A DNA stretch of 62,641 nucleotides, filler included, from Sphacelaria rigidula (GCA_964200075.2; 7 parts of 7 records of this genome joined end to end with filler, not necessarily neighbours in it); one strand, 5' to 3'. Shown: positions 1 through 62,641, counted from the first letter of the whole stretch. The notes: generated by a model not told the origin, from the letters alone. Made by a program: numbers and translations.

Positions 1-756
1 AACGGGTTCTTTCCTTCCCCCCCCCCCCCCCCGTCCCCAAAATTCCCGACTTTATCGGAAGAATACTTTTTTTTTCCACCAGGTAAGACAATACATTGAT
101 TTTTGGACTGTCTACAAAAAGTTGTCCGAAATGTAGGATTGGACCCTCCTTCAGCGATTGTTTGTCGTGAAGGTTATTGGAGAGAACCAACACTATTGAT
201 GAGTAGTAAGCAGCAGCGCGGCGGGTACAGTACAGTACGACGAACGGAGTGCTGTCATGTCCTGCCGGTCGCAAGAAAATCAGTGCTGCGTTTTTTTTCT
301 TGTTCGCTTGTTTTTGAACTGCACGTTTTTTTTTTTTTACGTCCCCAACTTTTTCTCGCTGAACACTCCGAGGAAGCATGTGAATATGCACACGATTATA
401 TTAAAAGCAGCAATACATTCGTTCTGGTGGGAATTCATGTGTTACGTAAAAACCGTTTCAAAAACGGCATTTTTGGGGGGCATTATTTTGATTCGTTGTG
501 GATATCGTGAGGTTTGCCAGAGTGGATATAAGAACAGTTTCGGGTTTTCCTCTTGTTGTCAGCCGTGCGTTTTCGGAAACGAGCAAGTGGAGAAGATATT
601 CAACGACGAAAACTGTTTGTCGTTTTATATCGATGTCGACAAAAATGTCCCGAGTTTTCTCCCTCAGCGTTGGTACAGGGTTGTCCCGAGTTTACTCCAA
701 TGATGTGGGTATTAAATTGTTCCGATTTTGCCCCCCTTAAAGTTTGTGGTGCGTTA

Positions 757-1244
757 GGCCGCTTCTTTTAGACTGGGAAAAATTCTCTCTGAGAGCTGCC
801 CTTATGAAGATTTCATCACGAATTATTGGCCGAATATGGGCCTAGGCGGATTTGGCCTCTTCCGAAAGATTGGCGATGTTTTTCACGAGGAGTCTAGCGC
901 ACTTCACCGATTGTTTGTACGCCCAGTTTTACTCTTGACCGGATTCTGGATTTTTTCAGTCACCCCCCAAATCGTCCAGTTGTCGGGAAAAAGACGAATT
1001 GTACTTACTTTTTCCCGACGAGTCGAATGTTTTTGGGGCGACTGAAACAATCCAGAATCCGGCCAAGAGTAAAAATGGGCGTACGAAAGATCGGACAAGC
1101 GTACTGGAATCCTTGTGAAAAATATAGCAAATGTTTCCGAGGAGGCCCAATCCGCCAAGGCCCGTATTCCGCCAATAATACGTGACGAAAGGTTTAAAGG
1201 GGCAGTTCTCAGGGATAATTTTTATCAGTCTGGAAGGAGCGGCC
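757..1244. mobile_element. Fold-back MITE, Tourist/PIF-Harbinger-like (family A, copy 1)
   Basis: Arms are reverse complements along most of the length, centre near 1000. Termini GGCC...GGCC; 3-bp flanks tta/ttg. Terminal GGCCGCTCCTT is shared with the copy at 36777. Confidence 0.8.
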
Positions 1245-2028
1245 TTGTTATAAATACGTGGTATTGTGAGGAAGGCGTATCGCTAGGATAGACAGACGTA
1301 GGAGGAGGCTGTCTTGGGAGATGTCGTCCTGACACCCAAGGCACTCCAAGGCTGGCGATGATTTCCTCTCGTATGCGCAGGCAAGAAGTTGGATCAGACG
1401 AGAAGTGGTCGCCTGGGGCGAACAGTTCCTCGGGGGATATTGGACAGTCCTATTATTAGGCTCTTCCTGGCATCACCCCGAGTTATCTAGTTTCGTTGGC
1501 ATTACAAGGTCCTCGGTAATCTGGTCCTTCCGGACCGTTCCTACCTTGTCCCTGCTTGGGCTGGTTCTTCATACGTGTGTGTGGCATCATTCTCTGATTT
1601 ATCACTGCAAAAGAGGTGTCTTCCACAACAGTATATCAAGACTCCTGATGGCTAGCTGTTGTTCGTTGTTAGCAATGTTGACACAAATGTGTCGAAAATT
1701 TCACCTCCCCGATGTTCGAGTGCGTTCTCAGGAACAAGCAATGAATGACCGGAGCTGTATTTTTTTCTAATTACTAACAAATGTTGAAGATGTTCCGAAA
1801 TCACCTCCATCATTGATGCTGGCGTGTATCTCCAAACATGGACAATGACGACTGCCAACAGGAGTTGTGTTCGTCGTTGATGCAGATCTTGACGAAAATA
1901 TTCCGATTTTTCTCCCTTGATACTGTCGTGCTTCCTTGAAAGAAGATGAAGACTGCTAACGACTGCTGTGTTGTCTTTCGTTGATGGTAAATCCTGACGA
2001 CTGTGTCCGGATTTTTTAGGCTAATTAA

Positions 2029-2333
2029 CTGGCGTTGGGCTACAAATGTCCATGGTTGACACATTGTTACAAGTACCGCTACCCTTAACCCCAACCCCAA
2101 CCAAACGAATACCGAGAACCCTCGGGCAAGGGCTGTGGTACATACTATTCCCTAGGCAAAGTGCGGCCTTGGTAGACCCCAAATCGGCGCCTCTGGCGCC
2201 GATTTCAACGAAAACGCGTTCTGCGCACGCGAGGAGCACACGGGACTGTCGGCCCTACTAAAGATCTGATTCTCGTTGTACACACTCGAATCAAGTAATG
2301 TGTCAACCATGAACATTTGTAGCCCAACGCCGG
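2029..2333 (-). mobile_element. Non-autonomous TIR element with TTAA target site (piggyBac-like), carrying degenerate TTAGGG-like repeats
   Basis: TTAA at 2025-2028 and 2334-2337. About 37-bp TIR: ctggcgttgggctacaaatgtccatggttgacacatt versus aatgtgtcaaccatgaacatttgtagcccaacgccgg. Interior is homologous to 20145-20355. Confidence 0.75.
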
Positions 2334-2954
2334 TTAACTCTACTGCAATTTTTTCGCCATCGATATCGCCGGGCGTCGTCAGAGATAGGTGATGCCGGCT
2401 CCTGACTGGAGTTGTTTTCCGTCGATGGTGATGTTGGGAAAAAAATTCGGTGTTTCTCCGTCGATGTTGGAATAAGCGATGGAGCCTCCTCGCCGTTTTT
2501 TTATTTTTTTTCTGTTTGATAGTGATCTGGACACTTATCGTTCCGATTCGGCTTCTTCCCTTTTTGGTGTGCGTTGTCAGGAATGGGCGATGAAAAAACT
2601 TCCATTTGCAGATGTATTTCCTCGTTGATGGCGATGAAGACAATAATAAAACGTTCCGAATTGGCTTCCTTTTTTTTTTTTTAATCACTTTTTTTTTTGG
2701 CGCGCTTGTCCTCTAGTATAAGCGATCAAGGCATCCTTTCAACTGCAGCTGTATTTTTTTTATATGAAAATGTTTTGACGAGGGTTTTCCCGAACTTGCG
2801 TCCTCAGGAACAAGCGGTGGCACTCTGAACGGCTCAACGACCTCTACACGCATCCCGGTGACGTTAATCAGCGCTTCGTCAGCAGGTTCTAAGCGTCAGG
2901 TGTGCCTCTTGTGTGCTAATCTCTGAAGAATATATGATCCATTAGTTACGGATT

Positions 2955-3260
2955 GATTGATTTTTATTTTATTTAATCGATTGACAGTCGTTCTTTAACT
3001 GACCGCCCAGGGGTCATGATCCAGCCGTGGTCACATGATGGGCGTACCCAAGAAGAAAAAACTGAAACACTCGCTGAAGAAAACGAAGGAACAGAAAAGG
3101 GTCGAACAGGACGACATAGTAGACCAAGACGAGAAAAAAAACGAATAAAAAGTAAAAAAAAAAAAAGCACACAAAGTAAATGGTCGATCTGAAACAAGAA
3201 AGGAAAATACAAGAAAAGGAACGAGCAAAAAATAATATATAAGAAAAAGCGTATGTAGCA
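2955..3260 (-). mobile_element. 3' end of a non-LTR retroposon (pyrimidine-rich body, TGACCACGGCTGG motif, AATC-type tail)
   Basis: On the minus strand a T-rich tract leads into tgaccacggctggatc...aatcaatcaatc. Same architecture as 18800-19017 and 41370-41678. Confidence 0.55.
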
Positions 3261-3264
3261 TGAG

Positions 3265-3267
<3 letters not shown>

Positions 3268-3316
<49 letters not shown>

Positions 3317-3345
3317 CCACCACCACCACCACTACTACTACTACT
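3268..3345. repeat. Compound trinucleotide microsatellite (GCT)n(CAC)n(TAC)n
   Basis: Directly visible. Confidence 0.95.
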
Positions 3346-4762
3346 GTCGCTGCTGCTCACACCTTGGATAATAGGAGCAATGCAGGCTGGTTCAGGGTGA
3401 AGATGCCCCCAAAAATATTCCCCATTAGATACAGAGTGCAAAACTGATCCGATTGAAACATATTTGGTAACATAGCGACCCCTACAAGCAAGTAAACAGT
3501 ATGACATAGCCGGGACTTTCTTGCCTCCTTTGCTGTGGCGTTAGTAAGTGAAAATGTTTCTCGACCAATCAGGGTACTTCAAACTGTCTTGAAGTTGAAA
3601 ATACGAACACCCGACACGCTTCATCTCAACTCATCGTAAATCAAACCTTAGTATCCACCATCAGCTAGGGAATCCAAGTGAATCTTACTGGGAAAAAGAT
3701 TCGAAAACTGTTTGTATGAGATCGAACTACATCCCAAACCGTGGTATTTCGGTGATGCGGGGTGTTGGCGTCGCCGGATTTTGTACTGATGATACGCATC
3801 GAAGATCCATTAAGCGTCGTGACGATGTCCATGATACCTCTCATGGAAAAAAGTCCGATCATGCTCAAACTTGGCAGTTTGGTAGATATAGGCGTCCCAA
3901 ATGGAGAAGAAAAAGAAAAAGTATTTCGGGAATATTTTCAAATGTATCCGCTCTCTAACGGCTTCCGGGGTTCCCAGCGCAAATACCCCCATAAGCCGGT
4001 ACAAAATGCTTCGGAACGAGAAATGCAAATTTTACTCGTCACGAGGTATTCCCAGGAACGTCTGCACGAAGTTTCGTTGCGTAGCTCGGAAAACTGATCC
4101 CAAAAACTGATCGACGCAAGGTTCAACGCGCAGGGAAAAGTCGGTTTGATACTAGAACCGAGTCATTACGGTGTTGGGAATATTTCGTACCTGAACCCTA
4201 ATAAGGGCAATATCTCACGCTGATTTTTTGGATATTTTCACCCCGGAATTTTGCACACGACGTGTGCCATACGAAGCATGTTTCGAAACTTTTCACTAAA
4301 TTTTTTTTTTCGTTTATTTCTTTCCGCCAGATATCCGGGGTCCCACGAGACCGTGTGGTCCGTGAGAGCCCGGACATCTGGCGGAAGAAAGAGAAATTGC
4401 CACTCATAGAGGGTCTTGCAAAATCCCATAGTCCATGTGGGCTAGAGTTCAGGGTCTATAACTTCAACAAGCCGGGAGAGAAATTGCGGGGGAATAATAT
4501 TTGGGCGTTCGCCCTGAACCAGCCTGAGCTGCTGTACGCATGTCGGTTTACGGACAAAACCACTTTATTCTCCTTTTCCCTCCACCGCCTTAATAGGATG
4601 AGGGATCAGCACGAGAGTATTGAAATGAATCATGGTCATACCCCGGATCACAGTCTTGTTGGGGAAGAGGTCGATGAAGTCATGATAGAATTTATGCAAA
4701 CAGGCTAACGTGTGAGTGTGTCATTATTTTCATTAACACCCCCCCCCCCCCCCCCCTCCCCC

Positions 4763-5384
4763 GGGTACACGGCAAAAGTAAGAGATATGATCGACGTAGG
4801 GGAAAAAAAAGCGCTCACACGCAAGGTAGACGAGGAAGAACACCTGGAAATATACGGGTGGTTGAGAGAAGGGATCAGAATGAAAGCTTATTTGCATGGC
4901 CCAATGAACGCTGCGAAAAATATGAAATTGCCATTTCGGGTGGGGGACCTGGACCTGCCAGAAGGAAAGAAGAGATATACCAGCAGTCGTGTGGAGGAGG
5001 AAGTAGATGGACAGAACTGCCTCTATGGCAAGGGAATAGAGAGCAGAAGTCATATAGTGGCAGAATGTGAACTATACAAGGAGGAACGGGACGTGCTAGA
5101 GGGGGGAATGCGGGACGTGAACAAAGATAGCATGAAATGGTTTGATGCATTAGACAGTAGGGAGAGAACGATGGCTATACTAGGAGATACTGTAGATGGT
5201 GGCCAGAGACGGCGAACCGGGACGTGGATAAGATATGTAAAAGGTTTTTGTGCAATGTATGGAAGAAACATAATAAGCGCCGGAATGTTGGACGCGTCTC
5301 TACTAGGAGTAGGAACGATGCTCCGTCTCGAAAGGGATGCGTGGTCAATGGCCACACGACTAAGGCAAGCAACGAATGAGTACG
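4763..5384 (+). mobile_element. 5'-truncated LINE, degenerate ORF2 C-terminus with CCHC-type zinc knuckle, inserted in a poly(C) tract
   Basis: Translation includes QNCLYGKGIESRSHIVAECELYKEER. Flanked by duplicated CCCCCTCCCCC (4752-4762 and 5385-5395). Ends ...AATGAGTACG with no poly(A). The 3' region recurs four more times in the window. Confidence 0.8.
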
Positions 5385-5440
5385 CCCCCTCCCCCCACGC
5401 GCGCGCGCGTGATGGTTCTGTGTAATTCTGACACGTGAAG

Positions 5441-8400
5441 GTTATAGACCACGAGCAATTCGAGGACGCCCACACCCTGCTGTCCAGCTCAAGGCTCGTG
5501 TACATCCGAGCGCAGGACGAGGATCGGCAAGCTAAGGCCGGTCGCATATCATCCCTCGTAGATCTTGCGGAAGAAGCAAGTGCCGCACTGCGCGAGCTGC
5601 ACTATGCTGACGCGGAGAGTATCATAGCGCGTGGTATAGAAGAGCGGGAATCCCTATCGGCAGAGCGACCCTTGTCTCTGCAATGCCCGAACTGTTCCTT
5701 GTTTCGAGGAGAAGGACAGGATGCCGCGAGGCAGGTTGTGTTGTCCAGGGCTCGTGCTGGTGGTACGGAGGACCGTGTCACGGCCTTGTCTTGGTTAGAG
5801 AGGGGGCAATTTGAGGCCGCCAAGGCTGCAGCTGCGTCTTCTGCGAAGAGATTTGCGTGGTGGGCTGAACATGGTGGCGGGGGTGAGTGTAATTTATGTA
5901 CACCATAAACGGACGATTGTTGGATGGCAATAAGAAGTGTTGTGCACCGGATACACATGAGTAATCCAAGTCTTGGTGGTAGTTTTTTTGTGCGATTATA
6001 ATTATATTGATAGCGAACGTAACCGAAGTGAATGCTGCGTCGATCAATACTGCTTTGTTCGAGTGCTTATTGGTGTAACACGATAAGAACCGATTGTTAA
6101 AACGTTGTAAATTTGTCGTAAATAACACGTATTGTTGTTGGATTACTTTGACACTTTCTTCGATAGCCCCCCCCAAACACCAGCCAAAACGTGTAACGAA
6201 AAAATGGCCATACAGCGTCTGATATTTGGGTTCAGGGTTGCATGAAGCGTCTCATATGGGCGACATTCGCGAGAACGAACCCAAGCGTGGGAATTCCCAG
6301 CTGCTCGCTGTGTTCGGCGTTTTACATTTTGATTTGCGTGAAGATGTTGTCTCCCCAAACCAGGCACTTTTGAGGGGGGAGCTACAGTAGAAAGTGTCCT
6401 TTCCTTTCCGATATTATCAAATGTGACGTAGTTGAATGGTTCATTCATTGACACTGATTTGTTTGAAAAACGCGGTATATTCATCGCAGATGATTAAATG
6501 ATTCCAGGTTGTTTCCAACCACCGATTCTGATTGAGTGTCAGACATGACGCAGATGAACGATCTATGTACCAATAAATATTTGTATGAACATTTGCTGAA
6601 AAAGGAATAGGTTATGAAAAATATGTGAACGTCAGAACAGAGACTGTTCTGACCGATTCCCAAGTATATACATGCATAAATAGGCGATAAACAGATGTGT
6701 CGATGCCAGTCAAATCAACGTCATAGGTCACTCTCCTGGGCATCTCATCTCTCGTCCGAAGGCTGACCGGAGCACCGTATATTACACATTTTACCATCAT
6801 ATGAGTGTCACGTGTGTTGTCCATAGCCCGTTGCGAACATCGTATATCACTTGAACTGAAGGCTAGTATTCGACATTCGTTCCGCCGTGACAGCGACCAG
6901 CGGTGACGACGACCGAGCGTCGGTCATCGGTGCGTCAGAAGAACTGACCAAGACGATAGCCACGGCGTTGGGTAACGCACACGCCCAGAAACGCATGAAG
7001 GACGCTTGTCGTCTGAGGGCAGCTAAAGACTTCGTAGGGGCGGTGCATGCGGTTCGAGCGGCCGCAAAACTTTTCGATAACATGGGACTGGTAGCCCGGG
7101 CAGCGGCCGCGCTCGCCGAAGCAAACCGCACGGAGGCGGAGGCCTTAGTGCTGGAGTCGGAAACATTATACGAAGACGGTGCGTTCGAGGCTATCCTGCA
7201 TCGTCTACAGCGCGCAGAAACGATGTTTTTGACAAATGCTTGCACCGAAGAGGAGCAGAGCGTGATAGAGCCGTCTTTATTATCATGCGACGGACATGCG
7301 ATCGCGGGTATCGATGGCATAGATGGAAGCTCTGGTGAAGACAACAACGACCCCATATTGGCACCAGAAGGGCCGAGACGCGATATCGATGACCTCAATA
7401 GGTTTCGGTCTCGCGTCGAGGGAGACAAAGTTATGCTGGGGGTTGAGCCGGCCCTCGCCGCACGCGACTACGACCTCGCCCTCCACCTCATGGTTGAAGC
7501 TGACAGTCACTACGCCAACACCATCAGAGATGGAATAGAAGGGGGTAGATGGGCGACATCCGCTACCCTACGGGACGGCAATAAGGGTGCAGCCGTGGGG
7601 TTGCCACCGAAAGAGGCGATACTCAAGCGAGCGAGCCAGGACGGTGAGCGGCTAAGGAAGGAAGCGGCCCATGCTATTCAAAAAGAGAAGGACCCAATAA
7701 AAGCGACGGAGCTGCTGTCGGCGGCGGAGGCGTGTATTGCGTGGGCTGGAGGGGATCCCGTCGCCGCCGGCGTTGCAACTGTCGCAAAGGACATCAACGT
7801 GTTTCAGAGTCGCGCCTCTGGGGACGAGATCTGCCGAGAGCTGATCCACGTGCTCTTGAAAAAGGACTTTGAGCGCGCCAACGTCATGCTCCAGGAAGCT
7901 TTAGATCGGTATCGGCAGGTAGGGATCCCATGTATCGCATGTCATACTCCAACGTTAATCATAGTGTGCTATCACCGTCGCCTGATCTCGCCACTCGTGA
8001 CGCGCTCTGTGCCATTGTGTCGATGAAGCACGATATTTGACCACTCTCAAGTGCTGCTTGAAATTCTGCCTGGATAGGTTGCTAGGAATGCATCCATTTC
8101 TATGGACACGTCCTAACGTGTACATTTACCGTTAATAATGAACAGGGTGACGCCTTCAAGCAAATAGCAGATACTCGGGCGGTGATGTTTTGCGTGGAGA
8201 GGGAACCGCGACTTTGCTCCGATGTCGTCTCGGCCGTGACTAACCGCAACCCTGCATCGGTGGGTGACTGTGAAAATTTAGATAACGCGTACCTTTGATA
8301 ATAAAACACGTCGTTAGGCGAAGCGCCTACATGCAGGGTAAGGGCAACATAGATACAAACATTCTTGAGTCGCCATGCGTGAGTTGCCAGCAATACCGAC

Positions 8401-8716
8401 AGAACGCGTGTAAGAAAAATATACGATCCTGCTTTATCAGGTGATCATGAGAGAGATCCTCACGCCTGTCTCCATCCTGGGCTGCTCGCAAGTCGTTGCG
8501 CTAGAGTACGCGTGAACTCAACCCCTGCTCTGAACTATCAATTCATCTCTCAATATAGGCCTTGAAGGTGCTCGAAGAATCCCGCCCGGTGTTCGAGATG
8601 GCCGCAGAAATGGAGTCAGTAGTTTTTCGCGACGTCTCTAAGTTCATGGGGCTCAAGCACAAACACATCACCGTGCTCTGTGCCTTGTGTCGAGCGTGGT
8701 CACATTGCGTCAGCCG
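5441..8716 (+). CDS. Partial multi-exon gene, large Ala/Glu-rich alpha-helical (TPR-like?) protein of unknown function
   Basis: Candidate exons: 5441-5882 (AG..GTGAGT); 6867 or 6894 to 7918 (long open frame ending CAG|GTAGGG); possibly 8559-8716. Phases are compatible. No diagnostic motif recognised. Confidence 0.6.
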
Positions 8717-8864
8717 GTGAGCTAATAGTTCTTCGAGTGGCCACTTTTCCCCCCACCAAAACGGCTCTGATTAGACACCCATGAGGCAGTGTAAAAGCCG
8801 TGGCTGTCTCTGGAAGTGGCGATACCATAGAATACAGCAAATCACTGTTGGCTGTGATCCGAAT

Positions 8865-8964
8865 NNNNNNNNNNNNNNNNNNNNNNNNNNNNNNNNNNNN
8901 NNNNNNNNTTAATTAATTAANNNNNNNNNNNNNNNNNNNNNNNNNNNNNNNNNNNNNNNNNNNN
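8865..8964. other. Artificial contig linker (N44-TTAATTAATTAA-N44)
   Basis: Identical 100-bp linkers also at 17828-17927, 26791-26890, 35754-35853, 44717-44816 and 53680-53779. The 12-mer has stop codons in all six frames. Confidence 0.98.
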
Positions 8965-9632
8965 GACAATTTTTTTCCCTTCGGAAAGGGGCAAAAAAAC
9001 GGCCATTTTTGGGCCGACTACTTTTTTTGCAGCCGTTTGGCGGCATGGTTCAAGCACGAGCTGCGAATTTCAAACACGTTTTCTTCGACAAAAAAACACC
9101 GTAGAGTTCATGAAAAAAACAGAAAAGGATCGAACATCGTTAAGGGCCCGTAAAAATGTAGGTACATTTACTTGTGGAACAGAGGAAGTATCAATACTTT
9201 CCACTTTTTCTGCTTGGTTATGGCCTAGCGAGGTCCCACTCAAAGATTCAAAACACAAGTGCCGAACCTGGGCCCCTTACCGGCCTGGAAAATATTGTTC
9301 CGAATTTCCCCCGGCCCAGTTTCTGAATCGCCCCCGCTCACCTCAATTTGAGAGCTAGACTTCGAAATTTGGTGCGGAGGAAGAATAGGGTATGCTCAAA
9401 CGCTGTCGCTCAGGACGAGCACTTTTTTTTTTCGTGAGTTGACAGTATTTTTCAGATATTTAGATACTGATTATTGCCATTAACTCACGAAAAAAAAATC
9501 CGCTCGTCCCGAGGGACAGCGTATCGGCATGGCCTATGCTTTCTCCGTACCAAAGTTCGGAGTCAAACTCGCAAAAATGAGGTGAGACGGGGTCTGCAAA
9601 CCACAAATTCGCGTCTTGGCCGGCCCAGCCTG
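8965..9632. mobile_element. Partial Tc1/mariner-like MITE (family B) with subterminal hairpin
   Basis: Right end ggccggcccagcctg|TA resembles the TIR of 41796-43026. Internal inverted repeat about 9331-9440 / 9480-9593. Left part is cut by the contig edge. Confidence 0.65.
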
Positions 9633-10549
9633 TAGCCAGTCCAAAAGTTCACCCTTGATCTTTTTGGTGTTCGAGAGTACCGATACAATAGTACTACTTC
9701 GTCGGGTTTGCGTACTCCTGCAAGTAATGATACACTGTCGCTACGGCTACGCAGAGCTGAGATACGCAAACAATTTTCATCCATGCATCGTCTCTGGCTG
9801 TGTTGCCCTCAATTGCATCGTTTCAACTGCACGGTCTGTATGTCCGCACTTTCGCTTCTCTTCGATCAATGGCGACGGTGAAGTGTACAGTGTATCATCG
9901 CTCCTCGCTTCACGCGATCTACGCTGTTTGTGGGGTGGGTGGGGGGTGGGTGTGCCCGGTGCCATGCTGTGCTTGGTGCAGCTCTCTTGGCAACGCTGAA
10001 GGGGACACGCGTGTCGAAGACTGCTCCAGGAACAGTCTCGTGTATTTTCAACCATCATCCCAGAAGAACGATGGGGTATGCCAGGCAACATTTGGCGACA
10101 CAAGGCAACACGGCTTGGATTTGTTGCTATGACTGGTCAACAGACCCATTGTTCGAGAGAGATTTTGGGTTTTTCATCGGTTTTGAGATTTCCTGATGGT
10201 GGGCTTCAGAAGCTCTTCGGAAAACCTCGGAGCCCGCTCCACCTCTCCCATCGAAAACCACACCCCTCGAAACCCTTTGATTACCCTGTACTCTCAGCTG
10301 GTGAGACTATTCCGAGACGAAGCTGGCGGTGAAGGGCAGTACCCTTTTTACCTTAGCGTGGCGCTTGTGTTACAGAATTTAAAAACCGACCTCGACTTGA
10401 AGTTGGAGAATTTGTGTCCACCACCAGCAACGAATATGCTTCCGAATCGACCAGCAGCGAACGATATCACAATCGATACTTGCGCAGTACAAGTGATTCA
10501 TACGCGGACCCCAGCTACCACATACAACAGCTTCTGGGCAGTGCTCGCC

Positions 10550-13515
10550 TTACCTCGGCTCGTCGTCGCTACTGTCGTCCGAAACTTCCCGCCGCACCCG
10601 CTTCTTCCTGCTGCCGCTGCGAGCCACGATTCGTTTCTTCTTCCCCCGTTTTTCTGTCCTACTCCCCTCGCTCTCGCTTGGGCTGTGCTCTTCATCGCCC
10701 TCCTCCTCCTCATCTTCCGAGCTACCGCCCACGCTACTACCAACACCAGCACTCTCCCCCCAATCGTCACTGGGCGCACGACTCTTGCTTCCCCCGCCCC
10801 TTCTCGCTCCCGCTTTCGCTTTTTTCTTTTTCGCCGATCCACCACCCCGCCTTTTTTCTCTGGCATCGCCGTCTACACTGCTTCCCCCTGCCGACCCTCG
10901 GCTCCCGCCGCCCCGTCGCCCCCTACCGCTTTCATCTCCCGTCCCCACTGAATCCGCAATAGACGCAGAGTCGGAGTCTCTCCCAGCCGAGCTCCTGGAA
11001 CCACTGCCTCCTCCGCTTCCTTTACGCGATTTCCCCCGTGCGTTGTTGGATCTAGCTGAGGTCGCCGGGCCTGCCTGTAACATATCCGGTGGTCGGCGAG
11101 AGGTGCGAGCCCCCGCTACTACGCTATCGAAGCCTGGATCTGCTGTCACGAAACCTGGCCTCCGAGCTTCCTCGATCACTTCGCTCGCGTACGTCCTCAG
11201 TTCCTGTTTGCACGTATGTTTGATTCAAGTACTCGTTGCATTGTGGAGGATACATGTCACCAATGGGTAAGATGAGACGCGTGCACCTTGGTAGGTATGC
11301 CACATAGAACGGCGACGAGTCTCCCTTTGCAGCCACGCGTCTACGAGAAGGACCCAACCCCGTATTTGATAATGGGCACGCTCGTCATGTCGGTGACAAC
11401 ACACGACAGCTTGTGCGTACATTGCACCCGCGTTCTGAACTTACCCGGCACGTGTGTGCACGCGTGTGCACGCGGAAGACCAGACTCGCCCGAACGAAAC
11501 AAGGCTAGATATGGGCGATCAGAGCAGGCAAAGGACTACCATGGAATGGTCGCCTAGTCAAGAATTGCTGCGAAATAGCAAGACAAGTGACGGACGCGGA
11601 AATCAAATACCTTGCTATAGTCGAAGTACGGATCGCCAGCGCCATTAAAGACCATAGCGTTGTTGCACATCACGAACAGGTCGCGGCTCATGTCGTCCAA
11701 CGACGCGAGAGCTCCCGATATGATGCGCTCTCGGATGAGTGACAGATCCATGGGCTTCTTTATCACCTGTCGTGAAGAACACAAAGACACAGGCCAATGG
11801 TTCACCATCGCGGGAGGGGCGAACAGCCGTTGTTTGCATCGACGTAACGCAGTAGCGGAGTACCGGGTCTGTTCGGTAGATCCGGCCGAGACGAGTTTGC
11901 ACCTTTCGCAATTGCCGGTCTACTCTTGTCAAACGAACGGGATGCCAAACTTGCTCTAGTCGCACGAACAGACCATCCACAGACAGACGGCCGGCCTTCA
12001 TAACTTGATTTGCCAGCTTCACCGCTACTCTCCTGGATGCGATCGTGAACCACACTTGCACCATCAAGAATATAACCATGATAGAAATGAAAGCAAAACA
12101 AGCTGTGCTGTAGAGAGAGAGAGCATTAGATGCTCACCTTCTCGTACCCCGGCGCATCCTTTGGATTGACAGGCTTCCTGAAGATTATCGCAAACTTGTG
12201 TTTGTTCACTCTTTCCCACACTTCCAAGGCAATCCTGCGGAAATGTTCCAAGTCCCTGTTGGGGACTGGGCGCTCCCCCGCCTTGTCCGATGACTCCTCT
12301 TCGTCTTCATCCGTCCCGCCGTCCCCCCCATCTCTTCTACTAGACCTCGGTCTCCTATCGCGTGATTTCTCCGCGCCTGCCCCCCCTTCGCTCCTCGGCC
12401 GCTTCCGCCCCACCCGCCCTCCTCCCGAATTTTTTCCCGCGCCTGTCTCCTCCTCTTGCCCGTTGACTCCAGCGGCGTCACCCGAAGATTTCCCGTCTCT
12501 CCTCAAAGCTGGAGAACCGGGCACTCCACTACCGACAACGATACCATCACCACCATCACCACTATCACCACCGATACTATTGCTATTGTTGTTGCCGTTG
12601 CTCCGACTGTCTCGGTCCCCTCGCTCGCTTTTCCTAGTGCCACCGTTCTCGTCACTCGCCTTGCTGGTTGGGTGGTGCTTCGAAGACGGCGGAGCTACCG
12701 TGTTAGGCGCAGCTGACCTATTCGCGTTGGCAGTCCCGCCTGGATGGATTGGTGGTCTGTCTCGCAAAGGGGAAGCATGTGTACGACGGTGGTGATTGTT
12801 CGTGGGCAGCGAGACTTCAGCTCCGGCCACGACTGCTTTTTCCGCGCCACCGAAATCGTCCCGGAGGCAATTTCTGGCTTTGGTGCTGGTAGGTGTGGAC
12901 GCAACCGCCGAACCGCCGTTGCGCTTCGACGAGTCGCGATTTGGTTTAACAGATTCCGACGGGGGTGTCGCCCCCACCGCTCTGCTCTCCTTCGTTCGAT
13001 GCGGTGTTCCTGTCCTCGATTCATCGCCAGTGCAACCGCGCTTTGGCCTCTCCCCTTTGCCCCCCTCAGTTGTCTTTTCTTTCTTCTTACTGTCCTCTCC
13101 CCCGCCGACCGGGACAACCAAAACGTCTTCCTCTTTTTGCCCGTCAACATCAACTACTACCTGCAACTCGACGTCGCCCTCCGCTTCACTACTATCCGTC
13201 CGCTTGTCCCGTCTATCCGCGGCAGCGCCTTTCGCTCCTTGTGCTGATGTTGCTGGTGGCGTGCCCTTCGAAACCGCGCCAAAATCGCTGGTGACAACCT
13301 CATCCGTCGACCCTGCATTGCTATGGCTGTCTTCGTCTTCCGCGCATTCCCCATCACTGTCACTAAGCGCAGGCGCCGGCGGTAGTAACAGCCCACCATC
13401 GATACCCTTCGCCAACACGGCATGCAGATCTGGATCTAAAGGATTCGCGACAACTTCCCGTAAGCGATGGTCGTGCTTTCCGGCTTTCAGCTCGTCTATC
13501 TCGGCCCGCAAGAGG
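10550..13515 (-). CDS. BRD8: BRD8-like bromodomain protein (NuA4/TIP60-type subunit), 5'-partial
   Basis: Exons 13515-12138, 11766-11611 and 11203-10554/10550, GT-AG and in phase. Spliced bromodomain: HKFAIIFRKPVNPKDAPGYEK|VIKKPMDLSLIRERIISGALASLDDMSRDLFVMCNNAMVFNGAGDPYFDYSK|ELRTYA. The N-terminal LLRAEIDELKAGKHDHRLREV resembles the BRD8 N-terminal helical segment. Upstream exons unresolved. Confidence 0.85.
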
Positions 13516-15950
13516 CTATTCTCGAAACCACAGGGCCATAATCCACACAACAGATTTGTACATGTGCGTGTTGTGTTTTGCAGGTTTTGTGTCGATGTGG
13601 ACGCGAGCAGTGTTTGCGTCACGGCACGCGAGGAAGGGGAAAACAACAGCACACGCGAAGAACGAGGGATAGCACAGAATGGCAAGGCGAAGAAAAAATA
13701 CGAGTAGTTGGATCCTTGAATATCTTATCTATCTCAAGTCACGAAGGGATCCAAAGGACGATCATGACCTGGCCTACAAGGGTTGGGAAAAGATCTTGCG
13801 ATGTACCTGATCCGTGTAATCGTCACGATCATGATTCCATCGGGGGGGTGGCGGGGGTGGCGGGCAGAACGCTTCGTGCAAATTCACTAGCTGGCTGCGA
13901 CTATGTTTGCGGATCTTTACGGCAGCAATAGTCGAACAAGAAATTCAAGTCACGAAACGCTCTCAGCGGCTCTCAGCGGCATATACCTGACTCAAACTGC
14001 TTGCTTGCAGCCAAAGGGTTACTACCCTTCGAGAACCAGAGCGGGTAATAGGGTATCTTGGTCATTTTTCGAGTGAAAATGGCAAAATAGTGTCGACTCA
14101 ACAGATCACCCAATCTGACCGTCAAGGGTGAGTTAGTCCTGGCGTCATGTACCCTGCAAGCAGGACATGAGACGAGTACAGCCGCACATGTTGCGCATTT
14201 TCCCCGAATCTTACACACCCTTGCAGGTGAGAGCAGGTTGGGTGTACAAACTAGATTGAGCGGTTCTCTTCGAGCGTCGCAACATATTCTCGTACTGCCT
14301 GTATCGCAGCGGACGGTGCAAGTTTGGTGGCCGCTACCGGATATCGGCAGCGATCGACGGTATCGATGGTCGGAGTACTGAACCGTCGTACGAGCGCATG
14401 TCGGCCTTACGCCTGGCGGTGAACACAGCACCATAGTCATGGCTGCGGGGGCGGAAAGAAAAACCGGGTTGGCTGCTGAAAGGGGCAAAAAAGACTGCAA
14501 GATCGAAAAACGGATCGCGTGCGCCGCCAGCTTCACGGCTCGGCGTGTACGCGATCTAATCGGCCAATGGAAGATACACAGCAACGGAAACAGCGAAACT
14601 GATGTAAGCCGTGTGGTTTTCGCCAACAAAAGCGGTATACTATTACACGCTCGTAGACTCCTTTGCATTTCTCGCCGACAAAAGTTTTGTGGAGAGCAGG
14701 GGAAATCAATATGTGTGTGTGTGTGCGGGTTTATGTGTCATCATCATCGCCTGCTCATGGCGGTGTACTGGTTGTCGGAGCTGCATTGTTTTCAAATGGA
14801 AAAAACCCCAGCGGTACAAACAGACCCGATAGACTTTGCTTGTGATCGACGGCGATTGACTGTACAACCGCCCGGTAAGGACACGGAGCCAACTCTCACC
14901 TGATGCACTCGTCGAATCTTGGCAATTTCGCTCCGATCTCCTCCATCATTCTGCCTCGAGAAGCTGTAGCGAGAAGCAAAAGAGGACGAGACACGAGCAA
15001 ACATACGAAGAGGACGGGTGAACGTACAGCAAGCACAAAATATGCTACCAGCAGCATTTTTGAAGCAGACGGAGCTGCTGTAGAAGACGCAAAAAATACC
15101 GAAAAATACCTGCAGAGATCTACCCGGTTTGTCGCTCCCTCACTTTATGTGAATGAAAAAGAGAAGAAAAAAAAGAAAAAAAGGGGGGGCCTCTCAACAG
15201 ATACGGGAGCACGACTCACTGAGAAAAACAGACGAATACTTCAGCGTGTGCTTTTGTGAGATGGGTTGCGTATGGCACATGTAGCATACCAACTATCCTC
15301 GAGTGGTGTTCACAATCCAAATAGCAGGAACATACCTACGCCATCCTCTCCCATTTCCACGTCCCAGCCCACTACGCATAAGCACGAACAGCTCGCCTGG
15401 ACGAACACAAGCCAAAACTTTGCCGAAACCCAGCACCCTTGCGCATCCGCTTTCGTCATGATTTATTTGACGTTTACCTAAATATGTTTTGATACAAGTT
15501 TGATACCAAAGTAGGCGAGTCGTACCCGTTGATCGTACTAAAACTCGATTCAACTCGCTGTGTCGTACGGTCTGCTAGTGAAAAGGATCACCTAGACCTC
15601 CGGCTGAGATCTTTCAGTAATACAAGAAATGGTACGTAAGAGCTAGGGCTGATCTCTTTGGTAATATACCGACTCAAATTAGATTAAACACAACAACATT
15701 TCGTGCTGATGAGAAGTATGGGTATGGGGTATGGGTCAGTTGACCAGTGTTCCTTTTGATAAAATTATAGGAGAGACGCACAAATGAACGAGAACACGAG
15801 AACAAATATTTGAATATCTGCGCAACATCTTGAAAATAGACATCATTCTCATTTCAACTGTTGTGGCGGCGGGACTCGAACGACCACATTCGCAGGAGAC
15901 GCCCCTTTTCCCCCTATTCTCTCCGTATCCACCGTAGTAGTACAGTGGTA

Positions 15951-16023
15951 CAGCGCAGCACAGCGCAGCACAGCGCAGCACAGCACAGCACAGCACAGCA
16001 CAGCACAGCACAGCACAGCACAG
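15951..16023. repeat. (CAGCA/CAGCG)n pentanucleotide microsatellite
   Basis: Directly visible. Confidence 0.95.
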
Positions 16024-17755
16024 TGCAGTCGTTGCAGTGCACACCGCACTGTCAGCGGGCCTCATGAGCACCAACGGAATTCACAGAGCTGACGATGGAC
16101 GGCACCATGTCTTCGTTCCCGGACGGGTGAGGACCATAGCTTGTGGAACGTGTACGCAATGCACCCAATTCCATCTGTATGGGCGCTTGGTGGATGTTCT
16201 CGTATGGTCTGAATGATGGAAGAGGAGACATGAGGACATAAATACAATCACAACCGCCGTTCGGGTAGAGTATTCTCGATGCACTGTCGATCGACTGATT
16301 CAGGCCGTGTCTTATCGGGACAAAACAATCAGGATGGAGAAGATGAAACTGATGTGATTCGTCCTTGCAATACCATGGCGATACCACCCCCCTCCCCCCC
16401 CCCCCAGAAAAATTCAGGAGCGACCTTTTTTTTTGTGATCCTTCGTGAGAGCCTGCTTCTTGTGGAGTTTGGGGAGTGCAGTTGTTTCAGAAGAAAAAAA
16501 AAGTGGATTTTTACGAAGTTTTTCCTCCGTTTTTTTCATGCTGTTCAAGTTATGCACACCATCGGACGTGATGCGCACTTCGCTGAGTTTTTTCGCCTAC
16601 AGTAGTGTTCTTCCTTAGCACTCGGAAGCCCTATTGTCGATAGATTCTGGGGGAAAAGCGGGTCGTGCTCAGGGCACAATTCTTAATTGTTGTCGGGGTG
16701 ATACGGAGTAAGTACCTTGTTTATCATGGGGTGTTATCGACCGTCACGGGTCCCAAAACACAGTTTTTCGGCTCCGGAGCAACAAATAGATTAAATTTTG
16801 AGAAAGAATTCCTGTACATCCGTCCTATAATGTCGAATGATCGGGATTGCTACAACCCAGCAAAAATACTCTAGGGTCAGAGCCTGGCGCAGGGTAGTCG
16901 AAGGACCCCGAAAACCGGTCAGCCCGTAGGTTGTTGAAGAGTGAGTGCAGAGACGATTTCGTTTCGGAATGTGGAGCGGATGTCTCGTATCTCCCGATCC
17001 CCGAAATTCGGAACGTTCACTGGGATGATCGGTGGCACCCGAAAACACTAATAAAAATCGCCGACTACGAAAAAATTATTCAACACCCCTATTTCAGCTG
17101 GAAACTACTGAATACACAAAGTCTCCAGACTCCCTATTCCTTACCCGCTGCGTGGATATGGAGGCGTGTTCGGCTTCTCAAACAAGTTTGATCGGGTTTG
17201 AAGAGTGTGGGCATTTCTTCAACAATTTTCCACGAAATGTCAGTGGTTGGGAATATTTCATTTGTCATCCATGCACGATATTTGGCACAAGTGGGACTCA
17301 CACAAGAGCCCCCGAGAAAAGAATCAAAGATCACATTATGAGTAACTTTCTTCAGCTTGGAGCTACCAGACAGGAGGTAGGAAGTACATTCCCATTCTCC
17401 CCCCGAAATCCCGTGGTAATTTCTATACAAGAAAGGCTAGTCGAGGCAATTTACTTGGATTCAGAGTAATTAAGGTAGTTTACTTAATGTAAGAGTGGGT
17501 GAGGCAAGTCAGTTGATCTTCCAGTACGAGCTAGGCCAGCTGACATTGAGTTTTGAATGTATCCTCGAGATGCTGTTGGTAGTTCGAAGAGTTGAGCCGA
17601 TTCTTCCGGTTCGTTTTTTCCCCTTATTTTTTGCAAATGACGAGGGAAAAGTAAAAGATGGCTACTTTACTACCTAAGGCCGTTTCTTCCGGTTCGTTTT
17701 TTCCCCTCATTTTTTGCAACAAATTGTGAGGTAAAAATACCGCTAGCAAAATACT

Positions 17756-17827
17756 TATTATTATTATTATTATTATTATTATTTCCGCACATTAGTCCGA
17801 TCTCGCGAACCCGTGGTCACAGACGTA
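17756..17827 (-). mobile_element. 3' end of retroposon with (AAT)n tail; contig breaks inside it
   Basis: Minus strand reads tgtgaccacgggttcgcgagatcggactaatgtgcggaaat(aat)n. Related copies at 44642-44716, 53617-53679 and 39055-39100. Confidence 0.75.
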
Positions 17828-18181
17828 NNNNNNNNNNNNNNNNNNNNNNNNNNNNNNNNNNNNNNNNNNNNTTAATTAATTAANNNNNNNNNNNNNNNNN
17901 NNNNNNNNNNNNNNNNNNNNNNNNNNNGTGAGCTGCATCCTGCTAAGATTGTTCGGCCCGAAGCCTACTGATTATCTTGCATATGAATGGCAGCTTACAA
18001 TGAGCTGCTTCATTTTCTCGTATCGCCACTTCCAGAGACCACCACGGGTACACTACCTCACGGCTGTCTCACCATTTGAACACTACGTAGTACGATCATC
18101 CCCTTTGCACGGAATCGAGGTTCTCCTACCCCGCACGATTTGATCTAGCTCGACTACAACCATGGTCACCGCAAAAGAACG

Positions 18182-18670
18182 CAAGGGCGCACCCCCGCCG
18201 GAACCTGGTTACCTAGCTTACGCAGTGTGTGGCGTGTTTATAGCGTCATCGCCAACCGATGCCAACCCTGTACGGGGGATGGTCCCGAGGAAGGAGAAAG
18301 GGCGAAAGTGTGTTGTACGAAGAAATAAAAATGTTTTGTGACCATGGCTGGGTGCGTATAGGATCACTTCATGTGGTGCGAGAAAACACGAACCGATCCA
18401 CGGTTCAGACCAATCATGGCCGGTTCGAATCACCAAATCCTCGAGTTTTCAGGCCTCATTGTTAGAAGAAAAAAAAAAGTCGACCGCTGGTCAATAAGGT
18501 CTCCACGCAGTTTTTGCGCCGTTCCACGTGCCTGGGTTGCGCGTTACTGGGTTGCGCGTTCCTGGGTTTCAACGCTGGAAACAAAGAATGAGGATTGATT
18601 CGTACGGTACGAATAAATGACACTAAAATGAAGTTATTTCCAGACGAATCATCACTTCGTCCGACCCTTG
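18182..18670 (+). mobile_element. About 490-bp dispersed non-autonomous element (family C), CAAGGG...CCCTTG ends
   Basis: Collinear homology with 27663-28144; a fragment lies at about 35860-35950 on the minus strand. Short TIR, no clear TSD. Confidence 0.65.
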
Positions 18671-18799
18671 AAGCGATCAAAACATGGCGAAATGAAACGC
18701 TTACTTACTTACGTGTGAGTTGTTGTTGGCCGCACGTGCTCGGCCAAGCCGCAATCGAAACGTGAGTCTGAACGTGGGATATGTTGTAGTGCATCACAG

Positions 18800-19017
18800 T
18801 TATCGTTTTTGTTTCTCGCTTTGCTCCTTTCTGTTTTTTTTCTTCGCTCCCTTCCCCCCCCTCCTTTTTTTTTTTCTTCTTTATTGAGCGTTTCTGTCTT
18901 ATTTATGTTGCTTGGGTACATTTATCTTGTGGACAATGACCACGACTGGATTATGACTCGTGGATCAGTCAATGTACGACAATTCATCAATTCATCAAAC
19001 CAATCAATCAATCAAAT
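18800..19017 (+). mobile_element. 3' end of AATC-tailed retroposon
   Basis: Pyrimidine-rich body, then tgaccacgactggatt, then (aatc)n. Confidence 0.55.
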
Positions 19018-19900
19018 ATCCAGCTTGGATACACTTGACTGGCACGCGAATTACTTTCGGATAATGAGTTTTTTTTCATACATTGATTGTATCCATCCGT
19101 GTTGAAAAAATATTGTTCTCCACATAATTAGTCCGTCTTCGCCGAGTATAATTCATGATTTGAAAATATGCTTTCCGCAACAGACGCTTGGCCGGAGTTT
19201 TCCCTTGTGTGTGGTGGTGTCTATATACGAGGCTTGTTTTTGTTGTTCCGAAGTAAGGCGTTTTTCTGTTCGACGGTTTGCGTGCTTGTGCTCTCGACTT
19301 GAGTGTATGCTCTCTACATATACATATATATATATATATATATATCGTTTTTGTTTGTTTGTTCCGTTTCGTTTATTTTCGTTTCGTTTCGTTTCGTATC
19401 CATGATTCATTTCGTTTCGATCTAGCTGTAGTGTCTTATTCCAACCGCTTCGTTTTGTCCTCTCTCTCTCTTTTTCGTTGTTGCATCATGTTTCCCCCAT
19501 CATTCATTTCCTTCGAATGTTCGCCCCCAACAAATTAAAAACACAAGACGCCGTACTGCAGCGCGCCGCTAGACTATCCCTTAGCCGAAGCACCGCGAGC
19601 GACAGGAGATGGTCAGGGCGGAGATGGAGATGCACTCGTGCTTCGCCAATTGCAGGTATATTTTACCCACTTTACTTTAGTCAATTGAAGGTGTATGAAA
19701 AGTGTAAAGACTGTCAATAAACGGAACGGGTCTGATCGTGTGAAACACCTTACTGAGCCCAAACTCGACATTTATTAGCCCCACCCGGAATAAGAATGCA
19801 ACATATCTTACCCTGTGTATATATGTAAAAATGCCTTTGGATTTTCCCTTCAAAATGTCCTTACCCTCAACAATATATAGGTCAATTGTTGCAATAGACG

Positions 19901-19991
19901 AAAAATGTACTGCGTAAAGTGTCGGCCTATTGCAACTATTGTCGTCGCCGACGATCGTTGCAATAGGCCTATACTTTACGCAGTACATTTT
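19901..19991. repeat. Near-perfect 91-nt hairpin, core of a looser fold-back at about 19860-20030
   Basis: aaaatgtactgcgtaaagt...ggcctattgcaac pairs with gttgcaataggcc...actttacgcagtacatttt. Confidence 0.85.
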
Positions 19992-20100
19992 CCTTTTTCA
20001 ACTATTGATCATTAATCGTCCAGGGTATGGAAGTATCTGATTTCTGTCCTTGAAAGCGGTAGGACGTGAGTAGCTACAAGAGGTCGGCTGATTTTGTTCA

Positions 20101-20412
20101 GTAGTGTCTAGCACTTGGTCGATTAGAACCTTCCAGGAATGTTATTACTTGATTTGAGTGTAAACACCGATATTCGGATCTTTAGCAGGGCTGACAGCCT
20201 CAACTGCTCCTCGCGTGCGCAGAACGCGTTTTCGTCAAGAATCGGCGCCGTTTTGAGGTCTGCCAACGCCACACTTTGCCTGGGAAACGCTCCGCACCCC
20301 CCTCGCCCGAGGTCTCGGTATGCCTTGGGTTGGGGTTAAGGGTTAGGGTAAGCGTTATTTTAAAAAAACATGTTTCCGGGATTTTTTTTATCGACCAAGT
20401 GGTAAATACACC
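20101..20412 (+). mobile_element. MITE with TCA flanks (Harbinger-like) carrying the TTAGGG-like cassette
   Basis: Imperfect TIR gtgtctagcacttggtcga / tcgaccaagtggtaaatacac, tca on both sides. Contains gggttggggttaagggttagggta. Partial copies at about 57738-57915 and 50630-50740. Confidence 0.65.
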
Positions 20413-20842
20413 TCATTTTGTTCGATGACAGTTGAAGCGATGCGGGAATGATGATGGTCATAATCCAATCCACGAGACCAAAATGCAAGGCGTTAGCCGG
20501 GAGTGAGATGGATCGGTCCCTAGGGGAGGGACGGGGTTGGAAGTGCGACGAGTAATAATAAATAGATTACTTGTCAACAAGTGTGCTGCGTACAGTCTCG
20601 ACTATTGCGTCTAATGCAGCAGGCAATAGATTCCATGGTGTGCGCAGTACACTTTTCGGCCATGTAATCTTTTGTCATTATCCAGAGTGTGATGATGATG
20701 GTTATTGGTGTTGGACCAACGGGTGAGCACGGTCTTCTAGGATATATTTGTTATTTAACCCAACTTTGTTTCTCCCTAATCTTCTTGATGTAATGCTTAC
20801 AAGCGGACCGGTTCTGTACTTGACACGAGCTTTGCTGTACTC

Positions 20843-21272
20843 AACACGGGGTTTTACAGATTGGGGATGGATTTTTACTGGGGACGAGGATCCGGAGAAT
20901 TAAAATCTTCGTATCCAAACCAAATCTTCGAAATATGGCTCCATTTCTTTACTCGCTGGTAGCTATTGACAACTACCGCACGTCATGCAAATTTGGATTC
21001 CGATAACCGAAATGTTGGGGTCCTCGGTGAAAAACCAATTTTAGGGACTTTACGTGACTCGATCGGACCCCCAAGTTGGTTTTACACCTAGGACCCCAAC
21101 ATTTCGGTCACCCATATCCAAATTTGTATGGTGTGCAGTAGTTGTCAATAGCTACCAGCGAGTGAAGAAATGGAACCATATTACGAAGCTTTGATGTGGA
21201 TACGAAGATTTTCATTCTCCGGGTTTTCATCCCCAATAAAAAGTCCATCCCCAATTTGTAAAATCCCGTGTT
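20843..21272. mobile_element. Fold-back MITE-like element with about 190-bp inverted arms
   Basis: aacacggggttttacagattggggatgg... is reverse-complementary to ...ccatccccaatttgtaaaatcccgtgtt, with a short loop near 21050. Confidence 0.8.
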
Positions 21273-21289
21273 ACTATTTGATGGTGAAC

Positions 21290-21530
21290 TGTGACATGTG
21301 ACGGTGAAGATGCCTACCTGAAAGAAGTACGTATGTGTGCATGACAGGTTTTGGAGGGTGCTGTACTGTTTGATGATGTGCCATGTGACGGTGAAGACCC
21401 TTGCTTGAAAAGTAATGTGCATGTTTACACGACAGGTATTTTCGGGGGCTGTACTGTTCTATGATACACTATGTGGCGGTGAAGATGCCTGCTTGAAAGA
21501 CATGTGCATGTGTACATGGCAGGTGCTTGG
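21290..21530. repeat. Degenerate tandem repeat, about 88-bp unit, about 3 copies
   Basis: atgtg(a/g)cggtgaaga recurs at 21296, 21383 and 21471. Confidence 0.8.
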
Positions 21531-22129
21531 ATGCATGCAGCCTGATTGTATAAGCACATGAAGTTTAGGTTTTGCACACAGAGCACAGTGAAACACAGTG
21601 AGCACACACTTGCCTGCCGCACTTACTGCTGCACTTTTCGACGACCATCCAAGAAAATAGTGTTTCGTATGAGACCTGCTGAGAATGTAACTGCTATCAT
21701 GGGAGACTGAACACCGCGGGTACTGTGTCGGTGCTCGAGTCTAGGGTCCGGGTTCGAGATCATAGTGTCGAGCATACACAGGTTGATGGTGCTGGGTAGA
21801 GTTTGTCTCTCGTGAGGGACCAGACAGCTAGTAAGCTGTTGGTGTAGAATGGCCTTGGTTGTGTGTTGTGTGTGAGTGTTTCATCCCGTTCATGCTGAAC
21901 GCCTACATCTTTCGGTGTATGTGAACGTACCAGCCAGGTTCATGTGGAAGGTCACCCATGCGTCCCCCCCTCCCCCCTTCACCTTCGTTCTGCGGTAAAA
22001 AAATAGGCCCAGATGTTTGTCATCGAGAGGCCCCCAAAGTGAAGAGTGACAGAAATACATTGTGCACCCCTACCGTAGAATCACTCCTGGGCCGATCATA
22101 AAGTTAGGAACCATACTCTCGGGGGCGTA

Positions 22130-22520
22130 TCCAGGAAGCGCTGACGCGGTGCTTGCTTTGGATAGAAATCTCCACGTCTGGGCTGGCAGCATAATCAAAG
22201 TAGATGAAGTAGGCTGGCTGGTTGAGCCTACCGTCAAAGCTGCTGGCCTGTCGTCTTGAGGTGCAGTGCTTTCTCCTGGGAGCTGGGTGATGACCATAGG
22301 CACATGGATCCTGCCTTGTTGTTCAATACGGCCAATTCGAACGCCTGACAGACCACCACGATCGCAGCCACCATCCTAGTAAGATCGTCTGGGGACCTCA
22401 GGGCTATATCTGCGTCATCCGCGTACAGCATTCCCCACATCACGCGCCGTTCGCTCTCCAGCGGCGTGTCTTCTGTCTACAATCCTCACTCTTGAGGGTA
22501 TAAGCTGGGTATACCAAGGC
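22130..22520 (-). pseudogene. Degenerate non-LTR (RTE-like) reverse transcriptase fragment
   Basis: WGMLYADDADIALRSPDDLTRMVAAIVVVCQAFELAV contains the YADD catalytic motif; the frame is disrupted downstream. Confidence 0.85.
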
Positions 22521-23959
22521 TGACGTGATGGCTGAATCTGCCACAAAAGCCAGTAATATATATATACATGAATATATGCCGCCACAGTGGCAACTGCTCC
22601 CCTCCTTCGGGACGAGTCCGTGGTCTCAAGGATCAACCCATCTTCCCCGCGATACACACTTGCAACTTCGTTCCACGGATTGCATCAGCACTCCCCCACC
22701 GAGTGGACTATTTTCAAAAAAGCTATCCTGCTCCTGACTAATGCCGAGATAGCCCCCCCACAAAAAGGGCACCGGAGACCGTCCGACAAACCGGCTGCGA
22801 TCCCACTGTTGGGCTCGTTTGCAGCAAATCCGCCCACACAAGAGGCGTGCAGCAGTCCGAAATCAGCTATAACGCCCAAATGAGTCGCGTCGTGCAACAC
22901 GAAACTAGCTCTACCGGTATTCATGATCATCGCCTCCGTGGACTTTTTTTACCGGTTCGGGGGGGGGGACCATCTCGGCAGCAGTCTCCTCACGCCCTAC
23001 AGCTTTCAAAGACGGAAATCAGATGCATTCAGAGAAGAAAAAAAAAGCAAACGCATCCACCCGCTGGGAATCGAACCTGGCTTATTTCCGACAAGATCGG
23101 GAAGTTGCACATGAGAGCCAACATCAAGGGCGCGGCAGCTTTACATCGTAGATCGTCCTCCCTTTTTCCAAAAATAAAAATCACTCCCAACAACCTCAAC
23201 AACTCCCAAGCAACCAACAAATTAAATGAAAATTAGACTGGATCAATTGTTATGAATATAATTTTATTTTCTTATTGTCTTCCCATGGTCCGAAAACAAG
23301 ATATGAAAAAAAACATTCCACATGATATTGATCAGCTTCATCATCCATTGGGAAATAACCCGTTGACCCATGCTGCCCGAAAGTGTTGAAAAGCAGCGGG
23401 GACGGAAGGCGTCCTTGCTCGCGTCCCTAGAAGACGTGGGGAGACTCTGATAGCTCACCACCATCCAGTTTATCCTAGCTTGCATACCAATACGCCACAT
23501 ACCGATGGTTTAGATCATCAGTGGCCTGATTCGCGTCGTGCAGCACGAAACCAGCTCTAACGGCATTTATGATCATCGCCTCCGTGCACTTTTTTGGCCG
23601 ATTCGTGGGGGGGATACCTCGGCAGCAGTCGCCTACAGTATCGAATCTAGCCTATTGCCGTAGACAATACATTTGATATAGTATGAATATGTTGCCATCA
23701 TCCAGGGTGTAATAATGAGGGAGTTTGTGGCTAGTCCACTGACAGTATCTCCGGCTTTGCCCTGCCTGAGCTCGCTGACGATCAGCTGCATGAGTCGATC
23801 ACATGTGCCCATGCCAGACCTTATTGCTCGCCTATTTATGGACTTGCACCTGGTGGGGGTTCGCCGGAGTCTGCGGCACTCCAAAATTATTCGAAATACA
23901 AATAACCGTCACTCACGACTCGCAACTCAGACCGAAGCCTACACGTGTACTGTACTCAC

Positions 23960-25425
23960 TAGGGCTCCGGTGGCGTCAAAAAGTGGCGTCAAGAAGAATT
24001 GGTTGTGAAATGTCGATCCGTCCTCCTTATAGTTGAGGAGGCATAAACACGCCTCCTTCCTCTCCTTCACTGCTTCTCGGATTTTAGCGACATCGCCTGG
24101 ATCCGTCTTTTGATTGAAACCAGAAGCGCAGAATCGGCGGATTTGGGAGAGGAGAGGGGGAGGGGCAGCGAGCCGCGGCATGGGAACGCATGCGGAGAGG
24201 CAAGAGGGCGGACGGGGGCGGAGGATCGTCGTAAGAATCGCAGCAACAGAATGCCACCATGGTTGCACTGCAGGGATAAATTTCAAGATTCTAAGATTTT
24301 TTCATCAACCCTGCACGTACTTTCGACCGATACTTGACTGGGGGACAGGTTCGAAATAGAGTACACATGTTCTTGAAAAAGCATCCGGACATGTAACACT
24401 GATTCCGTGCAACATGTACAGTTTCGCTCGCAAAAAAGTGTCCGTGTCAAGCATCAGGGATGCGACAGATTCATTTCTTGAGAGTACGACCCACTCGCCC
24501 TACGGGGGGGGGGGGTACTCATTTGTTGCTTGCCTAAGTCTTTTGACCATTGACCACTCATTCGTCGCATGCCTCAGTCATTTGACCATTAATCACACAT
24601 CCCTTTCGAGACGGAGCACTGTTCCTACTCCTGATGAAGACACTTTCAATATCTGGGCGCTCGTTGTGGCTCCTCCATATATTACACACAGGGCGGAATT
24701 ATACAAAGAAACAGCTATGAAAAATGTAAATGCCTTCGGCGTCTCTGTCGGACGAACGCAGCACGAGCTGTTCACCGGAGCACGGTAGACCACCAACGGT
24801 TATAGCGATAGCAGCAACAGCAATGATTAACACGTTCGTAGTTTCTTCCGTCCTTGCGTTATCGTCCCAGCGGTCCAGAGTCGGTGTACGTGACCGAATC
24901 GACACAGGCACAATCATGTACCGAAGCACGTGCACAGACAGAATAAATACAGAGTGTGCACGCACCCCCCCAACCATCTTGAGGCCATTGAAATGCATCC
25001 TCGGCGTGACTGCTGTCACCGCTAAGATATATTGTGTCTTCCTACAAGACATCGAGGTGGTATTCTTCATCTGAGGCGGGCACCAACAGCAACCTAACAA
25101 GAGTCAAGTATAGCAACTATGTGGAAACGCCGGGCAAGTGCAAAAAACGAGAAAGCAAATAGCGTGTGCACCTATTTCACCGGCCCAAGAGGAAAAAAAT
25201 AAAGGTGCAAAAAGAAACAATGCGGGACAATCCACTGGACAACCCTGCGTTGCTGTAAACGACACCATTTTTTAGTGATCCAAAAGCGTTCAACCAAAAC
25301 CCTGTCGGAAACCCGGAGTGTACTTTCTGATAGCAAACGTAGCACCTGTGCGCCCTGTAGAAACCGGCAGCTGTCCACGGCCCGCGACGGAACACATAGC
25401 GAACCCGGCAAAAGCGAAGAGAGAT

Positions 25426-25463
<38 letters not shown>

Positions 25464-25961
25464 GCAGGCAGCTTGCGACAGTGAGAGAGGGAAAGTACTG
25501 CACTGCAAATTTGCTACTACGGCCCACGATCCTCACACGCTTCACAGTCAACGGGATGAGTGTTATTACACACTGGTGTGTCCTTTGAACCACCCCAACA
25601 TTCATAGATAACCACCGGACGAGCATTAATCCAGCAGGAGTCGAACGAAACGCCGCGAGCACAGGTCCAGCGCGCTGCTATTGAAACATCGTGCCCCATG
25701 CAATACTTTACTTTATGCAAATACTTGCTAACATAGCTTTCGGGAACAGAATTATCATGACTCCGTCAACAACGCCCTCTCCCGTGTGACGTGTGATTTG
25801 CATCCTGGTCCACTTCACCACTGGCGCACCTAACCCTTATCCTGTAAAAGGAGGCATGGTACACATGATCACTCTCACTTTCGCCCTTCCACTTTGTCTC
25901 TGGCGTAGCCCGTAAATGCACAGAAACCGTCGCTGCAGAAAATGATGGGGTTATCCTCCAA
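23960..25961 (-). CDS. LOV (PAS) flavin-binding blue-light sensor domain, aureochrome/helmchrome-like; partial gene
   Basis: Exons 25961-25879 (83 nt), 25370-25346 (25 nt) and 24106-23960 (147 nt), all AG/GT-bounded and in phase. Product: LEDNPIIFCSDGFCAFTGYARDKVEGRN|CRFLQGAQ|TDPGDVAKIREAVKERKEACLCLLNYKEDGSTFHNQFFLTPLFDATGAL. Confidence 0.92.
24515..24670 (-). mobile_element. 3' fragment of the poly(C)-associated LINE, inside a LOV-gene intron
   Basis: Reverse complement of ...tctcgaaaggga...aaatgagtac abutting a G12 run (24504-24515); has an internal duplication. Confidence 0.75.
25425..25459. repeat. (CAG)n microsatellite
   Basis: Directly visible; intronic. Confidence 0.95.
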
Positions 25962-26890
25962 CTGCGCGAAATTCAGTGAAACGCGGGGAGAGCGGGTGCA
26001 AACCATCGGGTAAACAAGCAGGGAAAGAATCGAAGCGAAAGATCCAAGGAAGCAAATTTCTAGGTTACGAGGTCTTGAATAACACCCGGCTGAACACGTT
26101 CTACTGTGTCTGAATAACTCGCAGCGTGGATTGGTCGAAATTCATCGAAGTGCCCTAACAAAAATTCCACTAGCCGGGCGCAGAGCGAACACCACGGATA
26201 TGGATGCACTCTCCTCCGTCTAGAACGCTCATGTCCATCACGATATCATAATCTCTCTCGGATTGATGTGGTTGTACCGTTAATAGTTTTCCCTGCGTCA
26301 GGTACAATGCCATCGTGGCGAAGCCGACAAGGGTACCTAATGTGAGACCTGACACCTCATCTTCGGATGCCGTTCCCGTTCTAGTATACCCCCTGCATTT
26401 AACAAGAGTACAATATTCATCGTTACATTCTCTCTACACACATTGACAGCCTTTTGTTTCCAATTGTTTTGGTTGATGTGAACGCATTTTTTGGAATTCC
26501 TTGTGTTGTTTTGAGGAGTGGATCCCGAACGTGCATATTAAACTGTGCAGCATATGGCGCGTACGAGAGGCGCAAAATAGTGCGAAAGATCTAGGAATCA
26601 CCCAAGCTTCTGCGCTTGTGGAGGTGGACATAACACGACCTAGCTCCCTCATCTTCGCTTTCACTGCCGCACCACGCCAGCAGCATTGACCTTCCCCCCC
26701 CCCCCCCCCCCCCCCACACCCCCACCCCCCCCCCCACCTCCCTCCTCTCCCCCCCGCTGAAAACAACCCCCCCCCCCCCCCCCCCCAGGANNNNNNNNNN
26801 NNNNNNNNNNNNNNNNNNNNNNNNNNNNNNNNNNTTAATTAATTAANNNNNNNNNNNNNNNNNNNNNNNNNNNNNNNNNNNNNNNNNNNN

Positions 26891-26950
26891 GTCTCGAAAG
26901 GGATGCGTGGTCAATGGTCAAATGACTAAGGCAAGCAACAAATGAGTACG
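26891..26950 (+). mobile_element. 3' end of the poly(C)-associated LINE at contig start
   Basis: gtctcgaaagggatgcgtggtcaatgg...aatgagtacg followed by C7. Confidence 0.8.
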
Positions 26951-27015
26951 CCCCCCCTTCGCCCCTGGTATTTGACACCCGACGTTACGCATGACTTGTG
27001 TGCAGGCTTGCACAG

Positions 27016-30000
27016 GCTGGTGGCGAAGGTGGTGTTGTACGAGGCAGACACGCTCACCCCCTGCACGCAGATGAACAAGCCCTGGGAGATGCGTGCGATT
27101 TCGGAGAAGAACTCCGAAGTCAGGGATGTCATGTCGAGGAAGGTGTGTGTCGATGTCTATGCGTGAGTGTGTTTGTTGATGTTTATGTCCCCGCTTCGGT
27201 CACGCGGGTGTGATGTGTGTATGTGTATCTGCACGCGCAAGCATTTGTGCCTTTTTCTCTGTATCCCGAGTTTTTCGTTCCTGCCCATTTGAAGATGACC
27301 TTTACCGGAAATAATTGTGACGTTGTTTTTTTTGTTGTTGTGTGCGTCGTTTGGGACAAAGGTTAACCCTGTGCTGAACGGAGCCCCTGCGTCCATCCTG
27401 CCTAACGAGTTCCTGGCCGGCTTCAACGCCGACAACAAGAATGAGTGGGTCACGGCTGTCATGCTTTCACACGTGTACGCTCTCAAGGTACGGCTGTCTC
27501 CCGGCATCCCCGCCCTCCCTCCTCTCTCTCCCCAATCGAACGGTCTTTCCCATATTTTCACGTGGATTGATTCACTCTGACCCTTTCACCACCTGGGAAA
27601 GTGCGTTCGCTTTGTTCAGTATCAATATCACTTGAGATATGACATAAGTTGGAGTCAAACAACAGGGGTCCATTTTCCGGCGCTCCAGGGGTTCGATACC
27701 GGCAATGATTAACATAATGTGGTCGACTTGGTAGCGACCGGGAATAGTGGCATCAGTGTGTAGCTCAAACCACCCGTGACGATAAGAAACTCCATGTCGA
27801 TGTTTCACGCAAACGAGGATTGTCTCTTCTGGCGGCGAGAGAGGAATCCCGTTCGTAACGCAAGATCGCGACGAGGCATCCTTCCATGGTTCGGACGAAT
27901 CATCGCCGGTTCGAATAACCAAATCCACGATCCCTCAGGCCTGATTCATCGAAAGGGAGAAAAAATGTCGACCACTGATCAAACAGATCTCCACGCAACG
28001 TTTGTGCCATTCCACGTACCTGGGCCGCGCGTACGTGGGTTGCAACGCTGAGAGCAAAGCGTAAGGATTGATTTGTACGGAACGAATCAACTCACACTAA
28101 AATCAAGTAATTTCCAGACAAATCGTTGATTCGTCCGACCCTTGCATCCTTCAAGAGGATTGAGGTGGAGTAACCGCGCGGACGATATGTGTATGTTGTT
28201 TTGTTTTGTATTTTTCGGCAGGGGGTGATGACGGCCATCGAAGCAGCGAACATCATCGTGCACCGCTACGGGCTGAAGAAATACCGCATCCTCATCTACG
28301 GCTCCACTACACACGATGTGGTGTACTGCAGACGTTGCCAGGACACTATCGACAGGCTAAAACTCAACGATAACTGCAAACTCATGGGCAAGGGGCGTCC
28401 GGCCGCGGTAAGCTAATGCCATCACTCCATCCTATACATACATATGCAAGTTGCGAATATTAATACCCTCTTGATGCCCCCCCCCCCCTCCCCGGCATAC
28501 CTAGTCGGGACAGGTCCATCGTGTAGGGGGCTCAATTCGTCTATGCCCCGATGTATGTGTCTTACTTGGAGCTTGCCTATCCAGCGTTGGACAACCGCTC
28601 ACTACCACAGCCCATCGACCTCGACCGACATCGTTTTACACCTCGTAGGACAAGAAGACATTTTTATCGTTGATATGAATCGCTTCGCTCGGAAAACACA
28701 TTTCGACGACAATGCCGGTTGCTTTCATCAGATCTTGAACCGAATAGTGGTCGTGGGCACCTTCTCCGCATCTTTGTTCTGTGTCTTGGATTGATTTTTG
28801 CATGGTGACATGATTTCAAACTTTGTTGTCGCGCACGGTCAAGTAAGCGATGGAGTGCACTTGTAGTACTCACGAAGCCTTCTTCATCGACGCGCAGCTT
28901 AGGGCTTTAGCCGTCCGACGACCCGGTCCTCTTTGTGCTGAGAGGCGAATTCAGGGCACAGAGGCGAATGAAACACGTTGTGTGTGCGGTGTATGTATCG
29001 GTTTTGGTAAATCTCCTTCCCTTCGGCGACGGCAGGTGTTGGCACAAGGAGACATGTTCCTCAACTCGTCGGTGAGCGAGGGCTTGCCGTTAGCTATCAT
29101 CGAAGCCAGCCGAGCAGGTCTGGTCGTGGTGGCCACTGACGTAGGAGGTGAGTGCATTGATCAGTAATCTCTGTTTCGTCGAGTGTGGAGCGCACGTTCG
29201 TGATGTCACCCGGAATAAACCAATTTCAGTCCCCTAGACAACATCCACGAACGGTCATTCCCCAGGATAAAGAGCTTTTGTTACATTGGGCGTGTTTTGT
29301 TTTGCGGTGTGTTTGTCTCCACAGTCATTGGAACGTTGGGAGTGCCTCGCGGCATGAAGCGACCATGGACTGTTGGTTGACGCTTTGATTGGTATGCGGT
29401 GTTCTCTCTTCTTCCTCTCTGTGTGTGGGTTTGTTCCGGGGTACGTTTCCCGTAATACCCTTGCTGCGTCTTCGTCTGTTTCGTTGGCGGTACTCGTGTT
29501 TTTTGTGTATGTGTGCTGTGCTTCACTCTCCAGGTACCCGAGACGTCGTAAGCGAGTACGGCGGCATTTGCATGCCTAACAGTCCCCTAGAGCTGGCCAA
29601 GACCGAGCTGGAGACCCTTGCAGCTTGTCAGAAGTGGTGCAAGATTGGCGGTTCCCCAGACTTGAAGTGGGCGGAAATCGACCTCTCGCCTAACCCTGCT
29701 GAGGTACTCCTGTTACTGTTTTTTCTCTCCTACTGAGGTACCTTGTTTGTTCGGGGCATGTCTACGTCCGTGTCTACATGTTTTTTGTTTTTGTTTTTGC
29801 CCTCGTGCGGGGAGTGGAGGGCGAGGATGCCGTTTACACCGAAAAATGACAGTAATTGGATTCACGCTGAGCCGGTTCGACGGCAGACCGTCAGGTCCGT
29901 TTACCCCGGAGGATATGTTTTCCTCGCGACTTCAAAAGTCCCGGACGCTCGGATTGTTTCAAGACAGGAAAACGTCCACTGTCACTCTTGTGTATCTTCA

Positions 30001-33000
30001 CGGAGAGAGTGTTGTGGTTTTGCGCTCTACGCAGTGTACGCTCTGCGGAGTGTGCCATACAAAGTCCCGTCTTCTTGTATCTACACACGATGTATTTTTG
30101 AGGGCGTTTTTGTGTTTAGGACGTGTTGGATGAAGGGCTGGACTATGAATGAAAACGGAATGTGGACGTGAATGAACTCATTGCGCTCATCCATCCTTTT
30201 TTTACAATTCGAAAAACCATTGCTGATCATGACTTTCTTGTTGTATCATCATTTCTACCGTGACACTTGACTGTATGATTGATTGGTCGGCTGATTGTGG
30301 AACATTCACTGATCCGCGACGATTCCAGCCTTGGCCACAACATACACGTATACCCGAAGAGGAATAAAATGAATCCCCAGTGTTTTACAATTTCTGGTAT
30401 AAGCCTTAATTTTGTTCATGATTTTTTTCATATAAATATATATGTGCGTCTGTGTATACATTTTCAGATCTTGGAGAAGGCTATCTTCAACCCCGACGTA
30501 ATCAACGCCCGCCACGATTGGGGCACCCGGTACCTCGAGTGGACCAGCAAGGCGTTCACTCTCGACAGGTGAGAGCGCAGCCCGTTGAGCAGGTAACCCA
30601 CACAACGAACACCTGAGTCTGGCGGTCATTATCGAAACAAGTGCCCGATACGATCCATTGGCACAACAAATTTGGACGACCGGATCAAATGGGTGAAGAA
30701 CTCTGGTGGTGAACGTTCTGCTCCTGTACGTGGGTCCTGCTGGCGCGTTTCCTTCGATCGACGACGAAGCGGTTGATGTGATTGAGCGGACAGGGTCCGG
30801 GCGTTTCGTCTATCGTTTGTGCTGCCCGCATACGAACATGCCCAATCATGGGAAACAATACTTATCGCAGGTACCGCGATGAGCTTGTGCGGGCGCTCTG
30901 GCACGGGGACCGACAGGCCCAGATGAACTGCGCTAGGCTCACCCTGGGATGGGGTCCGGACCCGGGGCAGAAGAACCTGGCGCTCGCGTACCTGAGATTG
31001 CGGCGCCTGCTGGACGTCGGTGATGGAAAGGAGCATACCGCTCTCAGTTACATCGCTCACTTCGGCGAGGTTCGATCGAGGTGAGAGCGTTGGGGTAAGA
31101 TTGGATTGGCCTGTTGCTCGCCTTGGATAGGATGGCGGGAACGACTGACTCGAATGTGATGCCGGTCGCCCATAGGGAGACAAAAAAACACACTCCTCAT
31201 AATATTGCCGAACCCCTTGACAACAATCCGTTCCGGCCGAGACACAAGCTGTTTCCGCTGCATATGTGATCCCGGCCTCCTACACCCCTCTCCGTTGAGG
31301 TGGATTTTGCAATTTTTCAGCAACCTAGGAAAGGGACTTCGGTTCCTGAGCGTACCCCATATGTTGCTTGAAGCGTTGCTCGGAGTTTCACGTTTGTAGT
31401 ACTTGCCTATACATCAGTCCCATACCCTGTGTTGATCCATCGGGCTAATCGCAAGGGTACTTCCCCTTCGTGTTCAAGCTGTCGCCCCAGCCCCCCCCCC
31501 GTCCCCTAATGTCTACCTGCCTTCTCATCACTCGCTCACGTACATCCAGGATCCAGGACGAGATGAGGAGTCGCACACCGCTCCAGATGTCCACTGACCC
31601 CGATCAGCTGGCCCTCATGGCTGCATTCGAGAACGTTACCTCGGATCATCCACTCCTTCAGTGGCTTCATGGGGGCAAGGTCCGTTTATTTCGCCTTCTT
31701 GAGTTGGTTGTCAGTTGTCGGTTACCGTCATTGTACTTCAGGTAGTGTAGCTACAATACAAAGTGGAGGAACGGGGGGAGGGAGTGTGGTAGACAGTGTC
31801 ACTCAGCTAAATATCCCTGACTCGCGGTGCGCTGTAGCAAGCTGATATTCCGTCCCAGAAACGCATCACTGGACCTATACGTACTGGTGTATAATCGTAA
31901 CTCACGTCTGTGCGGTAACGGATGGTAAGTCTCGTCGTCGATACAATTAATCCAGTATGATGGTAGGATGTACTCCTCCCCGAGTCGTTCTCCATGAGTA
32001 AACCATGGGCCCCGACTGCCCCACAGGGAGCGTGGGACGAGGAAGACCGCCAAGGATCCGACGCAGCGAGTTCCACGTCATCCGGAACCGGGATGGTGGA
32101 GCATCTCGAGAGCCAGCAGGCGGACGAATGGGGCAAGCCCACATCTGAGCCGCCTCTGCCTGGCTCCGACAAGGTGAAGGCATTGGTGCACCAGTCCTAC
32201 TGCTGGTGATTCCTTTCATCATTCGGGGAATCAGAAGCCAGAGGTCGTCCTTGAATCGACCACCGACATATGCGAAAAATAGTGTGCTGGTAAAATAGGG
32301 CACGTATCGGGCTAGGGGATTGAGGGCCCAGGAAACCACGCGGTCATGTTCTGAGAAGGAGTGGTTCTCGAACATGGGGAAGATATTCCTTGTCAGTAGT
32401 AACGTAGCGTCGGGGTTACCAGCGTTGAAGATCAGCCGGTGTGTTTTGGACCGAAAGTACCGCTGGCGCCCGCGAGTCTCTCCACGATGTTGTATTATTC
32501 GTTGCAACACTTGTCGGTGTGTGTCCATGAGGCAAATTTGTGTTACTCGCTAGATGTTCTTATCGACATTTTTGTCCTACTATAGATATAAATCTCCCCA
32601 ACCCCGCGCAATATTATCTAGCCAAACGACGATAACCCAGGGATCCCTCATTTCATCCTCTAACATATCTCCCACAACCCCTGCATGTTGCACCCTTGTA
32701 CGAACCCCCAAAACCAACACAACACGCTGACAGATGTTGTCTCCCCCCGAGACTTCAGCACCTGGAACTCACGCTGCAGCGTCCCGCGGTGGCGACCCAC
32801 GATACGCCAGCAATAGCTCTGCGAGCTCCAGCGAATCAAGCTCCTCTGCGCAATCGGTGGTACGCTTCGACACCCCTGACGATGGCGCTCCACCGCTTAT
32901 TGATCTCTCCGCCGATCATCCCACCACACCCCCTGGGGCGAAGAAAGGGTTGAGTCTCGCCCAGAGGGTGGTCATGGGAAAGTCGCCGTCTTTGCACGCT

Positions 33001-35622
33001 CGCAAAAGGTGAAACAACTACCCATGCGTACGATAGAGCGGATCATCCGCCAGTCCAAGCAACGACAGTTTTAGTGTGCACTGAGCGGGATGCTCCGTCT
33101 TGGTACATATCAAATACATTGCTACTAACGAGAGGAATTCCCCGCCAGTACACTCACAACTGGAGGTGAACATGATATACGTATGCCACATCCTTCATAT
33201 ATCAAATCCTTCGCGTTTTTCGTGTGCACTGAACAGGACGCTATTCTCCAGTACATGGTAAATTGCTGTAATTACTGTTGACTGATTGATGCACAATTCC
33301 TACTGTGCCGTACACACGTGTGTGGGAATGATAACGCCGACGGCATGGCATGGGCACGTGTGCATGCACGTGAAGATGTAAGCGGATCGTCGTAGTTCGC
33401 CTAAAGCAGGCGCTTTTGTGATTCGTCATGATACGTTTCTCTCGTTTCTCTAAAAGTTGGCGAAATGTTGCATCGGTAGCAGCAGTTCGATCCATTTTTG
33501 TGCTTTTCACTTAACCGAGATAAACCAGCATCACGAGCTATCCGTCTCCGACGAAGTGTTGTATGGCGTGAAAGGTGTGGTTTGTGCGCCGTTTTCCCCC
33601 CAGATTTACCATAGCTTGCCTCCGAATCGTTTTGTGTGTCTCGGCTGTACTAGAACGTCAGGAAAAAAGGGCGAGACGGGAGATGCAGAGAAGTGGCGCC
33701 GCAGTGAGTCTTACGTGAGCTCCGTGGACTCCGACAAGTCAGCAGATGATCCGGGACAAGGTGCCGTGGCGGGTAGGGCTGGTGCAGGCACAGCGGTTGG
33801 TACCACCAATCGTGACGATCATAGCCAACATATGGACGGTGATATCGCGAGCGATATGAGCAGTCCCATGGGTTCGGAGTGGTTGTCAGAAGGCACGAGG
33901 ATGGTGGATGAGGTGAATCGTCAGGGAGCGGCGGGGCAGGAGGCTAAGCTGGACTTCGCGCCGTCGGCGGACGGCCTGGAAGCCGGGAGGGATGTTGAGA
34001 CAGAGTTCATGATGTCTCCGGCCTCTCGGGCCCAACGTGCCGGCATCGCTCCGCTGGTCAATCTACCAGGTGCGACCATTAAATTTCACGACATGTTTGC
34101 GCTGTGCATGTGTTCATGATGTACCGCGTGGTACCAAGATACTTTGGAGAGCACCCCCCCCCCCCCCCCTTCCCCCACCCCCCAGGAGCCCCCTCCCGCC
34201 ACCTCCGCCCACCCGACCACGCCGTCCNNNNNNNNNNTGTTTTCTTTTTGTTCCCCTGGGTTCTAAGCTGTTTTGGGGGGCCCCCCCCCCCCCCCCTCTT
34301 CCCCCTCCCCCCCCCCCCCCCCCCCGCTTTCGTTTCTCAGCCTAATTCAACCGTTCGTTATGCGTTAATTTTTCGGCGATAGAGTTCGATTCGTGGCCCC
34401 GAGCACACATGGCAAGACGCACGCGCACAGAAAAAGAGTGCTAGAAACATATCGATTGAGACGTACTTGGTTTGCTGCAATACAAGCGTTGCTATTTGCC
34501 ACTATATTGGTTGTTATCGCCTAATCGAATACCAGGATTGAACTATTTGTTTGTTTTTTCTGCGGCGATTGACGACGCACGGGCGCCATGACGGACCACG
34601 GTAGTGTATTGGTTTGCAGTTCATAAACAGCAGCAGTTCACCGTGGTGTGCGCCGGATGCATACGTATTGTACCCGTGTGACACGCCCCAAGCGTAGGGT
34701 CTGTATAGTGTGGAACATTATCCTAAATGTAGAAGTTTCCCTGTCCAGCCAATTCGTGTATTTGTCATTGGGCATTCTCCAGAGGTCCGATTTTGATCCT
34801 CGAGCATGAGACAACGTGTTGCCCAAAACGCTGCTCGATGTTACGTGTTGAGGTATTCGCACATGTATCAACATGATGCACTCTTACTCACTGCGCTGAA
34901 GATTGTTTCTCCGAGGGGCATCCCCTTGCCTGTGGTCTGCAACAAGTCCGCTTGCCCGTCCCGCCCCTCTTTCCACAGCCGCCGTCCACACCGATACAGT
35001 AGACATGCAGATCGGCTACGAACGAGAGTATCCCTTCCTCGGAGGATTCACCCTGTTACATACTTTCGGTTTCTCAGTAGAGAGCTTGTTTCTCCGCCTC
35101 TCAAATTCGCTTTCCCTCCGGAGAACAGATGGATACAGCGAAAGTGCCACTATGGACTCCCCTGCGGCGAGCACGACGACATTCGACACTCGAGAAGAGG
35201 AAGAAGGATCGAGAACTTCATGGTCGGGACGGAACACTGCAGTGGCGGGCCAGAGTAGGACCAGAAACAACTCGAACATCCCACTCACAGCCTTCAGCAG
35301 CAACAGCGACGCTTCGGTCTCGAGCTCCCTAGTGGAGAGTCAACCGTGGGTATCGCCCCGCATTCAGGGAAGCGACAAGAACCGTGAGCGGCAGAGCGCA
35401 AGCGCAAGAACAGCGGCTTTGGACGTGGAATCGACCGCTGGAAAGGCTGCGATGGCGTCGCACGGGATCAAGATACGGGAGGCTAGTGTGACGTCTTCGA
35501 AAGGCGAGTTCGGGGGGTCTGGTGACGATAGCGGCGATCGGGGTGTTGAGATCAAGAGGCAAGGGTTTGATCAGTGGATGAAGGCCATCTTGGATATGGC
35601 TTGCTGTGTTCCGCTTCGGTAA
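27016..35622 (+). CDS. GT4 (GT-B fold) glycosyltransferase, Gtb3/PelF-like, with long low-complexity C-terminal extension; 5'-partial
   Basis: Twelve phase-consistent GT-AG exons: 27016-27142, 27362-27487, 28222-28407, 29036-29147, 29534-29703, 30468-30568, 30871-31080, 31550-31679, 31967-32173, 32734-33008, 33654-34069, 35129-35622 (last may continue via a donor near 35619). Motifs: ADTLTPCT, KVNPVLNG, VMLSHVYALK, YRILIYG, FLNSSVSEGLPLAIIEA (EX7E), VVATDVGG. Confidence 0.9.
27663..28144 (+). mobile_element. Family C element inside a GT4-gene intron
   Basis: Homologous to 18182-18670, with the same ...cgtccgacccttg end. Confidence 0.65.
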
Positions 35623-36776
35623 TTTTGAATGCGCGAAGATTGAAGTTGAGGATCGGGGGAATGGGAAGGGGGGGGGGGGGGGGGGGGGGGTGTTTTTTTT
35701 TGTTTGCGTTTTTTTTAGGGGATTGCGCCCCACCCCCCCCCCCGCTAGCAACGNNNNNNNNNNNNNNNNNNNNNNNNNNNNNNNNNNNNNNNNNNNNTTA
35801 ATTAATTAANNNNNNNNNNNNNNNNNNNNNNNNNNNNNNNNNNNNNNNNNNNNATCCCTAGGACCAGCGGTCAACTTTTTTCTCCCTTTCGGGCAATCAG
35901 GCCGAAGAAATCGTGGATTTGGTGATTCTTGGTCGCGATGATTCGTCCTAACCGTGAAAATGTTATGACACGTATCGTCTGGCACATAACTCCAAGGACT
36001 CATCGACGGCAAGTAGAACAAAGACGACCCCATCCGCTCCCCGCCCACCCATAGACCTCCTCGCGACGACCTCGGTTCTCCTTGCTTTGCTATGACTCTC
36101 GACGACATCTCCCCAACGACACAGCTATCGATGTCGTGAGCACCTGTCGCTACCACCGAAGTCGAGTTTGGACAACAGACGTGAGGGGTTGCCACACCAA
36201 CAGTAAACGACATCAATACCGTACCAAAACGAAACTACAGGCATGGCCCGAATGCCCATGACCACCCTCACCTCGCCGAATGCACAACTATCCAAGAATG
36301 GCGGAAAAATCACAGTCGCCGGCATGGCTCCAAGGTCCACGGTGTCCCCAAATTCACACCCACTGTGTTCCCCATTCGAACCCGCGACATAAACAGCAAT
36401 CAGCTAATGTGAGATAATCAATCAATCAATCGATCGATTAACATCACATACTTGCTCCATCACGTCTTCGTAATCTCGGAATCATGAAGTGGAAGACTTA
36501 TGCCCCCCCACCCCCGTCGGAATCAAAATAAAAAAATGCACTGCGGTGTTTTCATTTCCGTATAAAATTTCTTGGAGTTCTGATAAAAAAAACGTGGGAC
36601 GGGGTCTCCCACTCACAAATCTTCCCCCCCCCCCACCCCACTTTCAGGTACATACCTCTTTTGTTGCCAACCACCCTAAATCCACATGCATAACATTAAA
36701 CATAAGATAATAGCAATTTTTCGTGCGTCAACTGAGTCGTATACTCCGCCTAGGCTATTTTTCTGTACACTTACAA

Positions 36777-37255
36777 GGCCGCTCCTTGTAAGAGACAAGA
36801 ATAAAAATCTAGAAAAGTGCCTTCTTGAAGATTCTACGTCATTTTACGCCCCACAAGAGAGCTAGGCGGAGTTTGACACCTTGGAATGACTTGCCCTACT
36901 TGTTGAGGCGGTTCCAGGACATCTTCCCGTTTTCCCGTGGCCGCAGTTTTTTTATTTCGACCAAACAAGAATTTTTATCCAAGGGTAAAAAACAGTCAAA
37001 TCTAGAAGAACTCGCCGCGTTTCTCTGAACTCGACTGTTTTTGACCGTTCTTGGACAAAAATTCTTGTTTGGTCAAAATAAAAAAACTGCGGCCACGGGA
37101 AAACGGAAAGATGTCCTGGAACCGCCTCAACTAGTAGAGCAAGTCATTCCAAGGTGTCAAATTCCGCCTAGCTCTCTTTTGGGGCGTAAAATGACGTAAT
37201 TCTTCAAGAAGGCACTTTTCTAGATTTTTATTTTTGTCCATTATAAGTAGGGACC
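36777..37255. mobile_element. Fold-back MITE family A, copy 2
   Basis: About 220-bp near-perfect inverted arms; flanks caa/taa; homologous to 61254-61720. Confidence 0.85.
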
Positions 37256-37495
37256 TAACACGTCGTTTCCCCTCCTCTCGCAGCACATGCTTCTTCCATC
37301 TAGAATCTAGCATCCAGTACAGAAGCACGGAAACAATCACGCAGAGAGCCGCGGAACTCAGTGCTAGATTATTACGGGTACAATTCTGAACAAAACAGCC
37401 GATAACACGACAGCATTCGGCGTCTCTGTCGCCCCGCCACGTATCCACCGACCACCGCCTAACCCACTACAACAGTCACGCCCGATGGGTAGCAG

Positions 37496-39768
37496 TCAGT
37501 GGCGAAATTGCTTCTTGCGCGAGGGAGGGCCGTCAGCGGCACTGCCATCCTCCTCCACAGTCTCCTGGAGGTTTTTACAAAAGTATGGCCAGGTTTGAGC
37601 ATCAGGAGTATCAGGACTGAATATAAAGGCAACACCAAACGTTATCGGTGATGCGTTGCAGAGCGGAGGAAAATAAAATTCGAAAAATGTGGAGGGGGGA
37701 GGGAGGGGGGGGATTGCGAGATATATGCCCCGTAATTACCCCTTTTTGGTCTGCGCGGTGACGAGCAAGAGCGAAACCTCCTCGACGCGGGCGACGGACA
37801 ATACGGTGGGGAGTCAAATGATTCCTGGGTGATGGAAAAGAGAAGCTGTTTTTGGAAGGGAAGATATCCGCTTGTTCATTCAACAGTAGTGCAGTAGTCG
37901 TCTGTTCCGTCACCACCTACACGCCTGACTCACACATTATTCTTCACTCACCGCCGACATGTCCAGCGAAAATCGTGGAATACCTCTCGCTCGCTACATC
38001 GACTCGACACATCGACAAATTATACCACAAAACACAACACATTCTGTAGCAGAAACCTTTTCCAACCATAAAAAAAAGTCCAACCGCCACAGTGACCATG
38101 TAGAACCTGCCACACCCCCCAACTCATTCCGTTGAGAGGAAACACACACATACACCCACTCAAATACAAACGACACACACATAACACACACGTACCTCCT
38201 CCTCCTCCTCCTCCTCCTCCTCGCGAGGACGCTTCGTCGACGACCCGCGGGTGTCGGAACCTCCCTCGTGCTGCTCGACGTTGTCTCCACCGGGGCTTCC
38301 CTTCACCGCTATCGCTCCGTAGGTAGATCGCCGGGACAAGAACAACTCCGGAGGTAGGAACGACATCGGCAGCATGTCGGTCCAGGTACGCGGATCAGAT
38401 GGCCGGCCGTCCACACCGTCGAACAACCCGCCCGTCTCTGCAAGAAGCGCCCCTGCCGGATAGTCGTTCGGCGGAGGAGAAGGCAGCGACGGCGACGATA
38501 GCGATGGAGAAACACGAGAACGGGACCCAAAAGGCGGTGAAGGAACGGGCAAAAGAGCCATCTCGGCGACGACCGAGGGGATGCCGCGGGCGCCGGCATC
38601 GCTTGCTGCTGGACGCGCCCACTTGCGTCGCGCGTTACCACCGCCGGCGGCCGGGTAGATGCTGTTCGTATCGTTTCGGCTAGAAGTGAGGCCGTTCATG
38701 TTGGTGTCGGAGTGGAGTGAAGTGGAGACAGGATTGGACAGCGGTGCGGCCTGTCAGATAGTCGAGGACCGGGGCCAAAGGTGAAAGGGAGGATTATCAG
38801 GGGTGCACACACGAAAGCGTCAAAGGTTGGACATGTATCATGTCATTTTTATTATTGTTGTTATTATTGTTGTTATTATTGTTGTTATTATTGTTGTTAT
38901 TATTGTTGTTATTATTGTTGTTATTATTATTACTACTGTTATTATTATCATCATGATTGTTATTATTATTATCATCATGATTTTTATGATTATTATGATT
39001 ATTATGATTATTATGATTATTATGATTATTATGATTATTATGATTATTATGATTATTACGTTCGTTACATTAGCTCCATCTCTCGAACCCGTGGTCACCG
39101 AGTCCAAGGAGCATACCACCTATACAGTACCCCATAAATCAAAATAGCCCGCAGAGGAAGGCAAGAAACAAAACATCTACACATGTAATACTGCGGTATG
39201 TGTGCTCAGAAGTTGAACGATATTTCATCCCTCGATGACCAACTGACCCACTGACACCAAAAGATCTGTATCTTCCACAAAATGAAGCGAAGGAACAGGA
39301 GAAAAGACGAACAGGTAGGTTCGCGAAAACGTTTAAATGTCACCTCATCAGCGGTGCCGTATTCCTCCACATTCCCCTGCCTTCGCTCATCGTCTTCTTC
39401 TTCGTCTTCGCCGTACTCCCGCGAGTGTTTACCAAGCAAGCTGGTACCCTCGCCGACAACTGTCGGTCGGCCTGTAACTCTAGCGCTGTTGCTGTCTGCA
39501 GGATCGTTGTTGGCGCTGTCGGGGTTGCTTGTTTCGCTGTTCGCGTCACAGCCGACGGAACCACACGGCGCTTCTGCCGCAGCGGTCTTCTTGGCCTCCA
39601 GCTGTGCCTCGTGGCGCTTCCGGGCAAGGCGCTGGGCGGCCAAGGCCTTCGCGGTCTCGCGCTGAAACCTGAGGCTTCGGGCGCTGACCGGCTCATCTTT
39701 GCGGCGGCGTCGGCGGGAGGTACGCTTGGAGGCGGTCGACGTAGAGGAAGATCCAGCTCGATTGTTTC
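37496..39768 (-). CDS. 3' part of a gene for a low-complexity, charged, probably nuclear protein of unknown function
   Basis: Phase-consistent exons 39768-39344, 38750-38196 and terminal 37564-37496 (ETVEEDGSAADGPPSRKKQFRH*). Basic runs (SRRRRRK) and poly-Glu. Confidence 0.7.
38848..39100 (-). repeat. Expanded compound (AAT)-derived microsatellite forming the tail of a retroposon 3' end
   Basis: (ttattattgttg)n then (attattatg)n, abutting acattagctccatctctcgaacccgtggtca. Confidence 0.85.
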
Positions 39769-41134
39769 CTGCGGGGGAGAGGAGAAGGGACCAGCAGCCG
39801 TCAAAGTTCCGACAGGTTTGATGAGCACAAGGTTGGCGGCATGTATATATGCTCAGAGGTGATCGACGACGATCATAGGCCGGGTTTCCAACGGCGGTTA
39901 CAAAATCCACCAGCACGGAGGGAAACGGGGGAACGGCCGGTACAGCAGCTGAAAGCGGAAGGGGCGAGTTGGTCGGAAAAACAACCCGACGACGACGACG
40001 GGATTTTGACGTTTTCCGATGGAGGATGGAGAACGTACCGCAGCGGCGGTACGTGCGACTTGTGAATATCATATTCGTGCGTTTGAGACAATCGGCATAT
40101 TGCTTCCCAGAAAAATACAGAGTACAAGATCACGGACACGCAAAAATCTCAACGACGAACCAACCATGAACCAATGTACAGCCCACCAGACGGACGATTA
40201 CTTGATTCATCAATCAGTCATCCACGTTACACATGGATCAATGATTGAAGGTAATACTTGAAGAGCTGTACAATGGTTGATGAATGCGTCAACTTTGCTT
40301 GCTGCATTTGTTTTTTGTTTTGTTTTCTGTCTTTCGCTGTGCTCGCTCGGTGCGTCGCCCGCATATGTTTGGGCATCTAACGTGGGAGTACACCGTCATA
40401 CGATATGACAGCCGCGAAATACAAAATACACATCATGTAAACGAACGCGCAAACGCAAAAATAGAAAACGAGGTAGAGTGTGGCTCGTGCGTTCGGAACG
40501 CGTTTATTTTCTATCTAAGAGAGCGAGCACAACATCACCAATTCGCACCAGGATGGGTGCGGAAGCAAGAGAGCAATGCAGCGCGAATACTTCATCGGAT
40601 CGGGCTCGCTGCTCGATCAACCTCGACTCCACTTCTCACATGATAATCGAGATCAACCTTGTCGTAGGCATCAAACGACTGCTGCTGTAATTCACCGCGG
40701 AGACGACGCATCGTCCCTGAATTTCACAACAAGGCTGATTTCTACATATGTCAAAATTAAGGAAGCACAGCGCGAACGGTCAACTCTACATCACTATACG
40801 GAACCCTTATACCCCTCTGCCGTCCTCTGGGTTGCTAACGTTTGTTTTTAGCTAGCAAGTGTCGTGATGTTGGCTAACGATGTTCCAGTGGGGAATCTAC
40901 TTCATCGGCGGGTTTCTATTTGTTCTCCATCTAATCATTTTCTCCTCCTTTCTCCCTCCCTTCTTTCCTCTGTTCTTCCTCCCTCACCACCCTCAAGTTT
41001 GTTTTGTTTTGCTAATAATTTTGTAGGAATGCAGGTGTCTCGCTCCTACAGAGCTCGCGGGTGAGACTTCATCTTCCAACAGTGTGGTTCCCAAACAGCT
41101 GAGGGGCACCCTGCGCCCAGGGCATTCTCCCCCC

Positions 41135-41201
41135 GTGCTCCGTCTCGAAAGGGATGCGTGGTCAATGGCCAGACGACTAAGGCAAGCAACACATGAGAAC
41201 G
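41135..41201 (+). mobile_element. 67-bp 5'-truncated copy of the poly(C)-associated LINE
   Basis: C6 on the left (41129-41134) and C10 on the right (41202-41211). Confidence 0.8.
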
Positions 41202-41369
41202 CCCCCCCCCCGTTTATTTCACGTGACTACGGCATGCAAGCACCACTACACCCCCTTTTTTTCAACTGATCTTGTACGGCCCCCTCACCTTAACCCATGC
41301 GGCAGGGGCCGCTCATCCTCTGTCTTCCAGTTTTTTCAAAGCGGGACGGGTACAAGATATATTTTGGCG

Positions 41370-41678
41370 CAATTTCTCTTTCCCTTCTCTTCGTGTTTCT
41401 TCTCTTTTTCTCCTCTCTGCTATATACTGTGTATGTGAGTGTGGGGGTACTGTATGTATTCTTGTTTGCTGTTTTGTTTCAATGCTGTCTAGTTTTCAGC
41501 TCACTTTGTCCTCTGTATTTTCATTTCTCTCTCCTTTTTCGAGCTTCTTTCAGCGAGAGTTTCCGTATATGTCTACCTTAGGTAAATCTATCTGCTGACC
41601 ACGACTGGATTCCGAGGGAAATACTTGATGTGCGACAATCAATGAATCAATGAATCAATGAATCAATGAATCAATCAA
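41370..41678 (+). mobile_element. 3' end of AATC/AATG-tailed retroposon
   Basis: Pyrimidine-rich body, tgaccacgactggatt, then (aatcaatg)n. Confidence 0.55.
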
Positions 41679-41795
41679 AATAATCGAGAAGATAGCGGAA
41701 TGTGATGTGGCGTCGAATTTCATCATATTGGCAAAAATCTCTTCTACCGCCTTGAGGCAGGTTCGGGTCAAGTTCTTCAAATTTCAACCAAGTTA

Positions 41796-43026
41796 CGAGC
41801 TGGGCCAGCCTTCAAACGGATTCAAGCTCGAAAAGCAATATCTCATCGACATAGACGAGTTGGGCCGTGATCGGCATATCGTATTAATCGTCTAATCAAG
41901 GGGAAGGTGCCCATCTGCTTAAAATTTTGGGCCCATATTTTCTCGTTGATTAAATCCCATGTCTAGTAATTCCTATACAAAAGGGAGATAGCGCCTATAC
42001 TGAAATCTCTATGGAACCCCCGATCAATGCATTGAGCGGATGACAACGAATTTTGGTGTGGACATTCTCTGGAGCAAGGGGAGACGATAGATACCTTCAC
42101 CTTCACCTAATTCGTTATCTATCCCGAGATATGGCGCACATAAGTTTCTACACTGAAATCAATATATTACGAGCAGAGGCACTAGATGCCCTGAATCTGG
42201 ATGTCGCGTCTCAGTTTTCAAGAGTTGTTGCATAAAATTTCGTGTGGTGAACCGCTAGTGCATAATAGAAATGAGTATGAACAGTTTGTTACCTCTTGAA
42301 CTTTTTCTTCATTTTTTTTTTCATTTTTTTAGTGTTTCTAGTGGTGTTTTGAGGAGAAATGTACATCGCTGGTAGGCCTTATCTCAATGTTTAGGCTCAA
42401 GTTTTAGAATTTTGATCTAAAAGTTAGCATGGAGGACCACAAAAGAGTGCCGGATAGGAAAAAAAAATGGGCCTTCATTTTTTTCTTTTTTCATGGAGGT
42501 TAGGGCGCTATCGTGAAGAAATGGTCTTTACTATACCAAGACGCCCTCAACCAGTGGGAAAATAACTTAAAAAAAATCTTGACCACTGAGTTTTGTTAAT
42601 TATGCGCTGACGAGGGCCCACACAAAAAAAAATCAATACACAACAACCAAACGTGGGCCGGTGAGTGGCCTGCGAAATACTGTTCCGAATTCCTACCGAT
42701 CCGATTCTTAAAAGGCGAATGCGCCGGGCACTATTTGGAGTTGAACCCTGAAATTTGGTATGGACAATGCATGGAGCATAATAAAAAATCGGGAAGAAGC
42801 ACATGAAGTTTTTTTTTTTTCGTGGGGTAAGGGCAATAATCAGTTTTCAAGTTTCAGCAAAACGCCCTTAACTCACGAAAAACAAACAAAAACCTTCATG
42901 TGCTTCTTCCCGATTTTTTATTATGCCCTGTGCATTATCCATACCGAATTTCAGGGTCTAACTCCAAATATTGCCCGGCGCATTCGCCTGCAAACTTTCA
43001 TGCAGCCTCTAGGCTGGCCCAGCTCG
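41796..43026 (+). mobile_element. Tc1/mariner-like non-autonomous element (family B), TA TSD, with internal hairpin of about 270 bp
   Basis: TA|CGAGCTGGGCCAGCCT ... AGGCTGGCCCAGCTCG|TA. Inverted arms about 42715-42830 / 42865-42990. Homologous to 52524-53381 in opposite orientation. Confidence 0.85.
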
Positions 43027-43329
43027 TATAGAATGTCAAAATTGGGAATCGTGGCCATCACTGCACCATTTTGCCATCAACGATATGCGTTTCAGTAGTA
43101 GTCATAGTACTAGCAGTAGTAGTAGTAGTAGTAATAGTAAGAGTAGCAGCATCAGAAGTAGCACCAGTAGGATGAGGAGGAGAATTACCAGTACCAGTAC
43201 CAGTACCAGTAATGGTATTACAAACAGCGGCTGTACCTGCTGCAGGAACCTTCAGGAGCGGGTACTCAATCCAGAATGGTTGGCACCAAAATTGACGGCA
43301 CAAACGCCGAGGCAGATCAAAAATCGAGC

Positions 43330-44040
43330 ACCGTGCCCAATCCTCATCATTTGAGCCTCCTAGCATGGAGAACCATGTCTGCCCGTCATTCCATCAAGCG
43401 ACCGTCATGCCGATTCAACGAAGAAATGGACAACCGTGGGCCATTGTTTGAAGGTTCAATACTATTATACTACCAAAAATCGTGTGTAAGAACGAGCAAC
43501 AAGTTTTCAAGCCTCGGGGGCAAGGTGCCTCAACTCACCACGGCCAGACGATGATGCGGCAACCGAACGATCGGCAGTAGCAGCAGGGGGCGACGTAGCG
43601 GCCGCCGGACTAGTCGAAGCCGACGTGGATGAAGAAGCACGAGACGGTGGAGCAGCAGCCGCGACGGCCCGAGCAGCGGTAACACCAGAGCGTGAAGCCG
43701 CGGGCGTCGCTGCCATCGCACCGAGCGAGCCAGCATTGCCGGCTGCTGAACCCGACGGAACACCACCTCCACCAGCAGAAGCATCAGCCTCCCGAATGAA
43801 ACGGACAGACCGCGCCCGAGCGTGATGAAGCCGACGAACACTCGACCTGCTGTATGAAGCGGTGAGGCGAGGATCTTCTGGGTAGTCGAGCTGGCGAGGT
43901 GCTGGCTGAACGGGCGGCGGTGGGGATCGCATGTCCGCGACCTGCGGCGAGGCGATGCTCCCGGCCGGCATCATGTCCACCTGCGCGAAGACGAGGTCCA
44001 ATTGTGATTTTGAGGGTATACGAACGGTATATAGCACCTC
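43330..44040 (-). mobile_element. Possible 5' relic of an LTR retrotransposon (Ala/Pro-rich ORF then degenerate gag-like start), or an exon of an unknown gene
   Basis: ORF 43507-44037 followed by interrupted ...RLSISSLNRHDGRLME*RADMVLHARR. No LTR or PBS identified. Confidence 0.3.
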
Positions 44041-44641
44041 TCATTCAAAGTAGCCTGGGTTGTTGTGGAAGGTTTTCTCGCGCACTACTCTTCGATAGAA
44101 CTCGAAAGTGCTAGCGTCGGTACATTTTGATAAAGTAAACAGATCGTCCTCAAAACACAGTGCCCAAGTTAGTGATAGTTGGTGCTGTCAGGGGATATTG
44201 AGGGTGTTACTGACCGTGAAACACAGTTTTTCAGCTCTGGTGCAATGAGCAGGTAATAGAAATTCAAAAAGCAAGTCTTTTCATTCCTTCACAAAGACGA
44301 TTGGGACAGGCTCGATCGACCGAAAATACCGAAGAGTCGGAATCTGGGGCTGAAAGTGGCACAACCCCCGATGACCGGTCAGCCCGTGAGTCACTCAATA
44401 TTGAGTACAGATGAAAAAACAAATCTTGGAATGTGGAGCGGATACTAGTATTTTCAGATCCCCGACGTGATGAGCGGTGGCAAGCGAAAAAAACTAAGAA
44501 AATCGCCAATTACGAAGAAATCACCAAATATCCTACTCTGTACGTGAGGTATTTACTATACGACGAAACACGAGCACAAGCCGATCAGATTACTGCTATA
44601 CAACGCTTGTCTTGCGTGACGTGTGTGTAAGCACAGGGCAA

Positions 44642-44716
44642 TTATTATTATCATTATTATTATTATTATTTCCGCACATTAGTCCGATCTCGAGAACCCG
44701 TGGTCACAGACGTAGG
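44642..44716 (-). mobile_element. 3' end of (AAT)n-tailed retroposon at contig end
   Basis: Near-identical to 17756-17827. Confidence 0.75.
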
Positions 44717-44816
44717 NNNNNNNNNNNNNNNNNNNNNNNNNNNNNNNNNNNNNNNNNNNNTTAATTAATTAANNNNNNNNNNNNNNNNNNNNNNNNNNNN
44801 NNNNNNNNNNNNNNNN

Positions 44817-44896
44817 CACGCATCCCTTTCGAGACGGAGCACCGTTCCTACTCCTAGTAGAGACACCTCCAACATTCTGGCACTCATACCCGTAGA
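44817..44896 (-). mobile_element. Fragment of the poly(C)-associated LINE at contig start
   Basis: Encodes NVGGVSTRSRNGAPSRKGCV; G6 run at 44897-44902 marks the truncated 5' side. Confidence 0.7.
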
Positions 44897-45068
44897 GGGG
44901 GGCTACTCGTAGAGCGACTTCCGCCGCCGGTTGAGCCATGAGCAGGACGAACAAGCTGTCGTTGTTTCCTTCACCAGACAGTAAGATACAGTCGTCGTTC
45001 CACATCCCACCCGACTTCGGGCATCCAATTTTGGCGTGCGTGCTCTACTCCAAATCAAGGGTACATAC

Positions 45069-47611
45069 CTGTAACACCCCAGGAAAAGTACTGATGAGCT
45101 GTTGGCTTTCGATATTTGCACCTCCAACACCGCCGCCGCTGTGGTGTTGCTGCGGAATAGCGATCCCTAGCTCTCCTCCCATCCCTGAGTTCTCAACGCC
45201 TGCCCCCCCGGCCCCGGGCCCCACGACCTGCGGATATCCCAAGGGAGTTATCACGGCAGATGATCCACGAGAAGGACTAGCCAACCCTCCGCGACAGGTC
45301 GCTGCAGAGGACGATGGGGGGAGTTCTCTGGAGCGACCACCGGCAGATGATGGCGTAGGGCGCCGCTGCTGAGAATTCAATGCCAATGACGACAAGCCCC
45401 CCGGTGTGTTATGTGTGAGCACGCCTGCCACGGTGGAGCCACCGCCCCCACTACCGCTTCCGCTGATTCGACCTACATTTGGTGATACCACGCCGCCGCC
45501 GCCGCCGCCGCCGCCGCGGTTGCCGGAGGAAGAGGATGACAGATCGATTTGTTTGCCACGAGGCTGTTGTGTTTCTTCATGGGGCCGCGCTCGACGCGCG
45601 GCGTACTTGGTTCCCTTTGCGGGGCCTGATTTTTTCTTCACGCTGCGTGTGCAGTTCTTGTTTCTCCTGGAAAAGCCGCAAGTGTTGAAGGGTAATGTTT
45701 TCCCTTTTCTTTGTTGTAGGTTGCATCTACGAAAATGCCGCATGCGCTAGATATTATTATCATAGTGCGGTACGATGCAGCAGTGCATAAGGCCACCGCA
45801 TCGACAAACGCACTATAAACCCGGAACCTTGAGCATGCGAAGGTGCAACCAAGAGTCAGCCGTGTACAACCCCGACTTTCATGTACTCGTAATCATCGCA
45901 CTTCTGGAGAATATACTACTGCCTGTACGATGTACTACTACTATTATACTAAATGTACGGAGCTGGAAACATCCAAGGACAGTGGCGACCTTGTCAACAT
46001 GCTCGATGATCGCAGTGACGTTTAGCGGGTGAGCTACAACCACGAAGATAACCTGCGTACCGTATCATACAGCACACTAGGTACAAGCAAGGGTACAACT
46101 ACTAATAGTGCAACACCGACGGTCCGTAGAGGACGACAGAACTTGAACTAAAATTGGGAATTTTAAAACACGGATCCGCGTGTAGGAAAAGGAACGAGGA
46201 AGGTGTTTCAGAGTGATCTCAAGAAGACACTGTACTATACCGTGAACAGTGCATGTGTCAAAGGAGGCACGACGAAATGTGGCGTCTTATTCCTCGAGTC
46301 TTGGATGTATAGATTGCACCAACGAACAAGCGCGTTTCACCAGAGGAACGGATTGTACCTTGTGCAGAGCTCGCAGGGAGTCTTGCCGTCGCATGCTCGC
46401 TTCATTCTAACGCAGTAGTCGCACGACCTTCGCATCTTCGGAAGCTCAGCATCATCTTCACCAGTCTGCAAGCGGGGAAATCACCAAGCATATATCACCC
46501 CCCCCCCGCAAAAAAAAAAGAGAACAAGAATTCGACCAGACGTTGAATACTTCTGATCATGCAGCGCTGGATGTCACATGAGTCACAGGCGGGGTGTTTT
46601 CTGTTTGCCGAAAGAGATGGGGAACAAGATACACCTTTCACGTTACAACCTCATTACAATATCTCATCGTCATGCACCCACCGGTGCCCGCGGTAACCTA
46701 GACGGGTTTGCGAGGTTGTCCCTACGAAGGAGGCACCCTAAATGAGCAAGTCACGCACACGCACCTTGTCTTAGTCTCGCAAAAACAGGGAAGCAAAGAC
46801 AACACAATCCTGTCAACTACACTTGTACTGTACTGCTGCTCTGCTACAGACTGGGGAGAACAACCGGTGCAGGGTACGCACCAAACATAAGGAGACCACA
46901 CCCTGCCCGCTTCACCATGGTGCAGCTCTAACGGTTGGCGATTCGGAATTCCACCACACACAGTACAAGAGAGTCGACGAGCGTAAACACTATAAAATAT
47001 CAATGACTCAAAGGCACACCGAGTCCCAGCGCGTCCAGTGCTCAGCAATGATACCTTTTGTGCATGAAGCGATCACGCATGACAAACGGCAGTTGTGGAA
47101 ACATCGGGAGAAGTGGGGAACCGAGTCGAGGACGCCGCACGCCATCACGGGCGGTCCGTCTATTTTATTTTTTTTGGTCTGCTGAAAAAAACAAGCTCGA
47201 AACGAGCGACATGAAAAAAGCGCGGAGGGTTTTTCCCCGTCGCAGACAAAACGCATGCACTGATCTTCCCTGGTACGTGAAATGACAGTACCGATGGTCA
47301 CTGACAAACCATATACAACTTGTTATGCAATTACATCCACCGCTGTACGTGTAACTCACATTGGTCGAAGAGGTTCCGGATGGGGCTGGCGAAGACAAAC
47401 CTCGACCAGATCTCGGGTTTTGGTACATCTCACTGTTATTGTTGCCATCGATTGTGGACAATCGATCGCTGCTATTGCAACGCCCACCACCCCAACCTCC
47501 GCCTTCACCTCCGTCACCATCACCACCACCACCAACGATCGTAGAGGGAGGAATCCTGCCCGCTGACTTCGCACAACTTCGCCGCGTTCGCGGCTGTTGT
47601 TCATCGCTCAT
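45069..47611 (-). CDS. Zn(II)2Cys6 (Gal4-type zinc cluster) transcription factor, 3'-partial
   Basis: Exons 47611-47360, 46465-46359 and 45666-45069 in phase. Spliced motif RRSCDYCVRMKRACDGKTPCELCTR|RNKNCTRSVKKKSGPAKG fits C-x2-C-x6-C-x5-C-x2-C-x6-C plus a basic linker. Confidence 0.92.
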
Positions 47612-50600
47612 GTGTGCCCACCCTACTAGGGCAAAATGAGGCTGCCTCCCGTGCACTGTGTTGACAGGTGATGCTGGTCTGACAGGCGGAGCAGACAGCT
47701 GCACTGTTGTTTGCCTACGAGAAATATCACGTAAAAATTGCGCTGAACCTGCCGTCGTCGATTCAAATCATAGAACCTTTCTCCACCAGTCCCTCCTTTT
47801 CTACCCCCGATACCGTCTCTTCCCTCTCTTTTCCAATACCTCCACTGCACTTTCTCTGTCGATTGTCCGTCTCAAGCTCCTGTCTGTTGGCGTTTCGTGT
47901 GTTGCGTGTCTGTCTGGTGCCTGGTGTTCTGAAAGGTGTGCGAACCCCATGGCGTGAGTTTCAAAATGCCTGCAAAAGGGGTCGTTGGATCTTTCGATCT
48001 ACACACAACGATTTTATCTATGATTTAACAGTGGCAATCATAAGCATGGGGTCTTTTCGCAAAATTCAAACCTCTTGATGCGACCAATCTTCGGAGTATT
48101 TTGATATGTTTTTTTTTTGCGATCATTTGAGAAAAAGATCATGTCGCGGAACTTCGAATGCGCGAAGGAACTGTGCAAGTACCGTGAACACATACATTTA
48201 GGGACCCCTACTAGTCCCCACTGCGGGCACCCCAGCCGTTTGAAATATGTTAGGAGAACGGCGTTGTCATCTTCTTGTGTGTGGCTGCAGTGGACGAGAT
48301 TCATGACCCCTTCCATTTGTGAACTGATGTACTACATATACTCGAAACAAGAAGGGACCCACGCGAACCCATTTCTTTTCGTGACTGCAGGTGCAGATTC
48401 AACCACTGCCAATCCTTACTTATTTCCCTTGTATAGTTTGATACAAGAAGGACAGCCAGTCGTCATACTCGTGGCGCAAGCCGGCCTCCCCAGCCGGCAG
48501 AGAGGTTGGTCAAGCTAGCTGTGTACTTGTGCTTGCTGGTGCCAATAACGTGCCCATAACTTCGATGGATAGGCACCCGAGGTGAAGACGTGTCATACGT
48601 CATGAGGGTTGCCCGTGGTATCCTGGGTTCCTCCTGGGCAAAAATAACATTACTCCATGTTGAGGCAGCAGGTTTCCAGCCATTTATTTGTGGTGGACAC
48701 TGAACTGAAGATAGCAAACAATGAAACTTCGGGAAAAGCTGGATGATCCCCTGACCCCATAGTGGTGTACATCTGTTGAATCGACATTGGGTTCTTACTT
48801 GAAAATGAGAATGGAGCTTACAAGCTGCTTCTTCATCGAATAACATCACCGCGAATATATGAGGATCTTAAATGCAAGAGTAACATGGTTCAAGACCCGT
48901 ATAAATATCTCTATGTGGGTTTTGCAAAGCCCCGATTCAACTCAACCCTTCGGCAAGATGAATGCATACGAAGTCTCACGTAGTTTGTGCGTTGGTAGAG
49001 GTCTCATCTGCACCTCCGGTGCCGAGCTGGGTGTGCTACCGTGATCACCGTCTCTATTGACCCGCCTAATACTAATTAATCACCCGGGCCTGTCAACCCA
49101 GACCGTTATCCCGATCCAATCAACTCGTGTATTGTCATTTTCCAATCATTCTCAATCCTGGGTGTGGTCATGCACGTTTCACGTTTCCTGCATCCACGCC
49201 TAGAGTCTGTGAATTCATTTCCTATTCCAATAAGCCCATTTCCTGTCCCAATAAGTCAATTTCCTGTTTCCTGTCCCAAGCCCTGCATCTGCAAGGCTTG
49301 CCACTTCAAGCCCACGTCGCGTACCGACACGCTCCATACACCTACAGCGAGTGAGAAGCTGCCCCCTTCTGTCCTGGGTAAGATGAGTCCAAGACCGCAC
49401 TCATCACCCGCTAATACCTGTAGTCCTGTTTTACTTCACACGTTTGTACTATATCAGCCCTGCAAAGATTCGAATCTTGTATATAATAGATGAACATAAT
49501 CATGTGCTCGAGTATATCATGGCAGCCGCGACCTCCTGTTCCGAGAATCCCGTCTATAACAGTCCCGCCTATTTTTCGACAAAAAAAAGCACGAACAGGC
49601 TGCCTCACACTTTCGACCCAAAATTCACCAATCAGCAAATGTCTTTCGCGATGATACTAGCCAATTATCGCAAGCATCGTATTGTTATGGCCGCCATGTA
49701 CACCTGAGGAGGGTGACAGCCGATTTTTTGTTCAATACAATAGTAAGTAGTAGTAGTACTAGTTGTAGGAGTTGTTGTTGTAGTCGTAGTAGTGGTGGTT
49801 GCGCGAGGGGGGGAAAAAGGCGAGAGAAAGGTACCCCAATCAATCAGCGGCGGCGTTGAAATTGCGTTCTGAATCCGAACATGCGAATACCCAACGTAAG
49901 TTTACCTAATCTACACATACCTGATACGTGGTTTACATTGTAGTAACCGCCATTAGCTCGGGAGTCCAACGGAAAAAAACACATTTGAAAACGGTTTCAT
50001 AGATCGAATTAGACCCAAGACCGTGGTATTTTTCTTCGGGGATGTGGGGTTTCGGCGCCGTCGTATTTCCACTGATGTGATATGCACTGAAGACCGTGAA
50101 GGGTCCCGACGGTTTCCCGTTCATGTGTCGTAGGAAAGCTCCGCCCGCGCTCAAACTTGGCACAGTTCGTTACGTGTTCGTTAGGTGTTAATGCTCCAAA
50201 AAATAGAAAAAATTAATTTATCGTTGACAATTTAAAAAAGTTATCCGCCCTGCACCGCGGCTTCCGGGGGGGTCCCCGCGTGAAGAGTCCCGGAAGCCAG
50301 TACGTAAATTGCCTGACAACAATTAATAAATAGGTATGAATGACTACCTGAAGATATTCAAACAGTACAGGGCTCACAGTCTCAAGCGCCGCCCAGTGTG
50401 CACGCAGCGTGCGCAGTGCGCATTTTGGCTGGAATCGGCGTCTCCTGGAGCCTGCCTTGTCGAGACGAAAAAAAGAGGCGAAGAGCAAAACAAGCGTCAA
50501 AAAGCAGCATGTCTATCGATCATCGCAACCAGGGTGTTGGAGCTATGGTTGCGGCGACCGATAGACATGATGTTGTCCAACGCTTGCTATCTATGCTCTT

Positions 50601-51821
50601 CGCTTCTTGTATGTCTCGATATGATGGGCCCCGCGGCTCCGATTTGAACCAAAACAAAGCACACATTGTCGAGGCGAAAGTAAGTATGCACTCACCTTGC
50701 CCGAGGGTTCCCGGTCTGCGTTGGGTTGAGGTTAGCCCTTAGACCGCGAGGAGGGTAGGTCATCTGGTCATGCAGATATCTTTCACTTGAAACTGAGGCT
50801 GATTCAACAGATAGATGACATAATATGCTCGCGGTCAGAGGGTTGAGAACAGGTATAGTGCAATCAATGGTGTGACGAAAGCAAAGTAGTGCGGTGTGTG
50901 TCAACCATCGCTCAAGTGGGGAAACGACCGATAACGGGATTGAAGCAGCCTAGCATGGTTGCGCGGGCGGAGCTGTGGGCCATTTTTTCAACCACGAACG
51001 CATGTACATATCCACAACCCCAAACCCGATTGAGGACACCCTCCCTTTCAAACTTTCAACACCACGAGCTCCCCCTTGGGTAGCAGGGGTTTACGCGAAG
51101 GGGAAATGGTTACTGGTGCAAATCCACGCGAGTTGCTGGTGTGCGGGTATCAACTTGTGTCCGTCCTGCTCAGGGTGATATCGTGGGGGCGATAGGGGGG
51201 GGAGGGGGGGGAGGGGAATCTTCAAAACCTCAGGGATGAATACCCATCACAACATCGCAACCAACCCAATCACACTGTATTATTGTACGCGCCGCTCACC
51301 ACGCACATTCCCACCACGCCGTTTTTTGGCTCAGCAACAACTGCTGCTTGCTGACCATGTATATGTACTGCAGGTGTTTCATTACCAAAACCTGTGTATG
51401 CGTATATAGTACTGGTCTTAGCGCGATTCGCTTCCATCCATCGAGATGAGACGTTGATTACTCCATTCAGCCGGGGCCTTTTGTGTCCGGGAGTATCCGT
51501 GACGGGCGGCGCATGCGCAGCAGCGACCCTTTCCGTGAAGGCGTTTCCCCTCCAAAAAAAACAGCTACTACTCGTGCTGTATCGCATTCCCTATTACGAA
51601 CCACGGGGAAAACATGAAAAACAGAGCGCGGCCTACTGTACAACTTCTAGGACATGGACACCTAAATTAATACGCTCTGCTGCACTGAAACATCGACAAA
51701 AGCAGCTCGCTGTTGTTCCGGACACAGTGCGACGAGAAAAGCCCAGTTAAACGACACCCAGCTACATACATTATACATGAGCTGGCTGATTCACGCCAAC
51801 CCCCCAGAAAAACGTCATCAA

Positions 51822-52310
51822 ACTCGTCACCGCTAGGATAGTCGATCTGTTGGATTTGCATCATTTTACCTTACACACGCGGCCACCTGGCTACACCCCC
51901 AAATGCTTCCGGAGGGATGCGCGGCCCTCCAGGGGGGGAACAAGCCTCCGGAGGCCTTCAATCCCTCTGGAGGAAACCAAACTCTACCGACCCGGAGGCC
52001 TTCAATCCCTCTGGAGGAAACCAAACTCTACCGACCCGGAGGACCGTGCACCCCTCCGTAGGAATATGGGGGTATGCGCGGCCCTCCAGAGGCACATACA
52101 AGCATCTGGGGGCGTTTCATCCCTCTGGAGGAAACCAAAAAATCTCTTCTGGAGGGCCGCACACCCCTCCGGAGGCGTTTGATTCCTCTAGAGGCCCGAA
52201 AAGTTTACCCACCTGGAGGATTGTTGGAGGTAGCCAAATGGCCGCGTGTGATACTTTTCAAGTGCCAATGATGTCACGTCAACAGATCGCGTACCCTGCC
52301 GGTGAAAGGG
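51822..52310. mobile_element. Degenerate piggyBac-like MITE with internal tandem repeats
   Basis: About 90-bp imperfect inverted ends; right end AAAGGG|TTGA, left flank TCAA. Interior has repeated ccctctggaggaaaccaaa units. Confidence 0.55.
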
Positions 52311-52523
52311 TTGAGGCGCCACCCTCTTGGAGTGTTGAGGATTTTTTGTTTAACCCCTCCCTCTGGAGACATGTGACTCGAACCCTGGTTTGTTTCACGA
52401 CTTCCGTGCCCAACATTTACCATGTAAGGAGATGGATGATATTGGCCACAGAGAAGATGTGTCAGCGGACAAGTCTCCACCCGGTGTTTTCCCTAGCGAC
52501 AGCTATGCCGTCTCCAGTAAGTA

Positions 52524-53381
52524 TGAGCTGGGCCAGCCTAGAGGCGGATTTGAGGTTTGCAAGCCCATGCTCCCGCGAGATTTAGAGTTGGACCCTGAAA
52601 TTTGGTATGGACAATGAATAGGACGTGAAAAACAAAATTACAGGAGCACCAGAGGTTATTCTTTTTTTCATGAGTTGAACGCATTTTACTGATACCTGAA
52701 AAGTGATTATTGCCCAAAACTCGCGGGAGAAAAAAAAACTCTGGTGCTCCTGTAATTTGTTTTTTCGTACCCCATTCATTGTCCAAACCAAATTTCAGGG
52801 TCCAACTCTAAATACTTGCGGGAGCATGGGCCTTTCAAAAACTGGGCAGGTAGAAATTCGGAATAGTGTTTCGCAGGCCACTTACCGGCCCATGTTTGGT
52901 TTTCATGTATTGAAAATTTGTGTGAGCGCTCTTGAAGGCACAATTAACAAGTGAAGGTGGGTCAGGTTTTTTTTTTTTCAATTTTTGTCACTGGTTTAGG
53001 GCGTTCTACCATGGCGAAGATCATTTATTCACTAGAACGCCCGAACCTCTATGAAAAAAGTAACAATAACGAAGGCCCATTTTTTTCTATATTCGGCACT
53101 CTTTTGTGGTTCTCTGCACCAATTTTCGTCGCCATCCGCTAAATGCATCGATCAGGAGTTTCATAGAGATTTTAGTATTGGCGCTATCTCCCTTAGGTAT
53201 AGGAATTACTTGACATGGGTTTTAATCAATGAGAAAGTATGGGCCCAAAATTTTGAGCAAATGGACACCTTCCCCCCTTGATTAAACGATTAATACGATA
53301 TGCGGATCACGGCCCAACTCGCCGGTGTCGATCAGATATAGCATTTAGAGCTTAAATCCGTTTTTAGGCCGGCCCAGCTCC
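52524..53381 (-). mobile_element. Family B element, shorter variant
   Basis: TA|TGAGCTGGGCCAGCCT ... AGGCCGGCCCAGCTCC|TA. Hairpin at about 52563-52832. Lacks about 370 bp present in 41796-43026. Confidence 0.85.
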
Positions 53382-53616
53382 TAGCACAATGATTGTTACG
53401 ATTTCGACTGAATGGTGTTCGCACCCCGCTGCGTTTTGAACGGGTTTTACGACATATGTATGTCGGTGCCAACAGGCTGGATTTCATATCAGTAACTATC
53501 TATGGAATGATCGAGGTACGGGGTGTTGGGTACACGTACGGCGGAAGGCAGGTGAAACGCTTGTTCGAAAAGTGTGCAAAACTGCTAAAAAAACACCTCG
53601 TTGACTGATCTACACA

Positions 53617-53679
53617 TTATTATTATTATTATTATTATATCCATCACATTAGCTCGATCTCTCGAACCCGTGGTCACAG
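53617..53679 (-). mobile_element. 3' end of (AAT)n-tailed retroposon at contig end
   Basis: cacattagctcgatctctcgaacccgtggtcacag next to (tta)n. Confidence 0.75.
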
Positions 53680-56149
53680 NNNNNNNNNNNNNNNNNNNNN
53701 NNNNNNNNNNNNNNNNNNNNNNNTTAATTAATTAANNNNNNNNNNNNNNNNNNNNNNNNNNNNNNNNNNNNNNNNNNNNTTTCATTTATTTTGTTCAAAA
53801 GGCTCGGGATTCGCAACCGGTTGCGATCATGTGCCCCTAGCCCAGACGTTTCTGCACGGCAGCGAAAGCATGATCATGAGCAGTCTAACAGAAAAACCGC
53901 CGTAATTCGTTGTGCAGCATGTTTTGAGCAACCCCTGCGTCTAAGCGCTACGGAACACGTAACAAAGCATGCTGAAAACATGCTGAAAACATGCTTCTTT
54001 GGAATAGTCATCGAATTTTAGAGCGCTTTTTGTTGAGTATCTGAGAGAGGCTTCATACCGTTGCGCCGGCGACGACCGCCGTCAGCGAAACGATCCAATG
54101 CGGGAACAGATGCCAGCGATCTTTGAGACGCAGCACCATTCAGCAGTCTGCTGAGATATACCATCACCAGCATCACTACAGTACAGTCGAAAAATGGATG
54201 CGCCACAATAAAGCTGCAGACACACACAACGGGGGTAAGAGTTAGTCCCACGCTTGGGGTTGTTTCGCCAGTAGTGCCCATGCGAGGCCCTTCATCCAGT
54301 CTGAACCAGCTATCACGGCTTGTATGGCCACCTCCGCTGTGGTTGTATTGAGAACCGGTTTCGCGGTGAGACTGTCGAGTAATACTGTTACGGATCGCGG
54401 CGTGGCGTGGTGGATAAGGGTAGTACGATGATGGGCCGTCCATTCAAAACGACTTACGCGCCAGGAGGGCTGATTGCGGGAACTGGCTAGTACCGCAGTC
54501 AGGGGTGAGGCGCTATGTAAATCCGTCGAGAGACGGAATACATAAACACGCCTCTTTACATCTGGTTGGATCCGGTTCTTTCCGAGGACCGACCCAATCG
54601 GGTGCACCCTGGTGTCCACTCCATTTTCGGAAGTGCGAAGTCTCGACACCACCAATGAGAGAAAGAGAAAAGAAATCGGCCTTAATCTGTGACCAAGCAT
54701 ATCGTGACGTTCGTCCTGTGTCATTCTACGTTGGATTTACCCACATGCTGTGAGCTTACGATTGTTTCAAGTGTAACGGTGAGACAATAAGATGTTTGAT
54801 TCCAGCAGCGAGTAGATGCTAGAAGGTTGACATGATAGTAAAATCGAACTGTGCCAAATGGAATGGTGAAATGTGTAACCATATATAATAGTAAAAGTAA
54901 GTCATATTCGCATGAGCTAGCGAAACCTCGTTACCTGCATGACCGAAATCCTGTTGTTGTTTCGCTCTAGTACTCGACTTGTACAGTAGAGACATGCATG
55001 TGGACGACCACTATGGCCAACACTATTCCGTTTGTATCATGGCGCTTCAGCAAGCGGGACTATTGTCTCGGCTGTTGTCATCTGCGACGTGTTGACCACT
55101 CCTCTTGCGATTTCCGAAATGCTCTGTTTCAACGAAGCATCAGCCACCATAATGCTTCGGTCCCCATAAATGAAAAATCTTTGTTCACCTCAAACGATAA
55201 CCCCGCATGTAATGACGAATAAACAAACTGTGCCTTATTTGACTATTTGACAGTATAACGCGTATTTGAAGTACAATTCCCCGCTCTGAAACATGTTTGA
55301 CATCGTCTCCCAACGCGTCTGACGAATACTCGTGGACACATAAAAGATTTTTGTGCGCATGTGACCCATATCTTTCGGTTGACGACGTCCCCCATCAGTT
55401 TGAAATGATGTTTCCACACGAAGGCAAGACACCCGTTCTGCTCTACTACGCTACAGTGGTGAATAGTAGCTATGGCTGTGATGCGAGTTAGCTCATCATG
55501 CAATGCCTGCAGACCGTGCCTTGAAAGGGAACCTCAACCTAGTCTGCTGACCTGACGGACATCGCATGTTATGTACACCCAATATATACTGTATACATTT
55601 CAGGGTACAATGCGATTATTTGAATCCTATTTCGCCGCCCCTCGGGAAATAACCTTGAGGCAAGTTTGAAATCATGCGTTTTTGAGATTTGAAGATGGTG
55701 ATGAATCAACAGCCAACCTCGCTCTTTGTCATAACAATCTATAACCTGTGGAGGGAAAGGAAATGATGGATCAGGCTGATAACATCGCGCTACCTGCTTG
55801 GATTGATTTCACGGCTTACTGGATACCGTGTGTATAAGGCTTGCTGCATGCTGCATCTGGGTGAGAGCCAATAATGTGATGAACCGTAAATGCTGTCAAA
55901 CGCTGGACTGTTTGTTCATGTAGCCCGATATAACAATTAACTCATTTATCTTTTTCGCCGTTGAAGAGCATTGGACGCAGGTGCACTTTTTGTCATTTTT
56001 TCACTTGATTTTAGAGTACATTTTTTCGCGCCCATTTCATTCTCCCTGGACTGAAGCTTTGAGAAGCCAGTATTGGCTCTCACTTGATTTTAGAGTACAG
56101 CGGAGTACAGCGAAGTACAGCGAAACGGGGCCGTCGTTCTGTCAACCTC

Positions 56150-56990
56150 TGACACGTTTTCTGCTTCGATTTCGGTAGACATTTCGCTTGAGGTCGATTC
56201 GGGAGCATCGCTTTCATCGCTTTCTCGGCAGTGTTCTGCATGGTGTTTTCATCCATTTTGTTCCGCCGTTTTTTCCTTGCCGTGGAGGTAGACCCTTCGT
56301 TCGTCGACCCTTCGTCCACGTCACACGGCACACAGGCCTTCCAATCGCTCCGCCGTTCTTGGTCAGAATACCAGAACGTTCACATCAGCTCTGAGAACCG
56401 AGCATTTCCCCGTACAATAGTGAGTCGCGAAGTTTCCCGTGTGTACAGACCAGAACACAGAACAGAACGTCTCTGCTATCATGAGTCGAGGACTTTCCCA
56501 GCGTCTCTGCCCGGTCAAGCAATACCTGACTTCACAGTATCACAGTATCACAGTATCAGTACACGTTTTCCGCTTCCATTCCGCCAGACATTTCGCTTCA
56601 GGAGGTTTCAGGAGCATCGCTTTCCCGGCAGTGTTTTGCATAGTATTTTCATCCATTTCATATTCATAACCGTTCCGTCGTTTTTTCCACCGCACACAGG
56701 CCTCCCAATCGCTCCGCTTTTTTTGGTCGGAATCCCAGAACGTTCCCAGGAGCTCTGAGAACCGAGCATTTCCCCTTACTTGATTATACACAGGGCAGAA
56801 CGTCTCTGCTATCATGAGTCGTGGACTTTCCCAGCGTCTCTCGTGGACTTTCCCAGCGTCTCTGCCCGGTTCTCTCAACCTCTTACAAGCATTACCTGAT
56901 TTCACAGTATCACAGTATTTCCGCTTCCATTCCGCTAGACATTTCGCTTCAGAAGATTTCTTTTGCATAGTATTTTCATCCATTTCATAT
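56150..56990. repeat. Diverged tandem duplication, unit about 350-410 bp, two full copies plus a partial third
   Basis: agacatttcgctt and ttttcatccattt each recur three times; agctctgagaaccgagcatttcccc twice. Confidence 0.85.
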
Positions 56991-57121
56991 GCACACAGCG
57001 CAATATACTGCAATTGAAGCTGTGATCTGTTCCGTCGGCTAATGCGAGCAATGATGACCGGTCCTCATGTACCTTGGCTATCGATCTCATCGAGCGTTGC
57101 GGCGGAAGCGGCCAAACCCCT

Positions 57122-57161
<40 letters not shown>

Positions 57162-59208
57162 ACGGAGCACACTCGGAGCAAAAACAAGTATACACCCCGC
57201 AAAGCCCACCAGACTTTTGGGATCTTGCCAATGTTCATTGATCAATTTCATGCAACAAAGTTAACAGACACATATTTTTGAAAAAATGCCCTCCGGCGTC
57301 TGAGATCATCGGGACAGAGCGGGCAGGGAGCAAAAGCAGATACAGTATATATACGAACATCGCAAAGCCCACCAGACTTTTCGGTTTTTGTCAGCGTGTA
57401 TTCCTCATTTTCTTGTGACGAAACTACCAGGAAATATCAAACGAGTGTGTTTTGATCAATTTCTTGCGACAGAGTTGACAAAAAAAATCGAAAACATCAT
57501 GACAATTTTTGAAATAATGCCTTCCGGAGGGGGGTGAGGGGGGGGGACTACGTGTCCGAAATTTTCTCCGCGCTGCCTCCTGACCCCACCTGTAAATAGG
57601 TCGCGTCCTTCGCGAAAGGAGGCCCGCAGACAAAAAGCAAGGCATGCCTAATCGGCCAGGGCCTACATTCACCCCCATAACTGTCTATACCGTACTGGAC
57701 TGTCCAACGTGTCCAAGCCTAGGGCACCCTCAGCACAGTAGTGTCTACCACTTGGTCGATTGGAACCGTCCCGGAATTTTAGTAATTGATTTGAGTCGAA
57801 GACCGATATTCGGATCTTTTCAGCTGGGCTGACAGCCCCCCTCAATTACTGCAACTGCTCGTCGGGTGCGCAAAATGCGTTTTCGTCGAAATCGGCGCAG
57901 TTTGAGGTCTGCTGACGTAACATACCTCCCTTAGCAACCCTTCTGCCTGAGGGTGCTCGATTTGCCTCAGGGGGAAATGTCTCATATCCAGTCAATGCCT
58001 GACAACCACGAGGGAAAGGCCCACATACTTGACTTCAGACGCGGACTCACCAGCTCACGCTTGCGTGGATGGGAGAACCTACTGGAGATGACGAGATCCA
58101 AGGTCCTTACGCTTTTGTAGGTTCGGTTCAGAACTAGAGTTCCAAAAGTTCTGTGAGCGTTCTCAGGCGGGCGCGCTCACGGCTGCACGACCAAGTTGAA
58201 CTCCTGGTTTATGCGCTCTGAACGCCTTGCACACAATCGCGGGGTTCTATTCTCACGCCTCACCTTGTGTGCTCTGTCTGTGAGATTGCCGTTAGTGTGC
58301 TGAAATAGCAATAGTATCGTCTAGTTTGTAGGGCACAGTGCCGTACTGACTGTGCACTGAGCTGTTGTTGAGCTTTTGGTCCTCAAAGCGCGACTTGCGT
58401 GAAGCATGGGGAACAAGGAATCAACGCACGCATCATCCTTCTCTAGGGGTCAAGGTGCTACGTCCGACATTCGTGATGCGCTGGCGGGTGTTCCTGGTGT
58501 GCATCCAAAAAACAAGACAGGAAGGTGAAAACACGGCATTCAACTATTGTGAGATGTGACCCAGCTTCAAAGAGGTGCCCCCAGGTTACTACTTGTACAG
58601 TCATCGGATTACCGCTACAACGGTGTATCTACGTGTACTGTCCGTACTGCTCCTTTGTATCGTGCTACAGAGTATAGTGCTAGTATTACAAGTAGCAGGA
58701 GAGATACAAGCCATCATTACATCGTTCCCCGCACTTGACAGCGTTGTAAGGAATATACGCTGAATATCACCCCCGGCTGATGGAGTTCGGCTGTTTTTGG
58801 CAATATGTCGGCAACTTCACGGCGTAATTTCTTTTCGATTATATGAAGGCGGTGTTTTGAAAGATTAGACGTCGATACCAGGCGCACCTCGTGTGTAATG
58901 AGGCCGAAACTTGGGCTGTGTGTTCTCTGGTACGAAAGCAACGTGTCACAGACAGTAACAGGTTCAACCGCGCAAGCAGCTGAGGGCACCTCGTAGAATT
59001 ACAACGGTGGATACCACCGACGCTGCAATCTTTAATTTATTCAACACCGTCTGTCTAATGACAAAATGGGGGGTACGACATCAATCAGGCACGCAGGCAG
59101 CACCGAATCCTGGCAACCTCATCATGATTCGCCCGTTTATGGATGAAGGGTCAACCAAACATGGGTAAGGAGCATCGTTCAGGCCCCCTTATATTTATCA
59201 GAGATATA

Positions 59209-59335
59209 CACGAGAGTCCCGCCCGGAGGAGTCCCGCCCGGAAGTTTCCCGACATAGCCGATTAGAAAGCACGAGAGTCCCGCCCGGAGGAGTCCCGCCC
59301 GGAAGTTTCCCAGACATAGCCGATGAGAAAGCACC
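59209..59335. repeat. About 61-bp tandem duplication with internal gagtcccgcccgga repeats
   Basis: Directly visible. Confidence 0.85.
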
Positions 59336-59389
59336 GGCCCGGAGGCGTCCCGCCACGTTACACATGTGACACATTTATTTTTAATCGGG

Positions 59390-59722
59390 AAAAACGTAAC
59401 TTTGGGCCACTTAACGCTACGTAAGGTTTGATATTTTGGACGAGACAAATGTAACGTAACGTGATGTAGCGTGTGGACCTTGAAGCAGGGTCTCTCGGGA
59501 TTTCCCAGAGGTGAAAAAAGGCTGATTTTTTTTTTTTTAACGTGACACGTGACACGTTACAAATTCACGAAAAAACGCAGAGTTTTCGTCACATTTGGAA
59601 AGTAGAACGCTATGGTGGGGTTCATGCGAAGGATCACACGTTACATCACATTACTTTCCATTTGTCCCGTCCAAAAAGTCAAACCTGGCGTAGCGTTGAT
59701 TGGCCCAAAGTAACGCTTTTTC
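59390..59722. mobile_element. Inverted-repeat (MITE-like) element
   Basis: 59390-59490 is an imperfect reverse complement of 59625-59722. Confidence 0.65.
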
Positions 59723-60489
59723 GGATGCGTCACGTAAAAACGTCACGTGTATCGTGTATACCCATGATATTTATGAGGGTTTGAGGCTGGACGTTCCCGC
59801 TCCAATTCCCTAGAGAGGTGTAGGTTAGATCAACTTCAATGGCAACGAATCTCGATTTGAGACCCCGATTTTGAAGAAATGGGGGGAACTCAAATTCGCG
59901 AACTCAAAATCGGGGGGACCGTTTTATGGTACAGACAGTACAGTATCACAGATTTGTGAAGCGGTTCTGTCCGCAGACGGTCATTTCCTGCATGAGTGAG
60001 GTACTGTGTATTCGTGCATGAAGCCAACGAGCCGGCAGGCAGCAAACTATCCTTCGAGTACAGTGTTGTACCTTGGTACTCTAGGGTACTACAGCGCAGG
60101 ACACTCTATCAGTACAACAGTACATGATAAAGCCGTGTGGTACTACATGATAGCACAGTTGGTATTGCGGGAACAGAGCAGAGTTCAGTAGTGCAGTGGC
60201 GTACATCACCCCTCAAGTACAGCGGCAACAGCTAGGAGAGTACACTAGCGTCCGTTATAGTGATACATATGACAGCGCAGCGCAGCATAAAATATTACTA
60301 TCGCCGCAGGGTACGGCGTCAGCACTTATTATCCGCTCGTCAAACCCCGTGGAAAGTTGCTTCAGCAGCTGGCGCGGGCAGTAAGCACACCCCGCGCTGT
60401 CACGAGACTGTCTTCTGCTGCCGTTGCAAAAATGTCAAACGCCTCGTACCCCACCATTGTACGTCAATGCACATACTTCACCTAAAAAA

Positions 60490-60577
60490 AATCGGGGGGA
60501 GTCACGATCTCGGAACGATTTGCCCCGATTTTTTCGAAAATCGGGGGAAACCGTTCCGAGATCGCGACTCCCCGATT
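60490..60577. repeat. Near-perfect palindrome with TTCG centre, within an AAAATCGGGGG-rich repeat
   Basis: gagtcacgatctcggaacg...ccccgatttt-ttcg-aaaatcgggg...cgttccgagatcgcgactc. Confidence 0.8.
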
Positions 60578-61253
60578 GTCTCGCTCCCGATTTGGTCCAA
60601 ATCGATTTCCATACATTGCGTTCCCCCGAATTTTTTTCCCCCGATGCTCGGAAAAATCGAGATTAATGACTGCCATACAAGTTGGTCTTGAGCGCCTGTC
60701 GCTCGCACAGTGCGCTTTGACACGACCCTTGCCGGCGCACCTGGCTAGAGGGTAACTTCCCCCGACAGACAGTACCACAACCTACTCTCAAGGACGGCTG
60801 ATAGACTGGCAGCCCCGGGGCTGGGTAATATGATATTATTTTCTATGTACCAACTCAGAGCACAGTGGGTAACAATCTGTGCGTAAATTTTTCGGTGATT
60901 GAACCACTACTTAAGCGAGGTCTTGCTGGGTATTTGACCATCTCAGCACGTAACGCTATATGTGCAAGAGTACAAGTCTGCGTGTATGCCAAATAGTCAG
61001 TCGTTTTTCATGAACATACAGTTATTCACTTTGTAGCTTCGCCGATTGAACAATCATTCAAACGAAGGAGGCGGCCTCGCAACAGCTCTGCGTGCGCCAC
61101 TAAGGGCGAACGCACACTTGACGGAGGTCCTACGCTCATCTGCGTGCAATTCACGGGGAAGCCGTGGTGCTAAAAACGTACTGTGACAAATGACCCCGAC
61201 ACAGCCAATGTTGCCATGGGTGTAGCGAAGTCTTCACACACGATACGCAGTCA

Positions 61254-61720
61254 GGCCAACTCTAATGGAAGCCGTTCAAAAATCTTGTCAAAAACTGCCT
61301 TTTGGGCCATTCCCCGTCCTTTTACCCCCGAAAAGAGATGTTGGCGGATATTGACGCCTTGGGAATGATTTTTTCTACTCGTTGAGGCCATTCCAGGGTA
61401 ACTTGGCGTTTCCCGCTGGCCGCAGTTTTTTTTCGCCAAACTTGCATTTTCAGTAATAACTGTGAGGTGATCAAAGTTCTCGCAGAACTTCCCCTTCTTT
61501 TTTATCACGTGACTGGTTGTTATTGAAAACGCCAGCTTGGCCAAAAATAAAACTGCGCCCAGCGGAAAACGCAGTTTTGCCCTGGAACGGTCTCAACGAG
61601 TAGAGTAAGTCATCGCAAGGCGTCATCATCCGCCTAGCTCTCTTTTCTAGCGTAAAATGACGGAGGACCCAAAAGGCAGTTTTCGACTAGATTGTTGAAC
61701 GGCTCCCTGTAGAGCAGGTC
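61254..61720. mobile_element. Fold-back MITE family A, copy 3
   Basis: TCA|GGCC...GGTC|TCA perfect 3-bp TSD; arms homologous to 36777-37255. Confidence 0.85.
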
Positions 61721-62641
61721 TCAGCATTGCATTTTAATAGTGCGCACACACGGGATGGGGGTCGCGTGTACGAGAACGAACGTCGTCTCGTCCTTTTCTC
61801 CACATTCACTACTTAACTTGCAATCGCCTGCGATATTCGCAATGACGTTACTCCTCCGGGGTGCTGCTCTCGCTACCTTGGGTCACGCCTGTTGAGCCAC
61901 CTGTCCGGTCAAAGCTGTGACCACCTTTCTTGCCACGGTGACTTCTTCTCCGAGCCCAGTACAATGACACTGCGGAACATGACTGGAGCGACTGGAATGA
62001 AGTATTTTTGAATAATGGGCATGTCGGAAAACCTCCATCTTATCGGAAGGGAAAAACACATTTCAGTAAAGTATCTTGATGTACTGTACAGGGGTACGTT
62101 GTATGTAACACCCCTAATAATACCCTCGGATTCTATTGTTTCTATGCTCAAATAATCACTTGGTGAATGTCTGTTCTGTCACGTACTTCCGTATACCGAG
62201 GCTTGCACATACACTTGACTTCCATGCCAGGAACGAATCGTCTCTGCAGCTGTACGAAAACGTCAGACCCCGTAGTTGCCGTCATTGACGTCGATGAAAC
62301 TCAGAGCTTCTGCGATGTTGGTACATGTGCCGCACATCGCTGCTGCGTTATGTTGTGTAGTCTCCCCACACCAAACTGTATCGGTGTTTGTGTCTCGCTC
62401 CTGCAGAGCTCGTCGGGGAGAGTTCCTGCCCACACGGTGTGGTCCCATGATCACTGAATCGTACCATTATTCTACGGCCTCGTTTTCTTGTTTTGTTTTG
62501 TTTTGTTTCGTTCTCGCACTGTCTCCTTACCAGAGGCCATGCAGAGGGGGGCCATGTGTGTTTGTGTTCGCGGAGCCATTCCTGGATTTTCGGTGCGGCG
62601 TTTCGCTTGTTTTTTCTCTCTTCCTTTTCTTTCCGTTCCCC

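What the first reader, a model, noticed from the sequence alone, without database searches (positions are those of the whole stretch)
27016..31080. Gtb3/PelF-like GT4: candidate galactosaminogalactan/Pel-type polysaccharide synthase in a probable brown alga
Seen: the spliced protein has the GT4 EX7E motif plus an ordered series ADTLTPCT..WE..RKVNPVLNG..VMLSHV..K..AIEAANIIV..YG..YRILIYG..FLNSSVSEGLPLA..EA..VVATDVG..PN..LAK..W..DRY..E..LW.G. From memory this series follows the GT domain of Aspergillus Gtb3-type proteins much more closely than generic GT4s; this needs a search to confirm. Established: Gtb3 and Pseudomonas PelF polymerise alpha-1,4-GalNAc(/Gal) adhesive biofilm polysaccharides, working with an epimerase, a deacetylase and GH114/GH135/GH166 hydrolases. 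Brown algal walls are described as alginate, fucans and cellulose. The gene is intron-rich with host repeats in its introns, so it is not a bacterial contaminant. Inference: an unrecognised amino-sugar, possibly cationic, exopolysaccharide pathway (adhesion, or binding anionic alginate and fucans), perhaps acquired by ancient horizontal transfer.
Basis: partly seen in the sequence, partly recalled or inferred. Interest (0 to 1): 0.82.

Follow-up and report, generated by a model that had tools for sequence, protein, structure and literature searches.

The report
Brown-algal Gtb3-type giant sugar-polymer synthase
The window holds the expressed 3' end of a brown-algal gene for a giant membrane glycosyltransferase related to the fungal enzyme that makes the sticky polymer galactosaminogalactan, which hints at a wall or adhesive polymer not yet described in brown algae.

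Summary
Window 27006 to at least 34069 (+) holds at least 11 GT-AG exons of one gene. Every motif it listed is in the spliced product, including the EX7E motif. Long contigs in three runs (guessed to be RNA) skip all ten introns exactly at these borders and carry about 8.6 kb more upstream. The gene is therefore expressed and giant, and the window's artificial segment border at 26891 cuts off its 5' part.

The product is 76-81% identical to brown-algal proteins. It is 32-46% identical to 2.4-4.3 k-residue DUF3492+GT4 membrane proteins of ascomycetes (Gtb3-sized), chytrids, ichthyosporeans and unnamed protists. It is only 23-26% identical to bacterial PelF, and the PelF model scores below its cutoff. 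In a careful tree, brown algae form their own 100/100 clade inside the eukaryotic giants and are not nested in fungi.

The Gtb3-type assignment is therefore supported. The product (an alpha-1,4-GalNAc/Gal polymer) is inferred, not shown. Supporting this, published CAZyme tables report GH114 (alpha-1,4-galactosaminidase family) as amplified in brown algae. GH135 and CE18 are nearly absent from those tables. Horizontal transfer is neither shown nor excluded.

The parts
27006..27142 (+). Exon A (first exon inside the segment). It encodes the end of the DUF3492 half (LHRLVAKV..ADTLTPCT..SRK). Its first two bases complete a codon from an upstream exon that is not in the window.
   Evidence: RNA-type contigs start their match at 27006 and carry upstream exon letters there (tables 7 and 8).
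27362..27487 (+). Exon B (VNPVLNG..VMLSHVYALK)
   Evidence: Joints 27142/27362 and 27487/28222, GT..AG, in X6, X7 and X8.
28222..28407 (+). Exon C (GVMTAIEAANIIV..YRILIYG..GKGRPAA), start of the Glycos_transf_1 domain
   Evidence: P0001; 77% and 76% identity to Laminaria and Scytosiphon proteins. joints.
29036..29147 (+). Exon D (FLNSSVSEGLPLAIIEA..VVATDVG) with the EX7E motif
   Evidence: PF13692 E 1e-07, PF00534 E 5.7e-06. 100% identical to Scytosiphon over 38 residues. joints.
29534..29703 (+). Exon E (TRDVVSEYGGICMPNSPLELAK...). It holds part of the insert found only in the eukaryotic giants.
30468..30568 (+). Exon F (ILEKAIFNPDVINARHDWGTRYLEWTSKAFTLD)
30871..31080 (+). Exon G (RYRDELVRALWHG...EVRS).
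31550..31679 (+). Exon H (conserved ...PLLQWLHGGK)
32027..32173 (+). Exon I (low-complexity acidic and Ser-rich tail)
   Evidence: Joints in X6, X7 and X8; frame open
32734..33008 (+). Exon J (Ser-rich tail)
33654..34069 (+). Exon K. The frame is still open and GT follows, so further 3' exons lie downstream (not mapped).
   Evidence: The transcript contig of X7 goes on about 710 nt past this point (table 8).
27883..28144 (.). Dispersed host repeat inside intron 2
   Evidence: Copies at 18397-18670 (75%) and 35862-35959 (79%, reverse). Depth in the DNA-like run X1 is about 78,000 against a baseline of about 70.
26791..26890 (.). Artificial linker (N44-TTAATTAATTAA-N44) that ends the previous segment. 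It is the reason the 5' exons are missing.
   Evidence: six such linkers, spaced 8963 bases apart

Best explanation
This is the 3' part (at least 669 codons in at least 11 exons) of an expressed nuclear gene of a brown alga. It encodes a giant, multi-spanning membrane glycosyltransferase of the Gtb3 type. The expected layout is a long N-terminal region, two clusters of transmembrane helices, a cytosolic linker, then a DUF3492 + GT4 (retaining, EX7E) catalytic module and a low-complexity tail. The window covers the end of DUF3492, the whole C-terminal Rossmann half and the tail. Shown: the gene structure, splicing and expression, family placement, and brown-algal origin. Inferred by analogy with fungal Gtb3 and bacterial PelF: the cytosolic GT4 module polymerises a UDP-sugar into an alpha-linked chain, most likely alpha-1,4-GalNAc with or without Gal, which the enzyme's own membrane region passes outward. 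The GH114 hydrolases that are amplified in brown algae, and possibly a CE4 deacetylase, would then trim and de-N-acetylate it. My confidence is about 0.9 for the family assignment and about 0.4 for the GalNAc/Gal product.
For: Exons and open frame. Splicing: X6, X7 and X8 each hold one long contig (6560, 11360 and 11227 nt) that skips all 10 introns at GT..AG. The DNA-like run X1 of the same organism label has an unspliced contig over 28098-34171 and none of these joints. About 8640 nt of transcript lie upstream of 27006. Homologues: Laminaria and Scytosiphon at 77% and 76% over exon C. The whole spliced product is 80.8% (Scytosiphon) and 76.0% (Pylaiella) identical over 391 columns; 45.6% to P0043, 39.5% to Rhizophlyctis, 39.0% to Sphaeroforma, 35.9% to M. 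rileyi, 31.9% to A. clavatus; and 22.6-25.6% to the two proteins named PelF. Searching for proteins of 1520-4340 aa gave 118 hits among 5078 candidates, with E 1e-28 to 1e-62 outside brown algae. Nearly all are 2.4-4.3 k residues and carry Glycos_transf_1, most also with DUF3492. Pfam finds DUF3492 above cutoff in P0003 (38.2 bits against 23.3) and P0040. PelF NF038011 is the top NCBIfam hit. Shared signatures absent from the bacterial rows: MLSH(V) in place of GR(V), a roughly 45-residue insert, and DRY.RE..W. Careful tree (46 rows, 583 columns): eukaryotic giants 100/100, brown algae including the window 100/100. The quick tree of 63 rows has the same topology. Architecture: P0040 has 9 hydrophobic spans in two clusters, as do P0116, P0063, P0042 and P0046 (11-12), against 1 in each of the two bacterial rows tested (P0033, named PelF, and P0024). 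Its N-terminal region gives collinear weak hits to the giants, for example P0043 at iE 5.6e-11 and P0051 at 4e-06. P0063 (M. rileyi) against P0116 (A. clavatus) is 28% identical over 2709 residues, the same figure printed for MrGtb against Gtb3 in PMC8224951 (passages). Gtb3 is described as a roughly 300 kDa putative transmembrane GT required for GAG (PMC9860509, passages). [quoted passage not shown] CE4 has 19 rows in the supplementary table.
Against: No biochemical or compositional evidence for GalN or GalNAc polymers in brown algae came from my searches (listings and passages only). GT4 donor and acceptor specificity cannot be read from 32-46% identity. The held text of the published brown-algal table lists GH135 in only 5 rows (4 Discosporangium, 1 Tribonema) and CE18 in 1 row, so two of the four fungal partner enzymes are essentially missing. 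No partner domain is present in the window: 3 of 148 ORFs of 100 aa or more had any Pfam family (bromodomain, PAS_9 and this GT). The PelF model scores 55.7 and 47.4 bits against a cutoff of 100. The brown-algal branch is long (1.9 changes per column). That the Aspergillus and Metarhizium hits are the Gtb3 orthologues rests on size, family and the 28% match, not on accession. 'RNA' for X6-X8 is the tool's guess, although the intron-skipping contigs argue for it. The 5' two-thirds or more of the gene could not be seen here.
Confidence: 0.55

Rival explanations
1. Same family and architecture, different product. The brown-algal enzyme would polymerise or transfer another alpha-linked sugar (for example an alpha-glucan, alpha-mannan or GlcNAc-containing chain, or a glycoconjugate), and the GH114 expansion would be unrelated.
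For: The brown-algal clade sits on a long branch apart from all other members. Identity to the only genetically studied lineages is 32-36%. GH135 and CE18 are nearly absent from the published brown-algal table. Even for Gtb3 the donor specificity has not been measured (PMC9860509 passages).
Against: The nearest characterised relatives on both sides (Gtb3, PelF) are tied to GalNAc/GalN polymers. GH114, whose reported activity is alpha-1,4-galactosaminidase, is one of the most populated GH families in brown algae and has no proposed substrate there.
Confidence: 0.35
2. A generic GT4 with no special relation to Gtb3 or PelF, whose motif resemblance is chance or family-wide.
For: Taken alone, most exons give no Pfam hit (6 of 7). 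Other GT4 models score only slightly below PelF (47.9 against 55.7 bits).
Against: E-values of 1e-43 to 1e-62 to the giants against about 1e-10 to named PelF. DUF3492 is above cutoff in the orthologues. The insert and the SH-for-GR change are shared with the giants. The eukaryotic clade has 100/100 support. The N-terminal membrane region shows collinear similarity.
Confidence: 0.03
3. Contaminant DNA (fungal, chytrid, protist or bacterial) in the assembly rather than a brown-algal gene.
For: Chytrids and other microeukaryotes live on brown algae, and the family is rich in chytrids. One holder run is labelled as an algae metagenome.
Against: Identity is 76-81% to proteins deposited for Scytosiphon and Pylaiella. 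The same 90% cluster holds Ectocarpus and Hapterophycus fragments. There is a brown-algal clade of 5 rows, from 4 named species plus the window. The intron repeat is shared with other window segments. There are ten spliceosomal introns. Depth in the DNA-like run is even at about 65-80 across the locus.
Confidence: 0.02
4. A decaying or non-functional gene copy.
For: All public brown-algal models are partial or differ in length (309, 433, 580, 868, 2062 and 2649 aa).
Against: The frame is open across 11 exons (669 codons). All splice sites are canonical. The spliced contigs occur in three runs. The catalytic motifs are conserved and exon D is 100% identical to Scytosiphon.
Confidence: 0.03

Closest known systems
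Aspergillus fumigatus Gtb3 (Gt4c, Afu3g07860) and its orthologues in Pezizomycotina, such as Metarhizium MrGtb: the putative synthase of galactosaminogalactan
   Same: A GT4 catalytic module with EX7E lies at the C-terminal end of a giant protein that has two clusters of membrane spans. The module carries DUF3492 ahead of the Glycos_transf_1 half (Pfam finds DUF3492 in the M. rileyi protein but not in the A. clavatus one). Shared signatures are MLSHV, NSSxSEGLPLA, an insert before the last helix, and DRYLREHE..W. Identity in the module is 32-36%.
   Different: Brown algae form their own deep clade. They carry a long low-complexity C-terminal tail. The window segment shows no adjacent uge3, sph3, ega3 or agd3. 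GH135 and CE18 partners are nearly absent from published brown-algal tables. I did not compare with the A. fumigatus sequence itself.
Bacterial PelF (NCBIfam NF038011), the cytosolic GT4 of the Pel system
   Same: DUF3492 + Glycos_transf_1 architecture. PelF is the best NCBIfam model for the brown-algal orthologues. Predicted-structure and feature neighbours in the ESM Atlas are PelF/DUF3492 clusters, TM 0.62-0.65.
   Different: Identity is only 23-26%. The score is 55.7 bits against a cutoff of 100. PelF is about 500 aa and soluble, with 1 hydrophobic stretch by my script against 9-12 in the giants. The bacterial rows keep GR where the eukaryotic rows have SH, and they lack the insert.
Giant GT4-PH-RhoGEF proteins of unnamed marine protists (P0043, P0004; earlier finding e1-7156563)
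   Same: Same eukaryotic clade. These give the highest identity outside brown algae (45.6% over 226 columns) and the strongest N-terminal membrane-region match (iE 5.6e-11).
   Different: They carry PH and RhoGEF domains, which were not seen in the brown-algal models or in the window's tail.
Brown-algal 'GT4' entries of the Phaeoexplorer CAZyme annotation (PMC11468063)
   Same: The public orthologues are deposited as unnamed proteins of Phaeoexplorer species. The paper counts up to 16 GT4 genes per genome.
   Different: In the passages and table rows I saw, GT4 appears only as a family count or label. No link to Gtb3, PelF or GH114 was found.

Membership tests
CAZy GT4 / Pfam Glycos_transf_1 | C-terminal Rossmann domain matching PF00534/PF13692, with the E-x7-E motif | tested here: met
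   Exon D scores PF13692 E 1e-07 and PF00534 E 5.7e-06, at or above the cutoffs. SEGLPLAIIE is in the spliced product.
Eukaryotic Gtb3-type giant synthases | GT module closer to the giant fungal proteins than to PelF or other GT4 families | tested here: met
   E 1e-43 to 1e-62 against about 1e-10. Identities 32-46% against 23-26%. The eukaryotic clade has 100/100 support.
Eukaryotic Gtb3-type giant synthases | DUF3492 half directly upstream of the Glycos_transf_1 half | tested here: met
   Above cutoff in the orthologues P0003 (38.2 bits) and P0040 (35.6 bits). Only its last 40 or so residues (exon A) lie in the window.
Eukaryotic Gtb3-type giant synthases | About 300 kDa protein with a multi-spanning membrane region N-terminal to the GT module | tested here: met
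   By orthologue and transcript, not from window DNA. P0040 has 9 spans in two clusters, collinear with the giants. Transcript contigs carry about 8.6 kb upstream of exon A.
Eukaryotic Gtb3-type giant synthases | The fungal reference proteins used are the true Gtb3 orthologues | tested here: inconclusive
   P0063 against P0116 is 28% identical, matching the printed 28% for MrGtb against Gtb3, and their size of 2881 aa fits about 300 kDa. Accessions could not be tied to locus tags. A. fumigatus Gtb3 itself was not retrieved.
GAG biosynthetic cluster (uge3-sph3-ega3-agd3-gtb3) | Partner genes adjacent in the genome | not testable with these tools
   No genome is held and the segment is 8.9 kb. 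Only 3 of 148 ORFs of 100 aa or more in the whole window had a Pfam family, and none was a partner.
GAG biosynthetic cluster (uge3-sph3-ega3-agd3-gtb3) | Partner families present in the organism group | tested here: inconclusive
   From literature tables only, as held text: GH114 78 rows, CE4 19, GH135 5 (Discosporangium and Tribonema), CE18 1.
GAG biosynthetic cluster (uge3-sph3-ega3-agd3-gtb3) | Product is an alpha-1,4-Gal/GalNAc polymer | not testable with these tools
   Needs chemistry or genetics.
Bacterial PelF (NF038011 equivalog) | Score at or above the curated cutoff (100 bits) | tested here: not met
   55.7 bits (P0003) and 47.4 bits (P0002).
Bacterial PelF (NF038011 equivalog) | Stand-alone protein of about 500 aa acting with PelD/E/G | tested here: not met
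   The orthologues are 2062-2649 aa or longer with their own membrane region. No PelG-type Pfam hit appeared at E up to 5.

The most novel reading that the evidence does not exclude
Brown algae make a hitherto unrecognised Pel/GAG-like alpha-1,4-GalNAc/GalN (partly cationic) exopolysaccharide with this giant synthase. It would be the missing substrate of their amplified GH114 hydrolases. It could glue or cross-link the anionic alginate and fucan matrix, or serve in spore and zygote adhesion. In addition, the Gtb3-type synthase would be an old, patchily kept eukaryotic machine (stramenopiles, ichthyosporeans, chytrids, ascomycetes, other protists) rather than an invention of filamentous ascomycetes.
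Probability: 0.35. Interest if true: 0.85.

Novelty: new member of a known kind. Interest (0 to 1): 0.62.

Why it matters
Brown-algal walls are described as alginate, fucans and cellulose. Yet their genomes carry an amplified family (GH114) whose only reported activity is cleavage of alpha-1,4-galactosamine chains, and no substrate has been proposed for it in these algae.

An expressed Gtb3-type synthase gives that puzzle a concrete, testable candidate. The tests are a knockout or knockdown, lectin and hydrolase probes, and sugar analysis.

It also widens the known range of the GAG/Pel-type synthase well beyond the Pezizomycotina and Trichosporon range given in the 2016 cluster paper. This bears on where this biofilm polymer machinery came from.

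The gene itself is already in public protein sets as an unnamed GT4. What is new is the assignment and the link, not the sequence.

Tried and rejected
- **First Pfam call:** it failed on a frame slip in my coordinates. I corrected this.
- **Single-exon Pfam scans:** 6 of 7 gave nothing.
- **5' exons:** tblastn with P0003 and P0040 found none anywhere in the window.
- **3' end:** tblastn with the C-terminal tails of P0171 and P0040 found nothing beyond exon H. The tails are not conserved, so the last exons and the stop codon are not mapped.
- **Window-wide ORF scan:** I gave 148 of the 496 ORFs of 60 aa or more (all those of 100 aa or more). 3 of 148 had a Pfam family and none was a partner. 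Short exons would be missed.
- **Membrane region:** Pfam at E up to 5 on four giants gave no PelG or other transporter family.
- **PDB by sequence:** 3 weak hits to the GT4 core only, best 8qoy_A at E 1.3e-07. There is no solved close relative.
- **ESM Atlas:** only bacterial DUF3492/PelF clusters came up. Clusters of under 50 members are not searched, so this says nothing about eukaryotic relatives.
- **Sequencing runs:** no RNA holder is listed on record. The runs guessed to be RNA were laid and show spliced contigs.
- **Linking fungal hits to locus tags:** I tried to tie P0063 and P0116 to published Gtb3 locus tags through the supplement of PMC8224951. It gives locus tags only, with no match to the accessions.
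- **Literature:**
  - 'Gtb3'+'alga' gave 4 papers; by their listing (titles and abstract starts) none concerns algae.
  - 'brown alga'+'galactosaminogalactan' gave 8 papers; none by title. The one I opened treats GAG under Dikarya only.
  - 'DUF3492' gave 2 bacterial papers.
  - 'galactosamine'+'brown alga'+'extracellular matrix'+'adhesi' gave 74 papers. I saw 15 listed, mostly reviews, none evidently on a brown-algal GalN polymer, and read none.
  - A six-term query was too loose to be useful.
- **Earlier findings:** a multi-word look-up and a genome look-up were empty.
- **Not attempted:** structure prediction, complex prediction and the representative-library search. They would not have settled the product, and the spliced product cannot be handed to those tools.

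Full report
**What is in the sequence**

The window is not one continuous stretch. Six N44-TTAATTAATTAA-N44 linkers, spaced 8963 bases apart, join seven equal segments. The finding lies at the start of the fourth segment (26891-35753).

Stop-to-stop frames and the DNA itself show a series of short + strand exons with AG/GT borders. Spliced by coordinates in a script, they give an uninterrupted frame. RKVNPVLNG and DRY exist only across exon joints, and SEGLPLAIIE is an E-x7-E motif.

Scanned singly, 1 of 7 exon translations reaches Pfam. This is exon D, with Glyco_trans_1_4 at E 1e-07 and Glycos_transf_1 at E 5.7e-06.

**Expression and true extent**

One search for sequencing runs listed 11 runs. 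Nine hold part of the stretch, and none is on record as RNA. I laid four of them.

X6, X7 and X8 come from one study and the tool guesses they are RNA. Each holds a single long contig (6560, 11360 and 11227 nt). These contigs match the window only in the exons and skip ten introns at GT..AG. The borders are 27142/27362, 27487/28222, 28407/29036, 29147/29534, 29703/30468, 30568/30871, 31080/31550, 31679/32027, 32173/32734 and 33008/33654.

X1 looks like DNA and carries the same organism label. It has an unspliced contig over 28098-34171, even depth, and none of these joints.

This gives three results:
- The first exon begins at 27006, not 27016.
Four further exons follow, up to 34069, where the frame is still open and a GT follows.
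- The transcript contigs carry about 8640 nt upstream of 27006 and about 710 nt beyond 34069. The mRNA is therefore at least 11 kb.

tblastn with brown-algal homologues finds no 5' exons anywhere in the window. They lie outside the segment.

**Whose gene it is**

Exon C alone finds two proteins, 77% identical in Laminaria digitata and 76% in Scytosiphon promiscuus (2 hits among 5 candidates). The whole spliced product is 80.8% identical to the Scytosiphon protein and 76.0% to a Pylaiella littoralis protein. The same 90% cluster holds fragments from Ectocarpus sp. 12 and Hapterophycus, plus a 2649-aa Pylaiella model. A Discosporangium fragment covers the upstream part.

Intron 2 holds a repeat with copies in two other window segments. 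Its depth in the DNA-like run is about a thousand times the baseline.

The gene is therefore a spliced nuclear gene of a brown alga, not bacterial or fungal contamination.

**Which family**

Pfam finds DUF3492 and Glycos_transf_1 in the brown-algal orthologues. The best NCBIfam model is PelF, but at 55.7 and 47.4 bits against a cutoff of 100, and only a little above other GT4 models.

A search restricted to proteins of similar length gave 37 hits among 7999 scored candidates. Proteins named PelF scored only E about 1e-10 at about 25% identity.

A search restricted to proteins of 1520-4340 aa gave 118 hits among 5078 candidates:
- a 2062-aa Pylaiella protein at 88%;
- proteins of 2.4-4.3 k residues at E 1e-43 to 1e-62;
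- by the sources' names, 17 entries from chytrid-grade fungi and 3 from ichthyosporeans (I read the EukProt tags Ihof and CFRG as Ichthyophonus and Creolimax from memory);
- several unnamed metagenome proteins;
- a large majority from Pezizomycotina, including Aspergillus clavatus (2881 aa), A. unguis, A. ellipticus and Metarhizium rileyi (2881 aa).

An alignment shows features shared by the window and all these giants but absent from the bacterial rows. These are MLSH(V) where bacteria have GR(V), an insert of about 45 residues before the last helix, and DRY.RE..W.

**Whole-protein architecture**

A hydropathy script finds 9 hydrophobic spans in two clusters in the Pylaiella protein. It finds 10-12 in six giants of fungi, ichthyosporeans and one unnamed source, and 1 in each of two bacterial DUF3492 proteins (one of them named PelF). 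The Pylaiella N-terminal region also gives collinear, weak matches to the membrane regions of the giants, for example iE 5.6e-11 and 4e-06. Compositional bias of membrane segments may inflate these values.

Pfam names no family for that region, even at E up to 5.

Together with the 8.6 kb of upstream transcript, this fits the description of Gtb3 as a roughly 300 kDa putative transmembrane glycosyltransferase (PMC9860509, passages).

**Are the fungal hits Gtb3?**

I could not retrieve A. fumigatus Afu3g07860 itself. I also could not tie accessions to the locus tags in the Metarhizium paper's Table S1.

The support is indirect. The M. rileyi and A. clavatus proteins are 28% identical over 2709 residues. 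This is the figure printed for MrGtb against Gtb3 (PMC8224951, passages). Their size also fits.

**Phylogeny**

A quick tree used 63 rows and 583 columns. A careful tree used 46 rows, after dropping 17 long, partial or redundant rows named. They agree:
- The eukaryotic giants are one clade against bacterial DUF3492 proteins (100/100).
- The window groups with the brown algae (100/100).
- The other eukaryotes group together only moderately (81/88).
- Ascomycetes (100/100) and chytrids plus ichthyosporeans (100/99) are separate clades.

Brown algae are not nested in any fungal group. The root depends on long bacterial branches, and the program warns that long branches meet there. No donor or direction of transfer can be stated.

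**Function**

Nothing here measures the product. There are two arguments for an alpha-1,4-GalNAc/Gal-type polymer.

First, the only studied relatives on either side are tied to such polymers (Gtb3; PelF: my own knowledge of the Pel literature).

Second, published brown-algal CAZyme work reports GH114 as one of the most populated GH families. It averages about 5 genes per genome, is 'markedly amplified', and is noted to have alpha-1,4-galactosaminidase activity elsewhere (PMC11468063, passages; 10.1101/2024.02.19.579948, one passage). In the passages I saw, no substrate in the algae is proposed.

The same paper's supplementary table, as held text, lists 78 GH114 rows, 19 CE4 rows, 5 GH135 rows (4 Discosporangium, 1 Tribonema) and 1 CE18 row. 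A Pel-like set of synthase, GH114 and CE4 is therefore conceivable. The fungal five-gene set is not present as such.

As a GT4, the enzyme is expected to retain the anomeric configuration (my own knowledge of the family). On that basis it should not make the beta-linked or inverted products needed for mannuronan, or for alpha-L-fucans from GDP-beta-L-fucose. This is inference, not a test.

**Novelty**

The orthologues are public as unnamed products and are presumably counted among GT4s. My text searches found no paper that links brown algae to Gtb3, PelF or GAG. In print, the GAG cluster's range is given as Pezizomycotina plus Trichosporon asahii (PMC4817252, abstract and passages).

Proteins of that kind (P0043, P0004) are the nearest non-brown relatives here.

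**Verdict**

The product and role are plausible but untested, and the horizontal-transfer idea is left open. The piece in the window is only the 3' third or less of the gene.

Noticed in passing
window 8865-8964, 17828-17927, 26791-26890, 35754-35853, 44717-44816, 53680-53779: The window is an artificial chain of seven equal segments (about 8863 bases each) joined by N44-TTAATTAATTAA-N44 linkers. Genes at segment ends are cut, and neighbourhood across linkers means nothing. A further 10-N gap lies at 34228-34237.
   Followed up: yes
window 23942-24301 (-) and 25875-26141 (-): There is a PAS_9 match (E 2.5e-05, below cutoff). A nearby frame holds a LOV-like stretch (NPIIFCSDGFCAFTGY). This may be exons of a LOV or aureochrome-type photoreceptor gene upstream, in the previous segment.
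   Followed up: no
window 11557-11919 (-), 12129-13724 (-): A bromodomain exon (E 1.2e-11) lies next to a 532-aa open frame that has no Pfam family.
   Followed up: no
window 27883-28144; copies 18397-18670 and 35862-35959: A dispersed repeat lies in intron 2 of the synthase gene, at 75-79% identity to copies in two other segments. Its depth in the DNA-like run is about 1000 times the baseline.
   Followed up: partly
proteins P0042-P0060, P0072-P0078, P0153 (chytrid-grade fungi); P0046, P0047, P0049 (ichthyosporeans): Gtb3-type giants (2.4-3.8 k residues, DUF3492+GT4) occur in 17 chytrid-grade entries and 3 ichthyosporean entries. These two groups are sister clades (100/99), apart from ascomycetes. 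This range is wider than the Pezizomycotina plus Trichosporon range I saw in print.
   Followed up: partly
alignment, column block with MLSHV: All eukaryotic giants have SH or SN where the bacterial DUF3492/PelF rows have GR or AR, just before the conserved Lys. In other GT4 enzymes an Arg near here contacts the nucleotide-sugar phosphates (recalled, not tested).
   Followed up: no
window 32027-34069 (+): The brown-algal protein has a long Ser-, Gly- and Asp-rich C-terminal tail. It is not conserved even between brown algae. Two Pylaiella models (2062 and 2649 aa, about 80% identical over the shared part) differ greatly in this tail.
   Followed up: partly
window 26644-26790: A long poly-C / CCCCA-type low-complexity tract (reads as poly-Pro in one frame) lies at the end of the previous segment. 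A similar C-rich stretch at 26946-26957 draws very high depth and many loose ends in all runs.
   Followed up: no
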